From Patescibacteria group bacterium (lineage in GTDB: Bacteria > Patescibacteriota > UBA1384 > XYA2-FULL-43-10), in contig JBAYVT010000001.1 of the NCBI GenBank assembly GCA_041674405.1, positions 103,967 through 167,966 of the forward strand: a stretch of 64,000 nt of DNA, written 5' to 3'. Each line of letters starts with the position of its first letter. Positions within the stretch are counted from its first letter, which is position 1. Shown here one piece after another: positions 1 through 64,000 of this stretch. Below the pieces are notes generated by a model. The model made no database searches and was not told the DNA's origin. It was given only the letters and a program-made list of their open reading frames with translations. Both the position numbers and the translations under genes were made by a program.

Positions 1-1342
1 TTCGGATTGGTTTCTTGCCTCTATATGGTGGGACCAGCAAAGTTGAGATTGTGAGAGTGACGATCATACCGATCCATGCAATATATAAAATTCTTCTATA
101 AATAAATGGAAAATAGAAGGCCATTACCGTTTCTTTGAAAGAACCGTTCAATACAAGCGGATACCAAGACGCCGTTGCCAAAATGATTGAGGCCGTTGAC
201 CACGATACATGCGACTCCCAGAGTATTAGAGCATTTGACCAGCGATCTATCCAATGGATTTTTTTGTCCTTGATAGTGTGTTCCATCACATATGGTATAT
301 CGGAAACCCCCCAAGACCATCTTCGTTTCTGGAGATACTGCTCTTTGATCGTTGATTTCATATCTCCGGCCAAGATTGCATCCTGATAAATCGGAGTGTA
401 CAGCGGGACAACATCATGGTCGCCATTGAAACGATAATAGCTTCTCCAAAACTGATGGCCGTCCTCAACAACAGATTGCTTTGACCAGAAATCAGTCATT
501 TCCAGCGCAGCCATACTTTGAGCTTGTGCAGAAAAATTGCGCAAGCGCGAAGGCCTGGTAGCCACGATAAGCTGCCAAAAAGATGAACCCATCGCAATCA
601 GCCTCATCGGCATCGGCACATCCCAAATATTGTTGAAAAACATCGGTAATGGCTGAAAACTTTTATGAATCGGATCAGGATCAGTAAGATACAAATAAGT
701 GAGGCAGGGCAAATAATTTTTGTCCATTCTGTGATCGGCATCCATATTGGTCACGATAACATTGTCCAAGGGAATATTCTTTTTCTTGAAATATTCAAGC
801 ATGATTTTGCCAGAATACGTGATATTTGGCCCTTTGCCAATAATCTCGTTTGGCATATCTTTCGGGTGCATTATAACCAAATAATCTGCAACTTTATCTT
901 TATATTTTTCAGTAAGGATTTTTCCGTATGGCTCTGCTTGCTCTTTGGCGCGTTCCTCAATTGCCAAAACGTAAACGACTTTGTCCATTGGATAGTTTGA
1001 TTGATAAACAGATTGGATGGAGTGTTCAAGTATGGCGATGTCTTCTTTGTATGTTGGCACGATCACAAGGTGCCATATATCCTTGTAACTCTTGTCTGGC
1101 GGAAGCTGCTTCAATTTGGCGAACCAATCAATCTTTGTGTCTTTTCTGTAGTTTTTATAACCCAAAATGAGCCTGTATGACATAAAGAATGTGCGCACAA
1201 GCCAGAACGTGACATAAAACAGAAGCACTATCGCCAAAAACCTTGGGGCATAATAAGCCAGAAACAATGGGGATATAATCACAACCCAGGCAATCGCGCC
1301 AGGTAAAATTTCAAAAAATCGTTTGTATTTCCAGTTTGACAT
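1..1342 (-). CDS. Family 2 glycosyltransferase (processive, cellulose-synthase-like), partial; the 5' (N-terminal) end and start codon lie within the window at 1342 and the 3' end runs off the window edge at position 1
   Basis: Manual translation of the minus strand from ATG (rc 1340-1342) has no stop through to position 1. It contains the DxD motif (NMDADH) and the QxxRW motif (QKRRW) typical of processive GT2 enzymes, plus N- and C-terminal TM segments. It is absent from the ORF track because it runs off the edge. Confidence 0.75.
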   Translation of the reverse strand, partial: MSNWKYKRFFEILPGAIAWVVIISPLFLAYYAPRFLAIVLLFYVTFWLVRTFFMSYRLILGYKNYRKDTKIDWFAKLKQLPPDKSYKDIWHLVIVPTYKEDIAILEHSIQSVYQSNYPMDKVVYVLAIEERAKEQAEPYGKILTEKYKDKVADYLVIMHPKDMPNEIIGKGPNITYSGKIMLEYFKKKNIPLDNVIVTNMDADHRMDKNYLPCLTYLYLTDPDPIHKSFQPLPMFFNNIWDVPMPMRLIAMGSSFWQLIVATRPSRLRNFSAQAQSMAALEMTDFWSKQSVVEDGHQFWRSYYRFNGDHDVVPLYTPIYQDAILAGDMKSTIKEQYLQKRRWSWGVSDIPYVMEHTIKDKKIHWIDRWSNALILWESHVSWSTASIILATASWYPLVLNGSFKETVMAFYFPFIYRRILYIAWIGMIVTLTISTLLVPPYRGKKPIR

Positions 1343-1665
1343 TATTTATTCCCATAAATGTAGAACATTTCCAGCACGAAGATAAATATACTATAAAATG
1401 GCAATGCACCCAAAAGAAGATGAGAAATATGTTCGTCTTTTTTATACGAATATATGGATAATATAAGATGCAATATTAATATTACCAGAAGAAGTTGAAT
1501 TGGATAATAGTTCAGGCGAGTATATACAAAAATACCATTATCTGTAATTCCTTTTGTCCAAATGAAATATTCGATAATCCCAGAAACTGCGGCAACAATG
1601 ACAAAATATCGATTGAATAAATCGTTCCAAAGGCAATTTTTAATGTTTTCAAATAATATTTTCAT
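1342..1665 (-). CDS. Small polytopic membrane protein (hypothetical). Its stop overlaps the GT2 start (TAATG).
   Basis: 107-aa ORF, very hydrophobic, translationally coupled to the downstream GT2. Confidence 0.5.
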   Translation of the reverse strand: MKILFENIKNCLWNDLFNRYFVIVAAVSGIIEYFIWTKGITDNGIFVYTRLNYYPIQLLLVILILHLILSIYSYKKDEHISHLLLGALPFYSIFIFVLEMFYIYGNK

Positions 1666-1671
1666 ATTGTT

Positions 1672-1747
1672 TGGAGCCGAAACCGGGAGTCGAACCCGGG
1701 ACCTTCACTTTACGAAAGTGCTGCTCTACCAACTGAGCTATTTCGGC
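1672..1747 (-). tRNA. tRNA-Thr (anticodon CGT)
   Basis: rc reads GCCGAAA-TA-GCTC-AGTTGGTA-GAGC...TTCGTAA (anticodon CGT)...CCGGGTTCGACTCCCGG-TTTCGGC-T-CCA. Cloverleaf is recognisable and CCA is encoded. Confidence 0.85.
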
Positions 1748-1751
1748 AATA

Positions 1752-2018
1752 GGCGACTAACAGGCGGGCGAAAGCATTGCTCTATCGACTGAGACCCGAA
1801 GGGTACCCTTTCCCGAAGGAAAGACCCAACGGGTAGCCATTGGCTCCTTTGGCTTGGGTCTACGCTGGCGAATCAAAAATCCCCTCATAATTCACTCATA
1901 AAGATAGCAAATATTAGGGGATTACACAATGCATTTGTAGCTCCTCGACAAACTCGGGGTAAACAGTTACCCCAATTTCGCGATTACGTTCCGCGGGGCA
2001 GCCAGAATTGATATTGTT
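1752..2018. ncRNA. Unassigned GC-rich, hairpin-dense ~270-nt spacer between tRNA-Thr and tRNA-Gly. Candidate structured RNA; identity unknown.
   Basis: Perfect hairpins GGGGTAAC/GTTACCCC, ATCCCCT...AGGGGAT, CTTTCC-CGAA-GGAAAG and GACCCAA...TTGGGTC. A segment resembles a tRNA D-arm (CTCAGTCGATAGAGC). No ORF. Confidence 0.25.
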
Positions 2019-2092
2019 TGGAGCGGGATACCGGAATCGAACCGGCGACTTATCCTTGGGAAGGACACATTTTACCACTAAACTAATCCCGC
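2019..2092 (-). tRNA. tRNA-Gly (anticodon CCC)
   Basis: rc reads GCGGGAT-TA-GTTT-AGTGGTA-AAAT-G-TGTCC-TTCCCAA-GGATA-AGTC-GCCGG-TTCGATT-CCGGT-ATCCCGC-T-CCA. Confidence 0.85.
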
Positions 2093-2310
2093 ATTAACGC
2101 ATTCTGCTTCAAACCGCTCGAAATAGACGAAGTGAAGCAGGTCAACTAAACTAATCTGTGCTAGCAATAAAACACTTTATCTAAATCTCAGCTATTTTTC
2201 AACTATGGTTTATATATTATTGTTAGAAGTCCTAATTATTTTATTCAAAGGTAATGGTATAGTTAACCTTAGAATAAATTCAATTATTATTTTAACGGGA
2301 GGAGATGAAA

Positions 2311-2478
2311 ATGCCAACAAAAGCAGGAATCAAAAGACGCGGATTTGCATCTATGAGCCTAGAAAAACGGAAGAAAATTGCCAGCATGGGCGGCAAAGCC
2401 TCCCATGCCAAGGGTACAGCTCATGAATTCACACCCGAGGAAGCTAGAATCGCCGGGCGCAAAGGCGGACTGAAGTAG
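2311..2478 (+). CDS. KGG-repeat general stress protein (YciG/YmdF-like), 55 aa
   Basis: GGAGG RBS 8 nt upstream. Product is MPTKAGIKRRGFASMSLEKRKKIASMGGKASHAKGTAHEFTPEEARIAGRKGGLK with KGG-type repeats. It is under 60 aa, so it is missing from the ORF track; the listed 2205..2426 ORF is a different frame. Confidence 0.7.
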   Translation: MPTKAGIKRRGFASMSLEKRKKIASMGGKASHAKGTAHEFTPEEARIAGRKGGLK

Positions 2479-2585
2479 CTGCAATTTTGATTTTTTAAAT
2501 AAAAATTAATGATCAATTTTGAAAAAGTTGATAGGGATTTTTTTGTGTTGTAAAATAATAAAAAGAATAATAAAGAAGGGAGAAG

Positions 2586-2792
2586 ATGGAGACAAGGAAA
2601 CTAAACTGGGTGCTGACACTTGTTTTGTCAATCATTGTCGGGCAGCTAGGCGTGGACAGATTTATGATGGGACAAGTGGGGCTGGGAATTTTGAAATTAA
2701 TCACTGCCGGTGGCTGTGGCATATGGTGGATTATAGATATCATCCTTATTGCAACAAAGCACCCGTTCCCCGGAATTGAATGGGAAGCTTAA
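2586..2792 (+). CDS. TM2 domain-containing membrane protein
   Basis: GQLGVDRFMMGQVGLGILKLITAGGCGIWWIIDII matches the TM2 domain signature. AAGGGAGAAG RBS. Confidence 0.75.
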   Translation: METRKLNWVLTLVLSIIVGQLGVDRFMMGQVGLGILKLITAGGCGIWWIIDIILIATKHPFPGIEWEA

Positions 2793-2835
2793 TTTTTTGA
2801 AAAAAATAATTTCTAAATTTATTGAAATTATATCA

Positions 2836-3171
2836 ATGGGAACGCCACAAAGCGTTCTCATTGTTTTATCGTCTATTCTGATAGTCGAGGCCGCGGTCCC
2901 GGAAAACTTTTGGTTCAATAATTCACTATGGCATTGCCCGATACAACGATTTATTATGCCTCTATTTTTCGGCAGCCATTGTCCTTCCTCAGGATTTTTT
3001 GTCGGCTGCCGCTGCCCAGGTTGTGGGATGACCCATGCGTTATCGGCCTTGATGCATGGTAATTTGCATGCTGCAATTGACTATAACATTCTTGTGGTTC
3101 CCTTGTCTTTGGTTGTGCTGTATTTGATAATTTCAAGCATAATCCACTTATATAAAATTACCCGACAATAA
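2836..3171 (+). CDS. DUF2752 family protein (CPxCGxTR motif)
   Basis: CPGCGMTHA motif with flanking TM helices. This family is often next to TM2/CD225 genes. The true start could instead be the upstream alternative at 2749. Confidence 0.6.
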   Translation: MGTPQSVLIVLSSILIVEAAVPENFWFNNSLWHCPIQRFIMPLFFGSHCPSSGFFVGCRCPGCGMTHALSALMHGNLHAAIDYNILVVPLSLVVLYLIISSIIHLYKITRQ

Positions 3172-3225
3172 TTTCGACTTCAATAATGATAACTTTTTTC
3201 AAATCAAAAACTTTCATTCCGACCA

Positions 3226-3274
3226 AACGTAACAATTCTTCCGCGGTCACGGAAGAATTGTTACGTTTTTTATT
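3226..3274 (+). terminator. Rho-independent terminator (18-bp stem plus T7)
   Basis: AACGTAACAATTCTTCCG-cggtca-CGGAAGAATTGTTACGTT followed by TTTTTTA. Confidence 0.8.
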
Positions 3275-3389
3275 GTCATTTGTATTAAAATAGTTTTTTT
3301 GAAAAATCAGTTATAATATTTATATAGTATTTTTCATAGAATATTCAGAACAATAATTTATAAAATAATTTTAATTCACTGGAGGCACA

Positions 3390-3713
3390 ATGAAGCGTGG
3401 AATTGAAAGAGGCGGTGTGTCCGCCGACGAGCTAAGCGAATACGAAGAAATGGGTGTTCCAGAACCAGACAATCCGGTTTCGCGACAATTAGCAAAAGGG
3501 GAACAGATAGAAGGCACACAAAACCCGGGAAGACCAATATCACACGAATTACAACAAAGAGCTGCCGAAGCTCAAGTTGAAACTGCCGAGCACACAGAAG
3601 AGATAACGAGAGAACAGGAGCGCGCTCGCGAAGAAGAACAAAGACGCATTGCGGAGGTTCGCAGCAGCATCGAGGCAACGCCCGAGAGTGACGGCCCCAT
3701 AGAAGAAAATTAA
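3390..3713 (+). CDS. Acidic, low-complexity hypothetical protein (E/Q/R-rich, likely disordered)
   Basis: GGAGG RBS. The body is ~50% GC, noticeably richer than the flanks. Possibly stress/LEA-like, unassigned. Confidence 0.5.
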   Translation: MKRGIERGGVSADELSEYEEMGVPEPDNPVSRQLAKGEQIEGTQNPGRPISHELQQRAAEAQVETAEHTEEITREQERAREEEQRRIAEVRSSIEATPESDGPIEEN

Positions 3714-3726
3714 CTTTTTATTTAAC

Positions 3727-4164
3727 ATGTCTGAACAAAGAACAAAAGTTGGCGTCGGAGTAATGATTCTGCGTGGCGGTAAGATCCTTTTGGGTTTGCG
3801 GAATGAAGATGCAGAAAAAGCCAGTTCCGAACTTCATGGCGAGGGCACGTGGACAATGCCTGGCGGAAAGATGGATTTTCAAGAAAAACTGGTTGATCTT
3901 TGTTTTCGTGAAACAAAAGAGGAAACTGGGATCGAGATTGCCAAAGATAAACTAAAACTTATCAGCATTCAAGAAAACATCACCGCGGACAAGCATTTCA
4001 TCACACTGGGATTTCTCTCGGAAAATTTTTCCGGAGAGCCGAAAGTTTGCGAGCCGGATGAGATCATCGAGTGGCGCTGGTTTCCAATCGCCGATATTCC
4101 GGAAAATATCTTTCCACCAAGCAAACAGGTGCTAGATCACTATTTGAATCATAAAATATTCTAA
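3727..4164 (+). CDS. NUDIX hydrolase
   Basis: Nudix box [24 protein letters not shown]. Confidence 0.85.
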
Positions 4165-4502
4165 AATTTTTTCTCAGTATATTCTTTGATGGCAACAGCA
4201 TTATTGTGCTCGGTATCTTTTGCTGCGAATAACAGGGTAATATTTTTGTGCTTTTTCAAATTTTCAAGCTCTCCCCTATTCGACTCAAGTTCTAAAAAAT
4301 ATTTCTGTTTGAATTCTGACCATTTGTCATCGTTGTGGCCGAACCACTTTCGAAGCTCGTTTGACGGCGCAATCTCCTTGAGCCAAAGATCAATTTTCGC
4401 TTCTTCTTTTTTTATTCCCCTTGGCCACAACCGATCAACTAGAACTCGAAAGCCGTCATTTCTACTCGCTGGTTCATAAATTCGTTTGAGAATAATATCC
4501 AT
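4161..4502 (-). CDS. DUF488 (YeaO-like) family protein
   Basis: RIYEP...[41 protein letters not shown] matches the DUF488 signature. Confidence 0.8.
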
Positions 4503-4562
4503 AATAACAGAATAAAATAAATTCGAGTGTATTGCTAGAACAAAATTTCCAAAATCAGACCC

Positions 4563-5486
4563 TTATAATGTTGGAGTTGGTTGAAAACGATTTTTGAAAT
4601 TATCAATCAGTTTTTGGAAAAATCCGATTGGCGATTTGCAAGTCGAATTAAACATTTGGATATCTTCACTTGATAGCATTGGGTCAGACAAATTTTGAGC
4701 TCCCAAGATTGAATACATTATTGAAGTATCAATCGCATCATGCCCAAGTGAAAGAGCGTGCCCTAGTTCGTGCATCAGAACCAAGCGTAATTCCTCACTG
4801 TTGCCAAATGTGAAAATATCAATTTTAGGATCAGCTGGATAATATAGCCCCGATGTAATAATCTTATTTTGGTCTGTACTAATTTCATTGTTCAACTGGC
4901 CCAAATTGGAATTATGGTCGTTAATTTGGATATTTAGAAGGCTGATGTAATCATTAATTTGCGAACGCCTTTTATCGAGATTGGCTTTTTCTGATTGTAA
5001 TCGGGTATATACTTCCTGCGGTGCTCCGCCGTGTAAATTCCAGTATTGAACGGTTGAATTATAATCATTCAAATCAGATTCGTAACTCGTAATCATGGAT
5101 TCCAATTTTGATTTTGCTGAATCAATCGCATTACCAGAAGAATCAAGATTTGCAACCTCGGAATTTAATTTATCAACATTTGCTTGGCGCTCATCATAGA
5201 CCAGGTTAATTTTTAATTTAGCTGATGAATCGTATAAGAGAACCTGCTCGCCGGCTTCCGAATTCCAACGACTAGTTGCATCATCGGCAATTTTTGACAA
5301 GTCTGAATTTGAAATTTTAAAACGCGGATCAACATTGCCAATGGCATACTTTACAGGAAGTTTGCATGGATTTTTCAAAAAAACAGAATATAAATAATAT
5401 CCTGCCATTAAAATCAGAATCAAAAAAATTGCTGCTGGCCAAAAACTACTGCGTTTATTCGAAGTTAGTTGGATATTTTCTTCCAT
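4563..5486 (-). CDS. Membrane-anchored zinc metalloprotease (matrixin/M10-like HExxHxxGxxH)
   Basis: N-terminal TM helix, a long coiled-coil-like N/S/Q-rich region, then HELGHALSLGHD. Confidence 0.75.
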   Translation of the reverse strand: MEENIQLTSNKRSSFWPAAIFLILILMAGYYLYSVFLKNPCKLPVKYAIGNVDPRFKISNSDLSKIADDATSRWNSEAGEQVLLYDSSAKLKINLVYDERQANVDKLNSEVANLDSSGNAIDSAKSKLESMITSYESDLNDYNSTVQYWNLHGGAPQEVYTRLQSEKANLDKRRSQINDYISLLNIQINDHNSNLGQLNNEISTDQNKIITSGLYYPADPKIDIFTFGNSEELRLVLMHELGHALSLGHDAIDTSIMYSILGAQNLSDPMLSSEDIQMFNSTCKSPIGFFQKLIDNFKNRFQPTPTL

Positions 5487-5529
5487 ACCAAAATTATATC
5501 GCCTTTGGAATTAGCATAAAAGATATTGA

Positions 5530-5900
5530 ATAAATAATATTCGGGGAGGGGCTCGCGTGATGCTAACCCCTGGGTCTCCCTCCGGCCAACGCTACGTGGC
5601 AGATCCCCTCGGAGCAGACGGGTATCTCAACGATTGTTGGCTTCTCCGGGTCATCGGATGGATACCTTACGAGCAAGATGAGTTGGCCGTCAGTGGCGTA
5701 GCTGGTGCTGAGCACCGCTGTCACAAGACCGAATATATCTTCTCGCACGCTCGGGATCCACACTTCATCACCCGGAGAGAAATGCCTGACACCGCGTAGC
5801 CGGGATGGCACCAGATTTTTAGCCACGAGGGCATTTTTCTGCGCCACCCAGCCATTCTGGGCACCTAAAGATGCGAGCACCTGGTGCTCACCCCTTTCCG
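5530..5900. other. GC-rich (~58%) ~370-bp island with no credible ORF. Candidate structured RNA or foreign fragment.
   Basis: Three overlapping ORFs in different frames (5557..5799+, 5563..5880-, 5705..5956+). The minus one starts on GTG with no RBS. Palindromes GGTGCTGAGCACC and GAGCACCTGGTGCTC. Confidence 0.3.
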
Positions 5901-5971
5901 TATGTCTAGCGTTATGTTTACTCTATACGAAAATTGACTTTTGTCAACAAAATTAATAGTTCTAGAACTGT

Positions 5972-6688
5972 TTATATTGCAAATTTGATAGCAAGATAGA
6001 TCACGGCCATACCGAGAATTGTCATGATAGTAGTCAGGAAACGTGGGTGGCGATGATGGGATTCGGGCACAAGATCAGATGCACCGATGTAAAGGAAAAA
6101 ACCACCAAAAACAGCAAGAATCAAACCCAGAGTACTTTCAGATACACTAAAGAAAAATGTCGAGAGAACGCCAAAAACCGGTGCAAGAGCATCGAATAGG
6201 AGTAATGTGAATGCCGTTTTTGATTTGCCGCGGTTTTTCAGAATGAAGTTGACGGTATTTATGCCATCGGAAAAATCGTGGGCAAGTACAGCCACAGCAA
6301 CGACGATGCCGACAACCGGCGAAACCTTGAATGCCAGACCGATTCCAAGGCCATCGAGAAAACTATGAATTATGAGAGTAATTGCTCCAGCTAAGCCATT
6401 ATGATTTTCATCTTTATGCTCATGATCACCATGCGCATGAATGACTAAAATGCGATCAAGTATCATAAAAAGTATGAAACCAATGGCAATGAATGTGGTT
6501 GCCAGCGATGAGTCATATTTTTCTGAAACCAATTCGATTGATTCCGGCAAAAGATCGAAAAGCGCCACACCAACCACCGCACCAGCAGAGAACCCGAGAA
6601 TGATATGAAGTTTGTCCTTGAAACGAAGAGCAAATAGCCCGCCAAGCAATGTGGCAAAGAATGTCGCGATCGCGAATGCAATAATCAT
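5972..6688 (-). CDS. ZIP family metal (zinc) transporter (ZupT-like)
   Basis: HDFSDGINTV and GASDLVPE motifs, His-rich loop HAHGDHEHKDENH, multiple TM helices. Confidence 0.85.
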   Translation of the reverse strand: MIIAFAIATFFATLLGGLFALRFKDKLHIILGFSAGAVVGVALFDLLPESIELVSEKYDSSLATTFIAIGFILFMILDRILVIHAHGDHEHKDENHNGLAGAITLIIHSFLDGLGIGLAFKVSPVVGIVVAVAVLAHDFSDGINTVNFILKNRGKSKTAFTLLLFDALAPVFGVLSTFFFSVSESTLGLILAVFGGFFLYIGASDLVPESHHRHPRFLTTIMTILGMAVIYLAIKFAI

Positions 6689-6727
6689 AACTCTACATTA
6701 GGTAATTTTTATTTGAATGTAAATAGA

Positions 6728-6757
6728 GGTAAAAATAGCCTTGCGGCTATTTTTACC
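6728..6757 (-). terminator. Hairpin terminator downstream of the DUF1254/DUF1214 gene
   Basis: GGTAAAAATAGCC-ttgc-GGCTATTTTTACC, 13-bp stem. Confidence 0.5.
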
Positions 6758-6824
6758 TTATTGGGGTCAATCGTGGACGATATTAGAACCATTACACGAA
6801 AATTACAGAAGAAATATCCGCAAG

Positions 6825-8276
6825 TTATTTTGCAGGCTGAATTGCCGGTAGTTGCCAGATTTTTCCATCGAGTATGCTATCAATTTTGTCTGATTGGGGT
6901 GCAAATAGACGCCACATCACTTCAAACCCTTGGCCACTAGCGGTCGGAAGCCAGTTGTTTTGTTTTGCCGAATCCGTAGGTTGTTCTGCCTGTAAATAGA
7001 AGTCGATTGAGCCATCGGAATTGGTTGAAAGCTCCGATGAATTGGTGAAGGCATAGCGGTTCAGCGAATTTGGAATCATCCCTCCCTTGAGATTATAAAC
7101 TGTCAACGACCACCCTTCGCTTGTTGGCGGCGGCGTCTGCATATGCAGGACATAATTGGTTGAGCCGTCGAGCGCTTTTTTATTGTGATCGCTCCAACTT
7201 AGAGCATAAATTGCCTGGTCCGCAGTGAACGCACCCAGGCCAACTTGAGAAACAACCGCACGCTTTTTGTAATCGGTCCCGTATTGTCCAAAACCTCCGA
7301 GCATATAGCCATTATATTTATCAAAATCCACAACCGCTTGTTCCTCGGTGTATTTTTTAATTTGATCTGGACCGGCAGCAACAGCATCATTTAAGCCCCG
7401 CAGCACATCACTATTTAGGCGAGAATTTTCTGAAGGTTTCATGCCGGGACCAATGCCAACTTCTGCAAATTTATTTAATTCTTCTTGGTCCCTTGCTGGC
7501 GGAATAAAGAGTTGAAGTTGCTCCCCAAGCTGATCGAAAAACTTTGCGTTGGTGGGTATTGAATATTTTGTTACTGTTGTTACTGGTTTAGATGGTGCCG
7601 ATGGTTGATAGCTTGTGCCAAATTTTGAAAGCGGTGTTAAAGCATAGCCATCCTGAATCTTGTTGACGGAGGCAAGATCACTCGCTCCTTTAAGTTGTGT
7701 CGAGCCGATAACCCAGATGCGTGAATAATCCGCATTAATTCGCTGTGCTCCTTCTGGAATCGCCACGTCTTTTTGAGAGGGATCAGCAATCACATAATCG
7801 CCCGGCTTTGTATTGCTGGCGCTGCCTAAATTTATGAGATTCTCGGTGTAAGGATCAAGAAGGGCCAAAACAAAATAGTGATCCGTCACTTCAGGCACAT
7901 GCAGAACTTGAGGCTCATCTTTAAGGTCGAGCCAGGCGATTGAAGACAAAGACGTTGCACCCGTTGCCACAACTGCCGAGCTGCCCGCATTGTTGAGTGT
8001 TCGCACATTATTAAACTGATTTGTCGGTCCGAATGCTCCCTCAGAGACATTGACACTTGTCATGCTCTGGAACGTGGCGTTGGTCGTCATTAGTGGCAAT
8101 CCATAGGTATAAGCTTCCAGACCGATTTTATATCCTTTGTCGTAGTTTGCGGTTTTTATGCGTTGCTTATAAGCTTTAGTTTGGCTAAATACTAAAAACC
8201 CAATACCTAATACCAAGATAATAATTCCAGTGATGAGAAAAAATTTTACCTTAGATCCCTTTTTGTCTTTTTCCAT
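6825..8276 (-). CDS. DUF1254/DUF1214 domain protein with N-terminal signal anchor
   Basis: LHVPEVTDHYFVLALLDPYTENL is a DUF1254-like core. ~480 aa with an N-terminal TM helix. Confidence 0.65.
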   Translation of the reverse strand: MEKDKKGSKVKFFLITGIIILVLGIGFLVFSQTKAYKQRIKTANYDKGYKIGLEAYTYGLPLMTTNATFQSMTSVNVSEGAFGPTNQFNNVRTLNNAGSSAVVATGATSLSSIAWLDLKDEPQVLHVPEVTDHYFVLALLDPYTENLINLGSASNTKPGDYVIADPSQKDVAIPEGAQRINADYSRIWVIGSTQLKGASDLASVNKIQDGYALTPLSKFGTSYQPSAPSKPVTTVTKYSIPTNAKFFDQLGEQLQLFIPPARDQEELNKFAEVGIGPGMKPSENSRLNSDVLRGLNDAVAAGPDQIKKYTEEQAVVDFDKYNGYMLGGFGQYGTDYKKRAVVSQVGLGAFTADQAIYALSWSDHNKKALDGSTNYVLHMQTPPPTSEGWSLTVYNLKGGMIPNSLNRYAFTNSSELSTNSDGSIDFYLQAEQPTDSAKQNNWLPTASGQGFEVMWRLFAPQSDKIDSILDGKIWQLPAIQPAK

Positions 8277-8374
8277 GCCCCTCCTAGTAATGTAAATTTA
8301 AGTTCCGTTTATTAAATTGTAACCTAGCTGCAACAAACAAAAAAGCCATACAATAAATTTATAGCCGTTTTGTT

Positions 8375-8410
8375 GGCTGGACATAGCAGATCCGGTTTGA
8401 ATTTTTTATG
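8375..8410. repeat. Imperfect direct repeat copy A (GGACATAGCAGATCCGGTTTGAA); partner at 9507-9540
   Basis: ~23/26 identity with GGACATAGCGGATCAGGTTAGAA. The pair brackets the 2-hydroxyacid dehydrogenase gene. Confidence 0.5.
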
Positions 8411-8498
8411 TTCAGGATAGAATTTCTAACCCAGATATAGCTTAACTGTTATAGAAGTGATAATCTTTAAGAACAACAATTATGTGATGGAAGTAACT

Positions 8499-9395
8499 AT
8501 GAAAATCGTGACTTTAGGTATCGATTTAAGCGATGAGCATAAAAAAATATTAACATCTCTTGGTGATCTCGAATTGTCTGATGCGCCGGTTAGTGTTGAT
8601 GATTTTTTAGAAAAAACAAGCGGGGCGGATATTATCTATAGCGACGGCGATTATTTGCTGGATAGTTTACTTAAACTTAAGAATGTATTTATCACATATC
8701 CGTTTGTGGAACTGGGTTTGTTTGATTCTGAGGAACTGAAAAGGAATGGAGTGTATGTAGCGAATGCACGGGGTGGAAACAAAAATTCTGTTGTCGAGTG
8801 GGTTATGTTCATGGCGCTTTCTTTATTTAGAAAATTTATTCCGATGGTCAGAGCCAAAGAGAGTTTTCCCTTTAAACTGAATGAAAGCCTTGAAGGCAAA
8901 ACAGTTTTAATCGTCGGTCATGGCTCAATAGGCAGTCAAATAGGTGCTCTGTGTGAAGCATTCGGTATGAAAACTAAATATTTTGAACGAGGTGACGATC
9001 TTTCTTCAAAAGCAAGAGATGCCGATTTAGTCATTAATGCTTTGAACTGCAATTCCAGTAGTAAAAATTTATTGAACGAATTATTTTTTTCAAATCTCAA
9101 AAAAGGATCTTACTTTATCACCTTTGCTCGACCGTACACTTATGACATTGATGGCCTCATGAAGTCGATAAACGCAGGAATCGTCGCTGGTGCAGCAATT
9201 GATTGTGATCCCGAGTCATTTGGTGACACCAAGAACGAATTTTATAGAAAAGCTTTTGACAATGATAAAATATTAGTTACACCACATATCGCTTTTTCAA
9301 CAACAAAAGCCAGCAAAGCAGGAAAAGATCTTGCCATTAAAAATATTGAGTCATACATTAAGGGCAAACCTCAAAATATTTTAACCAAGGAATAG
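8499..9395 (+). CDS. D-isomer-specific 2-hydroxyacid dehydrogenase family protein (NAD-binding)
   Basis: GHGSIGSQIG Rossmann motif and catalytic-domain architecture. The start was moved to ATG 8499 (MKIVTLG) from the track's GTG at 8457. Confidence 0.8.
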   Translation: MKIVTLGIDLSDEHKKILTSLGDLELSDAPVSVDDFLEKTSGADIIYSDGDYLLDSLLKLKNVFITYPFVELGLFDSEELKRNGVYVANARGGNKNSVVEWVMFMALSLFRKFIPMVRAKESFPFKLNESLEGKTVLIVGHGSIGSQIGALCEAFGMKTKYFERGDDLSSKARDADLVINALNCNSSSKNLLNELFFSNLKKGSYFITFARPYTYDIDGLMKSINAGIVAGAAIDCDPESFGDTKNEFYRKAFDNDKILVTPHIAFSTTKASKAGKDLAIKNIESYIKGKPQNILTKE

Positions 9396-9506
9396 TGCTC
9401 TATCTGGCCGACGGGTATCCCGACCTCTTCCTTCGGTTCGATCACGGGCTACATTCATCAAATAAAAATGCGCTTAGATTTCTAACGAAACCCATGCGCA
9501 TTTTTA

Positions 9507-9540
9507 CTGGCGGGACATAGCGGATCAGGTTAGAACTTAT
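9507..9540. repeat. Imperfect direct repeat copy B (partner of 8375-8410)
   Basis: See copy A. The adjacent ATTTCTAAC motif is also duplicated (8421 and 9478). Confidence 0.5.
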
Positions 9541-9548
9541 TGTATGAC

Positions 9549-10079
9549 TTAGATTAACTCTTGTCTGTTCAATTTCATTAAATACTCAAAGTTGCCATCT
9601 TCTGTATTCCTTACCGTTTTGAAATGTTTGAAGCCCACTTTCTCGTATGCCCTGATTGCAGCCACATTCTTCGGGTCGGGAGCGATAATACATTTTTCTA
9701 CTTTAAATTGTTTGAAAGCAATTTCTTTAAGAAATTTTTTTATTATAAACTCACCATACCCTTTATGAAGGAAGTCTTGATTACCAATAAATAAATCTAC
9801 AGAAACGGCATTATCTTTGTAGTCAATTGCTTTTTTGTGGTCTGGATAATCATCCATCTGATAAGTCTGAATTAATCCGATGGGGGTTTGTTCAATATAT
9901 ATAATATGACAGAAGGTCGGCTTTTCGCCTGCTATTCTTGGCAGATAGATTTCATTTATTTCTTTCATTGTTGGCGTTCCAGGCCTGAACCACTCTTTCA
10001 CAAAATCTTGGTTTCGCCATTTCAACAGAAGAGGTAAATATTTTTGCTTCAATTTTTTGAACGAGATATTGCTTTCCAT
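9549..10079 (-). CDS. GNAT family N-acetyltransferase
   Basis: GNAT fold signature region ...HKGYGEFIIKKFLKEIAFKQF... Size is typical, about 176 aa. Confidence 0.7.
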   Translation of the reverse strand: MESNISFKKLKQKYLPLLLKWRNQDFVKEWFRPGTPTMKEINEIYLPRIAGEKPTFCHIIYIEQTPIGLIQTYQMDDYPDHKKAIDYKDNAVSVDLFIGNQDFLHKGYGEFIIKKFLKEIAFKQFKVEKCIIAPDPKNVAAIRAYEKVGFKHFKTVRNTEDGNFEYLMKLNRQELI

Positions 10080-10128
10080 TGTTTTATTTTAGCATAAAGA
10101 TAAATGAGTCAAAACTCCACTTTGCCTT

Positions 10129-10158
10129 CAACAAAAAAGTAAGATGCCGAGGCATCTT
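10129..10158 (-). terminator. Rho-independent terminator on minus strand
   Basis: Minus strand reads AAGATGCC-tcg-GGCATCTT followed by ACTTTTTTGTT. Confidence 0.65.
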
Positions 10159-10163
10159 TTTAA

Positions 10164-10183
10164 CCTGCCTGCCGGCAGGCAGG
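10164..10183. repeat. Perfect 20-bp GC-rich palindrome CCTGCCTGCCGGCAGGCAGG
   Basis: Exact inverted repeat. Candidate operator or recombination site. Confidence 0.6.
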
Positions 10184-10239
10184 CGCACTGAATTTACACT
10201 TTATTATTATATCTTGTTATATGCTACTGAGCTATCTTT

Positions 10240-10390
10240 TTCATTGGCGGGATCGACCGGACAATCTCACGCGGCCTTCGGCCTCTCCATAGGGCTTCCG
10301 CCCTCTGGCGCTTCGCTGTCACCTCGCACGGGAGACCAATTGTTCTCCCGACCCCACTCGTGTTCGAGTCCAGCCTTCTGCCTCCGCATA
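10240..10390 (-). ncRNA. Candidate ~150-nt GC-rich structured sRNA bracketed by two minus-strand terminators (identity unknown)
   Basis: ~60% GC in a ~35% background, with several hairpins (GGCCTTCGGCC, GGGAGAC..GTTCTCCC, ACTCG-tgtt-CGAGT). It lies between the terminators at 10388-10417 and 10129-10158. Overlapping ORFs on both strands look spurious. Confidence 0.3.
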
Positions 10391-10417
10391 AAACAAAAAT
10401 AGCCCAGTGGCTATTTT
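10388..10417 (-). terminator. Rho-independent terminator after tRNA-Asp
   Basis: Minus strand reads AAAATAGCC-actg-GGCTATTTT followed by TGTTTTAT. Confidence 0.7.
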
Positions 10418-10423
10418 GCTTTA

Positions 10424-10500
10424 TGGCGGGAACGACCGGACTCGAACCGGCGACCTCCACAGTGACAGTGTGGCGTTCTAACCAACTGAACTACGTCCCC
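10424..10500 (-). tRNA. tRNA-Asp (anticodon GTC)
   Basis: rc reads GGGGACG-TA-GTTC-AGTTGGTTA-GAAC-G-CCACA-CTGTCAC-TGTGG-AGGTC-GCCGG-TTCGAGT-CCGGT-CGTTCCC-G-CCA. Confidence 0.85.
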
Positions 10501-10555
10501 GTGCCAATTACCAACAAATTATAACAGAATTGCAGTTCCAGATCAAGATTCTACA

Positions 10556-11095
10556 CTAATAATTCCTTACTTCCCAGATTATCATGTCGCTGTTATTGGC
10601 CACAGCTTTGTTATGATATGAAAATTCAATTACACTATCGGGGTATTTAGAATTTATCTCAACTAATTTTTCATAATTCTCGTTACCGCAAATCGATTTT
10701 ATGGTTGAAACAGCGGAGATTCCAGATTCATCACGAGCATCGATCCGGATATTTTTGTTTTCTGTATATGTGATATCGCAATATCGCTCACTACGCACTA
10801 AATGGCACAAAAGAACTAAACTTTCAGGTGGCGTCCATTCGTGAAAATACATCAAGTTTTCTGAAAGCCCCAATATTTTTAGTTGCCCAATTCTTGCCGG
10901 AATTTCCGAAGTGTAGATTCCCTCCTGAAAATGATTTCCCGGTCGTAGATAACGAATAGCGACAAGACCAGTAAAACCACTAGAGTACAAGTCCTCTTTT
11001 TTTCTCCAAATTCTTGTCGAATTTCCCAAATCGCCTCTCGTCAGCAGTGACACCATTTGGATTTTGTTAGAAATTTTCATGTTCAGTTTCATCAT
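10556..11095 (-). CDS. Hypothetical protein (179 aa, no family recognised)
   Basis: Intact ORF with host-like composition and no recognisable motif. Confidence 0.4.
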   Translation of the reverse strand: MMKLNMKISNKIQMVSLLTRGDLGNSTRIWRKKEDLYSSGFTGLVAIRYLRPGNHFQEGIYTSEIPARIGQLKILGLSENLMYFHEWTPPESLVLLCHLVRSERYCDITYTENKNIRIDARDESGISAVSTIKSICGNENYEKLVEINSKYPDSVIEFSYHNKAVANNSDMIIWEVRNY

Positions 11096-11133
11096 ATCAA
11101 AAATTTATAATCTTTCTTTGCTATAATCAGATT

Positions 11134-11889
11134 ATGAAAATTGTTTCCTGGAATGTGAATGGGATAAGGTCGGCTGGAAAGCAAGGTTTTTGGGATTGGT
11201 TTAAGAAGTGCGATGCCGATGCGGTTTGTTTGCAGGAATTGAAGATCGATGAGAACGCGATGAACGGAATCGCAAAAATTGACGGCTACCAGGCCTTTTT
11301 TAATTTTGCCGAGAAAAAGGGTTATTCGGGAGTAGCTATATACTTGCGGAATAGTTTCAATGCCGTAGCAAAAAAATTTTCTCTTGGCCTTGAGCGATTT
11401 GACAATGAGGGCAGATATATCGAGCTCGATCTTGGAGATTTTATTTTGATCAATATTTACATTCCTCATGGCGGCAGGCAAAAAGAAAATCTTAAATACA
11501 AACTTAATGTTTATGAAAAATTATTCGAAAGATTAAAGGAACTTTCCAGCCGAAAAATTATTTTGTGCGGAGATTTTAATATTGCACACGAAGAAATTGA
11601 CTTGGCCCGGCCAAAAAGTAATAAAAACAATATAATGTTTACGCCGGAAGAACGAGCGATAGTCGATCAGGTGCTGAATTCGGGATTTACGGATACTTTT
11701 CGCAAGTTTCATGATGACGGCGGTCATTATACATGGTGGCCATGGTTAAAAAATTGCCGAGATCGCAACCTTGGCTGGCGGATTGATTATATTTTTGCAT
11801 CGGATAATATTCAATCAAAGATTAGAGACGGACTAATATTTGAAAAGATTCTCGGCTCCGACCACTGCCCTATCGGGATTAAAATGTAG
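11134..11889 (+). CDS. xth: Exodeoxyribonuclease III (EEP family)
   Basis: MKIVSWNVNGIRS..., with QELK, GDFNIAHEEID and SDHCPI motifs of the ExoIII/APE1 family. Confidence 0.9.
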   Translation: MKIVSWNVNGIRSAGKQGFWDWFKKCDADAVCLQELKIDENAMNGIAKIDGYQAFFNFAEKKGYSGVAIYLRNSFNAVAKKFSLGLERFDNEGRYIELDLGDFILINIYIPHGGRQKENLKYKLNVYEKLFERLKELSSRKIILCGDFNIAHEEIDLARPKSNKNNIMFTPEERAIVDQVLNSGFTDTFRKFHDDGGHYTWWPWLKNCRDRNLGWRIDYIFASDNIQSKIRDGLIFEKILGSDHCPIGIKM

Positions 11890-12041
11890 CAACCTGTCCC
11901 CGTACAAGACTATATTCCTACATTTTTTGCAAAAAACTTTATTGCATTTTTTCGGCAACTCATTTGTCGATTTTTGATTCTTTTGTTAGAATGGCTTTGC
12001 CTGAAAAAGGAGTACCTACCATTACAAGGAGAGTGAGCGCA

Positions 12042-13091
12042 ATGCGCGATTGGATCAAGGGAACGGTTCGCCCGATTTCCTTTCTGGCCGTTGTCCCGGT
12101 ATTACTTGGTGCAATTGTCAGCGGAACGCGCATGGACCATCACATTGCCTATGCGCTCCTCGGTGCGATTTTGGCTGTTGGCTTCGCCAACAGCTTTAAC
12201 ATTGTAATCGATCGCAAGATTGACAAACACAATCCCGACAAGAAAACCCTAGCCATTCGTCAACCGGTGAGGGCTTGGTACGGAGTGCTGTTTCTGCTGC
12301 CCCCGCTGGCTTTCTGTCTGCGCAACTGCCAGTTCAACCACATCCTCCTCTCGATTCTTTTCTACCTGTCCTGCCTGTACAGTTACTTGTACGGCAATGT
12401 GCCAGTGTTGAAGAGAATATCGGTCGCGGCAATTGTTGCGGCCACGGCCTTCCTTGATGTGGAAAGGTTCAACCTCGCCGTGTGGGTGCTGGCAGTAGTC
12501 ATCTTTGCCTTCATCTACTGGCGGGAGTCGCACAAAGATTCCGACGACAGGAAGGAGGATACCGAAATGAAGTTCGCCTGGATTCGGACCGGGATCACGC
12601 TCAACTGGTGGCTCGTAACGGCGCCGATCGCGGGTGCGGCAATTTACCTCTCGTGCCTCGTTGCCACCGGGAAGCCAATCAGCACAGCAGACATAGCGCT
12701 CGCGCTCGGCATTGCGATCTCGATCTGGTCGTACGTTCAGATCAGGTCGAAATACCATCTGTACAAAGTGCGATTGGCCCATGGGGCGCCTGCAGGCCGC
12801 CTGGGAATAGTTGTCTCGATGGTGGGCTTGATGCCCTCCTTTGTCAACCCGCTGTTCCTGGCCATTGTGGTGGTAAACTGCGCCTCAATCATCCACCGCA
12901 GCTTCAGGGGCCAGATCCCTTTCCACACTGGCTCGATCGCCCATGATGCGTACCTCTGGGCGAGCCTACCGCTCATGGCCATGGCCAAAGTCGGCTATCA
13001 CCCACTACTTCTCGCCGCATCAATCCTGCTAGCCAGTGTCACTTGCGCCAACATGCACCGGCTGAAGTGTGCAACAACCCCTGCGATGTAG
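12042..13091 (+). CDS. UbiA-family membrane prenyltransferase-like protein (GC-rich gene, ~58% GC)
   Basis: NSFNIVIDRKIDKHNPDKKTLAIRQP resembles the UbiA N..D...D motif (DPPR-synthase-like), with 8-9 TM helices. AAGGAGAG RBS precedes ATG 12042; the track's TTG start at 11964 is in frame upstream. Confidence 0.55.
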   Translation: MRDWIKGTVRPISFLAVVPVLLGAIVSGTRMDHHIAYALLGAILAVGFANSFNIVIDRKIDKHNPDKKTLAIRQPVRAWYGVLFLLPPLAFCLRNCQFNHILLSILFYLSCLYSYLYGNVPVLKRISVAAIVAATAFLDVERFNLAVWVLAVVIFAFIYWRESHKDSDDRKEDTEMKFAWIRTGITLNWWLVTAPIAGAAIYLSCLVATGKPISTADIALALGIAISIWSYVQIRSKYHLYKVRLAHGAPAGRLGIVVSMVGLMPSFVNPLFLAIVVVNCASIIHRSFRGQIPFHTGSIAHDAYLWASLPLMAMAKVGYHPLLLAASILLASVTCANMHRLKCATTPAM

Positions 13092-13114
13092 TCTCGGCTA
13101 CCCCGCAACATCAG

Positions 13115-13150
13115 GACAGCTCGTCTCCCCGGCGAGCTGTTTTGTTTTTC
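13115..13150 (+). terminator. Rho-independent terminator
   Basis: CAGCTCG-tctccccgg-CGAGCTG followed by TTTTGTTTTT. Confidence 0.75.
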
Positions 13151-13300
13151 ATGCATTTTTGGGCAATATTACAAATGTTAAATGCCAACTTCTTGATACC
13201 ATATATCAAGTTATGAAATTATAGCTACATGGCTCGTTGACTTTTTGATTTGTTTTAAGTAGATTTATCATACATTTAGTCGCAACTAGAAATTTTTCAA

Positions 13301-16210
13301 ATGAAAAAAGAAAAAACTATTCGCGATAAGGCCATGCGCCACACCGGCATTGAAATTGTCGGCGATATGCCATGGGGTACTCATTTTTGCCAGTTTTATA
13401 AAACCAAAGAAGATCTTATCGATGTTTTAGTCCCCTACTTTAGAGAGGGACTTTTAAATAATGAAAAATGTATTTGGGTCACTTCCGGCTTTTTAAATGA
13501 TGACGAAGCGATCACCGCGCTTCTTAAAGTAGTTCCAAGCATTCAAAAATATATAAAAAGCGGCCAGATTGAAATTTTCCCGTACACTAATTGGTATTTG
13601 AAACACGGAAAATTTGATCTTAAGCGCGTCCTTGCCAAGTGGGTTAAAAAACACGATGAAGCGATAAGAGATGGTTATGAAGGAATAAGAGTTACCGGAA
13701 ATCCGTTTTGGATCGATAACAAGAAGGACTGGAATGATTTTGCCGAGTACGATGCTGAAATTAATAATATTATTGATGATTATAATCTTCTCATTCTTTG
13801 CACTTACTCGCTTGAAAAATGCAACTCAGATGCAATTTTCGACGTGGTTGCAAACCATGAATTTGCCCTGACCAAACGTGATGGAAAGTGGAAATTAATT
13901 GAAAATTCCGAACACAAAAAAACAGGGCAAGCCCTGCTAGAAAGTGAAAAAAAATACCGTTCGTTGTTTGACCAAATGTCGGAAGGCTTTGCACTGCATG
14001 AAATTATTTGCGATAAAAGTGGAAAACCAATTGATTATCGTTTTATAAATGTAAATCCCGGATTTGAAAAGTTAACAGGCCTAAAAGCGAAAAATATAAA
14101 CGGGAAATTACTTAGTGATGTATTGCCCAATGAAGATCCCAAATGGCTGCGCGAATATGGCGAAGTGGCACTCACTGGCAAACCGGCTCGTTTTGAAAGT
14201 TATTCACCAACCTTAAAACGCTATTATAATGTTTTTGCATATTCGACAAACCCGGGGCAGTTCGCTGTAATTTTTTCTGATATCACAGACAGAAAACTTG
14301 CTGAAATTGAAACGGCAACTAATCTAATGAAATATTCTGTTTTATTTAATTCAATTCCTGTGGGAGTTAGTGTTACTGATCGCAAGGGAAATATTATCGA
14401 AACAAATGAAGAAACATCCAGGATTTTAGAAGAGTCACGCGAGAGCATAATGGGAAGAAAAATTGGCCACCCCAAATGGAAATCCATTTATTCCGATGGA
14501 AAGAAAATCAAACCCGATGAATTTCCAAGCCTTACTACCCTGCATGAAAAACGCATTGTTGATGATTTTGAGATGGGGCTCGTAAAAGAAAAAAACAAAA
14601 TTACCTGGATCAGTGTATCCTCCCAACCAATACAGAAAATCGAGGATTACGGGGTACTTACCACATATATAGACATAACCAAACGCAAGCTGGCCGAAAA
14701 TGAGCTAAAAAAGCTTCAACAACAAATGACTGCAATTTTGGAAAACATCGATGGTGGGTTTATTGCATTAAACAAAGATTGGAAATATACATTTATAAAC
14801 AAAAAGGCGGCAAATAATTTATTTAAAGAGCCGGAAGATTTGATCGGAAAAAATATTTGGACGGAGTTTCCAAAACTACTAGGCACTTCTATAGAAAAAA
14901 ATTTTAGAAAAGTAATGCACACCAACGTGCCTATGTACTACGAAGAAAAGGGAATTGAAACAGACCGGTGGTATGAAAACCACATTTATCCCATACCTGA
15001 AGGTATTGCGATTTTTTGGAGTGATATTACTGCACGTAAACGTGCGGAGCTAGAAAATGCGCTTCTATCTAAAACTCTTAAAAAGGAAGATCGCAGAAAA
15101 AACGAATTTATTGCCATACTCGGCCACGAGCTCCGCAATCCACTTGCTCTCCTTTCCGCATCAATTCAAATCCAGAGGGAGTCTCTTGAAAAATGCCGGA
15201 AAGGACAAAAATTTGACAAAAAATTAGTGTTTGAGGCTAATGAAATTTCAGCCGAGCAGATAAATACAATGTCCACATTACTCAATGATCTTTTGGACAT
15301 TTCTCGGATATCTCGCGGTAAAATTCAACTCAGAAAAGAAAAGATTCCTTTAAATTCAATTATTAAAAAAGCAATGAATTCTGTTTTGCCAAATATTGTT
15401 GCAAAAAATCATATTCTAAAAGAGGAATTGGCCGGTGAAAATATTGTCCTCTATGCTGATCCGGTTAGGATTGAGCAAATTATTGTAAACCTACTAAATA
15501 ATGCCGCCAAATATACTGATCCGAAAGGAAAAATTGTTATTAAGACCTCTTTTGATAACAATTTTGCGATTATTTCTATCCGAGACACTGGGATTGGAAT
15601 ACCAAATAACCAATTGGATGAAATATTTGAACCTTTCGTGCAATTGAGCACCGCACAAAAAAAATCTCAAGGCGGTCTTGGAATAGGCTTGATGCTGTCC
15701 AAACAATTGGCAGAACTTCATGGCGGCGACATAAAAGCTAAAAGCAACGGTATGAATAAAGGCAGTGAATTTATTGTCCAGATTCCAGCCGATTTAAAAC
15801 ACCGCAACCATTCAAGAATAAGGCAAGAAAACAAAAACGAAGGCAAAACAACAAAAAAAGTCCTCTTGGTAGATGATAATACACGGATAGCCGAGTTGTT
15901 TAGTAAGTTACTATCTCAATTTGGATATCTTACCAAAACAGCTTTTGAGGGCGAAAGCGCAATCAAAATTTCAAAGTCATTTAATCCAGATATTATTTTA
16001 CTTGATATCGGCCTTCCAGGAATCGATGGCCATGAAACTGCCAGATTGCTTCGAAAACAACACAGAAACAACCCTTCTTTAAAAATAATTGCCATAAGCG
16101 GATACGGAACAAGCGAGGATAAAAAGAAATCAAAAGAAGCAGGTTGTGACGCGCACATAACCAAACCGGTTAATGCTAACAAGCTCCGTGAAATTATTGA
16201 GGCTATATAA
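13301..16210 (+). CDS. Hybrid sensor histidine kinase: MEDS-like N-terminal domain, ~3 PAS, HisKA, HATPase_c and C-terminal receiver
   Basis: N-terminal GTHFCQFYKTKEDL is a MEDS-type signature. Three ...DITDRK/DITKRK/DITARK PAS boundaries. H-box ILGHELRNPL, G-boxes DTGIGI and GGLGIGL. REC domain LLVDDN...LLDIGLPGIDG...K. Confidence 0.85.
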   Translation: MKKEKTIRDKAMRHTGIEIVGDMPWGTHFCQFYKTKEDLIDVLVPYFREGLLNNEKCIWVTSGFLNDDEAITALLKVVPSIQKYIKSGQIEIFPYTNWYLKHGKFDLKRVLAKWVKKHDEAIRDGYEGIRVTGNPFWIDNKKDWNDFAEYDAEINNIIDDYNLLILCTYSLEKCNSDAIFDVVANHEFALTKRDGKWKLIENSEHKKTGQALLESEKKYRSLFDQMSEGFALHEIICDKSGKPIDYRFINVNPGFEKLTGLKAKNINGKLLSDVLPNEDPKWLREYGEVALTGKPARFESYSPTLKRYYNVFAYSTNPGQFAVIFSDITDRKLAEIETATNLMKYSVLFNSIPVGVSVTDRKGNIIETNEETSRILEESRESIMGRKIGHPKWKSIYSDGKKIKPDEFPSLTTLHEKRIVDDFEMGLVKEKNKITWISVSSQPIQKIEDYGVLTTYIDITKRKLAENELKKLQQQMTAILENIDGGFIALNKDWKYTFINKKAANNLFKEPEDLIGKNIWTEFPKLLGTSIEKNFRKVMHTNVPMYYEEKGIETDRWYENHIYPIPEGIAIFWSDITARKRAELENALLSKTLKKEDRRKNEFIAILGHELRNPLALLSASIQIQRESLEKCRKGQKFDKKLVFEANEISAEQINTMSTLLNDLLDISRISRGKIQLRKEKIPLNSIIKKAMNSVLPNIVAKNHILKEELAGENIVLYADPVRIEQIIVNLLNNAAKYTDPKGKIVIKTSFDNNFAIISIRDTGIGIPNNQLDEIFEPFVQLSTAQKKSQGGLGIGLMLSKQLAELHGGDIKAKSNGMNKGSEFIVQIPADLKHRNHSRIRQENKNEGKTTKKVLLVDDNTRIAELFSKLLSQFGYLTKTAFEGESAIKISKSFNPDIILLDIGLPGIDGHETARLLRKQHRNNPSLKIIAISGYGTSEDKKKSKEAGCDAHITKPVNANKLREIIEAI

Positions 16211-16239
16211 ATCTTTGAGATTATTTACTAAATAGTGTT

Positions 16240-16277
16240 CTCGGGCGCGCTCTCCGGCGCGCCCGAGTGGGTTTTCC
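16240..16277 (+). terminator. GC-rich hairpin terminator after the sensor kinase
   Basis: CTCGGGCGCGC-tctccg-GCGCGCCCGAG followed by TGGGTTTTCC. Confidence 0.6.
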
Positions 16278-16411
16278 GGCTGCCGCTCCGGCGCCGGTTT
16301 CGGTTTGCTGGCTTATTAAGGCTTTTAAGCCGCACTTGCCTCTCGGAGAACCGCTTGCTGCTCTCCCAACCCCCAGGAACATCCCGAATGTCTGGAAATG
16401 ATTGTGCTTGC

Positions 16412-16615
16412 CTAGCTGATGACATTGCTCTCAGCCTCCTCATAAGCGAAAGAGCAAAGCCCTCCATTTACGGCTACCATCCGCGCTCTCTTTATCCCAG
16501 ACATCGTCAGCGCAACAAGAATGGTGCCAGCGCTCTCTCGCTTGACAACCACCCTCTGCCCTTTCTTGTCCACGATCACTCCATCCTTAGCAATCAAAGT
16601 TCCATCACAAGCCAT
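16412..16615 (-). CDS. Small GC-rich hypothetical protein (67 aa)
   Basis: GGGAGGAAG RBS 4 nt upstream of ATG. Coherent 67-aa ORF MACDGTLIAKDGVIVDKKGQRVVVKRESAGTILVALTMSGIKRARMVAVNGG... in a ~55% GC islet. Confidence 0.45.
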   Translation of the reverse strand: MACDGTLIAKDGVIVDKKGQRVVVKRESAGTILVALTMSGIKRARMVAVNGGLCSFAYEEAESNVIS

Positions 16616-16671
16616 CAATCTTCCTCCCTGTTTGTTCTGGATGCCAGACCTTCAATCGCTCGAAAATCTGG

Positions 16672-16701
16672 CACAAAAACAAAAACCGGCCAATGGGCCG
16701 G
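16672..16701 (-). terminator. Rho-independent terminator on minus strand
   Basis: Minus strand reads CCGGCC-cattg-GGCCGG followed by TTTTTGTTTTTG. Confidence 0.65.
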
Positions 16702-16840
16702 ATTTCTTCAAAAAATATTTAGTTAAGCTTTTACATTAAAAATCACGGCCCTGGTGGTCATGTGTAAAATAAAACCAAAAATTTCTTGTGATATTATTCA
16801 TGCTACTTCAAATATTATCAACAAATTTAAAACAAGTCAA

Positions 16841-17806
16841 TTATCGTCCTCTGGCTCTTAGATCTTTGTATGTCAAAGTAAGAATTGAGGAAAAAAATCC
16901 GCTGGTAATTCCGGAAATAATCAAGAACACAACAAGTGCAGCACATCCAAATATTATCCAAAAAGCTATTCCCAAGAAATGTGCGACAATATACAGTAAA
17001 TATCCAATTCCAACAACAAATAATCCAAGAAGAGTGGTTACGATCGCGATGGCAATCCCAAGGCCGATGCAAAACCCAAAAACGATCAAATACGACAAAA
17101 CAAAGTGCTGCCAATTTTTATTAAAATACTTACGTCCAACTGCAATTGCTTTGTCAGCAGGTAAATTTTCTAAAAACAAAGCTCTCTCAACAACCGGAAA
17201 TATCAAGGCTAAATAAATAGTGTAAAAAATGAACACAAGGCCAAATAATATTCCAAAAACTATTGCCAGTGTCTTCATTTCGTATATCAAAAGCATGATG
17301 ATTGGAATCAGAAGTACCAAAAAGGGAAGAATTATAATAAAAAACCAAATTACCGAAAGGCTTAAGCGGCGCCAGAATAATTTGTGCCCAAGCAGCCACG
17401 AATCCTTCAATCTTAGATCTTTGCCATCATCAAGCTTTGGAATCGCTCGAATCAAGGCACCCCTTGAAGCTAGCGAGATATATATTAAGGCTGCTACTAA
17501 AACAATGGCCAATATCATAATCCCGACCCAAATATAAATACTGTCAAAAATTTGCGGTCCCATAGAATCAACCAAGGCTTTACCGGCATCCTTAACTTCC
17601 GCTCTTGCCAAGCTGGCGATAGTTCCATTGTTGGGTACCAGCTCCTTTAATCTCTGGTAATCCGGTTGAGCGTTGTTATCGAATAAATAATTAATCTGGT
17701 TTGATCCGAAAGAAAATCCACCCGAAAGCAGACCAAGAAACCAGAGATATTTGTATTTTTTTATAAGGTTAAACGAGCGCTTTATAATACTTTCGAAATT
17801 TATCAT
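16841..17806 (-). CDS. Polytopic membrane protein (hypothetical, ~8 TM)
   Basis: 321 aa and strongly hydrophobic. Overlaps the upstream micro-ORF with ATGA. Confidence 0.5.
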   Translation of the reverse strand: MINFESIIKRSFNLIKKYKYLWFLGLLSGGFSFGSNQINYLFDNNAQPDYQRLKELVPNNGTIASLARAEVKDAGKALVDSMGPQIFDSIYIWVGIMILAIVLVAALIYISLASRGALIRAIPKLDDGKDLRLKDSWLLGHKLFWRRLSLSVIWFFIIILPFLVLLIPIIMLLIYEMKTLAIVFGILFGLVFIFYTIYLALIFPVVERALFLENLPADKAIAVGRKYFNKNWQHFVLSYLIVFGFCIGLGIAIAIVTTLLGLFVVGIGYLLYIVAHFLGIAFWIIFGCAALVVFLIISGITSGFFSSILTLTYKDLRARGR

Positions 17807-17928
17807 CTGATCTCCTGATTTTGCCTTACCGGCTCACCATTCTTTGTATTTACAAAATTAAAATACGCGAACAGGGCAAACCCGATGATGATTACCAACA
17901 AAACTGAAAGCAATATCTTTTTTGACAT
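17803..17928 (-). CDS. Small hydrophobic peptide (41 aa: MSKKILLSVLLVIIIGFALFAYFNFVNTKNGEPVRQNQEIR), translationally coupled (ATGA) to the downstream membrane protein
   Basis: Manual translation. Stop TGA overlaps the start ATG of the 16841..17806 gene. Single TM helix. Confidence 0.35.
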   Translation of the reverse strand: MSKKILLSVLLVIIIGFALFAYFNFVNTKNGEPVRQNQEIR

Positions 17929-17940
17929 ATATCCCTAAGA

Positions 17941-18933
17941 TTAGAAAAGATTTACAATGATGCTTTTATTTTTTAATCCTGAAAGCCAGCTGTCAAAACT
18001 TTCGTCGATAATACCAGTTTTGCTTTCCACTTTGAGAATATGCCAGCCAAAGGATGTTCTGAACGGTTCTGAAACAACTCCGATCGGCTGGGTGAAAGCA
18101 ACATCTTCAAACTCCGTGACCATATCTCCTCGTGCAAATGGATCCAAAAGCCCACCGTTAGTATTGCTGCCTACATCTTCTGAATATTTCGTCGCCGCTT
18201 CAGCAAAATCCAAGCCTCCGGCAATTTGTTTTACAACATCGTCGACTTTTGCTTTTGCGGCATCTATTTGCTCCTGTGTTGCATTCTCGTCAACTCGTAT
18301 CAAAATATGGCGGACAGTTACCCGTTCGATCATATCATTGTTAAATTTATCACGTAGAAGCTGCGATCTGATGAGTTTTTTGAACTGAGCTACATCAAGG
18401 CCGTAAAGATCATTTAATACTTTTTCTACCGATTCGTTACCCCCATTTTGGTCTACAATGCTTTGGTAAGCATCATTTACATCTTTGTTTGAGACCGATA
18501 ATTTATACTTAATTGCTTCATCCGCAATAATATTATTTTCTGATAGCTGTGATAATATTTGCAGGGATAGTGCAGAATTATCGATGTTTTGTTCTCCTGT
18601 CGATGTGTAGAAATGAGTAATATAATTTTTTTCCTCAAAATACGAACTCGCTGTTACTACGCCATGAGACGAAAAGACAACCGGCATTGGAATAAATTTA
18701 ACCGCATCTTGAACGAACTTTGTTTCGGACTTAAATCCATAAAGCATAATTCCTAAAACCAATTCTGCTATGGCGACAACCAATACAACTGCGACTATTA
18801 CGAAATTTACAACGCTTCGGATTTTGGGCGCATGCTTATACGTATGAATCGGCTTCATATTTGCCGCCCCATCCTTTATTTTCGATGCAAACTCTTTCGT
18901 TTTTTCATGAATCCGTAAAATTTTTTCTTTCAT
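17941..18933 (-). CDS. Parvulin-type peptidyl-prolyl cis-trans isomerase (PrsA/SurA-like) with N-terminal membrane anchor
   Basis: PpiC domain HILI...GGLLDPFARGDMVTEFEDVAFTQPIGVVSEPFRTSFGWHILKV. Confidence 0.8.
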   Translation of the reverse strand: MKEKILRIHEKTKEFASKIKDGAANMKPIHTYKHAPKIRSVVNFVIVAVVLVVAIAELVLGIMLYGFKSETKFVQDAVKFIPMPVVFSSHGVVTASSYFEEKNYITHFYTSTGEQNIDNSALSLQILSQLSENNIIADEAIKYKLSVSNKDVNDAYQSIVDQNGGNESVEKVLNDLYGLDVAQFKKLIRSQLLRDKFNNDMIERVTVRHILIRVDENATQEQIDAAKAKVDDVVKQIAGGLDFAEAATKYSEDVGSNTNGGLLDPFARGDMVTEFEDVAFTQPIGVVSEPFRTSFGWHILKVESKTGIIDESFDSWLSGLKNKSIIVNLF

Positions 18934-18981
18934 ATGTCTCCTTATAAAGAAATTTTATACCTATTTGCACGCAAATTCAAA

Positions 18982-19545
18982 TTAGCTGCCCCATGACGAA
19001 GTTAGAAGAAGGACAGCGATCATCATCCAGAACAAGGTTACGTAGGTTGAAAATGAATTCGTTTTTTTATCCGGAATGATTGTAAAACAAAAACCGGATA
19101 AAAGATAAGCCGCGAGGGCAATTATCAAGCTTCTATTGAGCGGGTTGATTAAAAAATAACTTAATATTAAAAAAAGCTCCAGTATAAGCAGGGAAAATAG
19201 CAAAAGATAAACCAGTCTTTTTCGCCCGAGAATTCCCAATTTTTGTTCCAAGTATGTAAATAAAAATCCATAAATCAAGACCGAAGCAAGCATAATAATC
19301 CATAGCGGCAAATTAAAATAGAATAAAAATCCGTATAGAGCAAAGGCAGAGACAAACGATAAGAATATTAAAACTAAGTTTGTGCTTTTTTCTGCCCACA
19401 CTAAATATAGGATTGGCAATGAGATAACCGAGACAAGAATATTTATAGAAAAAATATCATTTAAAAACCAAAAAGCTATAGTAGCCCACAACAATATCAG
19501 AGTAAGAATAATTCTCCGGAGAAGTTTGCTTTTTAAAAATGCCAT
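18982..19545 (-). CDS. Membrane protein (hypothetical, ~6 TM)
   Basis: 187-aa hydrophobic ORF. Confidence 0.45.
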   Translation of the reverse strand: MAFLKSKLLRRIILTLILLWATIAFWFLNDIFSINILVSVISLPILYLVWAEKSTNLVLIFLSFVSAFALYGFLFYFNLPLWIIMLASVLIYGFLFTYLEQKLGILGRKRLVYLLLFSLLILELFLILSYFLINPLNRSLIIALAAYLLSGFCFTIIPDKKTNSFSTYVTLFWMMIAVLLLTSSWGS

Positions 19546-19681
19546 AAATTTTGGTCTAAAATCCTATTTTCTAAATCCTAAACAATTATAAATGTTCAAA
19601 ATCCAAAATATCAAATAATTTCCGTTTTTGATATTTTAAAATTGGAATTTTTGAATTTATTTAGAATTAAGAGTTTCTGAT

Positions 19682-21040
19682 TCAAGGATTTTTATTAAAT
19701 CCTTGGTAGTTGTCACCAATGATAACATCTATATCAACATTATTTCCCGGCGATGTTTTTTGGACCACTTCACAGCTAAGTCTGTTTTTCAAAAATTGTA
19801 AAGTGATTTTCTTTGCCCCGTTTGTATAATCATATATTATCGTCTTCGGATATTTACTTTTGGCCGTGTCGACATTTATGACATTATAGCTATAGCTTTT
19901 AAGAACTTCTGAGAGTTGGCTCCCAAGACCGGCTTTGTTTGATCCATTTAGCACTTCTATTTTTGCATTTTCTTTAGTCAAGTTGGGATCAGTAAATATT
20001 TCATGAGCGATCATCTGAATTTGTTCCCAGTTTCCGGTTTTTGGTTTTAGTATGTATGCCCCATTGGCAGTGCTATCGACAAGCTCACCATCGGATCCAT
20101 TAGTCAAAACCTTGGAAATTATCTTCGATGTATCTACATCTTTTATCAATTTTGCCATTGCATATAATTCATTTGGGGTAAAATCGGTTCTAACATGGTC
20201 GCCAACAACATTTACCAAATCAACAAGCTTTTTCGGATTAGCAAGGAAGCCCAAATTGAAAATCTTATCTTTAACTGCGGCAATTACTTTTTGTTGCCGG
20301 AGCGCGCGGTCGAAATCAGATGTAGTCTCTCTTGACCTTGCATATTTTAATGCGGTCGTGCCGTCCAGATGGTGCTGGCCAGCTTTGATATTGAACGGAG
20401 AATACGATTTCATATCGTCAGCAGGAAAAAAAGGATCGTAAAGATTTTTGTCGACATTTACATCGATTCCACCAATTTGATCAACTAGTTTTTTGAATCC
20501 ATAAAAATCAAGCGAAACGTAATAATGTATTGGTAGATCAAGTATATTGCCAACCGTTTCTTTAACCAGTGCGGCGCCACTGCCTTGCTTTTGCTTTTCG
20601 CCAACGGTATAAATTTCATTAATTTTTACATTGTAATTCTTCTTTCCAGGAACCGGAACGTATAAATCGCGCGGTACCGAAAGCATGGCAACGGTTTTAT
20701 TATCTGGATTGATCGACACAACCATCATTGAGTCTGTAAGTTCCCCACCAGGATGGCCAGAGCCGCCTTTTCCCATCACAAGAATATTTATCCTTCCATC
20801 CCCCTCTCCCTTCAACTCATAATTACTCCCCTTGGCAAAAAACGGAGAGCCGGTAAGATTATTGGGATCAAAGATTTTTTTACCCGATGCTATCAAATAC
20901 GAAAGATATGATCCTGAAACGATAAGAATTGCAAGAACAATCAAGAAAGTAATTTTCCAGCCTTTTTTCTGATAAAAGTATTTAGGCCCAACTGTATGAA
21001 AGTTTTTGTCGTCTCTTTTAGCTTTTCTTCGTAGGAACAT
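19682..21040 (-). CDS. LytR-CpsA-Psr (LCP) family cell-envelope phosphotransferase with C-terminal LytR_C-like region
   Basis: N-terminal TM helix, then LCP core INILVMGKG...DSMMVVSINPDNKTVAMLSVPRDLYVPV. Confidence 0.8.
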   Translation of the reverse strand: MFLRRKAKRDDKNFHTVGPKYFYQKKGWKITFLIVLAILIVSGSYLSYLIASGKKIFDPNNLTGSPFFAKGSNYELKGEGDGRINILVMGKGGSGHPGGELTDSMMVVSINPDNKTVAMLSVPRDLYVPVPGKKNYNVKINEIYTVGEKQKQGSGAALVKETVGNILDLPIHYYVSLDFYGFKKLVDQIGGIDVNVDKNLYDPFFPADDMKSYSPFNIKAGQHHLDGTTALKYARSRETTSDFDRALRQQKVIAAVKDKIFNLGFLANPKKLVDLVNVVGDHVRTDFTPNELYAMAKLIKDVDTSKIISKVLTNGSDGELVDSTANGAYILKPKTGNWEQIQMIAHEIFTDPNLTKENAKIEVLNGSNKAGLGSQLSEVLKSYSYNVINVDTAKSKYPKTIIYDYTNGAKKITLQFLKNRLSCEVVQKTSPGNNVDIDVIIGDNYQGFNKNP

Positions 21041-21088
21041 AAAAAAATCCGATTAAGGTAATAAGTTAATTTTACCAGAAATTGTTTA

Positions 21089-21496
21089 TTAAGTTCTAGT
21101 GCTTTGGGTAATTTTCGGAGGATACTTATACTTCGGCAATACCGGACAATCAAATATTGATCCCTTTATCTGTGAAAACGCTGAAATAATTTCTTTCTTT
21201 CCACCCGGTGATTCGACCCCGACAATTGGTATGTTTAGGGCAAAGGCCATGGAGTTAAGAGTGGCAAGCCCTATTCTAAGCCCAGTATATGAACCTGGGC
21301 CAGGAACCGCCATAATAATTTCAATATCTTGTTTGCTAATCGCGTGTTTTTTTAACAATTTATCAATCGAAAATATTAAAAGCTCAGATTGCATCCCCTT
21401 GCTTTCAAACTTAATTTCGTCGATTTTGACAAAATCTTTCTTGCAAAACAATGCAATGATGGTTTGGTCAGAGGTTGTATCAGTAAATAGGATCAT
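21089..21496 (-). CDS. tsaB: tRNA t6A biosynthesis protein TsaB (short form)
   Basis: TsaB N-terminal region IIMAVPGPGSYTGLRIGLATLNSMAFALNIPIVGV. Confidence 0.75.
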   Translation of the reverse strand: MILFTDTTSDQTIIALFCKKDFVKIDEIKFESKGMQSELLIFSIDKLLKKHAISKQDIEIIMAVPGPGSYTGLRIGLATLNSMAFALNIPIVGVESPGGKKEIISAFSQIKGSIFDCPVLPKYKYPPKITQSTRT

Positions 21497-21499
21497 GGT

Positions 21500-21916
21500 T
21501 TAATCGTTAATAATAATTTTGCGTTCATTTTCTGAAATATATTCAAATGAAACTTTTTTTGAATTTTTAGGTAAAATTTCTTCAATATTTTCAGGCCACT
21601 CAATTACAATAATCTCATCGTTTTTTGCTAAATCTTCCAAAAGACCTATCGATTCCGCATCTTCTTTTGAACCGATGCGATAGCAATCAAAATGAACTAA
21701 ACTCCCTGATTCCATCGGATATTTTTTACAAAAAACAAAGGTTGGGCTTGTAATTTCCTCCTTGATTCCAAGGGCCTGCGCCAAACCTTTAGTAAAGGTT
21801 GTTTTGCCTGAACCAAGATCGCCAAAAAGCAGGGCGACATCGCCAGGCTTTAAGCTTTTTCCAAATTGATAACCAGCTCTTCTTGTTTCATCGGCTGATT
21901 TTGCTGCAATCTCCAT
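21500..21916 (-). CDS. tsaE: tRNA t6A biosynthesis ATPase TsaE
   Basis: P-loop GDLGSGKTTFTKG, typical ~140 aa. Confidence 0.85.
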   Translation of the reverse strand: MEIAAKSADETRRAGYQFGKSLKPGDVALLFGDLGSGKTTFTKGLAQALGIKEEITSPTFVFCKKYPMESGSLVHFDCYRIGSKEDAESIGLLEDLAKNDEIIVIEWPENIEEILPKNSKKVSFEYISENERKIIIND

Positions 21917-23463
21917 TTTTGACTAAGCTCCAGATAATTAATCGGCTGGTCATATCCCGAAGTTGGCAATCTTCCTGAAGTCAAAATTTTAACACCATCC
22001 TTAAAAAAAGGCAATATTCTATACTCATTTTTATATTGCGATACAATTCCGGAAATTCGAACTTTGTCACCTTTTTTCATCTTAGGTTTCTTAATTCCGG
22101 TCGACTTTCTAATCAATACCTTTAATTCTGCCCCATCAGAAATAATAAATGTGCTGCCAGATGTTTGCACAACAATCCCCTCCGTTGTAATTATTTTACC
22201 TTCAAATTTTTCTCCCACATCGGCAATATTTATAAATTGCGGAGTCACTGGTGAGAGCGCGTAATCGATTATAATGATATCGGCTGGGTTAGAAATTTTA
22301 ATTCTTCTTTCTGAGCTTGTTTCCAAGAGAACACCAACTACTGAAACCCTCAAGCCACTTTGTAAATTTGGAAACGATTTATCGCTTGAATAAACCTGGA
22401 TACCGGCAGTATCATCTTCTATATAAAACGAATTAGAAGAAAGTACACCCGGCGACGCAGTAACAACACCGGAAATTGTAACCTTATCTTCGTTCTCCAT
22501 TTTTCTGGCCTCGGATATCGGAATAATCTCCTGGGCGATGTTTAAAAATGAAAATCCAATATTTTCTCGTCCTGGCGTAACATTATTTGTCCAGTCAAAT
22601 ATTCCGGAAATTTTTGAAAAACTTTGGCCAATTTTCGCTTTTAAATAATCTACATTTGATTTGATCGTATTATCGGGATCTAGAAGTAAGACTCTGTCAC
22701 TATCATCGTTTAAAGATATACCCGTAGTAAAATTATAGAATGCTAAATATTGCGTTGGCAGAAGGATTGTTCCTGGGGGAATTTTAAATTTTTTTACTGA
22801 TCCAAGGGTGTCTTCAAGGCTCCAGCCGCCGATATCTACAGGATCGCTACAATAATTGTAAATCTCAATAAATTCATTCTTGGCTCCATTCTCGGGGTGT
22901 GGTAAAATTTCTGAAATTTCCACACAATCAGGGGAAGGAGTCGGTTCGACCAATAAATTTTCACCACCTTTTGTTAAGGGGATTATTCTAAAGTCTGAAA
23001 AATCTAAATCAGAATCGTAGCCGTTTGGAATCCTTCCAATCGATTCTCCCTTCGCTGGAACCGGTGCATTATTCGAAAGTGGTCCGAAGGTTACGCGATC
23101 AATTTCCAAATCTTTATTTTTCAAAACCAAGGTCGAACCGCTATTTGCTAGCCAATTTGTGCCAAGATTACAAACATAATAATTACCGGAAACAGGACAC
23201 ATTGTTTCCGTAAGCTGTTTTTCATATTTGCTTCCGCTATTGGTAATTTTAACAAGGAAGTAGTCAGATAAATTTATCGGAAGATTAATTGGATTAAAAA
23301 TTTCTGCCCATTCAGTATCCGCACCATCTGAAATTTGATTTGGATAAACTTCATTGATAATCAGATGCTCCTCGGCTTTTGCATTGCTTGGTAACATAAA
23401 AATAACACAGACAATAAACATGAAAGTGCCCATGACGAATTGAAACAACACCCCTCTTCTCAT
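21850..23463 (-). CDS. Secreted protein with two lamin-tail (LTD) domains and a C-terminal beta-rich/OB-like region
   Basis: Signal peptide. Two LTD signatures IINEVYPN...EWAEIFN and ISEILPHPENGAKNEFIEIYN. Its 3' end overlaps the tsaE start by ~67 nt. Confidence 0.6.
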   Translation of the reverse strand: MRRGVLFQFVMGTFMFIVCVIFMLPSNAKAEEHLIINEVYPNQISDGADTEWAEIFNPINLPINLSDYFLVKITNSGSKYEKQLTETMCPVSGNYYVCNLGTNWLANSGSTLVLKNKDLEIDRVTFGPLSNNAPVPAKGESIGRIPNGYDSDLDFSDFRIIPLTKGGENLLVEPTPSPDCVEISEILPHPENGAKNEFIEIYNYCSDPVDIGGWSLEDTLGSVKKFKIPPGTILLPTQYLAFYNFTTGISLNDDSDRVLLLDPDNTIKSNVDYLKAKIGQSFSKISGIFDWTNNVTPGRENIGFSFLNIAQEIIPISEARKMENEDKVTISGVVTASPGVLSSNSFYIEDDTAGIQVYSSDKSFPNLQSGLRVSVVGVLLETSSERRIKISNPADIIIIDYALSPVTPQFINIADVGEKFEGKIITTEGIVVQTSGSTFIISDGAELKVLIRKSTGIKKPKMKKGDKVRISGIVSQYKNEYRILPFFKDGVKILTSGRLPTSGYDQPINYLELSQKWRLQQNQPMKQEELVINLEKA

Positions 23464-23466
23464 CGG

Positions 23467-24438
23467 TTATATCCCCTTATAAAAAATCTCATTATTGCGA
23501 ATAAACGATTGCATCAATCGTTTTAGAAAAGGATCAGAGATTTGGCTCTTGTATTTATTGATTGCAGACTCCTTGGAATCGATTTGCCCGCGCGTAAGGT
23601 TAAATTTATACCAAATTCTCGCACCAGAGGTAAGCCTTACTGGTGGTGTAATTGATTTATCCTTATGTAGACCCGAATCACTGGGAAAATTTCTGTAGTG
23701 GACAAGGTAGCTAAAATATGCCGCATTCGATCCTGTCTCTCCCACCCCTTTCATAACAAATTCCCCCGTTGCCCGATGGTCGGAATGCCGATCATAAATA
23801 CTGGTCGCAAGAACAATTGTTGGTTTATAATTTTCGATAATATCTTTAATATTTTTATCAAGGTTTTTGCCGGTATACGATACATTTGGTAAATAAGAAT
23901 TATTATAAGGGGTCGAGCTGGTGTGGGTATATGGTGACTCATAGGGCCTAGACCAGTTTTTCACAAACAAACTGTAGATACCGCGGTCAGGATAACCCAA
24001 AAAAATTATATTATCGTTGTGTACACCGAGGACCGACAGAGCGTTTTTGCTTTCATCCTGACGCTTATAACCCGATGAAATATAATCAGATGCGCTGGGA
24101 TATAATTTTCTAAATTCTTCAGCAGTCGTGAAATGATGGCCATCACCATTGGTTATAAAAACGACAATAACTTTTGCCCCATTTTGTACTGCTTGAGCAA
24201 TATATCCTCCGGTACCCAAAATCTCATCATCATTGTGCGGAGCAAAGATGAGGATTGTATCATTCTCTCTCGGGTCCGGCATGTTTGGCATAAAATTAAG
24301 AGATGCACTAGGGGCTGAAGCATAACTGCGCAGAAAAATTATATTGCCAATAAAAATCAAAACAAGAGCCGCAAGAACCCAGAACCACCTGGCCTTATAA
24401 ATTCTTTTGAAATCTTTTTGGTTTTTTACCTTAAACAT
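23467..24438 (-). CDS. PIG-L/LmbE family N-acetylglucosaminyl deacetylase, membrane-anchored
   Basis: APHNDDEILGTGG and HSDHRATG motifs. Confidence 0.8.
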   Translation of the reverse strand: MFKVKNQKDFKRIYKARWFWVLAALVLIFIGNIIFLRSYASAPSASLNFMPNMPDPRENDTILIFAPHNDDEILGTGGYIAQAVQNGAKVIVVFITNGDGHHFTTAEEFRKLYPSASDYISSGYKRQDESKNALSVLGVHNDNIIFLGYPDRGIYSLFVKNWSRPYESPYTHTSSTPYNNSYLPNVSYTGKNLDKNIKDIIENYKPTIVLATSIYDRHSDHRATGEFVMKGVGETGSNAAYFSYLVHYRNFPSDSGLHKDKSITPPVRLTSGARIWYKFNLTRGQIDSKESAINKYKSQISDPFLKRLMQSFIRNNEIFYKGI

Positions 24439-24440
24439 AT

Positions 24441-25496
24441 TTAAATTATTAACATTGCATCACCATAAGAATAAAAACGATATTTTGAATTGATAGCAAA
24501 TTCATACGATTTCTTTATATTTTTTTCTCCAGCAAAAGCCGACACGAGCATAAGTAGGGTTGACTTTGGTAAATGAAAATTGGTCACCAATGCATCAATA
24601 CTTTTAAATTTATAGCCTGGATAAATAAAAATGTCGGTCCAACCGGAAATTGCTTCGCTTTGGCCTTTTACTTCGTGCTTTTCGCTGTTAATTTCAATTT
24701 GGCCGAACGCTGTTTCAAGCACTCGAGCCGTAGTCGTGCCCACTGCAATAATCCTGCCACCATTATTTTTTGTCTGTAGAATTTTTGAGATCAGTTTTTT
24801 ACTAATCTCAAAATATTCGCTATGCATTTTGTGGTCTTTAATGTCATCAACTTTCACCGGTGCAAAAGTCCCCAGCCCAACATGAAGCAAAACAAATTCA
24901 ACATCGACACCCTGTCCTTTGATCTGTTCGAGAAGTTCTTTTGTAAAATGTAGCCCGGCGGTTGGAGCTGCCACACTGCCTTTGCGTTTGGCAAATATTG
25001 TTTGGTAGTTGTCTCTATCGGGGGCCTCGCTTTTACCTTTTCGAATATATGGCGGAATTGGAATAAGGCCAATTTTTTCTATTTCAGAGATAAACCGGTC
25101 TCCGCCCAAATTAAACCTCACGATATACATGTCATTCTTTTTTTCTTGTACAATTGCTTCCAATTTGGAGCTTTCAAAAACTACGCGTTTTCCAGATTTT
25201 AGCCTTTTACCTAGTATCTCCCATTCAAAATTATTAATTTGCTTATGTAGAAAAATTTCCACACTTCCGTGAGTCAAATAATTTTTACCGAGAAGCCTAG
25301 CCGGAATTACTTTAGTATTGTTCAAGACCAACAAATCACCAGGTTTGAAAAATTTTGTAATATTTTTGAAAATATCAGATTGTATCTCGCCAGATTCCTT
25401 GTCCAGAACTAAAAGACGCGAGTGGTCCCGCGGCTCTGCCGGAGATTGTGCAATCAACTCCGAAGGCAACTCATAATCAAAGTCTGATAATTTCAT
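24441..25496 (-). CDS. queA: S-adenosylmethionine:tRNA ribosyltransferase-isomerase
   Basis: MKLSDFDYELPSELIAQSPAEPRDHSRLLVL... matches QueA over its full length. Confidence 0.95.
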   Translation of the reverse strand: MKLSDFDYELPSELIAQSPAEPRDHSRLLVLDKESGEIQSDIFKNITKFFKPGDLLVLNNTKVIPARLLGKNYLTHGSVEIFLHKQINNFEWEILGKRLKSGKRVVFESSKLEAIVQEKKNDMYIVRFNLGGDRFISEIEKIGLIPIPPYIRKGKSEAPDRDNYQTIFAKRKGSVAAPTAGLHFTKELLEQIKGQGVDVEFVLLHVGLGTFAPVKVDDIKDHKMHSEYFEISKKLISKILQTKNNGGRIIAVGTTTARVLETAFGQIEINSEKHEVKGQSEAISGWTDIFIYPGYKFKSIDALVTNFHLPKSTLLMLVSAFAGEKNIKKSYEFAINSKYRFYSYGDAMLII

Positions 25497-25565
25497 ATTT
25501 TTAACTTAAATGTAATTACTAACACTCACTGGTTTTAAGTTTTCAGTTATTAGATATTAATTAAA

Positions 25566-26447
25566 CTATAAGTCGATTTCTTCATTTTCGCGTAATTCTT
25601 TTTCATCTTTTAAATCTTTGAAATTTTTATTCTCAACTTCATTTTTTTTAGCAGGCTCGCCCTCCGCTTGTTCATTCAAGTCGGAATGTGAAGATTGGTT
25701 TTCAGTGTCATTCTCTTTTTTTGAAGATTCTATGCCGGAAATAATGTGTGAACTATGGCCTCTTTCAGATATTTGTTTAAGATCATTAGCACTAACTCCG
25801 GTATCAAGCGGTTCTCGCCCCCTAAAGAAATCTTTTGTCCTTTTCCTTGCCAGATCCAGGACTTCCGGATGGAAAGTTTCATTAAAATCCCCCTCTCCCA
25901 ATTCCAACTCTTCGCGCTGGCTTTCTTCAAGTTGGGCTTCATGAAGATCAACAATCTTTTTCGAAATGATATATGGGTGGGGAACCGACCGAAATACGAA
26001 GTTTTCGCGCTCTCCTGCCGTCTGAATTGTCACGTCCCCGTAATGAAACATAGTCGAAAAAAAACCTTCCTCTTTTGCACTCACATCCTGTACCTGATGA
26101 AGATGAAGTTCGGCAATATCTCGCTTAAAAAATCCATTTTGAGAAATGTCCACAATTCTTTCATTCGTCACGATATATACGTCCAGATAATAATCTACAA
26201 AACCAAAAAGCATGGTGCCTAAAATTATCAGGAGGTATGCGGGAATGACCAAATAAAACAAATCCACAACTTGCGGAGAAAATATCACAGACGGGCTCGT
26301 CGCATATACCAGAAAAATAATCAATGGAATTAGCATAAACACAAATAGCGCCACAAAAATTCCATATGTAACCCAGTGCCTTCGAAGCAGCAAAAAAACT
26401 TTTTCTTCAGATTTTTGTCCCGGAAAATATCTCCCCGTGATTGGCAT
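25566..26447 (-). CDS. Bacterial PH-domain (bPH_2/YdbT-like) membrane protein with acidic C-terminal tail
   Basis: Two TM helices then DVYIVTNERIVDI..., with a long E/K/D/N-rich C-terminus. Confidence 0.6.
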   Translation of the reverse strand: MPITGRYFPGQKSEEKVFLLLRRHWVTYGIFVALFVFMLIPLIIFLVYATSPSVIFSPQVVDLFYLVIPAYLLIILGTMLFGFVDYYLDVYIVTNERIVDISQNGFFKRDIAELHLHQVQDVSAKEEGFFSTMFHYGDVTIQTAGERENFVFRSVPHPYIISKKIVDLHEAQLEESQREELELGEGDFNETFHPEVLDLARKRTKDFFRGREPLDTGVSANDLKQISERGHSSHIISGIESSKKENDTENQSSHSDLNEQAEGEPAKKNEVENKNFKDLKDEKELRENEEIDL

Positions 26448-26463
26448 AGTTCTCCTTTTAAAT

Positions 26464-26703
26464 TCAAGTTAGGCTAATGCTTGCCGGCCAAGACCTGGTT
26501 AAAATAAGAATTAAGGAAACTACAATAATAGTTGTTGTAAATACAGAATATATGATTATCACAGGCTTTGTGAGATCTCCCACATACCCGAAACGCCATA
26601 AGTGATAAACACCCATTATGCTATAGACGATGAACAGGACTATAAAGATAAGGTAAGTGATTAACAAGTAAAGCATGGCGAAATTCCTGATTACAAATGA
26701 CAA
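26464..26703 (-). CDS. Small membrane protein (79 aa, 2 TM)
   Basis: Hydrophobic ORF, tightly spaced after the downstream gene. Confidence 0.4.
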   Translation of the reverse strand: MSFVIRNFAMLYLLITYLIFIVLFIVYSIMGVYHLWRFGYVGDLTKPVIIIYSVFTTTIIVVSLILILTRSWPASISLT

Positions 26704-26729
26704 AAAACTAAGTTATTTGATATTTGATA

Positions 26730-27329
26730 CTATTCCAATATTCCTTCTTCTGATGAATAAACACAACCGCAGTAATTTGGAATATGCATATTGTGATTCT
26801 TTGCGTAGTTTCTGCCGTTCCAATATCCTTTACGGAAATCTTGGTAGAAAAACAGCGGTCCAGAATTTCGTTCTAACTCAAGACCGATATTCCAAATTTC
26901 ATCGTGATCTTTGTATGGAGATACCAACATCGTACTCACAAAGTAATCCATTTTTAGCGCCTTAGCTTCGTTATATGTTCTAGTAAGCACTAATAAATTG
27001 CATAACTGGCATCTCTTAGTTTTCCAACGCTTTTTGTCGGTGATATATTTTATTGAATTTTTATCCTGATATGGCATAATTGGCTGAAAAAAATCCTGAA
27101 TATCGTACTCTGGCGCAATTAATTTAATGCCATTTTCTTTGCAAAATTTTTCTACATCGGATTTTCGCCGGAGATATTCTGCCCTGCCATGAACTTGCGG
27201 ATTATAGAAAAAGCCGGTAACTGCAAAATTCTCTTTTTTTAGTAGCTGATAAACATAGCTAAAGCAAGAAGAACAACAAATGTGAACCATGATCTTTTTT
27301 GACTTTTCAGTTTTTTTCTCCCCCATCAA
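26730..27329 (-). CDS. queH: Epoxyqueuosine reductase QueH (DUF208)
   Basis: HICCSSC and CQLC cysteine clusters in DUF208 arrangement. Sits next to queA. Confidence 0.8.
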   Translation of the reverse strand: MMGEKKTEKSKKIMVHICCSSCFSYVYQLLKKENFAVTGFFYNPQVHGRAEYLRRKSDVEKFCKENGIKLIAPEYDIQDFFQPIMPYQDKNSIKYITDKKRWKTKRCQLCNLLVLTRTYNEAKALKMDYFVSTMLVSPYKDHDEIWNIGLELERNSGPLFFYQDFRKGYWNGRNYAKNHNMHIPNYCGCVYSSEEGILE

Positions 27330-27346
27330 AACTCCTTTGCCCTCCG

Positions 27347-28393
27347 CTATACCAAACTTTGTTGCCCAGAATATTTTTTATTCATGTGCGCGTAAGCTAA
27401 TTCAGTTGCAACCCTCCCCTTTCTTGTTCTGTCGATGAATCCAAGCTGCAAAAGATAAGGTTCAACCACATCTTCAATGGTATCTTTGTCTTCCGAAATT
27501 GAAGCAGAAATTGTATCTAACCCGACCGGGCCACCTTTAAATTTATCAATTATTGCAGATAAATATGCGCGGTCATTTTTATCCAACCCCAACTGGTCTA
27601 TCTCTAGTGCTAAAAGGGCGCTGTTAGCGATTTCGGCTGTAACGTTACCTTTATGTTTCACCTCAGCAAAATCTCTGACTCTTTTTAAAAGTCTATTTGC
27701 AATACGCGGGGTTTTTCTCGCTCTTTTGGAAATTTCAGCGATACCTGATTCGTCGATATTAATTTTCAAAATTTCCGCTGATCGCCTGATAATCTCGGAA
27801 AGTTCGGCTTCGTTATAAAAATCCAAACGATGTGATACGCCGAATCTATCACGAAGCGGAGAAGAAAGCGAACCGATTTTTGTAGTTGCGCCAACCAGCG
27901 TAAAACGCGGCAAATCAATTCTCATGGTTTTGGCCGAAGGACCCTTACCAAGGATTAGGTCTATTGCGTAGTCTTCCATTGCGGGATAAAGAACCTCCTC
28001 AATGTTTCGGTTCAAACGATGAATTTCATCAATAAAAAGGACATCGCCAGGAGAAAGATTAGTGAGAATACTCGCCAAATCCCCGGCTCGTTCGATTGCT
28101 GGTCCCGAAGTTACCCTGATTCCCGAACCCATTTCATTGGCAATAATGTGCGCAAGCGTAGTTTTACCGAGACCGGGTGGTCCGTACAGGAGAACGTGTT
28201 CTATTGATTCGCCGCGTTTTTTTGCTGCCTCGATAAAGATTGAAAGGTTATATTTTATTGGTGCTTGCCCGACATAATCATCAAGGATTTTCGGCCGTAT
28301 GGTAATTTCAAAATCATCATCCTTGGAAACTTCAGGATCCAGCGCATTGTGGTCTCCAATATTTTCGTCTTCGTAATTTTCTTCCATATGCAA
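27347..28393 (-). CDS. ruvB: Holliday junction branch-migration ATPase RuvB (with ~40-aa acidic N-terminal extension)
   Basis: [22 protein letters not shown] Walker A, RuvB sensor regions and a C-terminal winged helix. Confidence 0.95.
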
Positions 28394-28453
28394 AAATTAG
28401 CCCTTTACCTAGGCTAATAATATCATAGGGATTGGACGAAAACTAGTTCAATG

Positions 28454-29500
28454 TCAGTTGTGAGGAGGATTTTCATAACACAACCATTCGGCCTCCGTCT
28501 CGCCCTGATTAATCACCTGGTGGCTGGCTCCCGGTAAAATTGTAATGGAAGGAAGACGATTAAAAAAACTTTTAGTTATGATTGGTGGGCATTTCTTACC
28601 AGATTCAAATTTTTTCTTTTTGCCATTGACAATCACTTCCAATGTTCCTTTTATGACAGCAATCCGATGTTCAGTGAGGGGATGTTTGTGCAAATCGGTT
28701 TTTGAGCCCGGCTGCATAATCATATAGGCCAAGGATGATTTACCTCTAAATGGACACGTTTTTAATCCTGAGATTTTTTTATATTTGATGGCGTTCGATC
28801 GATTTGGCGAACATTCGATGATCCTTGGCTTAAATCCCCATGACCAGACTCGATATTGTTTGCCTTCGATTGGCCTAAGGTATGGGATTTTTATATAACC
28901 TGTCGCCTCAAACCCTGCATTTGTCAACCTATTAGATAAAAATTTTCCAGAAGTAAAATAATAATCTGCTCTTCCAATATATTCGAGATCTTTTTTGTTT
29001 CTCGGCTCTTCATTGCCGATCATAATTATTCCTCCACTTTCCAGGGTAGTGTACGACTGGCACAAAAAATTTTCCAGAAGCAAACTTTTGCCTACAAGAT
29101 GGCCAATAAGACCGTCAGAAAATATAACGTGAAATTTTTCTTTCAGTTTGAATGGCTTAGAAACATCTAAAATTTGGGTATTAAGGCCTTTTTGACGAGC
29201 ATATTCAAGGGCTGAATTACAAAGATCAGTCGCCAGAATATTGTAACCTGCATCAGCCATATCTTTTTCCAAAAAAGCATTGCCGCAACCGCAGCTTAAA
29301 ACATTTTTCTTGTTAGATGGTAAATATGAGGAGAGCTCAGAGACCAATCTCATGACAGTTCGGCGATATGATTTGTGTGAGGTGGACGGAGTCATCGATT
29401 GTTTTATGGCTCCACCCTTTTCCCAGACATCAAGACGACTTTGCCCATTTTCAGCGGCATTTTCATAGTAATTTTTGACCTGTGCCTGAAATTTGCCCAT
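28454..29500 (-). CDS. Class I SAM-dependent methyltransferase fused to a C-terminal cupin domain
   Basis: Motif I VLSCGCGNAFL. C-terminal HKHPLTEHRIAVIKGTLEVIVNG is a cupin_2-like beta-barrel. Confidence 0.65.
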   Translation of the reverse strand: MGKFQAQVKNYYENAAENGQSRLDVWEKGGAIKQSMTPSTSHKSYRRTVMRLVSELSSYLPSNKKNVLSCGCGNAFLEKDMADAGYNILATDLCNSALEYARQKGLNTQILDVSKPFKLKEKFHVIFSDGLIGHLVGKSLLLENFLCQSYTTLESGGIIMIGNEEPRNKKDLEYIGRADYYFTSGKFLSNRLTNAGFEATGYIKIPYLRPIEGKQYRVWSWGFKPRIIECSPNRSNAIKYKKISGLKTCPFRGKSSLAYMIMQPGSKTDLHKHPLTEHRIAVIKGTLEVIVNGKKKKFESGKKCPPIITKSFFNRLPSITILPGASHQVINQGETEAEWLCYENPPHN

Positions 29501-29517
29501 AAAACCCTGATAATTAA

Positions 29518-30081
29518 TTATTTAAGGCGTTTCAAGCACCATTTTATTTTTTCTTGCCCCGATGTGTAATCTTTGGGGATTGAACGAACGATCAAGACAA
29601 CGTCTGATTTTTTATAACCAAGCGATATCAGTGCTTCAAGAATATCGTCATCCTCATTCTGAAGGGAAATCACACCTGAACCATCCAATCCAGATAGTTT
29701 GGGTTTCAAATCAAGAATGATCTTAGCCGCAACTTTCTTGCCTATTCCAGAAATCGATGTGAAAAATCCTAGATCGTCGGAAATAATCGCCTGAATAATT
29801 TTATCCGATCTTGATGCCGACATTATCGCCATCCCAGCTTTCGGCCCGACGCCATTGACCGAAATTAACTTTTCAAAAAGTTCGAGTTCTTCCCATGTCT
29901 TAAATCCGTAAAAATCATCCGCATCTTCTTTGATATGTTCGTGGATAAATATCTCGATTTCTTCGTTTTCTTTAGCAATATAATTTTGGCCAATAGAAAT
30001 TCTGAAGCCAACTCCAGCCACATCTAAGATAATTATCCCATTTTGAATTAATTTAATTTTTCCTGACAAATAGCTGATCAT
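29518..30081 (-). CDS. ruvA: Holliday junction DNA helicase subunit RuvA
   Basis: OB fold then two HhH motifs (GVGPKAGMAIM, GIGKKVAAKII), ~190 aa. Confidence 0.9.
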   Translation of the reverse strand: MISYLSGKIKLIQNGIIILDVAGVGFRISIGQNYIAKENEEIEIFIHEHIKEDADDFYGFKTWEELELFEKLISVNGVGPKAGMAIMSASRSDKIIQAIISDDLGFFTSISGIGKKVAAKIILDLKPKLSGLDGSGVISLQNEDDDILEALISLGYKKSDVVLIVRSIPKDYTSGQEKIKWCLKRLK

Positions 30082-30135
30082 AGCTCAGTCCTTGGTTATT
30101 GGTGTGTAGTCCATAGGAGATTCTGTAAAATGAAT

Positions 30136-31521
30136 TTATTCATCAACGATCACTCCCCCGTTATTCTCAATAATTTTAATAACCTGATCGCGCTTTTCTT
30201 CGATAAGTTCAGGATCTGTTCCTTCTAAATTTAGCCGGACCAGTGGCTGGGTTGCAGACGGCCGCAAGTTGAGATGCCACTCGTTGTATTCAACAGACAA
30301 CCCATCTTCTTCGTTCGTTTTTCCATCGTTAAATTTATTTTTCAACGTCCGAATGACATTGTCAATGTCTTTAACTTGAAAATTTGTTTCTTCAAACATA
30401 AAAATACTCTCTCGATATTCTTCCAATGCTTCTGATAACTTAATATTGTTTTCAGATAAATATTCAACAATTAAAAGCAAGGTAATCATTGACGAATCAG
30501 CAAAGAAAAAATCCCGATAAATGTTGTGAGCGGACGCTTCACCGCCAAAAATCGCGTTAACTTTCTGCATCTTTTCACGAATAAATGGATAGCCCGATTT
30601 AGATGGAAGATATTTTGACCCAAGGCTTTCAACTTGATTTTTAACCGCCCAACCGCGGCGCATGTCAAAAACAACTGTGTTTGCGCCATTCTTTGTGATT
30701 AAGATTTTAGAAATAAGTGCGCTTAAATAATCTGTGTCAACAAAGTCTCCATTCTCATCCAAAAGAGCGATCCTGTCAGCGTCGCCATCAAAGATAGCCG
30801 CAAATGACAGGTCGTCAATTTTTTTGCATTCCTCGATAAGTTGATTCCTATTTTTGGAAAGCATTGGATTTGGCCCATGGTTTGGAAAGTCGCCATCAGG
30901 AACAAAATTGATTTGAGTCATTTTGATGGGTAAACCTCTGGTAATTTTGGTAAGGACATTCCCCGCGACACCATTTGAAGCATCACAAACAAATTTGATT
31001 GGTTTAATATTTTTAATATCAATAAATGAAAAAATTTTTTCTAAATAATCCGGCCAAATATCAATTTTTTTAATTTCTCCGCGTTTCGATTGTGTCTCCA
31101 TATTTCCATTTTCGGACAATGCAATGTTTTTAATCTTTTCAAGGCCATAACCCATGCTTACCGGAAGCACTTCAGAATCAATAATCTTTATCCCATTATA
31201 TTCTCTTGGGTTGTGTGAAGCAGTGATCATAACACCAGGCACTTTAAGATGACCGCAAGCAAAATAAACTACCTCAATCGGCACCATGCCAAGATCAAAG
31301 ACATCAACTCCGGCATCCAAAAAAATCTCCTTTGCTTCAGCGGCAAATTCAGGCGATGAAAGCCGGGAATCAAAACCAAGAACAACACTCTTTGGTTCAA
31401 GATATTTGATGAGGGCGGCAGCAATCTTTTTAATTGCTTCCACACCTAATTCCTCCGGCACAACCCCGCGAATATCATAAGTTTTAAAGATTGACGGATT
31501 CATTGCTCCACACTCCTTCAT
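30136..31521 (-). CDS. Phosphoglucomutase/phosphomannomutase (alpha-D-phosphohexomutase)
   Basis: Active-site TASHNPREYNGIK and Mg-binding FDGDADR. The likely start is the internal ATG at 31503 (MNPSIFKTYDIRG). Confidence 0.9.
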   Translation of the reverse strand: MKECGAMNPSIFKTYDIRGVVPEELGVEAIKKIAAALIKYLEPKSVVLGFDSRLSSPEFAAEAKEIFLDAGVDVFDLGMVPIEVVYFACGHLKVPGVMITASHNPREYNGIKIIDSEVLPVSMGYGLEKIKNIALSENGNMETQSKRGEIKKIDIWPDYLEKIFSFIDIKNIKPIKFVCDASNGVAGNVLTKITRGLPIKMTQINFVPDGDFPNHGPNPMLSKNRNQLIEECKKIDDLSFAAIFDGDADRIALLDENGDFVDTDYLSALISKILITKNGANTVVFDMRRGWAVKNQVESLGSKYLPSKSGYPFIREKMQKVNAIFGGEASAHNIYRDFFFADSSMITLLLIVEYLSENNIKLSEALEEYRESIFMFEETNFQVKDIDNVIRTLKNKFNDGKTNEEDGLSVEYNEWHLNLRPSATQPLVRLNLEGTDPELIEEKRDQVIKIIENNGGVIVDE

Positions 31522-32677
31522 TATTTAACGCTTCAATCAGAAGCCTCTTGTTTGCTTCTAATCCTTTTTTAGCATGGTCTATTTCTTCCGTTGTTGTTAA
31601 ATTTCCATTCTTTAGTCTTAGCCAATAATACATCATTGGCACTCTGGCAAAACGATAATAAATCAATGCTAATCGAAATAATTCTTTAAAATCCGGATTT
31701 TCCGAATTCTCCTCCAAAACTTCCGAAAACATTTCTTGCTGTCTTTCCGGATACATCCAGTGAGTGGCTGGAATATACGAAAAAGCAGCGGCTTGGTTGT
31801 CGAGTAATTTTAATCTTTCCCAGTCAATTATCGTCATTGAACCATCGTCTGATTTTATTATGTTGCTCATATTTATATCAATGTTAGTAAATACTGCGCC
31901 AGAATTTCTTACAAATTCTTCCTTTTCGTCTAAAAGAGCCATCATTCTGTCAAAAACATCATCACCAAGCCACTCCCTATATTCAGATTCATGCTCGTGC
32001 ATCATTTCTCGATTTCTTTTGTGGGTCGGGCAGGCTCCCTCAGAATTCATTGTTATTTCTGGGTGCTCGGCTGCAATTTTTTCCGGATTCATTGCCTTTT
32101 GCATCGCTTTAATAAACTCGACTAAATTCTTAAAATCCTCTATTGGCATTGGCCCATCGGCAGCTTCGAACCACACGTGGCTCATGGGCTCCCCTTCGGC
32201 ATATTCATACTGAACAAAACCATTGCCATTTTCCTCGGATTCACTTGCAAGATATTTGGGAATATTGACGCGTCCTCTTATATTTTCGGGAATTTCTTCT
32301 TCAATATCACTCGCGATATCCTCATAAAAAATTCTTTCGTTTCTGGCTTCACCCCTAGGATCTTCGCCGCTTAAACGCATTTTAGTAATAACAATCTTGT
32401 GTTCAGGGTGTGCGCCTTCAAATATCCAAAATGGACGAGTGACTTTATTTTCTCTTATATAATTCAGAACCGCCTCGTCCCCCTCCAAATTTAGATCAAT
32501 ATTTTCATGTACGCCATAAAATCTTACTGGCCTAACTTCCTGCACACCTCGGCTTTTCAAACACTCAAGTACCTGTTGCCAAAGCTTATTAAGCTCATCC
32601 CCAGATTCAATTTTTTCTTTCCAACTCAATCCCTCGATTGGCTCTTCGTGGCTTGAGGAATTAATTCCATCTCTCAT
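31484..32677 (-). CDS. APH/ChoK-fold kinase-like protein (phosphotransferase enzyme family)
   Basis: Catalytic-loop-like FTNIDINMSNIIKSDDGSMTIIDWE, a variant of HGD..N...D[FW]E. Confidence 0.55.
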   Translation of the reverse strand: MRDGINSSSHEEPIEGLSWKEKIESGDELNKLWQQVLECLKSRGVQEVRPVRFYGVHENIDLNLEGDEAVLNYIRENKVTRPFWIFEGAHPEHKIVITKMRLSGEDPRGEARNERIFYEDIASDIEEEIPENIRGRVNIPKYLASESEENGNGFVQYEYAEGEPMSHVWFEAADGPMPIEDFKNLVEFIKAMQKAMNPEKIAAEHPEITMNSEGACPTHKRNREMMHEHESEYREWLGDDVFDRMMALLDEKEEFVRNSGAVFTNIDINMSNIIKSDDGSMTIIDWERLKLLDNQAAAFSYIPATHWMYPERQQEMFSEVLEENSENPDFKELFRLALIYYRFARVPMMYYWLRLKNGNLTTTEEIDHAKKGLEANKRLLIEALNNEGVWSNESVNL

Positions 32678-32681
32678 ATTT

Positions 32682-33653
32682 TTACCTCACATGCAAAATT
32701 GCTTCGAAAGAATCGCCGGCAGCAGCAAGATACCTTGCCCATATATGAGTCCTGTCGATTTTTTTTGATTCCTCAGTCGTTTTGATCTTTAAACTAATGG
32801 ATGGCCATTTGTGCATATGAAACAAAATTCTTATGATACTGGACCGAAACATTTCTTCTAACTTTTCGTTTGTAATAAATAGTTCTATCAGCACCTTCTG
32901 CCAATTTTCGTATCTCCACAGAAATAACCAGAGGTATGTAAAATCAATTGTAAGGTTATCAAAACAAAATTGCTCGAAATCAGAAAATATTATATTATCT
33001 CCCGGGCGAACAATAATATTAGCCGGGCTCATATCACTATTACATGCTTTAATATTTTCGTTTGAATAGTATAATTTTTTATTATTCGCAAAGAAATTCT
33101 GCTGATTTATCAGTGATAGACCTAGATATTTACCAATATTTTCCGGATTGTAATCTTCCAAATCTTCGAAATATTTTTGTTGAAAATTCTTTTTCAGGTT
33201 ATTTAATTCATGAGATTCTACGGATATTTTTTGTAAAGATTCCAAGTTGTCAATAATTTTTGGAACAATAATTTTGTCCTTGTCTATAAACTCATTTCTT
33301 AAAATATCATATCCCATAAGCGATTCATTTGGCAGGAGCATTGAAAGGGAGTTCCCTGGATAATATTGGCGAATAGACCAAAAATATTTACCACTAATTC
33401 CTGTTTCTATAATTTTCGCTCTTGCAAGGCCAAAATTCTTGTTGTGTTTATCAATATATTGGTCGACGGCTTTTTCTTTCTCCATATTTCTAACCCGGCC
33501 GGTAGAGCTTTTAGGAAAAATTTTTAGCACCACTTCATTGTTATTGATCAGCCCAACAAAAATATAACTTTCCCTTTCGTAGTCCTTTTTAATAGCCAAT
33601 TTTTCATTAAAATGCAAATCCACAAAGAGATCTGCGAGTTCTTTTTGATACAT
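32682..33653 (-). CDS. APH/ChoK-fold kinase-like protein (second paralog)
   Basis: NSDMSPANIIVRPGDNIIFSDFEQ is a Brenner/catalytic-loop analogue. Confidence 0.55.
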   Translation of the reverse strand: MYQKELADLFVDLHFNEKLAIKKDYERESYIFVGLINNNEVVLKIFPKSSTGRVRNMEKEKAVDQYIDKHNKNFGLARAKIIETGISGKYFWSIRQYYPGNSLSMLLPNESLMGYDILRNEFIDKDKIIVPKIIDNLESLQKISVESHELNNLKKNFQQKYFEDLEDYNPENIGKYLGLSLINQQNFFANNKKLYYSNENIKACNSDMSPANIIVRPGDNIIFSDFEQFCFDNLTIDFTYLWLFLWRYENWQKVLIELFITNEKLEEMFRSSIIRILFHMHKWPSISLKIKTTEESKKIDRTHIWARYLAAAGDSFEAILHVR

Positions 33654-34736
33654 CTAGCTAATCCTTTCGTACAAATTCATGTATTTTTCCGCCACCGCAT
33701 CGAAAGAATATTTTTCTTCAACCGTTTTCCGACAATTTTTTCTCATTTCCTGGTACTGCTTTTCGGGCAGTGACAATATTTTATTGGCTGCCTCCTCAAA
33801 AGCGCGGATATCTCCTTGTTCAACCTTATATCCGTTTACCCCGTTTTCAATTATTTCATCCACCGCTCCCGTTTTGTAGGCAATAACCGGAGTTCCACAT
33901 GCCATCGCTTCGATTACCGTGAGGCCAAAAGTTTCATTCGAAGAAGGAAACAATAAGGCCTTGGCGCTATAAAAACCGGGCCTTTTTTCTTTATCCACAA
34001 AACCAACAGCTGTGATTTCATCGTTTAAGCTTGGTAATATATCGCTCCTAAAATATTTTTCATTTTCACCGATTGGCTTTCCCCCAATCTCGAGTTTATA
34101 GTGCAATTTACTGGCAACCTTGATTGCGTGAGTGGCTCCCTTGGGCTCGATCATGCGCCCAATCCAGACGAAATTATCTTTAGCGCTTTCAGAAAAAGGA
34201 AAGTCGCCAAGATACACCCCATTGGGTATTATTTCATGTTGGCGTGAAAAGTCTTTCATTTGGAAACCTGAAACACCAACAAAGGTAATCAGGTTAATTT
34301 GTTCGGGCGTTAATAGATCAAATAATATTTTGTAACTAAAATTTTCTATTCCCATATGCATGGTAAGAATAGATTTTTTACCATTTTTGGCCGCCAGATA
34401 TACAGGTAAAAAATTCACCATACTAAAATGAGTCATCCTATCTTCGCACATCACTCTGTCAATTGCTTTTGCATAAACTGCAAATTCTTCAAACGCTGTA
34501 GTGCGATAATTCCAGCCAGTATTGAAAAAATCTGCTCGCTTCGAATATCCTAAAGATTTTTCTACTATGGGTATCAGAGAATTTAATTTTTCAGAATCTC
34601 CAGTCGCCAACAATTCAAAGTTGTCCAATTTCTGTTCCAATGTTTTGGCTAGGTAATAATTAAAAACCTCTAAGCCTCCGGGCACGGCAGGACCGGTTGG
34701 CATAAATATGTTAGAAAATAAAGAAATTTTTTTCAT
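33654..34736 (-). CDS. Glycosyltransferase family 4
   Basis: ETFGLTVIEAMACGTPVIAYKTGAVDEI is a GT4 EX7E region. Confidence 0.85.
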   Translation of the reverse strand: MKKISLFSNIFMPTGPAVPGGLEVFNYYLAKTLEQKLDNFELLATGDSEKLNSLIPIVEKSLGYSKRADFFNTGWNYRTTAFEEFAVYAKAIDRVMCEDRMTHFSMVNFLPVYLAAKNGKKSILTMHMGIENFSYKILFDLLTPEQINLITFVGVSGFQMKDFSRQHEIIPNGVYLGDFPFSESAKDNFVWIGRMIEPKGATHAIKVASKLHYKLEIGGKPIGENEKYFRSDILPSLNDEITAVGFVDKEKRPGFYSAKALLFPSSNETFGLTVIEAMACGTPVIAYKTGAVDEIIENGVNGYKVEQGDIRAFEEAANKILSLPEKQYQEMRKNCRKTVEEKYSFDAVAEKYMNLYERIS

Positions 34737-34737
34737 C

Positions 34738-35859
34738 TTAACCCAAAAATTTATTATATGCAGCTAGGTAATTTTGCGCCATTTTAACAAGGCTAAATTC
34801 CTTGATGATCCTATCGCGTGGAGCAGATGGCTTTATGAAAGACGCTTTTTTAAGAGCTTCTCGAATCTCATTTTTACCAAAACTACTAATCAAGATTCCG
34901 TTCTCGCCATTATTGATCACATCTTTAATACCCCCGATCGGTGACGCTATCGGAACAACCCCCGAAGACATCGCCTCCAGAAGGACCATGGGCATACCTT
35001 CTCTTTCAGTTGGCATAAATATCAACTTTGCGTTTTGATAAATCGGAATAAGCTCATTTGGAGTTTTGTACCCCAAATAATCCACGTTATCTTTTCCAAA
35101 ATATTGTTTTTCTAATCTCTCAAAATATTTAATCTCATTCGGAGACGAACCTCTTGGCCCGATTATAGAAAGTTTTTGCCCGGATTCTTTTACGGATAAT
35201 ATCAACTCCTCAACTTTTTTTTCGGGCACAATTCTCCCAACAAATATCACTCCTTGTTTTTCAGAATTTGCCTGAAAATTATATTTGTCTGTATCAACCC
35301 CATTGGGAGTGTAGCCGAAATTTTTGATGCTATTTTTTTGGCAAAATTTCTCATTGTCGTGGCTTATGCAAGTCATACCAGATGATGATTTTGACAATTC
35401 ACGATAACGATATTGATCATAAGCGTGAAAAATACTAGCTAAATCACCATGGATCGTATACAAAACCGGAATCTTTGCAGCCAAGAATATAAAGAAATTT
35501 GTCCTCATATCATGAGAATTAATAAGATCAATTTTACCCGCCCTATAGGCTTTTAAGGCTTCATTGGCAGCAAAAAGATCGCTCTCTACCCTTCTTTGTG
35601 TATATTCAATCGGATTTTTTGTGTCTGGCCCGAATTCCCTCCACGCAGATGGCAGATCCGCCCCGCTGCAAGTAATTTCATTACTGCTGTCCCTGGAAGT
35701 AAAAACCATATTCTCACAATTAAGATCGGACAATTTTTTTGATAATTCGAACACTAGAGAGTTTGGTGCGCAAATAACGTCTGGGTCGGGTGGCACCGGT
35801 TTCGAGCTAAGAGGAATGATTCCAACTCTAATTTTTTTTGATCGCCTTTTGAACAACAT
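34738..35859 (-). CDS. Glycosyltransferase family 4
   Basis: EREGMPMVLLEAMSSGVVPIASPIGGIKDVI. Confidence 0.85.
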   Translation of the reverse strand: MLFKRRSKKIRVGIIPLSSKPVPPDPDVICAPNSLVFELSKKLSDLNCENMVFTSRDSSNEITCSGADLPSAWREFGPDTKNPIEYTQRRVESDLFAANEALKAYRAGKIDLINSHDMRTNFFIFLAAKIPVLYTIHGDLASIFHAYDQYRYRELSKSSSGMTCISHDNEKFCQKNSIKNFGYTPNGVDTDKYNFQANSEKQGVIFVGRIVPEKKVEELILSVKESGQKLSIIGPRGSSPNEIKYFERLEKQYFGKDNVDYLGYKTPNELIPIYQNAKLIFMPTEREGMPMVLLEAMSSGVVPIASPIGGIKDVINNGENGILISSFGKNEIREALKKASFIKPSAPRDRIIKEFSLVKMAQNYLAAYNKFLG

Positions 35860-35931
35860 TATGTTATAGTTTTATTAAGTTAATCTATTCCATTATGTTT
35901 CAATTTGGACAATTAATCAAATAGAGGGATT

Positions 35932-36717
35932 ATGAAAATATCTATCGTCATGCCTGTGTATAATCGTGAAGATTTCTTACCAGAAGTCTTGCAAAGCTAT
36001 TTCAACCAAACGGATAAGGACTGGGAACTAATAATTGTCGATGATTGCAGCATAGATTCGAGTTTCACAATCTGCCAAGATCTTGCCAAAAAAGATGATC
36101 GAATAAAATGTTTTCGCCTGAAAAAAAATTCTGGTGTTGCCATCGCAAGAGATTATGGCAACAAAAAAGCGAATGGAGATATTATTGTCGTTGCGGACTC
36201 TGATGATTTTGCCTATCCCGATAGAATCAAAATAATTAGAGAGTATTTTGAAAAGAATCCTGATGCTGACATCTTCTATACCAATATGGATCTAAATTAC
36301 ATTGACGATGGAATAGTAAAACCTAGATTTTTTCAGCCTTATGTCAAAGATTTATTATATAACATAAATTTTGTGCCTAACGCATCTTCGTCTTATAAGA
36401 AATCGGCCTACGTCAAAGTAGAGGGCTACGATAGCGAGCAAAAGATTGGAGAAGACTACGATCTCTGGCTTCAGTTTTCTGATAAAAACATGAAGTTTGG
36501 TTATGACCCTCGGCCAACAGTAAAAGTTACTATGCATAAAAAAAGTATTCGTTCAGAAGAGCAAGATAAACACCGCTCATATATTGAGCGAGTTTGGAAA
36601 AAACATAAATCAGCCGGAGCTGATCTAACTCAGGTTAAACAATTGGCAAATAAAGAAACATATGACTTTTTCAGCCAACCAAATAAATTAGAACTATGGT
36701 TCAATATTAAGAATTAG
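35932..36717 (+). CDS. Glycosyltransferase family 2
   Basis: ISIVMPVYNRE...LIIVDDCSID with DxD (ADSDD). Confidence 0.9.
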   Translation: MKISIVMPVYNREDFLPEVLQSYFNQTDKDWELIIVDDCSIDSSFTICQDLAKKDDRIKCFRLKKNSGVAIARDYGNKKANGDIIVVADSDDFAYPDRIKIIREYFEKNPDADIFYTNMDLNYIDDGIVKPRFFQPYVKDLLYNINFVPNASSSYKKSAYVKVEGYDSEQKIGEDYDLWLQFSDKNMKFGYDPRPTVKVTMHKKSIRSEEQDKHRSYIERVWKKHKSAGADLTQVKQLANKETYDFFSQPNKLELWFNIKN

Positions 36718-37837
36718 CGATCAATCTTTTATATAAACTCTCATATTGTGGAACAATTTTTCCAACAGAGAAATTTTCTTCAACTTTCTTTTTTGCATTT
36801 TCTGAAATTTTCTTGTACTCCCTTTCATCTGTTAGGACCTGAACAGCATATTCAGCCATTTTTGAAGTCTCACCAACCTCTACCAAAAAACCATTCTTTT
36901 GATGATCAATCATCTCGCTCATTCCGCCCACCCTGGTAGAAATGACCGGGACCCCCAAAGACATCGCTTCCAAAGATGACAAGCTAAAGTTCTCTTTTTC
37001 CGAGGGCAAAAGAAATAAATGAGAAATCGACAATAGTTTTTCTATTGAGCTTTGCAAACCCAAGAAATGAATTTTATTTATCAGCCCGCGCTTGGACGCC
37101 AATTTATATGCCGTACGCTGTTCTGGCCCGTCGCCAATTAACAATAATCTGGAATCAACCTTCTTCTGAACTTCTTCAAATACTTTTATCACGTCTTCAA
37201 TTCGTTTAACAGCGCGGAAGTTGGACATATGGGTAATGATCTTTGCATTATTGGTTCCAAAAACCTCTTTTAAATCCTCGGGTATTTTCTTAGGCGGTTT
37301 TATATCCACAAAATTGTAAATTACATCGATCTTTTCTTCTAATTTATATGCTTCTTTCGCTTCATCCACCATGGCTTTTGAAACAGAGGTAATTGCATCT
37401 GATTTGGAAATGGTAAAACCAACCGCATCTTTAATTATTGGATCATGCCCAATAATTGAAACATCCGTCCCATGCAAAGTAGTCACGACTTTAACTTTTT
37501 TCCCGGCCCTCTCCACCATTTCTCGAGCAATGTATGCAGACAGCGAATGGGGAACAGCGTAATGGCAATTGATAACCTGAATATTGTTCTGCATTACAAC
37601 ATTGTATATTTTATTTGCCAGAGTTAATGAATAGGGAGCAGTATCAAAAAGCGGATATTCAAATTGTTCAACTTCATGATAGAAAACATTTTTTTTCCAC
37701 GGACCAATAAGCTTGAAAGGTACTTCGGATGCAATAAAATGGACCTGGTGGCCCCTTTTTGCTAATTCGAGACCAAGAGAGGTACCGACAATTCCACTCC
37801 CGCCGCTTGAAGGATAACATATTATTGCAATTTTCAT
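36707..37837 (-). CDS. GT4 glycosyltransferase, BshA/MshA-like (N-acetyl-glucosaminyl transferase type)
   Basis: N-terminus MKIAIICYPSSGGSGIVGTSLGLELAKRGHQVHFIA closely resembles the BshA N-terminus, with a GT4 C-terminal E...E region. Confidence 0.75.
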   Translation of the reverse strand: MKIAIICYPSSGGSGIVGTSLGLELAKRGHQVHFIASEVPFKLIGPWKKNVFYHEVEQFEYPLFDTAPYSLTLANKIYNVVMQNNIQVINCHYAVPHSLSAYIAREMVERAGKKVKVVTTLHGTDVSIIGHDPIIKDAVGFTISKSDAITSVSKAMVDEAKEAYKLEEKIDVIYNFVDIKPPKKIPEDLKEVFGTNNAKIITHMSNFRAVKRIEDVIKVFEEVQKKVDSRLLLIGDGPEQRTAYKLASKRGLINKIHFLGLQSSIEKLLSISHLFLLPSEKENFSLSSLEAMSLGVPVISTRVGGMSEMIDHQKNGFLVEVGETSKMAEYAVQVLTDEREYKKISENAKKKVEENFSVGKIVPQYESLYKRLIANS

Positions 37838-37868
37838 ACTACTCTCCTGAATTTATTGATATGGTGAT

Positions 37869-38867
37869 TTAGTCCTTTTTTGCCGGCTTACGCAAGTACT
37901 CTGCTGCCTCTTCCGGAGACATTATATCGATTATGACGCCGCTTCCAAGTTCGTATCCGCCATAATTGGCGAGGCGTGGTGTAATTTCGAGATGCCAGTG
38001 GTAAGAGGCAGAATTTTCGAAAGTATTTGGCAGTGAATGAATATAAAAGTTAAGCGGTATATTTTTAACATTTTTTTCCATTTTTTGCAAGACACAGTGG
38101 AGCGATTCACCCAAAGATTTCATGTGCGATTTAGGCGTATTTTCAAATTCGCTTTCATGGTTTTTGGGCAAAATCCAAGTTTCCATTGGGAATCTGGCAG
38201 CAAAGAACGTGATCGCAATAAAATTATCATTTTCATAAACAATGCGAATTTTTTCTTTCTTTTCATGCTTGATAATGTCGCAAAAAACACAAACGCCGTT
38301 AATGCCATAATACCGCTCTGCGCCGTCCATTTCCCGCCCGACATTATTTGCTACAATTCCCGAGGCAAATATTTGCGCGTGGGGGTGTTCGATTGATGCA
38401 GCGGCCTCTGCTCCCTGATTGTATATTGGCATCACAGAAACCACTCCTTCTACATTTTTCATATCTATATACCGGTCCTGGATGACTTCAAGCATTTCTG
38501 TGATTTTTGAACTATCGAAGGCGATCAAGTTTTCGTCGTGATTTTTTGCAATTATAACTTCGTGATCGCCGACAGCCGGCCTTGCCCTGTAAAAACCTTC
38601 CTCGGGATAGAAACTGCGGAGTTGCGTCTTGGATTCTTTTTCGACGAATGCCGGGAACTTGTTCTCTATAACATAAAAATTTGTTGTTGCGGCTCTGCGA
38701 ACTTTTTCATTTTGTTTGTATCCTTCCGATCCCTCGCAAAACGGGCATTTGGACTTATCAGAAACTTTGACGCTTGGTGGAATTACAAAATCCTGCGGCC
38801 TCTTTGCTCGCTCCGGAGCAATAACAACCCACTCTCCGGTTATAATATTTTGTCTTAACTGAGGCAT
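37869..38867 (-). CDS. Galactose-1-phosphate uridylyltransferase family (GalT-like, HIT superfamily)
   Basis: N-terminal CPFCEGSE zinc knuckle and HPHAQI (HxHxQ) nucleotidyl-transfer motif. Confidence 0.8.
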   Translation of the reverse strand: MPQLRQNIITGEWVVIAPERAKRPQDFVIPPSVKVSDKSKCPFCEGSEGYKQNEKVRRAATTNFYVIENKFPAFVEKESKTQLRSFYPEEGFYRARPAVGDHEVIIAKNHDENLIAFDSSKITEMLEVIQDRYIDMKNVEGVVSVMPIYNQGAEAAASIEHPHAQIFASGIVANNVGREMDGAERYYGINGVCVFCDIIKHEKKEKIRIVYENDNFIAITFFAARFPMETWILPKNHESEFENTPKSHMKSLGESLHCVLQKMEKNVKNIPLNFYIHSLPNTFENSASYHWHLEITPRLANYGGYELGSGVIIDIMSPEEAAEYLRKPAKKD

Positions 38868-38952
38868 CTTAAACCCTCCGCGACACCTTAATTATTCAGA
38901 TAGTTTGTCGCGCCCCTCGTAGCTCATAGAGCGAAGTGGGGCAAATTTAATT

Positions 38953-39459
38953 CTATTTTTTTAGATTGATGTTGGTTTGTGCATGCGTGATTGCAACCGC
39001 CAACGCATCTGCCGCATCATCTGGTTTGGGGCATGATTTGAGTTTGCAAATAATTTTAACCATCTCCTGAATTTGGGATTTTTCCGCTCTGCCATATCCC
39101 GTAAGCGCTTGCTTAACCTGCAACGGCGTATATTCATAAACCGGAAGATTCGCGCCTTTTGCACACACTATGGCCACACCCCTAGCCTCAGCTACCGAAA
39201 TGACAGTTTTTTGGTTCTTGAAAAAAAACAGGCTCTCAATTGCTACTTGGTCTGGTTTTTCCTTTTCAATTATATCAGACAGGCTTTTGTAAATAAAATT
39301 CAATCGGTCAGGCTGGTTGAGATTGGCGCGGGTGCGAATACAACCATATTTAACAGGTCTTATGCCACCTGAAGCCTTCTCTATAACCCCATAACCCATA
39401 ATCCCAGTACCCGGATCGATGCCTAAGATCTTAATTGTTTCATTGCTAAATTGTTTCAT
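38953..39459 (-). CDS. ruvC: Crossover junction endodeoxyribonuclease RuvC
   Basis: ILGIDPGTGIMGYGVIE..., RNase H-like fold, ~168 aa. Confidence 0.9.
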   Translation of the reverse strand: MKQFSNETIKILGIDPGTGIMGYGVIEKASGGIRPVKYGCIRTRANLNQPDRLNFIYKSLSDIIEKEKPDQVAIESLFFFKNQKTVISVAEARGVAIVCAKGANLPVYEYTPLQVKQALTGYGRAEKSQIQEMVKIICKLKSCPKPDDAADALAVAITHAQTNINLKK

Positions 39460-39510
39460 TGCTTCCGCGTTTATCCGCGCAATTCAATCCGCGGTTGGAA
39501 TTTTTTTAAC

Positions 39511-40236
39511 TTAAAGATTTACATTGATGTAAATCTTACTCACATCATCCAGGTCATCAAGCGCATCCATTAGCTTCATCAAAGATTCTTTTTTGTCTTC
39601 AGCAATATCTATAGAAGTATTCGGTTTCATCGAAGGTTCAGCTGATTCTAGCACAATTTTTGCACTCTCCAGGCTGGTTTTCACATTATTTAGATCAGAA
39701 AAATTGGTGTATATATAGTACATACTATCATCTTTTTCGAAATCCTCGGCTCCTGAGTCGATTATCGCTTCCTCAAGTTCTTCATCTTTTAAATTGTTTT
39801 TAGTCTCATCGACTATGATCTCACCAACTTTTTTAAATTGATAATTTACGCTACCCGGCCCAGCAAGGGACCCACCGTTTCGATTTAATATTGCTTTGAT
39901 ATCGGCGACTGTACGATTTTTGTTGTCAGTAAGGCATTCTACTAAAAGTCCAGCCCCACCAGAACCATAAACTTCATATACAACCTCTTCAATAGCCGCT
40001 GCATCTCCTCCGCCTGAACCTCGCTGTATGGCCCGCTCGATGTTTTCTTTTGGCATGCTTGCTGCCTTGGCGTTATCGACAGCCATACGGAGTGTCGGAT
40101 TAGATGCTGGATCCCCCCCACCATCGCGCGCAGCAATCGTGATTAGTTTACCGAGCTTGGTAAATATTTTGCCGCGCTTGGCGTCAATCACTGCTTTTTT
40201 TCTTTTAGTCGTTGCCCATTTGCTATGTCCGGACAT
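39511..40236 (-). CDS. YebC/PmpR family DNA-binding transcriptional regulator
   Basis: MSGHSKWATTKRKKAVIDAKRGKIFTKL is the canonical YebC N-terminus. The track ORF extends 38 codons further upstream; the start is set at MSGHSKW. Confidence 0.9.
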   Translation of the reverse strand: MSGHSKWATTKRKKAVIDAKRGKIFTKLGKLITIAARDGGGDPASNPTLRMAVDNAKAASMPKENIERAIQRGSGGGDAAAIEEVVYEVYGSGGAGLLVECLTDNKNRTVADIKAILNRNGGSLAGPGSVNYQFKKVGEIIVDETKNNLKDEELEEAIIDSGAEDFEKDDSMYYIYTNFSDLNNVKTSLESAKIVLESAEPSMKPNTSIDIAEDKKESLMKLMDALDDLDDVSKIYINVNL

Positions 40237-40300
40237 ATCGAAATCTCCAAATAATTTTACCCTTGCATGATACTTGAAAACGGCCCTGATTTCAATCTTG

Positions 40301-41161
40301 TCAGTTTGGAGAAATACCTCCAGGGGTAAGAGAAAACCCGATTGTGCCATCTCGGTCGGTGCGGTAGTCTTGGATATTTCGGGAATTTAATAAATCAAGA
40401 GTTGCTGCATGCGGATGGCCATATTTATTCTCCACGCCAACCTCAATAACTGCCACCTGAGGATTGATTTCGTTCAGTGTTGTGGCATTTGTCCCGTTTG
40501 TCGAGCCATGGTGAGAAATTTTCAAAAGATCGGCAGAATAATCTACATTATTTGCTTTTAACTGAGCATATGCAATTGCCTGTTCGTCGGTTTCCATATC
40601 GCCGAGAAAATCGGCGCAATGAGAAAATTCGCAAAAACGGACAAATTCCGAAGTATTGTTCAGGTTATCTCCTGAGATTCCCAAATATTTCTTGCCCGGC
40701 CAAAGAAATTGCAATTCAGCATCGCCAAAAACAGAAATCTTGTCTCCAATTTCCGGAATGGACATTGGGATATTTTTAGATGTAACAGCGTTCAAAAAAT
40801 TAAGATATTGATCACTTGTTGTGATAGAACCGGATGAATAAATCTGCCCAACCTCATATCTTTGAATGATTTGATTAATTCCAGTTAAGTGGTCTGCATG
40901 AGGATGAGTCAAAATGACGATGTCAATTCTTCGATCAGTGATCGGCATGATTTTTCCAATTTCTGAAAGGATGCTGTCATCCGGACCGCCATCGATAAGA
41001 ATTTGATAATCACCTTTTTGTATCAGTTCCGCATCCCCTTGGCCAACATTTAAGAAATATATATTGAGACTATCTGTTGTGGGGCTTTTGGCGATTGTAA
41101 CCCAAAGAAAAATCAAAATTATTATCAAAACCCCCAATATAATTTTTGTGATTCTTCTCAT
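40301..41161 (-). CDS. ComEC-type metallo-beta-lactamase domain protein, membrane-anchored (C-terminal module of ComEC/Rec2 as a separate ORF)
   Basis: ILTHPHADHLTGI MBL motif with its own N-terminal TM helix. ATGA overlap with the upstream ComEC N-terminal ORF. Confidence 0.75.
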   Translation of the reverse strand: MRRITKIILGVLIIILIFLWVTIAKSPTTDSLNIYFLNVGQGDAELIQKGDYQILIDGGPDDSILSEIGKIMPITDRRIDIVILTHPHADHLTGINQIIQRYEVGQIYSSGSITTSDQYLNFLNAVTSKNIPMSIPEIGDKISVFGDAELQFLWPGKKYLGISGDNLNNTSEFVRFCEFSHCADFLGDMETDEQAIAYAQLKANNVDYSADLLKISHHGSTNGTNATTLNEINPQVAVIEVGVENKYGHPHAATLDLLNSRNIQDYRTDRDGTIGFSLTPGGISPN

Positions 41162-42702
41162 AAAATTATTCTAAATTTTCTAATACCAAAAAACAAAAAA
41201 ATTATTATGCAAGAATAAAGAAATAAAACTAAAACAATTGAATTTTGGCCAAATTCGAACGATGAAAACGGCAGCACTGAAGCGATTTCAGTAGCCTTGA
41301 TAACATATGTTAAAACTGGCCAAGCGAGTAATGCAAGAATTTTTCCCAAATAATAGTATATTATTCCTGATAGGCCAGCAATGAACGAGACCAGCATGGC
41401 AAGTGGCAGAATCCAAAGAACCAGAAAATTAGCAATCGGAGCAATCAGCGAAAACCTACCAAAAACATAGATAATGAGTGGAAAAACAGCGATTTGTGCC
41501 GATAGGGTTTCAACGAATGGTAATTTTATCCAATCGGGCCAGTTTCGAAATCTTGATGAATCAAATAGCCTTGAAATGATAGGAGAGAAATAAATTAGGC
41601 CAGCAAATGCAAGAAACGAAAGCTGAAAACCAATATCATTTGTAAGAATAAAGGGATTTGCAAGAATCATAATTATTGCCGCAAGCAACATCATATTTGT
41701 CTGATCTGCTTTGCGGCCAACTGTCGACCCATAAATTACCAACGTTGAAAATATTCCCGCCCTTATCACACTTGAGGCAGCACCAGTCATGATCACAAAC
41801 AATGTTACAAGCACGACTCCGGCCCAGAAAGTTTTTCTTTTTCCTAGATGCTGGACAAGTAATTGTGAAAAAACCAGCATGATTATTGTCACGTTATATC
41901 CAGAAAGTGCAACAATATGGGTTAGGCCGGTTCTGTTTAAATCATCGGTTAAATCGGCTGGAATATTTCTCTTGATTCCAAGAACAAGTCCCGCGGCAAG
42001 CGATGCTTGGGGTTCCGGGAGAATACTATTGATCGACTGCTCAAAGTATGATGATATCATATACAATATCCTGATTGAATGCGTAATCATACTCTGATTT
42101 TTTCCACTTTTAAATACTGAATCAGGATTTTGAATAATCCCCGAAACCAGATTTTTCTTAAGAAATTTTTTATACGATGGATCAATGCTGCTACTCGTGC
42201 TTGACTCCACATTTCCAGATAGCTCGACATAATCGCCATATTCAAGAATTGGAATTTTTGGCAAATCGGCCTGAATTCTTGGTTCGGAACTTGAAATAGT
42301 CGTGCCATCGACATTTTTTACTGAAATTTCGACGCGTTGTTTTTCATAATCAACTTGCGGGTTATTTGCTATCATTCCGACAATTTTCACATCGCCAAAT
42401 TTTGGCATCTCGGCCACCCGGCTCGAAAACAAGGAATAAAGCAATAAAGCTAAAAAAATTATTACAAATGACCAAGCAATGATAGTTAAAAGGCGATTTT
42501 TAAGTAGAAAATTTACAAGTGTGAAAAATATTAGAGATATGATGGTAAATAAAATAATTTGCCATGATCGAGCAAAATCAACAGCAGTGTATGACGAGAT
42601 AAAAATCCCTACAATAAATACTAGAGCATAAATTGTAAACACTCGATATGGCGGAATCATTTTTGATTGTAATGTTTTCATCGCTGTTGAAAACCCATTC
42701 AT
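41158..42702 (-). CDS. comEC: ComEC/Rec2 DNA internalisation channel, N-terminal (DUF4131 plus competence) part
   Basis: N-terminal OB-like DUF4131 region followed by the polytopic competence domain. Confidence 0.75.
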   Translation of the reverse strand: MNGFSTAMKTLQSKMIPPYRVFTIYALVFIVGIFISSYTAVDFARSWQIILFTIISLIFFTLVNFLLKNRLLTIIAWSFVIIFLALLLYSLFSSRVAEMPKFGDVKIVGMIANNPQVDYEKQRVEISVKNVDGTTISSSEPRIQADLPKIPILEYGDYVELSGNVESSTSSSIDPSYKKFLKKNLVSGIIQNPDSVFKSGKNQSMITHSIRILYMISSYFEQSINSILPEPQASLAAGLVLGIKRNIPADLTDDLNRTGLTHIVALSGYNVTIIMLVFSQLLVQHLGKRKTFWAGVVLVTLFVIMTGAASSVIRAGIFSTLVIYGSTVGRKADQTNMMLLAAIIMILANPFILTNDIGFQLSFLAFAGLIYFSPIISRLFDSSRFRNWPDWIKLPFVETLSAQIAVFPLIIYVFGRFSLIAPIANFLVLWILPLAMLVSFIAGLSGIIYYYLGKILALLAWPVLTYVIKATEIASVLPFSSFEFGQNSIVLVLFLYSCIIIFLFFGIRKFRIIL

Positions 42703-42746
42703 TTTGTTATATTATCTATGATTGATGGTAAATAAGAAATACGACA

Positions 42747-43232
42747 ATGAAAAAACGAGATAAACAAATTGACGAGGTCAAGGAGCTGGAAGCCAAAGTC
42801 GCCGAACTCACAGCCGGTTGGCAGAGGACACAAGCCGATTTTATGAACTATAAAAAACAGGCTGCTGAAGACCGGGCAAAATTGATCGAATCTGCATGCT
42901 CTGCACTTATTTATGATATTCTGCCGGTCTTGGATCACTTTCAACTCGCAGCTAGACATCTACCAAAAGATCTTGAAAATAATGACTGGGCAATCGGAAT
43001 CAAGCATATAGAGAAACAATTCGAGACTATACTCTCCGAGAATGGTCTGACAAAAATCGAAACTGTCGGAAAACAATTTGATCCTCACTTACATGAAGCT
43101 GTGGAAGAGGTCGAATCCGACGAGCCAGAAGGAACTATTGCCGAAGAAACTTTGGCAGGATATGCATTCAATGGATCTGTGCTGCGTGCAGCCAAAGTAA
43201 AAGTTGTAAAAAATATTCCACCAAAGAGCTAA
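42747..43232 (+). CDS. grpE: Nucleotide exchange factor GrpE
   Basis: Coiled-coil N-terminus ...DFMNYKKQAAEDRAKLIESACSALIYDILPVLDHFQLA and C-terminal beta domain. Confidence 0.85.
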   Translation: MKKRDKQIDEVKELEAKVAELTAGWQRTQADFMNYKKQAAEDRAKLIESACSALIYDILPVLDHFQLAARHLPKDLENNDWAIGIKHIEKQFETILSENGLTKIETVGKQFDPHLHEAVEEVESDEPEGTIAEETLAGYAFNGSVLRAAKVKVVKNIPPKS

Positions 43233-43242
43233 GAGCCAATAC

Positions 43243-43277
43243 CCGCAATGAGGTTAATTTTGCGGACATATTTTTTC
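43243..43277 (+). terminator. Probable terminator after grpE
   Basis: CCGCAA-tgaggttaattt-TTGCGG followed by ACATATTTTTT. Confidence 0.45.
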
Positions 43278-43351
43278 GTGGTGAAGCTGATGAATAGGAT
43301 ATCAGCACCCATACGGGAAGTCAGCCGGTTCGATTCCGGCCACCGCGACCA
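43277..43351 (+). other. tRNA-like 75-nt element: paired acceptor ends, D-arm-like and canonical T-arm plus encoded CCA, but no anticodon arm (tRNA pseudogene or tRNA-mimic)
   Basis: CGTGGTG...GCCGGTTCGATTCCGGC-CACCGCG-A-CCA. The T-arm is identical over 20 nt to that of tRNA-Gly(CCC) at 2019-2092. Only 16 nt sit where the anticodon arm and variable loop (21-22 nt) should be. Confidence 0.45.
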
Positions 43352-43507
43352 TTCGACTCGTTTCACTCGCTCATGGCAAGCCAAAACGAAAAGTGAATCC
43401 ATTCGACTCTCTTTGCTCAGCCCAAATGGTCCCCTTCGGGGCTCATGGTAAACCGTCTGCCTCACCGATTATGGTGGGGCAGAATCCTAATAAGGTATAA
43501 TGAAGCC

Positions 43508-43975
43508 ATGCAACAAAAAACGAAAAAAGATACTATTGAAGAACGCAATGGCGGATTCGCCTGTGCGCATTGTAAGAAATGGGTAAATTTTTCTGACACG
43601 ATCGGAACACATCATAGAAATCATTGCCCCTATTGCCTCTGGTCCCTGCACGTTGACGACAAAGTTTCCGGCGACCGCAAGGCAGACTGCCATAGTAGCA
43701 TGGAGCCGATTGGATTGACGCTCAAAGAGGAAGGAATCGACAAATACGGGAACAAGAAACAGGGTGATGTGATGATTATTCATCAGTGTAAAAAATGTAG
43801 CAAAATTTCAATCAACCGCATCGCCGCCGATGATGGCAATGAAAAAATATTAGATCTATTGAACTATAAAATTGATTCTAAAACAAAAAAAGATCTCAGG
43901 GACTCTTCTATTGTTGTACTCAATCAATCAAATTATCCAGAAATTAAAACAGCTCTAATCGGTAAGAACATTTGA
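43508..43975 (+). CDS. RNHCP domain-containing protein
   Basis: CAHC...HHRNHCPYC...CKKC: the eponymous RNHCP motif with flanking Cys pairs. TATAAT lies 7 nt upstream of the ATG. Confidence 0.75.
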   Translation: MQQKTKKDTIEERNGGFACAHCKKWVNFSDTIGTHHRNHCPYCLWSLHVDDKVSGDRKADCHSSMEPIGLTLKEEGIDKYGNKKQGDVMIIHQCKKCSKISINRIAADDGNEKILDLLNYKIDSKTKKDLRDSSIVVLNQSNYPEIKTALIGKNI

Positions 43976-44575
43976 GGGAGTTTCTTCTAGGTGTTTGATG
44001 TCGTTAATAGTCTTTATGGAAATTTTTTTGTTTTCATCAATCAGTACGACACTAATGCTGGTATTGGCAATTTCTGTAAGCTTGCTGCCAATTTCTTGAT
44101 CAATGTAACAAAATAAATTCTTGAGCCAAATCCCGTGTGTTACAGCTAAAATTGTTTTATCCGAATAATCATTTGCGATCATCTTAATAAATTTCTTGAC
44201 ACGTATAAGCACGTCAGTGTCATTTTCGCCTCCCTCTGGGCAAAAATCTTCCTTAGACAGGCCCGAACTTAATCTCGCCTCCTCACGCAGCACCGACAAT
44301 TTACCTTCAAATATTCCGCTTCCTTTCTCTCGAAGCAAAGGCTCGTAAATAACCGGAAGGTCTGAGTGATATTTCAAAATTTCTTTAATAGTATCTTTGG
44401 TCCTTTTTAGATCGCTACAAAAAGCGATGTCAAAGTGTTGGTCTTTTAATCTCTCTCCAACTTTTCTCGCTTGTTCGGCTCCGATTTCGGAAAGTGGGTT
44501 ATGGGAATGTCCCTGAACAATTTTTTGGTCATTGTAGCCAGTATGTCCATGGCGGACAAATACGAGATTAATCAT
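43955..44575 (-). CDS. Histidine phosphatase family protein (phosphoglycerate mutase-like)
   Basis: N-terminal LVFVRHGHTGYN (RHG motif), downstream catalytic His (VTHG). Confidence 0.85.
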   Translation of the reverse strand: MINLVFVRHGHTGYNDQKIVQGHSHNPLSEIGAEQARKVGERLKDQHFDIAFCSDLKRTKDTIKEILKYHSDLPVIYEPLLREKGSGIFEGKLSVLREEARLSSGLSKEDFCPEGGENDTDVLIRVKKFIKMIANDYSDKTILAVTHGIWLKNLFCYIDQEIGSKLTEIANTSISVVLIDENKKISIKTINDIKHLEETPSNVLTD

Positions 44576-45041
44576 TGAGTTCCTTAATATATTTCACCAG
44601 CCAAAAGGTTTCGTCTGATTTGTTAGTAATTTTGCGATCGCTCAAAAATTTAAACCCGTTTTTTAGATAGAAGGCCCGTGTTCTATTATATGGTTCCCAA
44701 TCTTCTTTGTCAGATAACGTTTCCACAGTAATCTTTTTGACTTCCAGATTTCGCGCTGCCTTCTCAACCTTTTCAAGTAATTGCCCACCTACTCCCTTAC
44801 GATGAGAATTCAAGTTGACACCTAGCCAGGTAATTTTAATATCCCCCTCCTCGGATGAAAAAGTAATAAATCCAACAATTTTGCCATCATTTTCGGCAGC
44901 AAAACCATGATGCAATTTTAGATCAAGCGGAATTTCGTTCGAGATTGCATAATCATCAAACCAACCGGGATTTAGGGATTTTACAACCTTCATTACTCCG
45001 TCATGGTCGATTAGCTCAATCGGCCTAATTTTTATAGTCAT
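44568..45041 (-). CDS. GNAT family N-acetyltransferase
   Basis: ...HRKGVGGQLLEKVEKAARNLEVKKITVET... acetyl-CoA-binding core. Confidence 0.7.
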   Translation of the reverse strand: MTIKIRPIELIDHDGVMKVVKSLNPGWFDDYAISNEIPLDLKLHHGFAAENDGKIVGFITFSSEEGDIKITWLGVNLNSHRKGVGGQLLEKVEKAARNLEVKKITVETLSDKEDWEPYNRTRAFYLKNGFKFLSDRKITNKSDETFWLVKYIKELND

Positions 45042-48000
45042 TTATTTAATCCTCGAGATTCCGATCCAAATTTTCTCACCGTCGATACAGAATTCTTCTG
45101 AACCTTCCGGGTTTTCGATTTTTCCGTCAGTGCTTTCTTTCGCTAGTACTTCTTTGGCAATAATTTCCGACATTGATTTCATCACTTTTTTCAATACCTC
45201 TCCCGATGTAGCGTAATTTACAACTATCCTGTTCTCAACTTCAAACCCGGACTTTTTGCGTAGCGATTGGATGTTGCGGATGAGTTCCCTGGCAACACCT
45301 TCGGTTTTTAATTCGTCAGTTAATACCGTATCAAGCTCGACGCCTGTCTCCCCTACTCCGGAATTCTTATCTCCTTCGTCAATATGAATATCTCGTGCGT
45401 CGACATAAACTACTTTTTTCACATTTACTTCTTCAGCAATGATTGTTTCCAAATCTTCAGACAATTTTTTACCGGAATATTTTAGAAGAGCTAAAGGCTG
45501 GCGAACTTTTATTCCCGCTTCCGATCTTTTGGCTAAGCCAGCTTCAACAATCTGCCGTGTTTCTGCCATCTCATCCAGAACAGAAAGATCAAATTCTTCC
45601 GGTGCGGGGAAATCGGCCAAGTGTACCGATTCCGGATCACTTTCTTGCTTTAGGCCCTGATACACGGTTTCGGCGAACATCGGAGTAAACGGCGCCAAGA
45701 GTTTCGATAAGCCGATCAAAACTTCATACAAAGTATGATATGCCGATTCTTTATCGCTGTCAGACTCCGATTTCCAAAATCTGCGGCGTGAGCGGCGGAC
45801 ATACCAAGTAGAAAGTTCGTTTATAAAATCAAGAATCGTATTTGCCGGTCTGTAGGTATCATAGTTATCCAATGATTCGGTGATGGTTTCGGTAAGTTCG
45901 TTAAACTTCGCAAGGATCCATTTGTCTAGAATGTTTGTAGCTTCTGTTTTTCCGCTCGGCTTCCAACCGTCGATTGATGCGTACATAGAAAAGAATGAAT
46001 AAACATTCCAAAGCGTGATAAATAGGTTGCGGGAAACAGACAAAACTTCTTTTTCTGAAAAAAGCTTCGGCTCACCGGGCTGATTCACAGAATAAAGGAA
46101 GAAGCGGACGACATCGGCGCCAACTTTCTCAAATTCAGCCATCGGCTCGACAATGTTTCCCTTCGACTTCGACATTTTTTGCCCTTTTTCGTCTAGAATA
46201 TGTCCTGTCGAGATAACATTTTTAAAACAAGAATTATTTTTTACAATCGTCGAGATCGCGAGAAGCGTGTAAAACCAGCCTCGGGTTTGATCGATCGCTT
46301 CGCAAATGAAATCAGCCGGGTACTGCTCAGCAAAGAGTTCGCTGTTTTCGAATGGATAGTGATATTGGGCGTATGGCATGGAGCCGGAATCGAACCAGAC
46401 ATCCATCACTTCTGGAGTTCGTTTCATCGTTCCGCCGCATTTGCAGGTGAATTCAACCTCATCAACAAATGGTTTGTGAGGATCGAAGGCAGTACCGTCA
46501 GAATTTAGATAAAATTTATGAGATAATTCATGATCAGGGCGTTCGTGTTGGAAGTATCCAGAATAATCCAAGTTCCCTAAAATCATGTTCAATGCACCAT
46601 TAATGGCCCCGTGTGCAACAATAACGATTGTCTTACCAGGATATTCTTTTCCAATCTTGGCTAAAAATTCTTTGACCCTTTCTACAACATCAGCTCTCGT
46701 TTCCCCCGTGGTGCCAAGCTTAAAATTAAATCTTTGTTCAGGAATTTTCTCAGTCACCAAATAATCTTGAAAATCTTTCCTGTCAAGTCTTTGTTCGGGT
46801 GTAAGCTCATTCCATTCGCCGGAGTCCAGCTCAATGATTCTGTCGTCGAATATCAATTCCGCATCTACATGTTTCTTAACGATTTCTGCGGATTGCTTTG
46901 CTCTCAACACCGGAGAAGATATTATTATGTCAACTTTGTCCTTTATTTTTTTTGCGGTTGTTTCCACCTGAGTCACACCCTTCTCTGTAAGAGGCCATTT
47001 ATCAAGCGCTTTTGAATCAATATCAAGAATGTTTCTCTCCGTTTCACCGTGTCGGACAAAGATCAATTTCGTTACCTTAGTATTGCTCTCGTTGAAATCC
47101 ATAAAATTGCCAACGACTTTTTTCTCGTCACACTTGTCGCAAGTCCAGACCGGGAGCGGCGTCCCCCAATATCTGTCACGGGAAATTGCCCAGTCATTGA
47201 TATTTTCGAGCCAATTGCCAAAACGGCCGTGCTTTAAGTAGGCTGGGTTCCAGTTGATTGTCTCATTATTTTCAAGAAGCTCATCTCGAAGTTTCGACAT
47301 CGCGATATACCAAGAATCCTTGGCAAAGTAGAGAAGCGGTGAGTCACAACGCCAGCAGAACGGATAATCATGGGCGAACATCTCTTTTTTAAATAATATT
47401 CCACGTTTTTCAAGATCGAGTTTCACTTCTTTGTCGGCGTCTTTGACAAAGCTTCCTTTGCCAGCGCCGGCAAGCTCCGTCCCCTTTTCATCAACGGTCT
47501 TTAAAACCTTGATGCCGTTCTTGCGAAAACCAAATTCGTAATCATCCTCACCAAATGCCGGGGCAATGTGGACGATGCCGGTGCCGTCTGAATCGGTGAC
47601 AAAATCGGCGACAATCAGCTTGTAAACTTTCTCTCCACCTTCAGAAAATTTATCTCCGTCCGGATAAATCGCTTCGTAATCCGGTTTGTCGGTGAAAGAT
47701 GGGGCAGCAATTTCCGAACCGGTCAGCTCTTTAATGACATTTGCACCAGGCAAAACGGCATCGAGACGGCTTTGCGCAAGTATATACTTCTCTCCGTCTT
47801 TTTCTGCCAAAACGTATTTGATATTCGGGCCAAATGCTAGAGCGGCGTTGCCTGCGAGCGTCCAAGGCGTTGTCGTCCAGACAAGAAAATACGCATCTTC
47901 ATGATTTGATTTAACCTTGATATAGACTGATTCCTCTTCAACATTCTTGTATCCCTGGGCAACCTCATGAGAAGATAACGCCGTACCGCAGCGCGGGCAA

Positions 48001-48563
48001 TATGGCACGACTTTGTGGCCCCTGTAAAGCAAACCTCGTTTTTCAGCTTCGGATATCACCCACCAGATCGATTCGATATATTTGGAATCGTAGGTGACAT
48101 ATGGATCTTTCATATCGAGCCAGTAGGCCATGCGCTCGGTCATCTTTTCCCACTCGGATTTGTAAACAAAAACCGACTCTTTGCAAAGTTTATTGAATTT
48201 GGCAACCGAAGCATTTTTGTCGCCCGGAACGATATTCTCGATATCGCCCTTGCCAGAAATACCGAGCTCCTTCTCCACCTGAAGCTCTACCGGAAGCCCT
48301 TGCGTGTCCCAGCCTGCTTTGCGTCGGACATTGTAGCCTTGCATAGTTTTATATCGGTTGAAAAGATCTTTGAATGCGCGGTTTAGAACATGATGAATAC
48401 CAGGCTTGCCGTTGGCTGTCGGCGGTCCTTCATAGAATACAAAATTGCCTTTCGGGCTATCCTTCCCAAGGCTCTTCTCAAATGTTTTATCCTCTCGCCA
48501 AAATTCGAGAATTTTCTTCTCTTCTTCCGGTAAATTAAGTTTTGGATCAACCTTTTTGAACAT
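45042..48563 (-). CDS. ileS: Isoleucine--tRNA ligase, type 2 (eukaryote/archaea-like), carrying an inserted ~210-aa histidine-phosphatase-fold domain
   Basis: GPPTANGKPGIHHVL (HIGH region), CP1 editing domain, KMSKSKGN. The RHG-phosphatase insert (LIFVRHGETERN ... IVIVAHGAING) lies between the two zinc knuckles (WTCDKCDEK and FTCKCGG), at roughly nt 46476-47108. Confidence 0.9.
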   Translation of the reverse strand: MFKKVDPKLNLPEEEKKILEFWREDKTFEKSLGKDSPKGNFVFYEGPPTANGKPGIHHVLNRAFKDLFNRYKTMQGYNVRRKAGWDTQGLPVELQVEKELGISGKGDIENIVPGDKNASVAKFNKLCKESVFVYKSEWEKMTERMAYWLDMKDPYVTYDSKYIESIWWVISEAEKRGLLYRGHKVVPYCPRCGTALSSHEVAQGYKNVEEESVYIKVKSNHEDAYFLVWTTTPWTLAGNAALAFGPNIKYVLAEKDGEKYILAQSRLDAVLPGANVIKELTGSEIAAPSFTDKPDYEAIYPDGDKFSEGGEKVYKLIVADFVTDSDGTGIVHIAPAFGEDDYEFGFRKNGIKVLKTVDEKGTELAGAGKGSFVKDADKEVKLDLEKRGILFKKEMFAHDYPFCWRCDSPLLYFAKDSWYIAMSKLRDELLENNETINWNPAYLKHGRFGNWLENINDWAISRDRYWGTPLPVWTCDKCDEKKVVGNFMDFNESNTKVTKLIFVRHGETERNILDIDSKALDKWPLTEKGVTQVETTAKKIKDKVDIIISSPVLRAKQSAEIVKKHVDAELIFDDRIIELDSGEWNELTPEQRLDRKDFQDYLVTEKIPEQRFNFKLGTTGETRADVVERVKEFLAKIGKEYPGKTIVIVAHGAINGALNMILGNLDYSGYFQHERPDHELSHKFYLNSDGTAFDPHKPFVDEVEFTCKCGGTMKRTPEVMDVWFDSGSMPYAQYHYPFENSELFAEQYPADFICEAIDQTRGWFYTLLAISTIVKNNSCFKNVISTGHILDEKGQKMSKSKGNIVEPMAEFEKVGADVVRFFLYSVNQPGEPKLFSEKEVLSVSRNLFITLWNVYSFFSMYASIDGWKPSGKTEATNILDKWILAKFNELTETITESLDNYDTYRPANTILDFINELSTWYVRRSRRRFWKSESDSDKESAYHTLYEVLIGLSKLLAPFTPMFAETVYQGLKQESDPESVHLADFPAPEEFDLSVLDEMAETRQIVEAGLAKRSEAGIKVRQPLALLKYSGKKLSEDLETIIAEEVNVKKVVYVDARDIHIDEGDKNSGVGETGVELDTVLTDELKTEGVARELIRNIQSLRKKSGFEVENRIVVNYATSGEVLKKVMKSMSEIIAKEVLAKESTDGKIENPEGSEEFCIDGEKIWIGISRIK

Positions 48564-48599
48564 AAAATGTCCTTAATTTGAAATTTTAACACTGATCTA

Positions 48600-48860
48600 T
48601 CACACTGATTAACACTGATATTAAAAAAGACCTAACACTATTATAGCGAAAGGCCAATCTTTTTAGTATGTGTTGAACTTTTCACTTTATGCTTTCAACT
48701 TTATACTGAACCGATTGAGGTACCAACCTAATCATTCTTAATTTTGGCAATTACGCTTGCCATACGGGAAGTTCTATTCACCCTTAGGGTTTTCTTCTCC
48801 CAGCTCGTCCGTTGATTGCGGACTTATGCGCTTTTTTCTTATAAATTATATATAGCACAT
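48600..48860 (-). promoter_or_regulatory. Candidate T-box-like leader with promoter upstream of ileS
   Basis: Minus strand shows TTGAAT-17nt-TATATA, then a short hairpin GTCCG-CAATCAA-CGGAC with AUC-A in the loop, a GGCAAGCGTAATTGCC hairpin, and ATTAGGTTGGTACC (13/14 to the T-box core ATTAGGGTGGTACC; TGGT could pair with tRNA-Ile ACCA). No clear terminator or anti-RBS. Confidence 0.3.
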
Positions 48861-48948
48861 CGCTCAGATATATTCAATGAGCTATTGACATAACCAATTA
48901 TTTATGTTACCCTAAGATAAAGAAAATCGACTGCTAGGGGGTCTTACC

Positions 48949-49197
48949 ATGTCCAAAGCTAGTCGTATCGTTTGCGGGATCATCGCATGTCTGCTCCTCT
49001 ACCCGACTTATCGGGTCGGAGCGGTTGCCCTGGATTCAATGTACCGTTACTCGCTACTGAGCGAGCTCGACCTGATGAAGATGCCGCAGGTCGACAGATT
49101 CATCCTGGAGATGCAGTACGGGTGGCCTTTCCTCGTGGCCCTGGCCCTTTTCGTAGGAGTCCTGACCTTGGCGTACAAGGCTCTCTCACGTTATTAG
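48949..49197 (+). CDS. Small GC-rich membrane protein (82 aa, 2 TM), hypothetical
   Basis: AGGGGG RBS, TTGACA-type -35 upstream, own terminator. ~55% GC. Confidence 0.55.
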   Translation: MSKASRIVCGIIACLLLYPTYRVGAVALDSMYRYSLLSELDLMKMPQVDRFILEMQYGWPFLVALALFVGVLTLAYKALSRY

Positions 49198-49234
49198 GGG
49201 TTTGAGTCAGATGAATTGGCCACAAGAGCTCGGG

Positions 49235-49266
49235 CGCCCCACTAGTTGGGGCGTTCTTGCTTTATT
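49235..49266 (+). terminator. Rho-independent terminator
   Basis: CGCCCCA-ctagt-TGGGGCG followed by TTCTTGCTTTATT. Confidence 0.7.
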
Positions 49267-49318
49267 ATAATCATTTGGGTCCATTGTGATATTATTATTG
49301 AAGAGTTAATAGGAAGAT

Positions 49319-49804
49319 GTGGAAATGAATCAAGAAATCTATTTGAAAATCGGAGTTGTGGTTCTAAACGAAAATGACGAAATTCTTTTGATCAAGGAGA
49401 AAGTTGATGAAGAATCAGAACCGGCGCTCAACATCATAAAAGGGACTTTTGATAAACCTCACGAAAGTATTATCGATTGCGCCAAGCGAGAATGCTTGGA
49501 GGAAGCGGGGCTTGAGGTAGAGTTTCTAGGAGTCTTGAATATATTGACCATGCAGTCTCGCGGAAAACTCAAAATCCAGTTTAATTTTGTTGCCAGAGCA
49601 AACACCGACAAGGTTTCCCTGCCAAAAGAAAGAGGCCTCCACATTGAAGGAGAAAATATCATTGGAGAATCTTGGTTTACCAACGATCAGATTGCAGATC
49701 TAGAACCCAAAGATTTTGTTGCAGATTACACGCTACGCATTATCCGAGAATGGATAGAAAATGGTAAAGTATATTCCCTAAATATTTTGGAAGACCAATT
49801 TTAA
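49319..49804 (+). CDS. NUDIX hydrolase
   Basis: Nudix box GTFDKPHESIIDCAKRECLEEAGLEV. Confidence 0.8.
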   Translation: MEMNQEIYLKIGVVVLNENDEILLIKEKVDEESEPALNIIKGTFDKPHESIIDCAKRECLEEAGLEVEFLGVLNILTMQSRGKLKIQFNFVARANTDKVSLPKERGLHIEGENIIGESWFTNDQIADLEPKDFVADYTLRIIREWIENGKVYSLNILEDQF

Positions 49805-49805
49805 A

Positions 49806-50459
49806 TTATTGCAAATACTTAATTGCAATTTCCGCGACTTTGTTTGCTTTCATACCATGTTTATATTTTGACTCAAGGAATTCGATCAACTTTTTTTGCT
49901 TCTCGTAACCTTCTTCGCGATGACTTGGTAAAAATTCGCTAAATTCATAGTTCATCACAAATGTCAGCGCCTCTTTAAAATCGTTAAAACTCTCGTAAGG
50001 CAATCCGGCTTTTTTGAACTCCGGAGCAATCAGCTTATGTGTATAAAAATGTAATATTTCGTGAATAATATTCGAATTTGGATCCGGGCGGCCGAAACAT
50101 ACAAAAAAGTAACCTTGGCCGGTATTATATCCGCAACAAACATTGAATGTTAAAAAAGCGGTCAAATTGTCCTGCGTTTCATTGGTTTCGAAGAATTCAT
50201 CAGCTTTTTTAAAAAAAGGTTTTTCAATTTTTCGCCAATTATTTTCAATCGACTTAGTTTTTTCTGCAATATAGTCTCGTTGGTTCTCAGCATTTTGAGC
50301 AAAATATTTTGTCACATCTCTCTCATTATCAGGATCAAAACCAGACTCTTTAATTATGTAATAATTCTTCGGCTTTTCATTCGAGAGGTGATTTATCGAT
50401 CCAAGCGTAGAAAAATAATTTCCGATTTCTCTCTTTGTTGAATATTTGAAAATTATCAT
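49806..50459 (-). CDS. Hypothetical protein with HExxH motif (possible metallopeptidase-like fold)
   Basis: HEILHFYTH. Start set at MIIFKYST, 1 nt after the upstream stop; the track's longer ORF would overlap the CYTH gene by 65 nt. Confidence 0.4.
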   Translation of the reverse strand: MIIFKYSTKREIGNYFSTLGSINHLSNEKPKNYYIIKESGFDPDNERDVTKYFAQNAENQRDYIAEKTKSIENNWRKIEKPFFKKADEFFETNETQDNLTAFLTFNVCCGYNTGQGYFFVCFGRPDPNSNIIHEILHFYTHKLIAPEFKKAGLPYESFNDFKEALTFVMNYEFSEFLPSHREEGYEKQKKLIEFLESKYKHGMKANKVAEIAIKYLQ

Positions 50460-50460
50460 T

Positions 50461-51105
50461 CTATACCTCGATGTACTCTTTAAATTTTTCGAGGATGTCT
50501 GACAATTTATCTTTTTCAAGATCAATTCGATAACCAGGGCGACTGTTTAATTCATCCAGAAGGTCATAGAACTCTTCCTCACCCAAAACTTTCAGCCCCA
50601 AGGCATCAATTTCTTTGTCTAGTATTTTATTAGCGTCAGCAACATTCTCTTCATCAGTCAAGATTTCGGCCTCAAAATAATGTCCCCAATCAGGGACTTC
50701 AACAACTGCAAATTCGACTCCACGATACTCGTAGTCATATTTTGTGTTCGCCATAAGGACATATTTTGTAAATCCGAGGATTTTTAGAAATTCGATAAAA
50801 TCAGTGAATTTTTTGGTCTCAAATTCAAAATTATATTCTTTTCTGGCATCTTTGCCACTCCATTTGCCATATTTGCATGCTAACTCTGCTTGGCCATTTG
50901 TGATACGGATTTTAAGATCGACCGGATCATCTTTCACTTCGCGAATACTTTTTATGCTTGCGCTTTTTATCATCGAAAAGCGTTTTTTCTTGCCTAAAAA
51001 AGTGCCTTCCTTGGAGAGAAAAGAATTTAAATGCTCAAACTTTTCCGCGGTCAGTAGCCCGCGATGCTCGACTTCCATCTGCGACATATTATTCCTTATG
51101 GCCAA
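50461..51105 (-). CDS. CYTH-domain protein (triphosphate tunnel metalloenzyme / class IV adenylyl cyclase-like)
   Basis: N-terminal EVEHRGLL (ExExK-type) and alternating charged beta-strand pattern. Confidence 0.65.
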   Translation of the reverse strand: MAIRNNMSQMEVEHRGLLTAEKFEHLNSFLSKEGTFLGKKKRFSMIKSASIKSIREVKDDPVDLKIRITNGQAELACKYGKWSGKDARKEYNFEFETKKFTDFIEFLKILGFTKYVLMANTKYDYEYRGVEFAVVEVPDWGHYFEAEILTDEENVADANKILDKEIDALGLKVLGEEEFYDLLDELNSRPGYRIDLEKDKLSDILEKFKEYIEV

Positions 51106-51133
51106 ATTTAAAAAGTAGTATTATTATTTTACT

Positions 51134-52135
51134 ATGGAAAACAAACTAATTACCAGTCTAAATAAATTTTACAGTTTAGATATTACTCGGATTGTTGCCA
51201 AAGCTAAGGGCGGATTTTTGAGTGATAATATGATTGTGGCAAACAAAGACCAAAAATTCTTTCTACGCAAATACCGTGACAAATATTCCAGTGATGATAT
51301 TGCAAGTATACACAAAAGTAAGCAATTTTTCTTCGAACATGGCATTCCCATAATCATGCCGATTAAAACCGTAAATGGAGACACATTCGTTGAAATTACT
51401 GGTAAATTTTATGGATTATTTCCATTTATCGAAGAAAAAGATATTAACCGAAACAAGCTAAACGACGACGTTTTAATATCAATCGCTCAGATGCAAGCGA
51501 AAATGCATCTTTTGAGTAAAGATGGAACGCCAAAAGTTACTGTAGAATCGAAAAATGTTTGGGATAAAAAAAAATCTTTACAAATGGCAAAGGAATTTGG
51601 AAAAATCATTTCACAGAAAAAATTATTAAATGGATTTGATCGCTTAGCAAGGAAATTTATTAGGCTAAAGAAGAAAATAATTGAAGAAAATAAATTAAAG
51701 TTTGAAGATTTGAACATCAGGTCAGATCACCTGGTTCATGGTGATTTCCATGCCGGTAATCTGTTTTATGACGATAACGATACGGTAAAATATGTATTCG
51801 ATCTCGAAAAAACGATTTTCGCGCCACGGGCATTTGAGCTTGTTAGGTCAATCATATTTATATGTTTCAGTAAGGGCTTTGAAAAGGGCATGGAAAAAGC
51901 CGGTTTGTATTTGAAAGCTTATCACAAAATATATCCGATCTCGGATTCAGAATTTCGGGCAGGATTTCTCATGAGATATCTTGATATGGCTCATTCTTTC
52001 TGGATCGAAGAGCATCATTATCTAAAGAAGTACTACAAAACAGATGTTTTATACCGAGACGATTTTATAAAACTAGAATATTTTTCCCGTGATATCAAGG
52101 GCGTGATTCGGAGAATATTAAAAAACGCGAAATAG
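51134..52135 (+). CDS. APH-family phosphotransferase (aminoglycoside/homoserine-kinase-II-like)
   Basis: HLVHGDFHAGNLFYDDNDTVKYVFDLE matches HGD..N...D[FL]E. Confidence 0.75.
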   Translation: MENKLITSLNKFYSLDITRIVAKAKGGFLSDNMIVANKDQKFFLRKYRDKYSSDDIASIHKSKQFFFEHGIPIIMPIKTVNGDTFVEITGKFYGLFPFIEEKDINRNKLNDDVLISIAQMQAKMHLLSKDGTPKVTVESKNVWDKKKSLQMAKEFGKIISQKKLLNGFDRLARKFIRLKKKIIEENKLKFEDLNIRSDHLVHGDFHAGNLFYDDNDTVKYVFDLEKTIFAPRAFELVRSIIFICFSKGFEKGMEKAGLYLKAYHKIYPISDSEFRAGFLMRYLDMAHSFWIEEHHYLKKYYKTDVLYRDDFIKLEYFSRDIKGVIRRILKNAK

Positions 52136-52143
52136 CGAAATAG

Positions 52144-55100
52144 CTAAATCACGATATTTACAATTTTTCCAGGTACGACGATTACTTTTTTAATCTCTTT
52201 GCCAGTAATAAATGCGCTGACTTTTTCACTATTTTTAGCAGCTTCCTCGAGGGCAGTTTTTTCAATATCTTTATCTACTTCGATGACATCGCGAAGTTTG
52301 CCATTGACCTGAATGGCAATTTTGATCTTATCGTCGCCTTTCAAGCTTTCATCAAATTTCGGCCAAGCTGAATTTGAAACCAAACCCTCGTTGCCGAGCT
52401 TTTCCCATAATTCTTCGGCCAAATGAGGAGCAGCCGGTGCTAGAAGCTGGCAGAATACACCAAATGATTTTTTACTAATTTCTTTCTCGGCCGACATAAG
52501 ATTGTTGAAAGTCATAAGTTTGGCAACATAAGTATTCAAGTTGAATCGCTCAAGATCGTTCTCAACAGCAAAGACTAATTTATTTACAGCAACTGCAAGA
52601 TTATCACTATCAACTTTACCAGAGACTTTGTCCGAGTTTTCCCAAACTTTATTAAGAAATCTTGAAACGCCAGATAAGCCGTCCATGTTCCAGGCGGATT
52701 CTTTATCATACGGCCCGATGAACATAATGTAGGTGCGAAGCGCATCGGCACCATAGCGCTTCACAACATCATCCGGATTGACCACATTCCCCCGCGATTT
52801 GCTCATTTTTTGGTTGTCCGCGCCAAGTATGATCCCGTGAGCGATTCGTTTGTTATATGGCTCAAGCGTTGGCACTTTGCCAAGATCATATAGAAATTTG
52901 TGCCAAAAACGCGAATACAAAAGGTGCAAAGTTGTATGTTCGTTGCCGCCATTGTAAAGATCAACCGGCATCCAATATTTCAATTCTTTGACTGATGCTG
53001 AGAAAATGTCTTCGCTTGATTCATAATTCTTGATTCTTGATTCTTGATTCATTGCGTAAGCGATGAAGTACCACGATGATCCCGCCCAGTTTGGCATCGT
53101 ATCGGTCTCGCGCTTGGCGGGGCCGCCGCACTTCGGGCAGGTTGTATTTACCCAGTCGGTAATTGCGGCAAGCGGGGACTCACCGGTATCGGTCGGCTCA
53201 TACTTTTCAACCTCCGGTAAAGTAAGTGGTAAATCTTTCTCATCCATCGGCACAGTCCCGCACTTCTCGCAGTGGATGATAGGGATCGGCTCGCCCCAGT
53301 AGTGCTGGCGGGAAAATATCCAGTCACGAAGCTTGAAATTGACTGCGAAATCCCCGGCACCCATTTCCTTGAGCTTCTCGGTTATTTTCTTTTTACCTTC
53401 TTCTGATGTTAACCCATCAAACTCTTTGGAATTGGCAAGAACGCCATATTCCTCAAATGAATGTGCTGGATTATGAAAGCGGTCACGGACAATTTCATGC
53501 TCTATCGGCAGGACATATCCTTTGATATTCTCAATTTCATCCCAATCCGCCCAGAACGGTTCGCTTTCCTCTGCCTCTTCTTTGGATAACGGCTCCTGCT
53601 CCTCATCAAGCAACTCGAAAGCCAAAGGATAATATGTAGCTTTTCTATTCACATTTTTGTGAGTTGCATGGAAATGGACTTCCATCGGGCCGCCTAAGTT
53701 TCGAACGAATTTGACGTTCTTGTAACCGGTTTCTTCTAAAATCTCGCGCTTGGCGGTATCAACGATTGATTCACCTGGCTCAATGCCGCCGATAACCAAC
53801 CCGATCCAAGGAAACTTCTTCCACTTAAGGGCTAGAACTTTGTTATTTTTGGGATTTATTACCACGGCATAAACCTGCTTTCGCTCGACTGTCTCTACGC
53901 CATCGATTGGCGGATCATTTTTATCAATTAGTTTAGGAATGATAACTTCCTTGATTGGAATATTGTATTTTTCGGCAAATTCAAAATCCCTCTGGTCGTG
54001 CGCAGGCACCGCCATCACGGCACCGGTTCCATAGGTTGCGAGAACATAATCAGCAATCCACACAGAAACTTCCTCGCCGTTTATCGGATTTATAGCTTTA
54101 ATTCCTTTTAATTCCACTCCAGTCTTGTCTTTGGCAAGCTCAGTCCTGTCCATATCTGACTTTTTCTTCGCATTTTCAATATAGTTTTCCACATCTTTGA
54201 CATTTGATATTTGATCTTTGATTTTGTCAACGAGTTCGTGTTCCGGCGCTAATACTATATATGTCACGCCGAAAAGCGTATCCGCGCGAGTAGTGTAGAC
54301 CTTGATAATATTATCATTTAAGGATTCCAGAAACTTGGCTCTTTCAAGATCATTTTTTCCGGCTCTGCGTTCTTTTTGGGCGGTAATCTTATAACAATTT
54401 GCCAGCCATTTTGCATCGGGAACTAAAAATTCATGCCCGTCCAGTTCTTTTATAGTATCTCCCAGATCATGATCAAGTGTCCCAATCTCAATGTTGAAAT
54501 CATCAGTACGAAAGACGCAAACCTGAAATTTTCCGTTGTCCTTATCTTCAATTTTACTGTAACCAAGTTCAGAAAAGATTTTTTTGCTTTCATCAAAATC
54601 TTTGGCCAAAACTCCCAAATCAACATCTGCAGGATTTTCAAAAATATTTCCGCAATATCCAGCAACTGCAAAAGTACCATTAACCCAGAGTTTGATATTG
54701 CGCTTTTTAAATTCTGAATTGATCCTATCAATCGCTTCAAGCATTTTATTTGTTTTGTCAGAAATATTGGCATTCCCAAGATCAACTTTTTCTGAAGTTT
54801 GCTCCGCTTCGGTTGAAATGACAATTTTAAAATCAATTTCCGTTCCCTCGGATCGGCCAATCCAGTTTATCTGCTGGGTTTTGATATTCTCAAGATAATC
54901 AACGGTATCGAGATCCTTGATCAATCTATCTGCATAGGCTGTGATACGGAGCATCCATTGCTTCTGTTTGCGTTTTTCTGTCTGCGCGCCGCAGCGTTCA
55001 CAATTTCCGCCGATCACCTCTTCGTTGGCGAGGATGATTTTGCATGATGGGCACCAGTTAACTGGCATCTCGGCCTGAAATGCCAAGCGTGGAGTTTCTT

Positions 55101-55587
55101 TGTCGTCATCGGCAACTTCGACAAGCTTGCCGTTGACAATCGCGTGCTTATAGAACTGCATGAATATCCACTGCGTCCATTTATAATAATTGGGATCAGT
55201 AGTATTGACCTCGCGACCCCAATCGAAGGAATAGCCAAGCGATTTCATCTGCTTTTTGAAGGTCGCAATACTTAGTGTGGTAACGTCTCTTGGTTTTGTC
55301 TTGGTTTTAATTGCGTAATTCTCTGTCGGCAGACCAAATGCGTCCCAACCCATTGGAAAAAGAACATTGTAGCCTTGCATCCTTTTCATACGCGTAAACG
55401 CATCCGAGGCGGTGTAACCCATGCAGTGTCCAACGTGCAATCCTGATCCGGAAGGATAAGGGAACTCCATGAGGGAGTAGAACTTCGGCTTATCGGAAAA
55501 ATCAATGGACTGGCCGTATTTCGCCTCTTCCCAGGCCTTCTGCCATTTAGATTCAATTTTTTCAAAATCGTATTTTGCCATAATCAA
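52144..55587 (-). CDS. leuS: Leucine--tRNA ligase carrying two inserted enzyme-fold domains (nucleotidyltransferase-like and NUDIX)
   Basis: HVGHCMGY (HIGH), CPSC...CERCG zinc domain, NWIGRSEG, CP1 editing, KMSKSRGN, 1147 aa. Insert 1 sits between EIDFKI and VYTTRADT (E. coli has 7 aa there) and contains GTFAVAGYCGNIFENPADVDLGVL, a GS...DhDh nucleotidyltransferase motif. Insert 2 after YNIPIKEVI contains the Nudix box GGIEPGESIVDTAKREILEETGY. Confidence 0.9.
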   Translation of the reverse strand: MIMAKYDFEKIESKWQKAWEEAKYGQSIDFSDKPKFYSLMEFPYPSGSGLHVGHCMGYTASDAFTRMKRMQGYNVLFPMGWDAFGLPTENYAIKTKTKPRDVTTLSIATFKKQMKSLGYSFDWGREVNTTDPNYYKWTQWIFMQFYKHAIVNGKLVEVADDDKETPRLAFQAEMPVNWCPSCKIILANEEVIGGNCERCGAQTEKRKQKQWMLRITAYADRLIKDLDTVDYLENIKTQQINWIGRSEGTEIDFKIVISTEAEQTSEKVDLGNANISDKTNKMLEAIDRINSEFKKRNIKLWVNGTFAVAGYCGNIFENPADVDLGVLAKDFDESKKIFSELGYSKIEDKDNGKFQVCVFRTDDFNIEIGTLDHDLGDTIKELDGHEFLVPDAKWLANCYKITAQKERRAGKNDLERAKFLESLNDNIIKVYTTRADTLFGVTYIVLAPEHELVDKIKDQISNVKDVENYIENAKKKSDMDRTELAKDKTGVELKGIKAINPINGEEVSVWIADYVLATYGTGAVMAVPAHDQRDFEFAEKYNIPIKEVIIPKLIDKNDPPIDGVETVERKQVYAVVINPKNNKVLALKWKKFPWIGLVIGGIEPGESIVDTAKREILEETGYKNVKFVRNLGGPMEVHFHATHKNVNRKATYYPLAFELLDEEQEPLSKEEAEESEPFWADWDEIENIKGYVLPIEHEIVRDRFHNPAHSFEEYGVLANSKEFDGLTSEEGKKKITEKLKEMGAGDFAVNFKLRDWIFSRQHYWGEPIPIIHCEKCGTVPMDEKDLPLTLPEVEKYEPTDTGESPLAAITDWVNTTCPKCGGPAKRETDTMPNWAGSSWYFIAYAMNQESRIKNYESSEDIFSASVKELKYWMPVDLYNGGNEHTTLHLLYSRFWHKFLYDLGKVPTLEPYNKRIAHGIILGADNQKMSKSRGNVVNPDDVVKRYGADALRTYIMFIGPYDKESAWNMDGLSGVSRFLNKVWENSDKVSGKVDSDNLAVAVNKLVFAVENDLERFNLNTYVAKLMTFNNLMSAEKEISKKSFGVFCQLLAPAAPHLAEELWEKLGNEGLVSNSAWPKFDESLKGDDKIKIAIQVNGKLRDVIEVDKDIEKTALEEAAKNSEKVSAFITGKEIKKVIVVPGKIVNIVI

Positions 55588-55630
55588 AATTTAGCACGAT
55601 CAATCTAATTAATCAACGCTGATAGTATAT

Positions 55631-56371
55631 CTATGGTAGGCGACAAAAAAGTACTTCTTGTTGGTAATCTTTCGTTTCTGCAATTATTTTTCCCTCCGTT
55701 GAAAATAAGTAACCACCTCCCGGAAAATCATCATCCATATTTCGTCCAGACTGAGTCGCGACAGCAATATTGATTTTATTTTCTCTGGCATAATTTCCAA
55801 TTTTTGTAATGCAATTATTTTTCCACCACAAATAGCCCTTCTCCCAGTTACGATTTTCTCGATCGCCATACAAATCAGGAGATGCGCACTCAAACACTAC
55901 TTTGCAACCCTTGGTTGCATATTCTTTATATAATTCTGGCAAATCAATATCAGCACAAATTGTAATGCCGAACCTTACTCCACCCAAATCAAAAATTGGT
56001 GATTCAACTCCAGAAGAAAAAATCTTCTCCTCTCCGCTTTGGACATTATGCTTACGGTAAACACCTACGATTTTCCCATTTTGAGCAAAAATTTGGGTAA
56101 TGTGATATCCGGAATTGTCTTTTTCTCCTATTCCAAACAAAATTGCAATATCCTTGCTTGCTCCAACAACTTTCTTTACAGGTTTGCTCTCTAATTCCAG
56201 ACATGTATCGATATAATTATTTTCTGTAAAATAACCCGTTAGACTCATTTCCGGGAACACGGCTACATCCGCCTTTGCTTTTGCTGCAAAAGAAATATAA
56301 TCGGACATTCTCTCCGAATTAATTTTGATTTCACCCTTTGCTGAGGGCATTTGAACCAAAGCTATTTTCAT
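55631..56371 (-). CDS. Carbon-nitrogen hydrolase (nitrilase superfamily)
   Basis: MKIALVQM..., FPEMSLTGY, catalytic GITICADI (E-K-C triad context). Confidence 0.8.
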   Translation of the reverse strand: MKIALVQMPSAKGEIKINSERMSDYISFAAKAKADVAVFPEMSLTGYFTENNYIDTCLELESKPVKKVVGASKDIAILFGIGEKDNSGYHITQIFAQNGKIVGVYRKHNVQSGEEKIFSSGVESPIFDLGGVRFGITICADIDLPELYKEYATKGCKVVFECASPDLYGDRENRNWEKGYLWWKNNCITKIGNYARENKINIAVATQSGRNMDDDFPGGGYLFSTEGKIIAETKDYQQEVLFCRLP

Positions 56372-56802
56372 TGTTTATTCGTTAAATATTTAACAAGTTT
56401 TTCTTTTGCAAATGTTGGATAAAGATTTGGGGTTTTTGAAATGTCGTCGAAATCCATCCAGTGAATATAGTATTGATTATTTGAATCAGTCAACATTTTT
56501 CGCGGTTCGTTGAGTTTCGGTTTTCCGCTGAATTTATCAATCAAGAAAAAGTAGCTGGTTCTACCAATATCATTTCCATTCTTTTCAACATATCCCTCAA
56601 ACAAAAGTTTTCCAGTTTCAGCATCAATACCGAGTTCTTCTTTCAATTCGCGCTTCGCTGTTTGCTCGAGACTTTCTCCTTCCTCGACTCCACCGCCGGG
56701 AAAGCTAAAATATTCTTCTCCATCCTTGATCCTACGAAACAGGAGAATTTTATTATCTTTCAATATAATCCCGCACGCTCTTTGGGTTATCCTAAAATTC
56801 AT
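56368..56802 (-). CDS. NUDIX hydrolase
   Basis: FPGGGVEEGESLEQTAKRELKEELGI. ATGA overlap with the downstream C-N hydrolase. Confidence 0.9.
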   Translation of the reverse strand: MNFRITQRACGIILKDNKILLFRRIKDGEEYFSFPGGGVEEGESLEQTAKRELKEELGIDAETGKLLFEGYVEKNGNDIGRTSYFFLIDKFSGKPKLNEPRKMLTDSNNQYYIHWMDFDDISKTPNLYPTFAKEKLVKYLTNKQ

Positions 56803-56867
56803 AAACGTCTGTTTAATATTTAGTTGAACAATGATATTTTATCATGCACATTAGCTGCATGACTAAT

Positions 56868-56956
56868 AATTTTCTAGTTAATTCTTGATATTAGAAATCT
56901 TATCGAAATCCATCCAATGGATATAGTGCTAGTTGTTAGAATCACTCAGCATTTTC
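56868..56956 (-). pseudogene. Decayed C-terminal fragment of a NUDIX paralog (KMLSDSNN*HYIHWMDFDKISNIKN*)
   Basis: ~80% nt identity over 53 nt to 56447-56499 of the intact NUDIX gene, with protein-level similarity (KMLTDSNNQYYIHWMDFDDISKTPN) interrupted by stops. It overlaps the last codons of the methyltransferase gene. Confidence 0.5.
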
Positions 56957-57716
56957 CCAGAATTACAAAATATTGAGGAGAATTATTTTCGAAAATTTTA
57001 AGTATTTTCCAACCCGTCGGGCGAATTAGTTGCTCTAATTCACTCGGTGACAGATAGAGATATTCAAACCAGGGACCCGTGATGTCATCATATCGTACTC
57101 TCAATTTTACCTCTCCGGAAAGTTTGCCCTTTTTTAGGTTACAATTAAAATATGATCGATAGGCTGGATCATAAATCTTGTCCGGATTTGAACTCTCGGC
57201 AATAATAATAGCATTGTCACTTCCAGCACCATGGAGTCGTCTAAGAATTTCAGGGGCTTTTATTTGATTTTGCAATAGGCCCAAGTTATTACCCATTAAC
57301 AAAAAGGTGTCATACTTCAAATCTAACGAATCATTTATGTTCTCAATTTGACCGATTAATGATTTCTTTATACCTTGCATCTTGCACACCCTGATAGCGA
57401 GCGGAGAAGGGTCCATAGCTGTGACGTCTAATCCTTTTTCTTGTAAGTACAGGGCGTGTCTACCTGGTCCACACCCAATATCTAAAATCTTACCTTTGGC
57501 AAAGCCAACTGCAATAATCTCATTTTTGCTCCATTGTTCTGATTTTATAAAATAAAAATTTCCCGCAGATACTTCCGTTAAGCCATCATCTCTTTCGATT
57601 AGGAGAACATTGTCTTTGCCATTAAAACAATCCCAAATCTGTCTCCCAAAGGCATCATTATTTCTTTTTGCCTTCATGTTTAAAAACCAGTAATATATTT
57701 GTAGCATACACTTCAA
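56946..57716 (-). CDS. Class I SAM-dependent methyltransferase
   Basis: Motif I ILDIGCGPGRHALYL. Confidence 0.8.
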   Translation of the reverse strand: MKCMLQIYYWFLNMKAKRNNDAFGRQIWDCFNGKDNVLLIERDDGLTEVSAGNFYFIKSEQWSKNEIIAVGFAKGKILDIGCGPGRHALYLQEKGLDVTAMDPSPLAIRVCKMQGIKKSLIGQIENINDSLDLKYDTFLLMGNNLGLLQNQIKAPEILRRLHGAGSDNAIIIAESSNPDKIYDPAYRSYFNCNLKKGKLSGEVKLRVRYDDITGPWFEYLYLSPSELEQLIRPTGWKILKIFENNSPQYFVILGKC

Positions 57717-57823
57717 TATTAACTATAATTTGAGCAAAAACACAATTGATGATTCTCTAAATCATGAAGGAATCCTGATGGCTCAGCATATTAGTTGCAT
57801 AACTATCCTTAAATAAAAACAGT

Positions 57824-58882
57824 TTGCAAGAGTATCAACTCATCAAATTGTGGAAGGAAATAATGGTAGAAGGAAAATTTTATTTTTCACATGAACATGA
57901 GCAGCATACAGGCTTTACAGACAGTGAAGGAAATGATTGGGATGTACCTGGGCGGCTGGAGAAAATTGTCTCATGGATTGCCAGAAGGTATGGAGAAAAT
58001 TATTTAAATGTTCTGCAAGAAATAAACGAGTCTGATTTTATTGATATAATTCGGCGGGTTCACGAAGCCGAAATGATAGAGGAACTGAAACAAACTAGCC
58101 TAAGAGCAAAGGATGGCGAAGCCCTAATTACGTCATTTGACTCAGATAAGGAAACGAGCGTTACTCCTGTTTCGAGACATACATATAAAAGCGCACTTGC
58201 TGCGGTAAAATGCTCTCTTTCAGCAGCCGAAATGTTGAAAAGCTCTCGGTCAAACCTTGCTGTCGCCTTATCACGCCCTCCAGGACATCACGCTGGGAAA
58301 AATTATTATCATGGTTTTTGTTACATGAACAATATTGCTGTCGCAGCCGAATCTTTAAAAGAGGATGGAGAAAGAGTAGCAATTCTGGATATTGACGCTC
58401 ATCATGGCGACGGAACTCAACAAATCTTCCAAGATGACTCAAGCGTATTTTACTCTTCGCTTCACGCTGATCCAAATCTGGTGCTTCCGCATACCGGAAA
58501 GTCTGACGAGATCGGTAATGACGGAAGTATTTTGAATCTCCCTTATTCAATTGGTATCTCGACAGAAGAATATTTGACCTTGCTGAATTTTTCGCTTAAA
58601 CATATCCAAATGTTTGACCCGCAATATCTGTTAATATCGGCTGGATTTGATACCCACAAACGCGAATTTGAATCGATGGGCTTGCCACCAGTTACGCAGC
58701 TTGATTCACCCGACTACGAGGAGATAGGGCGGATGATTGGATCATTGTCTTTGCCAACTGGGGTGGTTCTTGAAGGGGGTTACAACCAAACTGCGTTGAG
58801 CGAAGCTTTGATGAATTTTACTATTGGCCTGGAGAACAGCTTAAAAACCAAGCCATGCTTTGACTTTTTTGCTCTAAAGTGA
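57824..58882 (+). CDS. Histone deacetylase/acetoin-utilisation (HDAC, arginase-deacetylase fold) family hydrolase
   Basis: ILDIDAHHGDGTQ, PPGHHAG and GFCYMNN motifs. Confidence 0.85.
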   Translation: MQEYQLIKLWKEIMVEGKFYFSHEHEQHTGFTDSEGNDWDVPGRLEKIVSWIARRYGENYLNVLQEINESDFIDIIRRVHEAEMIEELKQTSLRAKDGEALITSFDSDKETSVTPVSRHTYKSALAAVKCSLSAAEMLKSSRSNLAVALSRPPGHHAGKNYYHGFCYMNNIAVAAESLKEDGERVAILDIDAHHGDGTQQIFQDDSSVFYSSLHADPNLVLPHTGKSDEIGNDGSILNLPYSIGISTEEYLTLLNFSLKHIQMFDPQYLLISAGFDTHKREFESMGLPPVTQLDSPDYEEIGRMIGSLSLPTGVVLEGGYNQTALSEALMNFTIGLENSLKTKPCFDFFALK

Positions 58883-58895
58883 GTATTATTTTGCT

Positions 58896-61800
58896 ATGTA
58901 TAATGTTAAGCTACTACATGATTTTTTTGTGTTTCAGTCTCAAAAAAATCCCAATCAAATTGCCGTCGTTGATTTCAAAAAATCCTATACCTATAAAGAA
59001 ATCGAAACAAGCGCTAATCGCCTTGCTTTTGAATTGACCAGTCACTCCCCTGCGCTTCAACAGGATAAAATCGGATTTTTTACAGATCGTTCGGTTGATT
59101 CGATAATTATTATGCTTGGCATATTAAAATCAGGCCATGCTTTTGTTCCTATCGATCCCAACCTACCAGCAAAGCGCATCGAATATATTTGCGATAAAGC
59201 CACGATTAAAACTATCGTTTCAGGAAACACAGAATATTATTCAAGCAAAAAACAAACAATTATTCACCTTCGGTCGATCATAACCGTCAAAGATTTCAAG
59301 TATAAAGAAATAAAAATTCCAGACGATAGAATTGCATATTGTCTATTTACATCAGGATCAACGGGGAGACCTAAGGGGGCGCTGATCAAACACTCCGGTA
59401 TTGTACAATCTATTAAAAACTTTAAAAAGGCATATCATTTTGATAAAAACAGCAAGGTACTTCAATTTGCTAGCCTATCGTATGATGCGTCCCTATCAGA
59501 GATTTTCCCAACTTTTGCTGCCGGTGGAACTATTTATATTCCGCCCAGAGAAGTGATTTTAGATATTGATAAGTTATCATCATACATTATCGAGTCAGGT
59601 ATAACAGCAGCAATATTTCCGCCTACTGTTATCGGGCACCTTAACAAAGATTCTCTTTCTTCACTCTCAACTTTAGTGTCCGCAGGCGAAGAATGCCCTG
59701 CTGATTTAGCAAATAGAATGTATGAATTGGTTCCACATTTTATTAACGCATACGGACCCACAGAAGCTTCAGTAGGAGTTACCACCTTTGAACTAGACCG
59801 GAAAATAAAAAATGCAGTTCCTATTGGCAAAGCTTTACCTGGATACAAGATTTATATATTAAACAAGGTTGGTCAAAGAGTCTCTATTGGCCAAATTGGC
59901 GAACTCTGTATAGGCGGCGTTGGAGTTTTTGCCGGTTATATCGGGGATAGCGCAAAAACTCACGAAGTTTTAATCCCTAATCCTTTTGGCGTCGGTTATC
60001 TGTATAAGACCGGCGATCTTGTAAAACAAGATGCGAATGGGCAAATTTATTATGTTGGAAGGAATGACTTTCAAATAAAATTACATAGCATTAGGATGAG
60101 CCCGGAAGAAATCGAAAGAGAAATTAAGAAGCTGCCAAAAATCAATGAATGCGTGGTTGTTGATGGATGTCTTGAAAGTAACAAGGAACACAAATTGGTC
60201 TGTTATTTTACTGCCTCAGAAGATTTAAATTTAACAGTAACACGAGATATCCTTCGTTCCAAGTTGCAACCACATATGATTCCCCAGGTTTTCATCCATA
60301 TTCCTTCAATGCCTCTGACCCCAAGCGGAAAAATCGACCGACATGCACTTCAAATAAAACCCGTCAGAATAAAAACTGAGACAGATACTCTTAACGACAG
60401 CGTAATTTCTGACTCTCCAATAGCACGCATATGGAAAGATATTTTGGGCACGAACTCCGTGTCTCTTGAAGACAACTTTTTTGAATTAGGCGGATCATCT
60501 ATCTCCGCCATGCGGATCGTCTCGAAGATTAATAAAAATACAGACTTTCATGCAAACATAAATTTAATTTTTGAATATCCTGTTTTTAATGATTTCGTTC
60601 GCGCCCTAGAAAAAGAAGCTTCAGAGACAGAAAAAGAACATGATAAGACATTTGCAGACCAAAAGTTAACAGACCCAGAAAAGTTATTTTGGGCCGCCAA
60701 CTATACTTCCAAGAAACCGGAAGCATATACACTAACTGAAGTGTTTGAACTTAATGGACAAATAAATACAAACAGACTTCAAAGAAGTTTCGAGTTTCTA
60801 ATTAGTCAATTTCCTAAATTACGCACCAATTTCAGATTTAGGTTCGATAAAATTGAAAAAGTGATTAAAAATGAAAAATCATATCCGTTCTGTCTCCGTG
60901 ATTATTCAAATCTGGATATCTCCAGAGCAAGAAAAAAGGCCAGGCAAACCCAGGAACATATTGCCAACATTCCCATGGATCTGGAAAAAGACTGGCTCTT
61001 TGTAGCCTATTATTTGAAATTGTCTGAAGTAGAAGGACTGCTGATCTTCCATGCCCATCACATTGTTATGGACGCCAGAGCAATGGAAATTATATCTAAA
61101 AAATTTTGGGATTATTATGAACACCATCAAGATTACAAGTTGGTGGAAAATATTAATTCTATGCATTCACAACCTACAGATGATGAAAAAACCTTTTGGA
61201 AAGAATATTTGTCCCGAGCAGATGATAATTTGACTTCATTGCCATATGACAATCCCAAGAATGAAACAACAGAAAACAATGGAAAGACTATTATACATCC
61301 ATTACCTTTGCGATTGGCCCGAGAAGGATCCAAAACTGCTACGGCTCTAGGCATTACCCCTTTCTCTCTTTTTCGAAATATTTTTTCCTTACTCCTTCAT
61401 CGTCTTTCAAATCAGGTTAATTTAACTGTTGGCACGGCTGTCAGCCTGCGAGATGACAACAGTGAAAATGATATTGGTGTTTTCTTAAATACATTACCTA
61501 TCCGGTCAACTTTGCGGAGCGGAGAACCAATAGAAAAATATCTAGTAAGACAAAATAAGGAATTTATACATTGCTTTAAACACAGGAACCTTTCACTACC
61601 TCATATTCTCAAACTAATTCAGAATGACTGCAAAAAAGACTCTCAGCCCCTATTTAATGTAATGTTTGATTATATTGCTGAAGAAGGCACTTCTAAGGTA
61701 ATCGGTTTGCAAGTAAAACGTCAAAGGGCCTTTCCGGCAACTGCACTTTTTGATCTTACCCTCACGGTCAAAGAATTAAATTGCGGTTTTGAATTGCTGT

Positions 61801-64000
61801 GGGAATATAACACCAATCTATTTAACGAGAAAACTCTTCGAAAATTTATGAATTGGTATGAAAATATCTTTCATAACTCAATCAATGATCTAAAACAAAA
61901 TGCTTCTAAGATCGATTTTTTAACACAAAAAGAAAAACAGTTACTAGAAGATTTCAATTCTACTGATATAACGATTCCCAATTCTTGTTTTATCCAAGAA
62001 TTTGAAAAGAATATCAGTAAATTTTCTGATAAGATTGCGGCTACCAGTGGTGACAAAACCATAGATTACAAAACTCTCAATCAAAAAGCAAATATTTTAG
62101 CAAGGAAGCTCCTGGAACATAAAATCGGCATTAATGATAAAATTGGCGTTTTAATGCCCAGAGGCATTGATCTGATCATCTCAATTCTTGCGATATGGAA
62201 AGTACGAGCCGTTTATGTTCCTCTTGAACCGGATTTTCCAGATGATAGGATCCGGCAAATGTCAATGCAAGCAAATCTTTCATGTATAATTTCCAAAAAT
62301 GAATATAGCAGAGAGAGGGTGATCACTGAGGTGCCTTTTTTGCATTTTGATAGCGTGCAAAAAAAGAAGGAAGCAGATATGGAAAATTTAAATATCCGCG
62401 GATCGATGAATGATCTTGTATATGTTATTTTTACCTCTGGATCGACAGGCAAACCCAAGGGGGTGATGATAGAACAGTTGGGGATGGTTAATCATTGCAA
62501 TGAAATGATTAAATTTTTTCACCTTAAAGAAAATACCATTATGGCACAAACAGCCTCTCATTGTTTTGATATCTCTATATGGCAATTAGTTGCCCCTTTG
62601 CTAATTGGAGGCAAAATTATAATCTACTCGAAAGATCATCAGCTGAATCTAAAGGCACTCTTTGAGTCAATTATTGAAGATAAAATCACGATCGCTGAAC
62701 TTGTTCCTTCGTATCTATTTGCTCTACTTGAACATATCAATCATCATGTCAATAACAATAGGCTTAATGATCTTTGCCACATGCTGACAACCGGCGAGGC
62801 TGCTTCTAATAAACTTGTTGAGAGTTGGTACGCTATTTATCCTGAAATCCCCCTTACCAATGCCTATGGGCCAGCGGAAGCATCTGATGACACCAATCTG
62901 TACACTTTGACAAAACAAGAAGCCATTCCCAATACGCCTATTCCCGTTGGTAAACCAATAGGAAATGTCAAGATTTACATTCTTGACTCATTTTTAAATA
63001 GGTGCCCTATCGGCATAAAAGGTGAAATTTATATCTCTGGAATTGCAGTCGGAAAAGGGTATATAAATGATCATGAAAAGACTAAGGCAGCATTTCTCAC
63101 CAACCCTTTCTCTGGCAACAAAGAACGGATGTATAAAACAGGAGACATTGGAAGCTGGAATAGCGATGGAACTATCAACTTTTATGGTCGCACTGATTTT
63201 CAAGTAAAAATCAGAGGATATAGAATAGAGCTTGAAGAGATCGAGAACCAAATTGAAGATATCCCTTATGTCAGTCAGGCTGTAATTATTGTAAAAAACT
63301 TTGGTAACTCGAAGCAGTTATATGCATTCATTACTGGTCAGGGGCAGATCGAAGAGAATCCCATACGAAGTTCGCTTCAAGCCAAACTTCCGGCCTACAT
63401 GATTCCCCAAAGAATAATTCAGTTGAATGAAATACCGCTAAATCATAATGGCAAGGCAGACCGAAAGTTATTATCTAAAATTGATATTGCTAATCACCAA
63501 GAGAAGCTTGATAAAGTTTTGTCTGAGAAACAACAAATTTTGCTTGAGACCTGGAAATCAATATTTAAAGATAACGAAATTACCATAAATGACAATTTTT
63601 TTGACCTCGGAGGAGACTCAATTTCCAGCATACAGATAATCTCAAGATTGTTATCTCAGGGCTACGAGCTAGATATTGAAAATTTTTTTGCACACCCGAC
63701 AATATGCCAACTCGCCTCTTTTGTGATTAAAAAACAATACATTGGATCGATCCCCATTTCGGAAAAACCATTCTTTCTCACTCCAATTCAAAAATCTTTT
63801 CTAGAAAAGTCGCTCGGTAATCCAAATTGGTATAACCAGTGTGTAGTAATTGAAGGCAAGAAATGGAATACAGAGAAATTAAAAGAATCGCTTTTACACA
63901 CACTTAAAGCGCATCCGGCATTTTCATTACGTTTTAATAATTTCGAACAGCAATATATAAAGTCTGTTGATTTTTCCAAATACATCTTTGAGTACTCGGC
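58896..64000 (+). CDS. Non-ribosomal peptide synthetase, modules A1-T1-C1-A2-T2-C2..., partial; the 5' end and start codon lie within the window at 58896 and the 3' end continues beyond the window end at 64000
   Basis: Manual translation in frame 0 from ATG 58896 has no stop to the window end. Adenylation core motifs LFTSGSTGRPKG / IFTSGSTGKPKG (A3), NAYGPTEAS / NAYGPAEAS (A5), YKTGD (A7), GRxDFQxKxxxxRxxxxEIE (A8) and PSGKIDR / HNGKADRK (A10). PCP motifs FFELGGSSISAM and FFDLGGDSISSI. Condensation His motif HHIVMDARA. Confidence 0.85.
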   Translation, partial: MYNVKLLHDFFVFQSQKNPNQIAVVDFKKSYTYKEIETSANRLAFELTSHSPALQQDKIGFFTDRSVDSIIIMLGILKSGHAFVPIDPNLPAKRIEYICDKATIKTIVSGNTEYYSSKKQTIIHLRSIITVKDFKYKEIKIPDDRIAYCLFTSGSTGRPKGALIKHSGIVQSIKNFKKAYHFDKNSKVLQFASLSYDASLSEIFPTFAAGGTIYIPPREVILDIDKLSSYIIESGITAAIFPPTVIGHLNKDSLSSLSTLVSAGEECPADLANRMYELVPHFINAYGPTEASVGVTTFELDRKIKNAVPIGKALPGYKIYILNKVGQRVSIGQIGELCIGGVGVFAGYIGDSAKTHEVLIPNPFGVGYLYKTGDLVKQDANGQIYYVGRNDFQIKLHSIRMSPEEIEREIKKLPKINECVVVDGCLESNKEHKLVCYFTASEDLNLTVTRDILRSKLQPHMIPQVFIHIPSMPLTPSGKIDRHALQIKPVRIKTETDTLNDSVISDSPIARIWKDILGTNSVSLEDNFFELGGSSISAMRIVSKINKNTDFHANINLIFEYPVFNDFVRALEKEASETEKEHDKTFADQKLTDPEKLFWAANYTSKKPEAYTLTEVFELNGQINTNRLQRSFEFLISQFPKLRTNFRFRFDKIEKVIKNEKSYPFCLRDYSNLDISRARKKARQTQEHIANIPMDLEKDWLFVAYYLKLSEVEGLLIFHAHHIVMDARAMEIISKKFWDYYEHHQDYKLVENINSMHSQPTDDEKTFWKEYLSRADDNLTSLPYDNPKNETTENNGKTIIHPLPLRLAREGSKTATALGITPFSLFRNIFSLLLHRLSNQVNLTVGTAVSLRDDNSENDIGVFLNTLPIRSTLRSGEPIEKYLVRQNKEFIHCFKHRNLSLPHILKLIQNDCKKDSQPLFNVMFDYIAEEGTSKVIGLQVKRQRAFPATALFDLTLTVKELNCGFELLWEYNTNLFNEKTLRKFMNWYENIFHNSINDLKQNASKIDFLTQKEKQLLEDFNSTDITIPNSCFIQEFEKNISKFSDKIAATSGDKTIDYKTLNQKANILARKLLEHKIGINDKIGVLMPRGIDLIISILAIWKVRAVYVPLEPDFPDDRIRQMSMQANLSCIISKNEYSRERVITEVPFLHFDSVQKKKEADMENLNIRGSMNDLVYVIFTSGSTGKPKGVMIEQLGMVNHCNEMIKFFHLKENTIMAQTASHCFDISIWQLVAPLLIGGKIIIYSKDHQLNLKALFESIIEDKITIAELVPSYLFALLEHINHHVNNNRLNDLCHMLTTGEAASNKLVESWYAIYPEIPLTNAYGPAEASDDTNLYTLTKQEAIPNTPIPVGKPIGNVKIYILDSFLNRCPIGIKGEIYISGIAVGKGYINDHEKTKAAFLTNPFSGNKERMYKTGDIGSWNSDGTINFYGRTDFQVKIRGYRIELEEIENQIEDIPYVSQAVIIVKNFGNSKQLYAFITGQGQIEENPIRSSLQAKLPAYMIPQRIIQLNEIPLNHNGKADRKLLSKIDIANHQEKLDKVLSEKQQILLETWKSIFKDNEITINDNFFDLGGDSISSIQIISRLLSQGYELDIENFFAHPTICQLASFVIKKQYIGSIPISEKPFFLTPIQKSFLEKSLGNPNWYNQCVVIEGKKWNTEKLKESLLHTLKAHPAFSLRFNNFEQQYIKSVDFSKYIFEYS

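Follow-up and report, generated by a model that had tools for sequence, protein, structure and literature searches.

We propose that the leader preceding ileS, which encodes isoleucyl-tRNA synthetase, in the 64-kb stretch of patescibacterial DNA analyzed here (the window) is quite probably an isoleucine-specific, divergent and minimal T-box riboswitch, in which a class III aptamer controls transcription termination. The leader is homologous to T-boxes, its helices covary, and it can adopt two mutually exclusive folds; binding of tRNA, sensing of its aminoacylation and termination in vivo are the functions that it would presumably serve. An earlier note on this DNA had tentatively suggested a reduced ileS T-box with an Ile specifier in a terminal loop, and this suggestion is now supported by reciprocal covariance-model matches, by covariation and by a conserved antiterminator/terminator alternative. 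All of the motifs listed in that note for the minus strand were recovered by reading the sequence, and the features of the locus are collected in table 1.

The leader lies in a 385-nt minus-strand gap between the ATG of ileS (48563) and a divergent ORF, and spans approximately 280 nt (about 48842-48564) 5' of ileS on the same strand. The gene product is a true IleS, as indicated by Pfam matches to tRNA-synt_1 (E=2.5e-116), Anticodon_1 and DUF5915, and close relatives of the protein carry the NCBI name isoleucine--tRNA ligase. The nearest relatives of its N-terminal part were found in Patescibacteria/CPR (77% identity in a Berkelbacteria MAG), with more distant ones in Christensenellaceae. The TTGAAT-17-TATATA sequence previously pointed out as a good promoter is present and preceded by TG; it probably serves as the promoter of the ileS leader, with a predicted transcript start near 48842. 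Promoter-like hexamers (TTGAAA with TATAGT or TATTGT) also occur 5' of the leader at two of the compared ileS loci (L001 and L092; loci are denoted by L numbers throughout). A consensus scan of the minus strand for promoters and terminators listed neither the leader promoter nor the terminator; the promoter was missed because its second hexamer lacks the terminal T, and both elements were recognized by reading, folding and comparison. The three tandem ATCAGTGT repeats (ACACTGAT on the plus strand), earlier placed at 48600-48640, are real but lie approximately 10-20 nt further downstream. Five copies of ATCAGTGT occur in the window compared with 1.2 expected, three of the five being in the ileS leader, and the last of these overlaps a TG-n-TAAAAT sequence (48591-48583), possibly the extended -10 element of an internal promoter. 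UCAGUGU-like repeats were also observed 5' of the RBS in L082, and a single partial copy in L092.

Table 1. Features of the ileS leader and its surroundings (positions are those of the window)
Feature	Position	Strand	Sequence or description	Basis
Divergent ORF	48949-49197	+	82 codons	
Candidate promoter	48877-48872 and 48857-48849	-	TTGAAT, 17-nt spacer, TG-n-TATATA	read from sequence
Base helix P0	48802-48832	-	AGC 48832-48830 with GCU 48804-48802	covariation
Ultrashort Stem I	48823-48807	-	GUCCG/CGGAC, 5 bp; 7-nt apical loop CAAUCAA	
Specifier	48816-48814	-	AUC (Ile), followed by A at 48813	
Stem II	48767-48801	-	basal GGGA 48801-48798/UUCC 48770-48767; apical CCC/GGG	
Stem II purine strands	48797-48791 and 48776-48771	-	GAAGAAA and UAGAAC	conserved
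Putative Stem IIA/B pseudoknot	48746-48766	-	21 nt	MAFFT alignment, covariation
Putative IIA and IIB		-	IIA CGU 48766-48764 with GCG 48756-48754; IIB GGCAA 48761-48757 with UUGCC 48750-48746	
Linker at the Stem III position	48730-48745	-	AAAAUUAAGAAUGAUU, 16 nt, purine-rich, single-stranded	
T-box core	48713-48729	-	A1 5' AGGU 48729-48726; bulge UGGUACC 48725-48719; U 48718; A2 5' CAAUC 48717-48713	
A2-loop insertion	48660-48712	-	53 nt, lineage-specific; own hairpin AGUAU..AUACU / GUUGAA..UUCAAC	
A2 and A1 3' strands	48651-48659	-	A2 3' GAUUG 48659-48655, then directly A1 3' GCCU 48654-48651	constrained fold
Intrinsic terminator	48655-48629	-	GGCCU-UU-CGCUA-UAA-UAGUG-UU-AGGUC, -11.7 kcal/mol	folding
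Terminator U-tract	48628-48623	-	UUUUUU, directly after the hairpin	
Three ATCAGTGT repeats	48619-48589	-	ACACTGAT on the plus strand; between terminator and RBS	
Shine-Dalgarno sequence (SD)	48574-48570	-	AAGGA, upstream of ileS	
ileS ORF	48563-45042	-	1173 aa; the putatively regulated gene	Pfam and relatives

Leaders of related loci were drawn from a genome collection, from a single pattern scan of metagenomes and from contigs looked up by protein. The window architecture was found in five further independent lineages, namely L082 (IleS identity 76%), L092, L083, L090 and the L001 lake group, which takes in the variants L084 and L089; the metagenome pattern scan returned only near-identical members of this lake group. 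Four other CPR ileS leaders (L004, L005, L006 and L007) carry a standard T-box discriminator, and L040 is intermediate, with a canonical IIA/B, no Stem III and a window-type core. Across the lineages that share the leader, the IleS proteins are 60-77% identical. The leader was absent at ten other CPR ileS loci, including L081; among the ileS loci that lack it are L081, L088, L091, L093, L002 and L003. In L081, the closest IleS relative (79%), ileS directly follows another synthetase gene; its lack of a leader counts against the T-box reading of the window.

The Rfam T-box model failed to detect the window leader. At the gathering score, three tRNAs were the only Rfam matches in the whole window; RF00230 (gathering score 93 bits in Rfam 15) gave no match in the window at that score, and none at E<=10 with permissive filters between 48450 and 49050. 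There was likewise no match at E<=10 in L001, L082, L083, L090 and L092. Of the CPR leaders with a standard discriminator, L005-L007 were scanned by E-value: L007 scored 65 bits (E=3e-12), L006 56 bits (7e-10) and L005 38 bits (3e-5), all with significant E-values although below the gathering score; these alignments delete 76 Stem I positions, which indicates a short Stem I. Because the window-type leaders were not scored by RF00230, we built two covariance models, whose E-values are rough, with a short calibration and few, related input sequences behind them. The first (R1) was built from L082, L092, L083 and L090, with the window excluded. It matched the window at 48713-48839 on the minus strand with 112.7 bits (E=4.6e-23), the sole match in 64 kb, and scored 65-72 bits in the L001 group, 36.4 bits in L007 (3e-5) and 35.2 bits in L006 (6e-5), the last two coinciding with the sites scored by RF00230. 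The second (R2), for which only CPR T-boxes with a standard discriminator (L004-L007) were used, aligned end to end with the window at 48714-48839 on the minus strand (36.7 bits, E=4.2e-5) and scored 44.2 bits in L082, 32 in L040, 27.9 in L090 and 16.8 in L001, the last not significant. The reciprocal matches of R1 and R2 nonetheless tie the window leader to recognized T-boxes.

The covariation data pointed in the same direction. In an alignment of nine leaders that was itself fitted to the covariance model, 95.4% of the cells were paired compared with 70.4% in shuffles, and 15 of the 18 modeled pairs changed on both sides, which none of 500 shuffles reached; sliding the partners gave 27-44% paired. 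In a hand table made from the raw sequences, IIA, IIB, A1 and A2 were paired in every lineage with the exception of one A2 mismatch in L082. These comparisons support every modeled helix of the leader. A spaced pattern of 24 leader bases had a single occurrence in the window and none in 100 shuffles, and the leader arrangement is beyond chance. A leader that does not sense tRNA, such as an Ile-codon leader-peptide attenuator or an autoregulatory leader bound by IleS, with its T-box likeness fortuitous, is hardly credible to us. The missing Rfam match and four short ORFs of 14-23 codons in the leader would fit it; however, these ORFs mostly lack an SD (one follows TAAGG) and contain no Ile run, and neither the reciprocal matches to recognized T-boxes nor the exact UGGUACC between covarying A1 and A2 would be expected by chance. 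Leader-peptide attenuation was rejected, as no convincing small ORF was found in the leader.

The aptamer of this putative T-box begins with the base helix P0, which was paired with compensatory changes in nine of nine tabulated lineages (L005, not assigned, was left out). The K-turn region inside P0 reads AUAA on the 5' strand compared with AUGA in T-boxes, with GA kept on the 3' strand; the alignment to the R2 consensus places a G-to-A change at the K-turn G, and the canonical K-turn (GA motif) is missing from the Stem I base of the window leader. The K-turn 5' UGA is kept in L090 and L092 (with AA for GA on the 3' strand of L092) and lost in L082 and L001. Above this region, the GTCCG-CAATCAA-CGGAC hairpin with AUC-A in its loop, correctly recognized in the earlier note, forms a short Stem I that has no distal platform and bears the specifier in the apical loop, as in class III T-boxes. 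AUC followed by a purine is the specifier appropriate to an Ile gene, and AUC was invariant in 11 of 11 leaders; the next base is A in nine of them, and L004 and L040 have C. Stem I itself covaries among the leaders (GUCCG/CGGAC, GCUUG/CAAGC, UCCA/UGGA, GCUG/CAGU, GUUUG/CAAAC, GGAAG/CUUCC and GAGG/CCUC). Within the 7-nt loop, AUC takes positions 3-5 and the following A takes position 6, matching the placement of the anticodon and purine 37 in the tRNA loop.

Both Stem II helices covary, and GAAGAA and UAGAAC of the purine strands are invariant among the window-type leaders; in L006 and L007, they are matched to GAA / AGUA, the S-turn consensus of the Rfam T-box model. The Stem II purine strands are probably the string of purines by which the codon-anticodon helix is latched (cf. 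PMC7583486, PMC10651847). The 21-nt IIA/B segment of the window was aligned by MAFFT to the CGGGUAAGCCCGUAACAGC pseudoknot of L006 and L007, and this alignment indicated that the GGCAAGCGTAATTGCC hairpin at 48761-48746, which does exist and had been regarded as Stem III-like, is instead IIB of a pseudoknot. In line with the MAFFT alignment and covariation, GGCAAGCGUAAUUGCC was rejected as Stem III. The third IIA pair covaries (U.G, C-G and G-C), as does IIB. By sequence, the window leader has the purine strands of a T-box Stem II together with a IIA of 3 bp and a IIB of 5 bp, and its pseudoknot topology and S-turn geometry are probably T-box-like as well.

Stem III was sought in the linker between IIB and A1 and was absent: the linker has an MFE of 0.0 kcal/mol in seven of seven window-type leaders, whereas a Stem III of -6.9 to -11.1 kcal/mol is present at the same position in L004, L006 and L007. 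Within the linker, AAAAUUAAG corresponds in the MAFFT alignment to the purines that precede Stem III in leaders possessing it. Small linker hairpins are possible in L001 and L090, and these are neither conserved nor stable. The T-box core, which the earlier note had placed approximately 150 nt 5' of the ileS ATG, was confirmed as ATTAGGTTGGTACC at 48732-48719 on the minus strand, 156 nt upstream, and UGGUACCUCA is invariant across the six window-type lineages. The UGGUACC bulge is exact; it is effectively 8 nt long, with a register ambiguous by one pyrimidine. The last U of UGGU would pair with the discriminator base A73 of tRNA-Ile. A search of the window and of 25 loci yielded no tRNA-Ile gene that could give the anticodon and position 73, which also counts against the T-box reading; the three tRNA genes in the window all encode CCA. 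Complementarity of UGGU to the ACCA 3' end is an established rule for T-boxes (PMC7778990).

The A1 and A2 3' strands are contiguous in all lineages. The stretch from the bulge to the A2 3' strand, with the A2 5' strand included, measures 9, 26, 59, 71, 88, 93 and 107 nt in L001, L084, the window, L092, L082, L083 and L090, respectively, and the A2-loop insertions of different lineages are unrelated in sequence. The pairs adjacent to the bulge covary: the A1 pair is U.G in the window, U-A in L082 and C-G in the others. The third A2 pair is A-U, U-A, G-C or C-G, with one U-U mismatch (L082), and CAC/GUG versus CAG/CUG is an example of compensatory change in A2. The G.U wobble of the bulge-adjacent A2 pair is missing from the window and its relatives, which have C-G there (U.G if the bulge is read in the alternative register). 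UGGU of the window can be trapped in a local hairpin, GAAUGAUUAGGU-UGGU-ACCUCAAUCGGUUC (-7.1 kcal/mol).

Several of these features count against the T-box reading, namely the silence of RF00230, the loss of Stem III, of the K-turn G.A and of the A2 G.U, the ambiguous bulge register, the hairpin trapping UGGU and the 53-nt insertion, which would delay closure of the antiterminator. The missing Stem III and K-turn G, the lack of an Rfam match, the large A2 insertion and the local hairpin competing for UGGU would also be compatible with a relic T-box that has lost tRNA sensing. In such a relic, the terminator would act as an attenuator that is either constitutive or regulated by other means, and ileS would be transcribed through leaky readthrough or from a second promoter near 48591-48583; the possible TG-n-TAAAAT element downstream of the terminator would fit the latter. 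However, AUC-A, UGGUACCUCA and the compensatory pairing of Stem I, Stem II, IIA/B, A1 and A2 were kept at IleS identities of 60-77%, and the A1 and A2 3' strands remained contiguous and overlapping the terminator despite an intervening stretch of 9 to 107 nt. Since the codon, the bulge and all of the helices are conserved across genomes with IleS proteins 60-77% identical, we considered such a relic unlikely.

The earlier note found no convincing terminator, yet an intrinsic terminator hairpin followed by six U residues exists in the leader and is conserved in relatives. Its first five bases, GGCCU, are the last A2 3' base and the entire A1 3' strand; because the terminator 5' strand is shared with the A2 and A1 3' strands, the antiterminator and the terminator are mutually exclusive. 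When the RNA was truncated ahead of the terminator 3' strand and UGGUACC was forced to stay unpaired, A1-bulge-A2 was the exact MFE structure of the window leader, approximately 2 kcal/mol less stable than the unconstrained competing fold; it was also the constrained MFE in L082, L092, L083, L090, L001, L084, L040, L006 and L007. L082 and L092 share the GGCCU..AGGUC terminator frame, in which the inner stem covaries and a U-run follows; other terminator hairpins overlap the A1 3' strand in L083, L001 and L084, and those of L083 and L001 start with that strand. Terminators of -7.5 to -11.8 kcal/mol with U-runs overlap the A1 3' strand in five of the six window-type lineages; that of L090 is weak (-2.7 kcal/mol), and L040 has one of -12.0 kcal/mol that also overlaps the A1 3' strand. 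A1 and A2 with contiguous 3' strands that double as the terminator 5' strand, as in T-boxes, are thus conserved and covarying in six lineages. The earlier note was to be abandoned if RF00230 gave no match and no helix could terminate transcription or occlude the RBS; the first of these was indeed observed, and the proposal stands because a conserved terminator exists.

Class III T-boxes combine a short Stem I with an apical-loop specifier, require Stem II and are described as mostly translational (PMC10482949, PMC7583486). This would favor control as in Actinobacteria, in which an alternative helix hides the SD, and base pairing between CCUU in the A1 3' strand and AAGG in the SD would be conceivable. 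In contrast, U6 directly follows the alternative hairpin, U-runs occur after it in L082, L092, L083, L001, L006 and L007, and the hairpin with its U-tract ends 49 nt upstream of the SD. No SD-occluding helix was found in the predicted folds of the leader, in agreement with the earlier note, which had seen no anti-RBS helix, and the SD sequestrator of class III T-boxes is accordingly lacking. SD sequestration was rejected, with no supporting helix in the predicted folds. As the U-tract and the SD are 49 nt apart and the SD stays free in the predicted folds, control would be transcriptional, and a translational switch is very improbable.

We then compared the window leader with known T-boxes. 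The class III leaders of actinobacterial ileS genes (Nocardia farcinica and Mycobacterium tuberculosis; PDB 6UFM, 6UFG; PMC7583486, PMC10482949) share with it the ileS gene and AUC specifier, a short Stem I without the distal tRNA-elbow platform, the apical specifier, the Stem II purine strands, a compact putative IIA/B pseudoknot and UGGUACC between two helices. In contrast to these leaders, the output in the window is a terminator with a U-tract rather than an SD sequestrator, the apical loop has 7 nt (5-6 nt being reported for class III; PMC10482949), Stem III is missing, the K-turn region is degenerate, IIB is longer (5 bp), the A2 loop contains the 53-nt insertion, and the host belongs to Patescibacteria/CPR. 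With the class I T-boxes of Bacillota (B. subtilis tyrS; RF00230), it shares the logic of an antiterminator (A1, 7-nt bulge, A2) opposed to a terminator, the use of the A1 and A2 3' strands as the terminator 5' strand, and the position in a synthetase-gene leader with a Stem II S-turn region and IIA/B; however, the window leader lacks the long Stem I, the specifier internal loop, the interdigitated T-loop platform, Stem III and the G.U at the base of A2, and is not scored by RF00230. The CPR leaders L004-L007 have the same aptamer as the window (K-turn region, Stem I of 4-5 bp, NNAUCN loop, GAAGAA/UAGAAC), a IIA of CGG/CCG, and a terminator with a U-run and ileS downstream, but, unlike the window, they have a good K-turn (GAUGA...GGAG), a Stem III (-7 to -11 kcal/mol), a GG-UGGUACC-ACG core and a short A2 loop. 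In TBDB, short-Stem-I T-boxes were searched in Actinobacteria only and labeled translational (PMC7778990). A literature search of limited coverage returned no T-box report in CPR, Patescibacteria or Saccharibacteria, and an earlier description is possible.

Taken together, the results suggest the following course of events. In the nascent RNA, the short Stem I would present AUC-A in its 7-nt apical loop, the purine strands of Stem II would buttress the codon-anticodon helix, and the IIA/B pseudoknot would fold, as in the actinobacterial class III ileS aptamer. tRNA-Ile(GAU) would be bound through its anticodon to AUC and clamped by Stem II. If this tRNA is uncharged, its ACCA end would pair with UGGU of the UGGUACC bulge and stabilize A1 (AGGU/GCCU) and A2 (CAAUC/GAUUG) over the 53-nt insertion. 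With the terminator's 5' strand, GGCCU, sequestered in this way, RNA polymerase would read into ileS. If the tRNA is charged or no tRNA is present, the more stable terminator with its U6 would form and transcription would stop.

Beyond the window, it is an evenly balanced question whether these CPR/Patescibacteria ileS leaders form a conserved clade of natural minimal T-boxes, combining a class III aptamer with a terminator and a discriminator that dispenses with Stem III, the canonical K-turn and the A2 G.U, and tolerating insertions that set the A2 3' strand 9 to 107 nt away from the bulge. Stem III has been described as an integral and indispensable part of the T-box discriminator (PMC7583486), and Stem III, the K-turn and the A2 G.U have been treated as essential in structural work on T-boxes; a conserved natural family that dispenses with Stem III, joins the short aptamer to a terminator and accommodates long A2 insertions would directly test which parts are required for sensing aminoacylation. 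If the leader is functional, Stem III would not be universally needed for sensing of the tRNA 3' end, and tRNA-sensing riboswitches would extend to CPR. The current Rfam model and threshold would then miss a whole branch of T-boxes, which matters for the annotation of metagenomic genomes, and the very small genomes of CPR would have retained RNA-based feedback on an aminoacyl-tRNA synthetase gene.

The antiterminator A2 loop is a hot spot of lineage-specific insertion. Across the leaders compared, the distance from the bulge to the 3' strand of A2 ranged from 9 to 107 nt, and the inserted segments, which showed no sequence kinship between lineages and were often made up of short internal direct repeats, all folded into hairpins. 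In the group of leaders around L001, a 24-nt A2-loop hairpin separates otherwise near-identical leaders.

Coordinates of features in the ileS leaders and their surroundings
Feature	Locus	Position	Strand	Remark
A2-loop insertion	window	48660-48712	-	
A2-loop insertion	L082	~1216-1297		
A2-loop insertion	L083	~1340-1426		
A2-loop insertion	L090	~658-760		
A2-loop insertion	L092	~1356-1421		
A2-loop insertion	L084	6042-6065		
Three ATCAGTGT repeats and overlapping -10-like element	window	48583-48619	-	between terminator and RBS
Divergent 82-codon ORF, then strong terminator	window	48949-49256	+	terminator 49232-49256
His_Phos_1 (PGAM-like) domain inserted in IleS	window	46527-47066	-	residues 500-679; Pfam E=4.9e-31
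GNAT acetyltransferase gene	window	44568-45041	-	adjoins 3' side of ileS
Stand-alone His_Phos_1 protein gene	window	43955-44575	-	8-nt overlap with GNAT gene
T-box-like leader	L040	1340-1631		~1 kb upstream of ileS
ORF between T-box terminator and ileS	L005	~2100-2500		
GIY-YIG protein gene between T-box terminator and ileS	L090	894-1166		
ORF with HD-like motif between T-box terminator and ileS	L004	~1990-2500		

Copies resembling the ATCAGTGT repeats also precede the RBS in L082, a leader of the same architecture, and a single partial copy was observed in L092. In the window the last repeat is overlapped by TG-n-TAAAAT, the counterpart of which in L082 is TGTTAGAAT. This element is a candidate extended -10 promoter, from which ileS could be expressed independently of the T-box; the repeats could equally be a putative protein-binding site. 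The divergent 82-codon ORF has a hydrophobic N-terminus and found no match in a Pfam search; the 385 nt separating it from ileS also contain the ileS leader.

The window ileS itself carries a histidine-phosphatase domain, inserted within the catalytic domain and flanked by two CxxC motifs, in which the RHGE and AHG motifs are both intact. The same domain arrangement recurs in roughly half of the 120 top-ranking IleS relatives, nearly all of which are unnamed or carry a CPR/Patescibacteria label, and no mention of such an IleS was found in the literature searched. The ileS, GNAT acetyltransferase and stand-alone His_Phos_1 genes (the latter two spanning 43955-45041) are probably cotranscribed; among relatives, ileS is followed by a GNAT gene in L081, the closest IleS relative, and by a His_Phos_1 gene in L082.

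Clear long-Stem-I ileS T-boxes, with a GGUGGUACCGCG core and a terminator, were observed ~70-170 nt upstream of ileS in Christensenellaceae loci (L009, L011, L013, and others). Because they score only 41-66 bits with RF00230, the gathering score of which is 93 bits (Rfam 15), these T-boxes go unreported at the default Rfam threshold.

The distant leader of L040, an intermediate form, combines an AUC specifier and a canonical IIA/B element with a core of the window type; it lacks Stem III and has a terminator of its own. The interval between this leader and ileS holds a 166-aa ORF, a tRNA-Val gene, and a degenerate tRNA-like sequence that scores 33.8 bits with the Rfam tRNA model and is not called by ARAGORN. 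An ORF also intervenes between the T-box terminator and ileS in three CPR genomes (L005, L090, and L004). The ORF and ileS in these genomes would form a two-gene unit under T-box control, or the intervening ORF would have been inserted later.

Follow-up and report, generated by a model that had tools for sequence, protein, structure and literature searches.

Why would the leuS gene of a Patescibacteria (CPR) group bacterium hold two complete enzyme domains within its reading frame, and what could these domains do for, or on, a leucyl synthetase? The gene lies in a window of 64,000 nt (the whole stretch of contig JBAYVT010000001.1, assembly GCA_041674405.1, that was analysed), and its product is a bacterial-type LeuRS into which two whole domains have been inserted in frame (Table 1). 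The ORF is single and runs without interruption; the public annotation starts it at an ATG at 55581, two codons later, which gives 1145 aa (P0001, 100% identical). Against the whole protein, TIGR00396 (leuS_bact) scores 935.8 bits where the curated equivalog cut-off is 548.4, and this match is broken into 3 stretches because of the inserts. The first-pass annotation had described a 1147-aa LeuS with every canonical element, and all of these could indeed be located: HIGH (as HVGH) at aa 51-54, Zn1 at 179-199, NWIGRSEG at 241-248, TTRADT at 432-437, HDQRD at 530-534, Zn2 at 772-822 and KMSKS at 927-931. The CP1 editing domain (PF13603) scores 200 bits, with the TTRxDT and HDxRD motifs both intact. 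Judged from its complete synthetic and editing motifs, the protein appears to be a working LeuRS. It aligns to T. thermophilus LeuRS (1H3N) with an E-value of 3.7e-196, an alignment from which the leucine-specific domain (Tt 594-636) is absent. Compared with canonical bacterial LeuRS (T. thermophilus 1H3N, E. coli 4AQ7/3ZGZ) it belongs to the same family and keeps the same domain order from the Rossmann core to the C-terminal domain, but it lacks that leucine-specific domain and adds enzyme domains of ~165 and ~150 aa in CP1.

Table 1. Coordinates, in the window, of leuS, its parts and inserts, and the neighbouring IleRS gene.
Feature	Position	Strand	Remarks
leuS ORF	52144..55587	(-)	1147 aa from TTG; stop codon 52144-52146
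LeuRS N-terminal catalytic part, aa 1-255	54823..55587	(-)	HIGH, Zn1, NWIGRSEG; ends at first strand into CP1
Insert 1, putative Pol-beta-type NTase module, aa 256-427	54307..54822	(-)	ANT(2'')/LnuA/TM1012/MenT1-like fold
NTase DVD (D321, D323), metal-binding DxD	54619..54627	(-)	aligns to D44-I-D46 of ANT(2'')-Ia
E367 in NIEIGT strand, probable third catalytic carboxylate	54487..54489	(-)	invariance and predicted strand
CP1 editing domain, central part, aa 428-549	53941..54306	(-)	TTRADT, HDQRD; PF13603 positions 19-145
Insert 2, NUDIX hydrolase module, aa 550-708	53464..53940	(-)	PF00293; AF2 pLDDT 95; relatives P0156-P0164
Nudix box GGIEPGESIVDTAKREILEETGY, aa 600-622	53722..53790	(-)	full match to GX5EX7REUXEEXGU
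HKNVNR, aa 643-648	53644..53661	(-)	family motif F-x-A-x-HK-x2-NR, downstream of box
Remaining CP1, Zn2, KMSKS, anticodon-binding and C-terminal domains, aa 709-1147	52147..53463	(-)	
Type-2 IleRS, 1173 aa, in-frame histidine phosphatase	45042..48563	(-)	TIGR00392, 904 bits; PF00300, 108 bits

In the alignment to 1H3N, insert 1 stands in place of Tt 237-242 and insert 2 in place of Tt 363-374, both with near-zero linkers, and, as had been seen at first reading, the junctions are in frame and LeuS sequence resumes exactly there. The PF13603 match in the query falls into three stretches, with positions 19-145 of 185 preceding the NUDIX insert; in NUDIX-bearing relatives it ends near position 146-150, directly before the NUDIX, and in LeuS without interruption it runs to position 184. 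Because the match is split in this way in the query and its relatives, both inserts are nested within the CP1 editing domain, not after it. The first-pass annotation was right to call insert 2 a NUDIX domain with a full box, but its placement of that insert after the CP1 return has to be given up. CP1 is a mobile domain that handles the CCA end of tRNA, and inserts joined to it almost without linkers could hold a fixed geometry to the editing site, so that functional coupling is possible.

Pfam identifies insert 2 clearly: PF00293 (gathering score 21.1) reaches 53.3 bits against the whole protein and 57.9 against the insert alone. The AF2 model has the alpha/beta/alpha Nudix fold and matches 2AZW in Foldseek at an E-value of 1e-9, and in the PDB it has 512 matches with E <= 1e-3, of which all the 50 that were listed are Nudix; RppH and Ap4A and Ap6A hydrolases are among the top fold matches, which are generic (TM 0.6-0.7). 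Of 77 NUDIX-bearing sequences (76 matches plus the query), 72 have the strict Nudix box, and its Glu and Arg are invariant within these 72 at an overall identity of only ~40%; the other five include P0034, with REITAE. A W-x-KF-x-W motif is conserved upstream in the insert 2 family, the downstream F-x-A-x-HK-x2-NR motif is common to the insert and its free-standing relatives, and together these motifs define a separate NUDIX subfamily. Every family motif of insert 2 recurs in the free-standing proteins P0156-P0164 (160-164 aa, 43-50% identical), and we read cassette 2 as a probable ~150-aa single-domain NUDIX pyrophosphohydrolase. It shares the complete box and minimal fold of the known single-domain enzymes (E. 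faecalis MutT/nudix 2AZW, E. coli RppH, Ap4A/Ap6A hydrolases, NudI, NUDT15), but differs from them in having its own motifs and in being embedded in LeuRS. In the Bessman/McLennan literature, a Tyr ~16-18 residues past the box is reportedly the hallmark of ApnA hydrolases. Of the 72 strict-box sequences, 55 have F at position +17, 11 have Y and 6 have H, while at position +18 there are 26 with F, 19 with Y and 18 with A; the query has F at +17 and H at +18.

Insert 1 is recognised by fold searches, with Pfam borderline: PF10706 (Aminoglyc_resit; gathering score 21) gives 23.2 bits for the insert alone, only 19.3 within the whole protein and 20.1 for the free-standing P0122. The polbeta-type NTase fold that the first-pass annotation had proposed for aa ~256-427 is there, and so are the Gly-rich turn and D-x-D metal site, though the GS-x9-DVDLGV motif that it had quoted is not literally present; the sequence reads W-V-N-G-T-F-A-V-A-G-Y-...-DVDLGV and parallels WIGGGWAIDARLG...DIDL of ANT(2''). 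The DxD is unchanged in all five known copies, and so is E367, whose invariance and position on a predicted strand make it the probable third catalytic carboxylate. Over its full length the fold is best matched by ANT(2'')-Ia and LnuA, both antibiotic-modifying enzymes, and it is equally close to ANT(2'') and to MenT1, a tRNA-3'-end NTase toxin. Identity to ANT(2'') is 14-16%, and 11-18% over ANT(2'')-Ia, LnuA and TM1012 (PF10706 and relatives), from which insert 1 also differs in being embedded in a synthetase and in having a pocket that is not comparable. Nor does it belong to the sequence family of the M. tuberculosis tRNA NTase toxins MenT1, MenT3 (TglT) and MenT4: it has no antitoxin, and searches for a Pfam MenT/AbiEii (DUF1814, PF08843) or PADLOC match returned none. 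By analogy with these enzymes, candidate substrates would be a small-molecule hydroxyl (as for ANT(2'')/Lnu) or an RNA/tRNA 3' end (as for MenT). The family is tiny, with two clusters among 1.84 billion representatives; the free-standing P0121 (161 aa and 61% identical) and P0122 both match insert 1 starting at about residue 3 and continuing as far as the stop codon. Cassette 1 appears to be a rare ~165-aa minimal Pol-beta-type NTase, and each cassette is the end-to-end counterpart of a free-standing ~160-aa gene with its catalytic residues kept.

The type-2 IleRS of the same window has an insert of its own (aa 482-691, nt 46491-47120), a histidine phosphatase with intact RHGE and AHG motifs, placed at the zinc-knuckle site homologous to that of LeuRS. 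A class Ia synthetase with an extra enzyme domain is also known from IleRS with N-acetyltransferase (NF040702, ileS_w_GNAT), annotated as an exception family; that case concerns another synthetase and another enzyme, and the query LeuRS, at 70 bits against a cut-off of 1999, is a non-member. The window further contains a ComEC gene, and an APH-family kinase gene lies directly downstream of leuS.

Whether the inserts are peculiar to one lineage had been raised at the outset. The NUDIX insert is widespread and not unique to the query: at least 76 Patescibacteria LeuS clusters have it, although the count (77 with the query), taken from the query and 120 listed matches, is inflated, since the query has a NUDIX of its own and the matches were ranked by score. 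The NTase+NUDIX architecture occurs in three samples, including ERZ27300156 (P0002) and JGI 3300014205 (P0120). Saccharibacteria LeuS hold Ham1 and NUDIX in the same loops, other LeuS hold a Ser_hydrolase with GxSxG intact at site 1, site 2 or q776, and LeuS of the cultured Pedobacter holds DUF559 at site 1. Occupants in other lineages are a Ham1/ITPase, a YdeN-type serine hydrolase, a DUF559 nuclease-like domain, or none, and the two surface loops of CP1 would seem to be general landing pads, as would a third site located at the second zinc knuckle. Most modules in LeuRS and related synthetases are nucleotide/phosphoester enzymes (NUDIX, Ham1, the IleRS histidine phosphatase, the NTase), and both modules of the query also exist elsewhere as free-standing genes unlinked to leuS. 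Our literature search found no earlier description of such LeuRS enzyme cassettes. NadM-Nudix joins an NMN adenylyltransferase (HUP-class, HIGH motif, adenylyl-transferring) and an ADP-ribose pyrophosphatase in one polypeptide, but it is a terminal fusion in the NAD pathway, whereas the LeuRS inserts are nested, and any homology is at superfamily level at most.

Comparison of close relatives points to exchange. Pairs of NUDIX-bearing and plain LeuS have core identities of 91.5%, 89.3% and 88.8% (median 66.5%), so that near-identical alleles (core 88-91%) differ only in cassette presence, and in one such pair both members come from one sample with synteny unchanged. The divergence of the NUDIX does not correlate with that of the core (rho 0.03); mean identity to the query is 41% for the NUDIX and 67% for the core, and between the query NUDIX and that of the other NTase-bearing LeuS identity is as low as 26-31%. 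In one DNA pair LeuS is a mosaic, with third-position differences of 0.03 to 0.62 along its length and an index of dispersion of 4.5 that was reached by 0 of 2000 permutations. From this one pair, we infer that LeuS alleles may be recombination mosaics. Our NJ tree is crude and carries no support values. GC3 is 0.285 in the NTase insert and 0.459 in the NUDIX insert, the latter like the LeuS core (0.44-0.53), a pattern that fits an old NUDIX and a later acquisition of the NTase. LeuS alleles that are close relatives would gain, lose and swap cassettes. The probable route is homologous recombination, acting through the LeuS sequence on either side, which is highly conserved.

On balance we think it fairly probable, if well short of certain, that this LeuRS bears exchangeable, autonomous accessory enzymes on the permissive loops of a class Ia synthetase. 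Each cassette is most likely an active enzyme that folds autonomously, is tethered to LeuRS and acts independently of leucylation, and tethering would mean that the cassette enzymes are made in a fixed 1:1 ratio with an essential gene product. Since most modules act on nucleotides or phosphoesters, the NUDIX cassette most likely serves to turn over nucleotide by-products or non-canonical nucleotides, synthetase-made ApnN being one candidate. It is also possible that this bias reflects coupling to ATP/AMP/PPi/ApnN chemistry, not permissiveness alone.

The first-pass annotation had suggested that the inserts link aminoacylation with nucleotide metabolism or with tRNA end processing. A direct coupling to leucylation or to the tRNA 3' end is possible but, in our judgement, rather unlikely. 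The NUDIX would cleave Ap4A/ApnN or adenylylated by-products arising from Leu-AMP, and the CP1-borne NTase would extend the 3' end of tRNA-Leu, either as repair or as a MenT-like block. aaRS produce Ap4A/ApnN, and the Nudix enzymes RppH, NUDT2 and MutT1 cut them asymmetrically (PMC7705103). The RppH, Ap4A and Ap6A hydrolases among the top matches of the NUDIX model, the fold of insert 1 as near MenT1 as ANT(2''), the nesting of both inserts in CP1 and the skewed cassette repertoire all agree with such coupling. Yet the cassette is missing from LeuS of close relatives, Ser_hydrolase or DUF559 can fill the same loops, both modules are known away from leuS, the fold matches are generic, and insert 1 has neither a MenT/AbiEii nor a PADLOC match. 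The residue at +17 is mostly Phe, not the Tyr that is said to mark ApnA hydrolases. On-target detoxification, in which the NTase would nucleotidylate a small-molecule synthetase inhibitor and the hydrolases would cleave aminoacyl-adenylate mimics, by a logic like that of IleRS with GNAT, would suit the ANT(2'')-Ia and LnuA matches, the existing NF040702 model and the APH-family kinase gene immediately 3' of leuS; we nevertheless hold it to be improbable, as we know of no LeuRS inhibitor that is an ANT/Lnu-type substrate, nor, to our knowledge, are NUDIX, Ham1 or histidine phosphatase detoxifiers of aaRS inhibitors, and the NTase, distant from ANT(2'') in sequence, shows no residue-level sign of an antibiotic-binding pocket.

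Were the inserts decoration without a catalytic role, whether structural, binding or regulatory appendages (e.g. for RNA or partner binding) or neutral passengers nearing decay, one might expect what is seen in the five sequences without a strict box, in the close relatives that dispense with cassettes and in the lower conservation of NUDIX than of core. The Glu and Arg invariant in 72 of 72 strict boxes, the DxD and putative third carboxylate invariant across all NTase copies, the intact RHG and HG histidines of the IleRS phosphatase and the intact GxSxG of the Ser_hydrolase modules argue against this, and we regard it as very improbable. That the locus is an artefact or a mobile element (an assembly chimera, a frameshifted pseudogene or an intein-like element excised post-translation) is hardly credible. 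Nothing speaks for it beyond the MAG origin and an insert 1 GC3 unlike that of the host gene. The ORF is unbroken, the identical gene is present in two independent assemblies (Logan SRR6484325 and ENA ERZ27247358) and three samples share the architecture; the locus is thus no chimera, in agreement with the first-pass annotation, which had thought a chimera unlikely. Moreover, NUDIX-bearing clusters are numerous, and the protein-level conservation pattern of the inserts indicates translation and selection. Like inteins and other in-frame mobile insertions, the cassettes are whole domains that sit at conserved positions in an essential gene and are present in some close relatives but absent from others, but these enzymes would be retained in the mature protein. 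The DUF559 of Bacteroidota LeuS is nuclease-like. An intein was ruled out: neither protein nor inserts have a Hint, LAGLIDADG, HNH or other homing-endonuclease Pfam match, and the inserts are homologous end to end to ordinary enzymes.

Beyond the accessory-enzyme reading that we favour lies a broader proposal, to which we give little credence at present: that class Ia synthetases of Patescibacteria, and LeuRS of some Bacteroidota, are platforms for swappable cassettes wired mechanistically to the synthetase. The Nudix, Ham1 and phosphatase modules would dispose of ApnN, wrongly made adenylates or non-canonical NTPs at the ATP-using site, and an NTase on CP1 would edit or block the 3' end of tRNA-Leu. 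If true, this would amount to a hitherto unrecognised layer of quality control or regulation in translation, exchanged from strain to strain by recombination.

The leucyl-tRNA synthetase (LeuRS) gene of the window, leuS, is a single unbroken reading frame of 1147 codons with a TTG start (52144..55587, minus strand). The identical protein in the public databases (P0001; P numbers denote protein database matches, L numbers the contigs matched) begins at an ATG two codons downstream, giving 1145 aa, and is recorded on a 395,669 bp contig as 'MAG: class I tRNA ligase family protein [Patescibacteria group bacterium]'. The protein is a LeuRS of the bacterial type (TIGR00396, 936 bits against a cut-off of 548), and its closest solved structures are the enzymes of T. 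thermophilus (E 4e-196) and E. coli (E 3e-166). All of the canonical elements that the first-pass annotation had credited it with could be located (see table), and by its sequence the query is an intact synthetase. The alignment to the T. thermophilus structure 1H3N gives no counterpart of the leucine-specific domain (residues 594-636) in the query.

Two inserted enzyme domains interrupt this protein, one a nucleotidyltransferase (NTase) and the other a NUDIX module. The editing domain CP1 is itself an insertion within the Rossmann fold, and both modules are nested inside it. In the residue alignment to 1H3N, insert 1 (aa 256-427) occupies the place of T. thermophilus residues 237-242 and insert 2 (aa 550-708) that of residues 363-374, in agreement with the T. 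thermophilus CP1, which spans about residues 224-417. The LeuRS editing-domain profile PF13603 (185 positions) is split in three, with profile positions 19-145 falling between the two inserts; in NUDIX-bearing relatives the match ends at about position 146-150, immediately before the NUDIX, and in the uninterrupted LeuS L030 it runs to position 184. Insert 2 thus lies within CP1, not after its return as had first been proposed.

Insert 2 was correctly recognized as a NUDIX domain with a full Nudix box. Against a gathering score of 21, PF00293 reaches 53 bits over the full protein and 58 bits when the insert is scanned by itself, the box is complete at aa 600-622, and an AlphaFold model (pLDDT 95, from an alignment of 25 homologues) resembles, at TM 0.6-0.7, single-domain Nudix enzymes with a wide range of specificities, including E. 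faecalis MutT/nudix, RppH, Ap4A/Ap6A hydrolases, NudI and NUDT15. Such matches of a predicted fold are too generic to point to one substrate, and neither they nor the aromatic residue downstream of the box (at position +17, F in 55, Y in 11 and H in 6 of 72 sequences) assign the domain to a subfamily. With insert 2 as the sole query, nine free-standing NUDIX relatives of 160-164 aa and 43-50% identity came up, which have family-specific motifs in common with it along the whole length (IP...ER, W-x2-F-x-W, REILEETGYKN, HK-x2-NR) and sit in unrelated genomic contexts. Two genes immediately precede leuS on its strand (55631-56802, minus): another free-standing NUDIX gene (56371-56802, 144 aa; 72 bits to PF00293) and, overlapping it by 4 nt, a CN_hydrolase gene that ends 43 nt before leuS; the three genes may form an operon. 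This upstream NUDIX belongs to another subfamily and was ruled out as the source of insert 2, the likeness (43% over 53 aa) not extending beyond the region of the Nudix box. Downstream (50461-52135), a convergent plus-strand gene for an APH-family phosphotransferase (333 aa) is found together with one for a CYTH-domain protein (214 aa), both products being nucleotide or small-molecule phospho-enzymes.

For insert 1, the polbeta-type nucleotidyltransferase fold held up, while the motif quoted for it, GS-x9-DVDLGV, is not literally present. The actual sequence, WVNGTFAVAGY...DVDL, is aligned by phmmer onto WIGGGWAIDARLG...DIDL of ANT(2'')-Ia, and Foldseek matches the AlphaFold model (pLDDT 82) to ANT(2'')-Ia at TM 0.65-0.67 and also to TM1012, LnuA and MenT1. 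Against the ANT(2'')-type profile PF10706 (gathering score 21) the insert scores 23.2 alone and 19.3, just below, in the whole protein. D321, D323 and E367 are invariant across all five known copies of the module, and E367 is presumably the third catalytic carboxylate. When 1.84 billion cluster representatives were searched exhaustively with a profile of the module, the matches were the embedded cluster P0120, a free-standing cluster (P0122, 163 aa), two fragments and weak matches to ordinary PF10706-type NTases, so few that the module must be very rare; long repeat proteins with many repeated matches at profile positions ~107-149 were regarded as spurious. Searching with insert 1 alone found the free-standing P0121 (161 aa), which is 61% identical to it and aligned from its third to its last residue. 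P0121 is 58-61% identical to each embedded copy, and these are 51-68% identical among themselves. Its gene has a peptidase M48 gene on one side and an HD-domain gene on the other; the latter, a phosphohydrolase gene, follows in both contigs carrying P0121 (L001:8001-9065 and L002:114-1178), with a tRNA-dihydrouridine synthase gene next in L001. At the level of these alignments, both LeuRS inserts are whole genes with free-standing counterparts.

The architecture extends well beyond the query. NUDIX occupies site 2 (the position of insert 2) in 76 of the 120 best LeuS homologues, a count that is not a prevalence, since the list was ranked with a NUDIX-containing query; all named matches are Patescibacteria or Berkelbacteria-type MAGs. 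Mean identity to the query is ~41% for the NUDIX domain against 67% for the LeuS core (the protein without inserts), and 72 of 77 NUDIX-bearing sequences (the 76 and the query) have a strict Nudix box, its Glu and Arg positions being invariant within those 72. A contig scan with the whole protein, which recovered mostly ordinary LeuS from many phyla and so gives no clean taxonomic distribution, exposed in its long matches variants with Ham1, Ser_hydrolase and DUF559 domains (see table). In the Ham1 case two nucleotide house-cleaning enzymes ride on one synthetase. One contig (L005, CAYNAV010000024.1) has a bacterial-type NUDIX-bearing LeuS in a MAG labelled 'Candidatus Woesearchaeota archaeon'; it is probably mis-binned Patescibacteria, or possibly the LeuS results from transfer. 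In cultured Bacteroidota, the LeuS with the DUF559-type insert at site 1 also have an insert of 72-117 aa near the leucine-specific-domain position. A conserved 167-aa module follows query residue 859, between the SSWY region and YWMPVD, in five LeuS (P0014, P0030, P0048, P0101, P0112) and has no Pfam match; the idea that it is a degenerate NTase copy (IKVW...NG resembling IKLW..NG) was rejected on the same Pfam result and an hhalign probability of 2%.

The sole other synthetase among the window's long ORFs, a type-2 IleRS, has an in-frame histidine-phosphatase insert (nt 46491-47120; PF00300, 108 bits, RHGE and AHG intact), so both class Ia synthetases of the window bear foreign enzymes. The phosphatase stands in place of 19 residues just past the zinc knuckle WTCDKCDEK, a position homologous to that of the Ser_hydrolase in P0006. 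None of the three inserts had a match in PADLOC. Judged by position and domain assignment, the same landing pads are used by unrelated enzymes.

Sequence motifs, synthetases and inserted domains with their positions (site 1 and site 2, positions of inserts 1 and 2)
Feature	Bearer	Position	Strand	Profile and score
HVGH (HIGH motif)	query LeuRS	aa 51-54		
First zinc module	query LeuRS	aa 179-199		
NWIGRSEG	query LeuRS	aa 241-248		
Editing motif TTRADT	query LeuRS	aa 432-437		
Editing motif HDQRD	query LeuRS	aa 530-534		
Second zinc module	query LeuRS	aa 772-822		
KMSKS	query LeuRS	aa 927-931		
Type-2 IleRS, 1173 aa	window	45042-48563	-	TIGR00392, 904 bits
ComEC, DNA-uptake channel	window	41158-42702	-	PF03772, 160 bits
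YdeN-type serine hydrolase	P0024, P0049, P0111	site 1		PF06821
YdeN-type serine hydrolase	Falkowbacteria L060	site 2		PF06821
YdeN-type serine hydrolase	P0006	past second zinc knuckle		PF06821
Ham1/ITPase (site 1) + NUDIX (site 2)	LeuS of 1215 aa, Candidatus Saccharibacteria MAG CAZDDY010000015.1	L004:3275-6925		PF01725, 41 bits (Ham1/ITPase)
DUF559, nuclease-like	LeuS of Pedobacter boryungensis CCUG 60024	site 1, L030:3896-7240		PF04480, 114 bits
Inserts similar in sequence to DUF559 of L030	Mucilaginibacter L024, Chryseolinea L059	site 1		

How these modules, or cassettes, are distributed points to exchange. NUDIX-bearing LeuS and plain LeuS (those without the NUDIX insert) are intermixed in a rough neighbour-joining tree built on 810 core columns, and the closest NUDIX/plain pairs are 91.5% (P0042/P0116), 89.3% and 88.8% identical in the core, against a median of 66.5% over all pairs. 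The plain partner of a close pair has a short unrelated loop where the module would be; P0042 and P0116 come from one sample, and the genes downstream of them (L32, NusB, RNase III) are the same. Divergence of the NUDIX does not track that of the core (Spearman 0.03), and the query NUDIX is just 26-31% identical to those of P0120, its nearest core relative, and P0002, despite the NTase module in all three. In sliding windows along the protein, the dip around the cassette coincides with a dip in background conservation. At the DNA level, leuS identity between P0043 and P0097 swings from 67% to 99% per 90 nt, with downstream genes mostly at 90-98%; the index of dispersion is 4.5, a value reached by 0 of 2000 codon permutations, and third-position differences range from 0.03 to 0.62, the cassette-flanking segments being among the most diverged. 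This pattern argues that leuS alleles are recombination mosaics, and sequence comparison thus documents both mosaic alleles and presence or absence of the cassette among close relatives. The window encodes ComEC, which makes DNA uptake plausible and is consistent with natural transformation and hence with cassette exchange via homologous recombination. GC3 in the query gene is 0.285 in the NTase insert, 0.459 in the NUDIX insert and 0.44-0.53 in the core (window median 0.363), a pattern that fits an old NUDIX insertion with the NTase captured later. Elsewhere in the window, two ORFs at 11964-13091 (plus, GC3 0.68) and 16235-16726 (plus, 0.53), outliers against the median of 0.36, lie on either side of a MEDS-PAS-HisKA-HATPase-REC hybrid sensor kinase of 969 aa (13301-16210) and may be horizontally acquired.

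In our preferred reading the cassettes are most likely active, autonomous enzymes, carried on loops of class Ia synthetases whose structure tolerates them; in these very small genomes they would always be expressed together with an essential gene, and they would spread or disappear by homologous recombination via conserved flanks. An artefact is a very unlikely origin of the inserts, and the first-pass annotation was right to doubt an assembly chimera: the identical gene with the same neighbours occurs in a Logan assembly (SRR6484325, 67-kb contig) and an ENA assembly (ERZ27247358, 396-kb contig), and the NTase+NUDIX architecture recurs in P0002 (ERZ27300156), at 59% identity, and in P0120 (JGI 3300014205). 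Pfam scans of the whole protein and of the inserts found no Hint/intein or homing-endonuclease signature. A divergent GIY-YIG nuclease gene (L092:896-1300, 134 aa), 200 nt upstream of the LeuS gene of P0120, may be linked to cassette mobility.

As for what the cassettes do, the most likely job of the NUDIX would be nucleotide-pool or by-product turnover, because nucleotides or phosphoesters are what NUDIX, Ham1, histidine phosphatase and NTase enzymes all work on. Ap4A and ApnN are products of synthetases and are cleaved by Nudix enzymes (PMC7705103). The main rival is a mechanistic coupling, in which ApnN or adenylate would be cleared at the enzyme and the 3' end of tRNA-Leu nucleotidylated from CP1. 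The location of the inserts in CP1, their junctions without linkers, the chemical bias of the cassette repertoire and the MenT-like fold of the NTase all favour coupling, MenT enzymes being known to add nucleotides onto tRNA 3' acceptor ends (PMC10435456, PMC7450476, PMC11162799), but the cassettes are dispensable and interchangeable with unrelated enzymes, which speaks against it. It is less likely that they detoxify synthetase inhibitors, or that their role is purely structural.

The proteins described here were already public under generic names. Among the names shown, the PGAP-style name is 'class I tRNA ligase family protein' for six of six NUDIX-bearing LeuS and 'leucine--tRNA ligase' for six of six plain relatives, with one exception, the NUDIX-bearing P0005, which has the older submitter-style 'Leucine--tRNA ligase'. 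It appears that the inserts make automated annotation less specific, and with such generic naming automated surveys could score genomes as lacking LeuRS. Extra domains on synthetases are known, and are mostly terminal, non-catalytic and eukaryotic; an NCBIfam model of IleRS with a GNAT domain is a precedent for a synthetase bearing one. In the literature searched, which included few subscription journals so that an earlier mention is possible, we met no account of a LeuRS with Nudix, NTase, Ham1, Ser_hydrolase or DUF559 domains nested in its CP1, or of their cassette-like exchange. What appears to be new is that enzymes catalytically intact by their motifs sit within the domain by which a bacterial LeuRS proofreads and are swapped between near-identical alleles, with a repertoire that changes among NUDIX, a small NTase, Ham1, serine hydrolase and DUF559, and a histidine phosphatase in IleRS. 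Cassette-bearing LeuRS should come as a surprise to synthetase specialists and, although cassette function is putative, is easily tested, the DUF559-bearing LeuS of Pedobacter directly in a cultivable organism. The inserts also provide a natural map of the LeuRS and IleRS loops that tolerate whole-domain insertion, of use for synthetase engineering and for CP1 dynamics. They offer a concrete example of gene fusion via in-frame whole-gene capture in reduced genomes, and a testable tie between synthetases and nucleotide/ApnN housekeeping or tRNA-end chemistry.

Follow-up and report, generated by a model that had tools for sequence, protein, structure and literature searches.

What kind of peptide-assembling machine could a member of the CPR/Patescibacteria maintain, and how would such a machine load its carriers and discharge its product? 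These bacteria are ultra-small, mostly episymbiotic and without most biosynthetic pathways, and to our knowledge they have been thought to possess almost no chemistry of the non-ribosomal peptide synthetase (NRPS) type; indeed, no CPR NRPS was found to be described in the searchable literature. The question is raised by a 64,000-nucleotide stretch of a patescibacterial contig (hereinafter the window), at the end of which a first-pass annotation had proposed a multi-modular NRPS. As the analysis presented below indicates, the machine itself is of a familiar kind, whereas its host is unexpected and its termination module unusual.

The first synthetase gene, NRPS1, occupies 58896..64000 on the forward strand of the window and is translated without interruption to the window end, as had been stated earlier; a stop-free run of 1701 codons has a chance of ~1e-53 at the local base composition. 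The open frame reaches back no farther than 58878, and its earliest start codon, the ATG at 58896, lies 13 nt past the stop of the upstream gene; an N-terminal condensation (C) domain is thus impossible, in agreement with the earlier view that the first module is an adenylation-carrier (A-T) loading module. The full-length gene was obtained from the Logan contig SRR6484325_20257, which has 0 mismatches to the window over 16,177 bp; it extends past the window end to a stop at 65129, encodes 2077 aa and is intact, there being neither a frameshift nor a truncation downstream that would make it a pseudogene. In the part of the protein encoded within the window, Pfam searches recovered AMP-binding twice (457 bits), PP-binding twice and a single Condensation domain (aa 598-1017), while the NCBIfam model TIGR01733 was matched with 730 bits, exceeding its cut-off of 317. 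These matches account for the two adenylation domains and two carrier sites of the first-pass annotation, but for only the first of its two condensation domains: the domain starting at ~63771, which it had read as a second C domain from ~63780, is an epimerization (E) domain by its motifs and its matches to E-domain structures. The architecture is hence A1-T1-C1-A2-T2-E rather than an open-ended A-T-C-A-T-C series, and no further modules precede the stop at 65129.

The A1 domain of the loading module (58911..60353, forward strand) is covered by NCBIfam adenylate-forming models over aa 6-486 and displays the motifs FTSGSTGRPKG (aa 151), YDAS (aa 196), NAYGPTE (aa 284) and GKIDR (aa 473); its A4 motif reads YDASLSEIF and not FDASLSEIF as once given, and the corresponding FDISIWQLV of A2 is present at aa 1224 just as reported. 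The T1 carrier (approximately 60408..60611, forward) was detected by Pfam PP-binding in two stretches and has its phosphopantetheine site at Ser535 (60498-60500), in an LGGSSI motif that is kept in orthologues. C1 (60687..61946, forward; 207 bits to Pfam Condensation) is a divergent domain of the L-donor type with HHIVMDA at aa 721 (nt 61056), where the previously noted HHIVMDARA was located, and its nearest solved structures are the C domains of Txo2/Txo1, LgrA and TycC6, at no more than 71 bits. A2 (62001..63476, forward), recovered by Pfam AMP-binding at aa 1036-1389 and by NCBIfam models up to aa 1527, is the best conserved domain of the synthetase, with 71-77% identity among clade-I orthologues. 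It is followed by T2 (63537..63725, forward; Pfam PP-binding aa 1548-1610), with Ser1575 at 63618-63620 in LGGDSI, and by the E domain, whose start lies in the window (63771..64000, forward) and which runs to ~65075. The latter has the motifs TPIQ (as TPIQKSF), HHLIIDAFSW, ERHGR, RTIGWFT and NFLGE, and its ten solved-structure matches are E-domain-containing chains, including BacC (133 bits), PvdL, GrsA (5isw) and TycA (2xhg). One row among these ten, 6ta8, is labelled tyrocidine synthase 2.

Stachelhaus-type codes were extracted from both A domains against GrsA as reference, with the register validated by reproducing the GrsA code DAWTIAAICK. They read DASIVAAVGK for A1 and DIWELTADDK for A2, in line with the earlier expectation of different substrates, and both domains possess the Asp235 and Lys517 associated with alpha-amino acid substrates. 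From its code we infer A1 to be of an aromatic, Tyr/Phe-like type (compare DASTVAAVCK, which we take to be a Tyr code), and the acidic pocket predicted for A2 implies a cationic residue (compare DVGEIGSIDK, presumably an Orn code). Searches of the full-text searchable literature for the exact A1 and A2 codes and near variants of them returned no matches; that DIWELTADDK is a published Dab code was not confirmed by full-text search and was excluded from the evidence. The codes are invariant at ~60% protein identity (for A1, in three clade-I orthologues) and mostly kept at ~32%. Since positions 330/331 of A2 vary (TN, TH) in some lineages, its substrate may differ between lineages.

The second synthetase gene, NRPS2, lies past the window end and encodes a 984-aa protein with a C2-T3-C3* architecture and no A domain. 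NRPS1 and NRPS2 overlap by 8 nt, and in one lineage (L019) they are fused into a single 3017-aa protein, A-T-C-A-T-E-C-T-C, with the same accessory genes; the overlap and this natural fusion indicate that the two proteins form one assembly line. The C2 active site reads YHHILLDG, and the canonical YHHxxLDG is found in 10/10 family representatives. Its best structure matches, in the range of 149-188 bits, are McyB (188 bits), the BacC C domain (aa 473-881), SrfA-C and TycB1, as against 50 bits for the L-donor-type TycC6; we take the C domains of McyB, BacC, SrfA-C and TycB1 each to come after an E domain. By its sequence, C2 is thus assigned as a D-donor-accepting (DCL-type) condensation domain placed directly after E. 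Together with NRPS1, NRPS2 displays the hallmarks of a modular type I NRPS, namely A motifs A3-A10, GGxS carriers accompanied by a PPTase, and HHxxxDG C domains (C1 and C2). The T3 carrier has the motif LGGDSI and no cognate A domain. The terminal C3* groups with the same clade of D-donor-type C domains as C2 and reads FHVLIMDG in this genome; across 10/10 representatives it conforms to F(H/N/S)(V/I)xxxDGW, with the catalytic second His never present and both His missing in four lineages, and its degree of conservation equals that of the other domains.

An Sfp-type PPTase (ACPS + AASDHPPT_N) is encoded immediately downstream of the NRPS genes in every locus, so that one of the partners sought beyond the window is present; two others, a TE and an MbtH protein, were not found there. 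No further A domain and no MbtH motif were detected within the 77 kb available around the cluster, and a stand-alone A domain could sit elsewhere in the genome, as these 77 kb belong to at least 395 kb. Searches for a TE or R domain (PF00975, PF07993 or similar) in the gene tables of loci L016, L010, L012, L014, L017 and L019 were negative, and none of the recognised chain-release functions (TE, reductase, or terminal C/Cy with a catalytic His) occurs in those loci.

The cluster as a whole spans ~16 kb, from 56.9 kb to ~72.5 kb in window coordinates, and is chromosomal and intact. Its operon has the order deacetylase, NRPS1, NRPS2 and Sfp-type PPTase, and on its flanks lie genes for a methyltransferase, an omega-aminotransferase and two GNAT acetyltransferases. 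The first operon gene (57824..58882, forward), which ends 13 nt before NRPS1, encodes an HDAC-family zinc deacetylase resembling acetylpolyamine amidohydrolases (Pfam Hist_deacetyl, PF00850, 219 bits); its best bacterial structure matches are such amidohydrolases, at 134-150 bits (9gkz with 150, 3q9b with 140), with HDAC6 alongside. The features of class II HDACs and acetylpolyamine amidohydrolases (the Zn ligands D, H and D, the His-His dyad and the Tyr) are all observed, and each of the six orthologues examined retains PGHHA, DIDAHHGDG, AGFD and EGGY as intact catalytic motifs. No full-length family locus lacks the deacetylase, which is better kept between clades (42-45%) than any other accessory gene. 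For the aminotransferase the best NCBIfam model is the DABA transaminase NF006733 (225 bits, below its cut-off of 438), with other omega-transaminase models scoring nearly equally, and its PDB matches are a mixture of GABA, acetylornithine, DABA and putrescine transaminases, within which omega-transaminase group it falls. The named relatives of both GNATs are weak, one of these enzymes being weakly like SpeG and AAC(6').

The TehB-like SAM-dependent methyltransferase (56946..57716, reverse strand; Pfam TehB and Methyltransf_25/11/23) is transcribed divergently from the cluster and is probably a tailoring gene. In L010 and L011 an orthologue with 57% identity is likewise found in this divergent position, and a methyltransferase also flanks the fused cluster; in the Saccharimonadia-type clade it is absent and a DAO oxidoreductase is found instead. 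The transaminase, GNATs, deacetylase and methyltransferase all score under the NCBIfam cut-offs, so that these models name no specific function for them. Two ORFs of 98 and 107 aa downstream of the GNATs have no Pfam match and no alignment to DUF2087; a DUF2087 gene, which is present in most other family loci, seems to be missing from this genome. A scan of the divergent promoter region for promoters and terminators gave the same counts as shuffled sequence. A defence-island reading was dropped, as PADLOC had no match for the deacetylase, methyltransferase or GNATs other than a single marginal one (methyltransferase to mad2, 23 bits), and a siderophore reading was set aside, as hydroxylases, catechol/hydroxamate enzymes, receptors and importers are encoded in none of the loci. 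The first-pass annotation had in its view neither the A-less C-T-C partner, the dedicated PPTase and the deacetylase/GNAT/aminotransferase set, nor the recurrence of the cluster.

Sequence data place the cluster on a Patescibacteria (CPR) chromosome. The LeuRS encoded six genes from the NRPS is 100% identical to MFA7243841.1 of a Patescibacteria group bacterium, and NRPS2 is MFA7243847.1, encoded on the same 395,669-bp NCBI contig. Among the best 120 LeuRS relatives nearly all the taxon-named ones are from Patescibacteria or Berkelbacteria, with two others labelled just 'bacterium'. The flanks consist of CPR-type housekeeping genes (LeuRS and IleRS upstream, polyprenyl synthase and UbiA downstream), and the small-genome context, the comEC split into two ORFs and the grpE previously listed as neighbours were all recovered. 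Three independent assemblies (NCBI, Logan and JGI) concur on the junctions, with the JGI contig encoding a 100%-identical protein. The composition is host-like, as had been claimed: the codon usage of the cluster correlates with that of host genes as strongly as host genes do among themselves, and the GC content is 36.7% in the NRPS1 part against 39.4% in the rest of the window. Some deviation is seen in GC3 (0.33 in the cluster against 0.38 in the host) and in tetranucleotide correlation (0.83 against 0.93-0.97 for host chunks), the latter comparison carrying little weight, as NRPS genes have a peculiar composition and the reference includes the host chunks themselves.

The cluster family is represented in at least ten divergent lineages with 27-60% identity, and across the ten representatives the catalytic motifs and the odd C3* motif are all kept. 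The orthologues at 60% identity have an equally low GC content. One member comes from a MAG labelled Ca. Microsaccharimonas; another locus is labelled Dongiaceae, its contig having 47.6% GC and its NRPS being 60% identical to the Microsaccharimonas one. As most members are on unlabelled metagenome contigs and one bears the Dongiaceae label, a restriction of the family to the CPR is not proven. Outside the family no relative above ~30% identity was found among 5.8 billion proteins or 185,579 species genomes, and NRPS1 recovered from the GTDB species representatives unrelated NRPSs alone, at 21-24% identity.

Several characterized systems offer parallels to this arrangement. The junction between the two synthetases recalls that of gramicidin S and tyrocidine (GrsA/TycA to GrsB/TycB), where an E domain also ends the first protein and a D-donor-type C domain opens the second; in both, the first protein has a short tail at its C-terminus and the second a COM-docking-type head, 'M..I..Y.LSP.Q.G.LF', at its N-terminus. 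Whereas the E domain of GrsA/TycA has an aminoacyl thioester as its substrate, the one here would act on a dipeptidyl thioester; NRPS2 lacks both A and TE, and sequence identity is low. The dimodular A-T-C-A-T core with its own PPTase is like that of the aureusimine system: AusA (A-T-C-A-T-R) provides the best equivalog-level NCBIfam match of NRPS1 (NF047350, 868 bits, cut-off 2500), and the PPTase matches AusB (63 bits, cut-off 225). However, both scores are far below cut-off, and NRPS1 has a terminal E where AusA has its reductase, with a C-T-C protein as its continuation, which places it outside the AusA family. The X domain of glycopeptide synthetases is a C-like domain with a degenerate active site that follows the last carrier and recruits P450s, with a TE after it. 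C3* resembles it as a terminal, conserved Condensation fold without the catalytic His, and by this analogy a scaffolding or recruiting role, or altered catalysis, is suggested for C3*; unlike the X domain it groups with D-donor-type C domains, and its cluster has neither P450 nor TE.

For the A-less module the closest parallel is with capreomycin and viomycin (CmnA + CmnI; VioA + VioI), in which a multi-domain NRPS is likewise combined with a partner that has T and C but no A. In capreomycin biosynthesis the T domain of the A-less CmnI module is loaded in trans with L-Dap by an A domain of CmnA (PMC12400406). CmnI is among the solved-structure matches of both NRPS2 C domains, at 32-49 bits, and on sequence grounds such weak similarity argues that NRPS2 is not a member of the CmnI/VioI family by homology. 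Moreover, CmnI is a T-C protein with a canonical HHxxxD, in contrast to C-T-C with a His-less terminal domain, and capreomycin synthesis involves additional modules and an MbtH protein, the latter having no counterpart in the present cluster. In the edeine cluster of Brevibacillus brevis the GNAT EdeQ is the self-resistance acetyltransferase for a cationic non-ribosomal peptide with a polyamine tail (PMC8867987), an amine-masking arrangement to which the cationic product predicted here and the weakly SpeG-like GNAT may be compared. The two sets of synthetases are unrelated in sequence, edeine being a pentapeptide made by four NRPSs and a PKS-NRPS, and the edeine cluster as described in PMC8867987 has no counterpart of the dedicated HDAC-type deacetylase.

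We propose, with a probability of roughly 60%, that this is an intact, native CPR cluster which makes a short cationic peptide with a D-residue by way of a trans-loaded T3 and TE-less release. After priming of T1-T3 by the PPTase, A1, with its Tyr/Phe-like code, would charge T1 with an alpha-amino acid of aromatic type, and A2 would charge T2 with a short cationic one (Dab/Orn/Dap-like, with a pocket formed by E278, D330, D331 and W239); C1 would make the dipeptide, and the E domain would invert residue 2 to D. The E-terminal tail would then dock onto the N-terminus of NRPS2, where C2 would couple this dipeptide, now with a D-residue at its end, to the residue carried by T3; that residue would be loaded in trans by A1 or A2, most likely A2, in the manner of CmnA-A1 and CmnI in capreomycin. 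Release from T3 would proceed by way of the His-less C3* and not of a thioesterase, the attacking amine being the omega-amine of the cationic residue itself or else a soluble di-/polyamine. The GNAT/deacetylase pair may constitute an N-acetyl protection and deprotection cycle, for self-protection or as a release trigger, and the transaminase may provide or alter an omega-amino building block. The release step is the weakest part of this model, because a His-less C-like domain may be non-catalytic. The predicted product is a small cationic di-/tripeptide derivative with a D-residue, the targets of which are probably the bacterial host of the CPR cell or its competitors. A bolder version, which we put forward as tentative and rather doubtful, is that of a CPR-specific, TE-less family in at least two classes (Berkelbacteria-like and Saccharimonadia), where the chain passes from T3 to a His-less C3* that works with or recruits the deacetylase, and N-deacetylation of an omega-amine triggers lactam or transamidation release of a cationic effector used on the bacterial host.

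Among other explanations, the one that we regard as unlikely but still worth entertaining holds that C3* is an active amide synthase, joining the peptide to a soluble di- or polyamine by analogy with VibH/VibF-C2 or edeine; the GNAT, deacetylase and transaminase would then make, mono-protect and deprotect that amine, and not a peptide side chain. VibF, which acylates norspermidine, also has a C-terminal C-T-C arrangement, all three accessory enzyme families are polyamine or omega-amine enzymes, and both TE and R are absent from the gene tables. Edeines have spermidine at their C-terminus, and self-resistance to them relies on N-acetylation by a GNAT (PMC8867987). Yet the invariable loss of the second His from C3*, and of both His in four lineages, speaks against an active synthase, no polyamine biosynthesis gene (decarboxylase, spermidine synthase) occurs in any locus, and the transaminase is missing from L017. 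A literature search on terminal condensation domains and polyamines found nothing. The product might instead be a dipeptide only, T3 never being aminoacylated itself but forming with the His-less C3* a pair for waiting and cyclization that yields an aromatic/D-cationic diketopiperazine or lactam. That there are two A domains for three carriers and no release domain, and that the architecture is kept even in the fused protein, would be explained thereby; fungal diketopiperazine synthetases end in a terminal C-T pair that serves such waiting and cyclization. Nevertheless, the fungal order is C-T and not C-T-C, and the canonical, D-donor-type C2 of all ten representatives argues for a real peptide-bond step onto aminoacyl-T3, which makes the dipeptide reading improbable.

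The proposal of a functional, native cluster also has to be set against two views that would dispense with it. A third module without an A domain, a C3* without its catalytic His and the strong reductive pressure on CPR genomes could betray a decaying relic, with open but functionless genes. We consider this very improbable, as the same 'defects' are invariant in ten lineages down to 27% identity, alongside intact motifs in the A, T, C and E domains, PPTase and deacetylase; C3* is not less conserved than its neighbours, the specificity codes do not vary at 60% identity, and a ~12 kb open frame has been retained in a genome of roughly the 1-Mb class. Just as slight is the prospect that the cluster is not truly of the CPR and bears in no way on CPR biology, be it that assembly or binning produced an artefact or that the genes were imported very recently from a conventional bacterium rich in NRPSs. 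MAGs can be chimeric, GC3 and tetranucleotide usage deviate slightly from the rest of the window, and a related locus was deposited under a Dongiaceae MAG. Against this, the NRPS genes have CPR-type housekeeping genes on either side, the junctions are identical from the NCBI, Logan and JGI pipelines, the protein and genome searches offered no relative outside the family above ~30% identity, the low GC is shared by the 60%-identity orthologues, and a further member is in a Ca. Microsaccharimonas MAG, to whose NRPS that of the 47.6% GC 'Dongiaceae' contig is itself 60% identical.

The ~16-kb cluster takes up on the order of 1-2% of such a CPR genome. It offers a concrete, clonable candidate for a CPR small molecule, and its A-less third carrier, His-less terminal C-like domain, lack of a TE and obligatory deacetylase/acetyltransferase pair make for a testable case of non-canonical NRPS termination. 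Even if the chemistry proves ordinary, it would still mark a biosynthetic potential of the CPR that has been under-called. Should the TE-less, deacetylase-triggered reading be true, this would rank as the first pathway for a small-molecule natural product that is native to the CPR, and would embody a new logic of NRPS release. Selection has maintained the cluster across many divergent lineages, which implies that a secreted or host-directed small molecule matters for the CPR lifestyle.

Translation of 58896-64000 yields 1701 codons without a stop, a run with a chance probability of ~1e-53 at the local base composition, which bears out the uninterrupted frame described in the first-pass annotation. 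The frame is open from 58878, and the ATG at 58896, 13 nt from the stop of the upstream gene, is the sole start codon ahead of the first A-domain motifs. This makes an N-terminal C domain impossible, so that module 1 of this synthetase (NRPS1) is an A-T loading module, as had been proposed. Pfam searches with the part of NRPS1 in the window recovered the expected AMP-binding and PP-binding domains, two of each, plus one Condensation domain (C1) at aa 598-1017, and the NCBIfam amino-acid-adenylation model TIGR01733 exceeded its 317-bit cut-off with a score of 730 bits. The motifs HHIVMDARA (aa 721) and FDISIWQLV (aa 1224) lie where they had been placed, but the A4 motif of A1 reads YDASLSEIF and not FDASLSEIF. 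Of the two condensation domains originally claimed only C1 stands: the domain that begins at aa ~1626 (nt 63771) displays the TPIQ, HHLIIDAFSW, ERHGR, RTIGWFT and NFLGE motifs typical of E domains, and the solved structures that it matches are chains containing an E domain, BacC, PvdL, GrsA and TycA among them. NRPS1 is hence A1-T1-C1-A2-T2-E and does not end in a C domain. C1 is a divergent L-donor-like C domain; no solved structure matches it above 71 bits, the best being Txo, LgrA and TycC6.

Sequence beyond the window was obtained from the Logan contig SRR6484325_20257 (66.9 kb), which matches window positions 47824-64000 with 0 mismatches over 16,177 bp and reaches window-equivalent position 77389. 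On this contig NRPS1 is full length (2077 aa; 58896-65129, plus strand), and neither a frameshift nor truncation to a pseudogene is seen. Upstream lie a TehB-like methyltransferase (56946-57716, minus) and an HDAC-family deacetylase (57824-58882, plus). NRPS1 overlaps by 8 nt with NRPS2 (984 aa; 65122-68076, plus), followed by an Sfp-type PPTase (68078-68743, plus), a class-III aminotransferase (68748-69986, minus), a RimL/Acetyltransf_3-type GNAT (69958-70539, minus), a second GNAT (70824-71312, minus) and a second TehB-like methyltransferase (71968-72561, plus). Housekeeping-type genes come next (NUDIX, polyprenyl synthase, YjbQ, UbiA, then a histidine kinase). Of the downstream partners named in the first-pass annotation the PPTase is present, but thioesterase, MbtH-like and transporter genes, as also reductase genes, are absent from the cluster and the stretch down to 77389; no A domain beyond A1 and A2 occurs within the 77 kb of genome covered. 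A sigma-70-like match (10/12; TTGACT-18-TATTAT) lies at 58860-58889 (plus), within the deacetylase gene at its 3' end and immediately ahead of the NRPS1 start; promoter-like matches around this region do not exceed shuffled controls in number.

NRPS2 has a C2-T3-C3 architecture devoid of an A domain. C2 matches the solved C domains of McyB, BacC, SrfA-C and TycB1 at 149-188 bits; as these C domains come after E domains, C2 is of the expected D-donor type. C3 groups in the same sequence clade as C2 (BacC match at 208 bits), with FHVLIMDG as its active site; direct alignment with C2 pairs H-V with H-H, placing Val in the position of the catalytic second His.

For substrate prediction the A domains were aligned to a GrsA-PheA reference, and the register is validated by the recovery of the published GrsA code, DAWTIAAICK, at the published positions 235-517. 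The A1 code is DASIVAAVGK in the window and two orthologues and DGSIVAAICK in four distant family members. For A2, the window shares DIWELTADDK with two orthologues and a single distant member; the variants in the family are DIWEITADDK, DIWEITATNK and DIWELTATHK. The two codes thus differ, in keeping with the earlier suggestion of different substrates, and Asp235 and Lys517 are kept in both, pointing to alpha-amino acids. The A1 code resembles the aromatic codes DASTVAAVCK (Tyr) and DAWTIAAICK (Phe). A2 combines Glu278 and Asp331, typical of Orn/Dab codes, with Asp330 and a bulky Trp239, and its predicted substrate has a short cationic side chain, e.g. Dab, Orn or Dap. As neither code occurs in the searchable literature, we infer these substrates from pocket residues.

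Among the accessory enzymes, the deacetylase, aminotransferase and GNAT families all act on omega-amino groups, in keeping with a cationic building block. The deacetylase retains all zinc HDAC-fold catalytic motifs in six orthologues, and its closest bacterial structural relatives are acetylpolyamine amidohydrolases. The aminotransferase falls in the omega-transaminase group (GABA/PuuE, acetylornithine, DABA, putrescine), its top NCBIfam model being DABA transaminase with a score under the cut-off. One GNAT weakly resembles SpeG and AAC(6') enzymes, and the search recovered no informative relative of the second.

The same gene set recurs in loci L010 and L011 (59-62% identity, GC 36-37%), in L018 (NRPS2 39-40%, GC 32%) and in the Saccharimonadia-type loci L012, L013, L014 and L017 (31-34%, GC 45-48%), of which L017 comes from a MAG listed at NCBI as Ca. 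Microsaccharimonas (Saccharimonadia). L013, an 18-kb contig (DATMTU010000124.1; GC 47.6%) deposited as 'Dongiaceae bacterium' in GCA_035564035.1, carries the Saccharimonadia-type version, and its NRPS is identical to that of Logan contig L012. Since this protein shows 60% identity to the Ca. Microsaccharimonas NRPS and 75% to that of L014, mis-binning is suspected behind the Dongiaceae label. In L012 and L013 a PrnB-like gene (PF08933; 18269-19318 and 15942-16895, respectively), of the heme enzyme family that rearranges tryptophan on the way to pyrrolnitrin, adjoins the cluster, with a DAO-type FAD oxidoreductase upstream; L014 has an ABC/FtsX (MacB-like) exporter pair in place of the PrnB-like gene. 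These genes hint at lineage-specific tailoring and export.

In a further locus (L019; JGI 3300037076, 10001-19054) NRPS1 and NRPS2 are naturally fused into a single 3017-aa A-T-C-A-T-E-C-T-C protein, neighbored by DUF2087, HDAC, GNAT, PPTase, aminotransferase and methyltransferase genes; none of the eleven ORFs in the 8 kb upstream has a Pfam match. This fusion, together with the 8-nt gene overlap, shows that the two proteins form one assembly line. An exhaustive HMMER census added four representatives aligning end-to-end as C-T-C. All ten representatives keep the C2 YHHxxLDG and T3 GGDS motifs and show F(H/N/S)(V/I)xxxDGW(C/S)F in C3; none has the second His, and four lineages lack any His there, yet C3 is overall as conserved as the other domains. 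The invariance of these apparent defects marks the missing A domain and His-less C3 as design features and not as signs of decay.

As to the host, LeuRS (52144-55587, minus, 1147 aa) is 100% identical to MFA7243841.1, a protein of an NCBI MAG labeled 'Patescibacteria group bacterium', and the 119 relatives that follow it show 50-68% identity. Nearly all taxon-named relatives among the best 120 are Patescibacteria or Berkelbacteria, the other two being labeled 'bacterium' only. NRPS2 is MFA7243847.1, six accession numbers further on the same 395,669-bp contig, and the cluster junctions are concordant between the NCBI, Logan and JGI assemblies. The host-like composition noted earlier holds for codon usage (correlation of NRPS with host genes 0.73-0.81, against 0.79 between two host gene sets), but GC3 (0.33 against 0.38) and tetranucleotide correlation (0.83 against 0.93-0.97 for host chunks) are somewhat below host values. 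No relative outside the family exceeds ~30% identity among 5.8 billion proteins, and 185,579 species genomes contain no close relative. Altogether the cluster appears to be resident in a CPR chromosome, neither a recent import nor a chimera.

LeuRS bears a NUDIX hydrolase domain (~aa 570-687) right after the editing domain, an insertion common to most of its best 120 relatives, some of which additionally have an alpha/beta-hydrolase domain. With three NUDIX genes (49319-49804, 56368-56802 and, beyond the window, ~72.8 kb), this makes for an unusual crowding in ~24 kb around the cluster. In IleRS (45042-48563, minus, 1173 aa) the two catalytic halves are separated by an inserted His_Phos_1 domain (phosphoglycerate-mutase-like phosphatase), and the gene adjoins a separate His_Phos_1 gene (43955-44575). 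The previously reported split comEC and stand-alone grpE were located at 40301-42702 (minus; a 514-aa Competence/DUF4131 ORF, 41158-42702, and a 286-aa metallo-beta-lactamase ORF, 40301-41161, with a 4-nt overlap) and 42747-43232. A 969-aa hybrid histidine kinase (13301-16210, plus; MEDS, three PAS, HisKA, HATPase and receiver domains), elaborate signaling for a reduced genome, adjoins the 12-14 kb region, where GC is at its highest in the window (0.47).

The established domain order and types, intact motifs, A-less T3, lack of a canonical release domain and accessory gene set allow a pathway to be proposed. A1 would load an aromatic and A2 a cationic amino acid, C1 would couple them, and E would invert residue 2. 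The E tail of NRPS1 would then dock with the head of NRPS2, where C2 would couple the D-ending dipeptide to a residue loaded onto T3 in trans. For such loading a single bacterial precedent backed by experiment was found, CmnA-A1, which loads L-Dap on the A-less CmnI (PMC12400406). The preferred loader of T3 would be A2, the best-conserved domain (71-77%). Release may occur at C3 via an amine nucleophile, the most doubtful step of the model. That C3 is active and caps the peptide with a polyamine seems rather improbable, and a product limited to the dipeptide, leaving by a cyclization route, more improbable still. In the favored pathway the GNAT/deacetylase pair might drive an N-acetyl masking cycle; masking by a GNAT is known from edeine, a cationic NRP on which EdeQ acts for self-resistance (PMC8867987).

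The system belongs to the NRPS superfamily in every core respect but a recognizable release function. Comparison with known systems draws on His loss in X domains, COM docking and the VibF architecture. The hand-off from E in NRPS1 to C in NRPS2 is like that of TycA/TycB, and the A-less module after it recalls CmnI, but homology to CmnI is ruled out (NRPS2 C domains at no more than 49 bits). Identity with AusA is likewise rejected (NRPS1 reaches 868 bits where the cut-off is 2500, and has no R domain). C3 resembles the glycopeptide X domain solely in losing the catalytic His, and the P450 and TE of those systems are absent from the CPR cluster.

According to the papers that could be searched, CPR genomes have few or no biosynthetic gene clusters, with RiPPs predominating, and cultivated Saccharibacteria lack NRPS/PKS. 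No CPR NRPS is described in searchable papers, and the supplementary tables of large catalogues may list such clusters. The NRPS machinery itself is familiar; its conserved termination module is unusual, and its host is unexpected.
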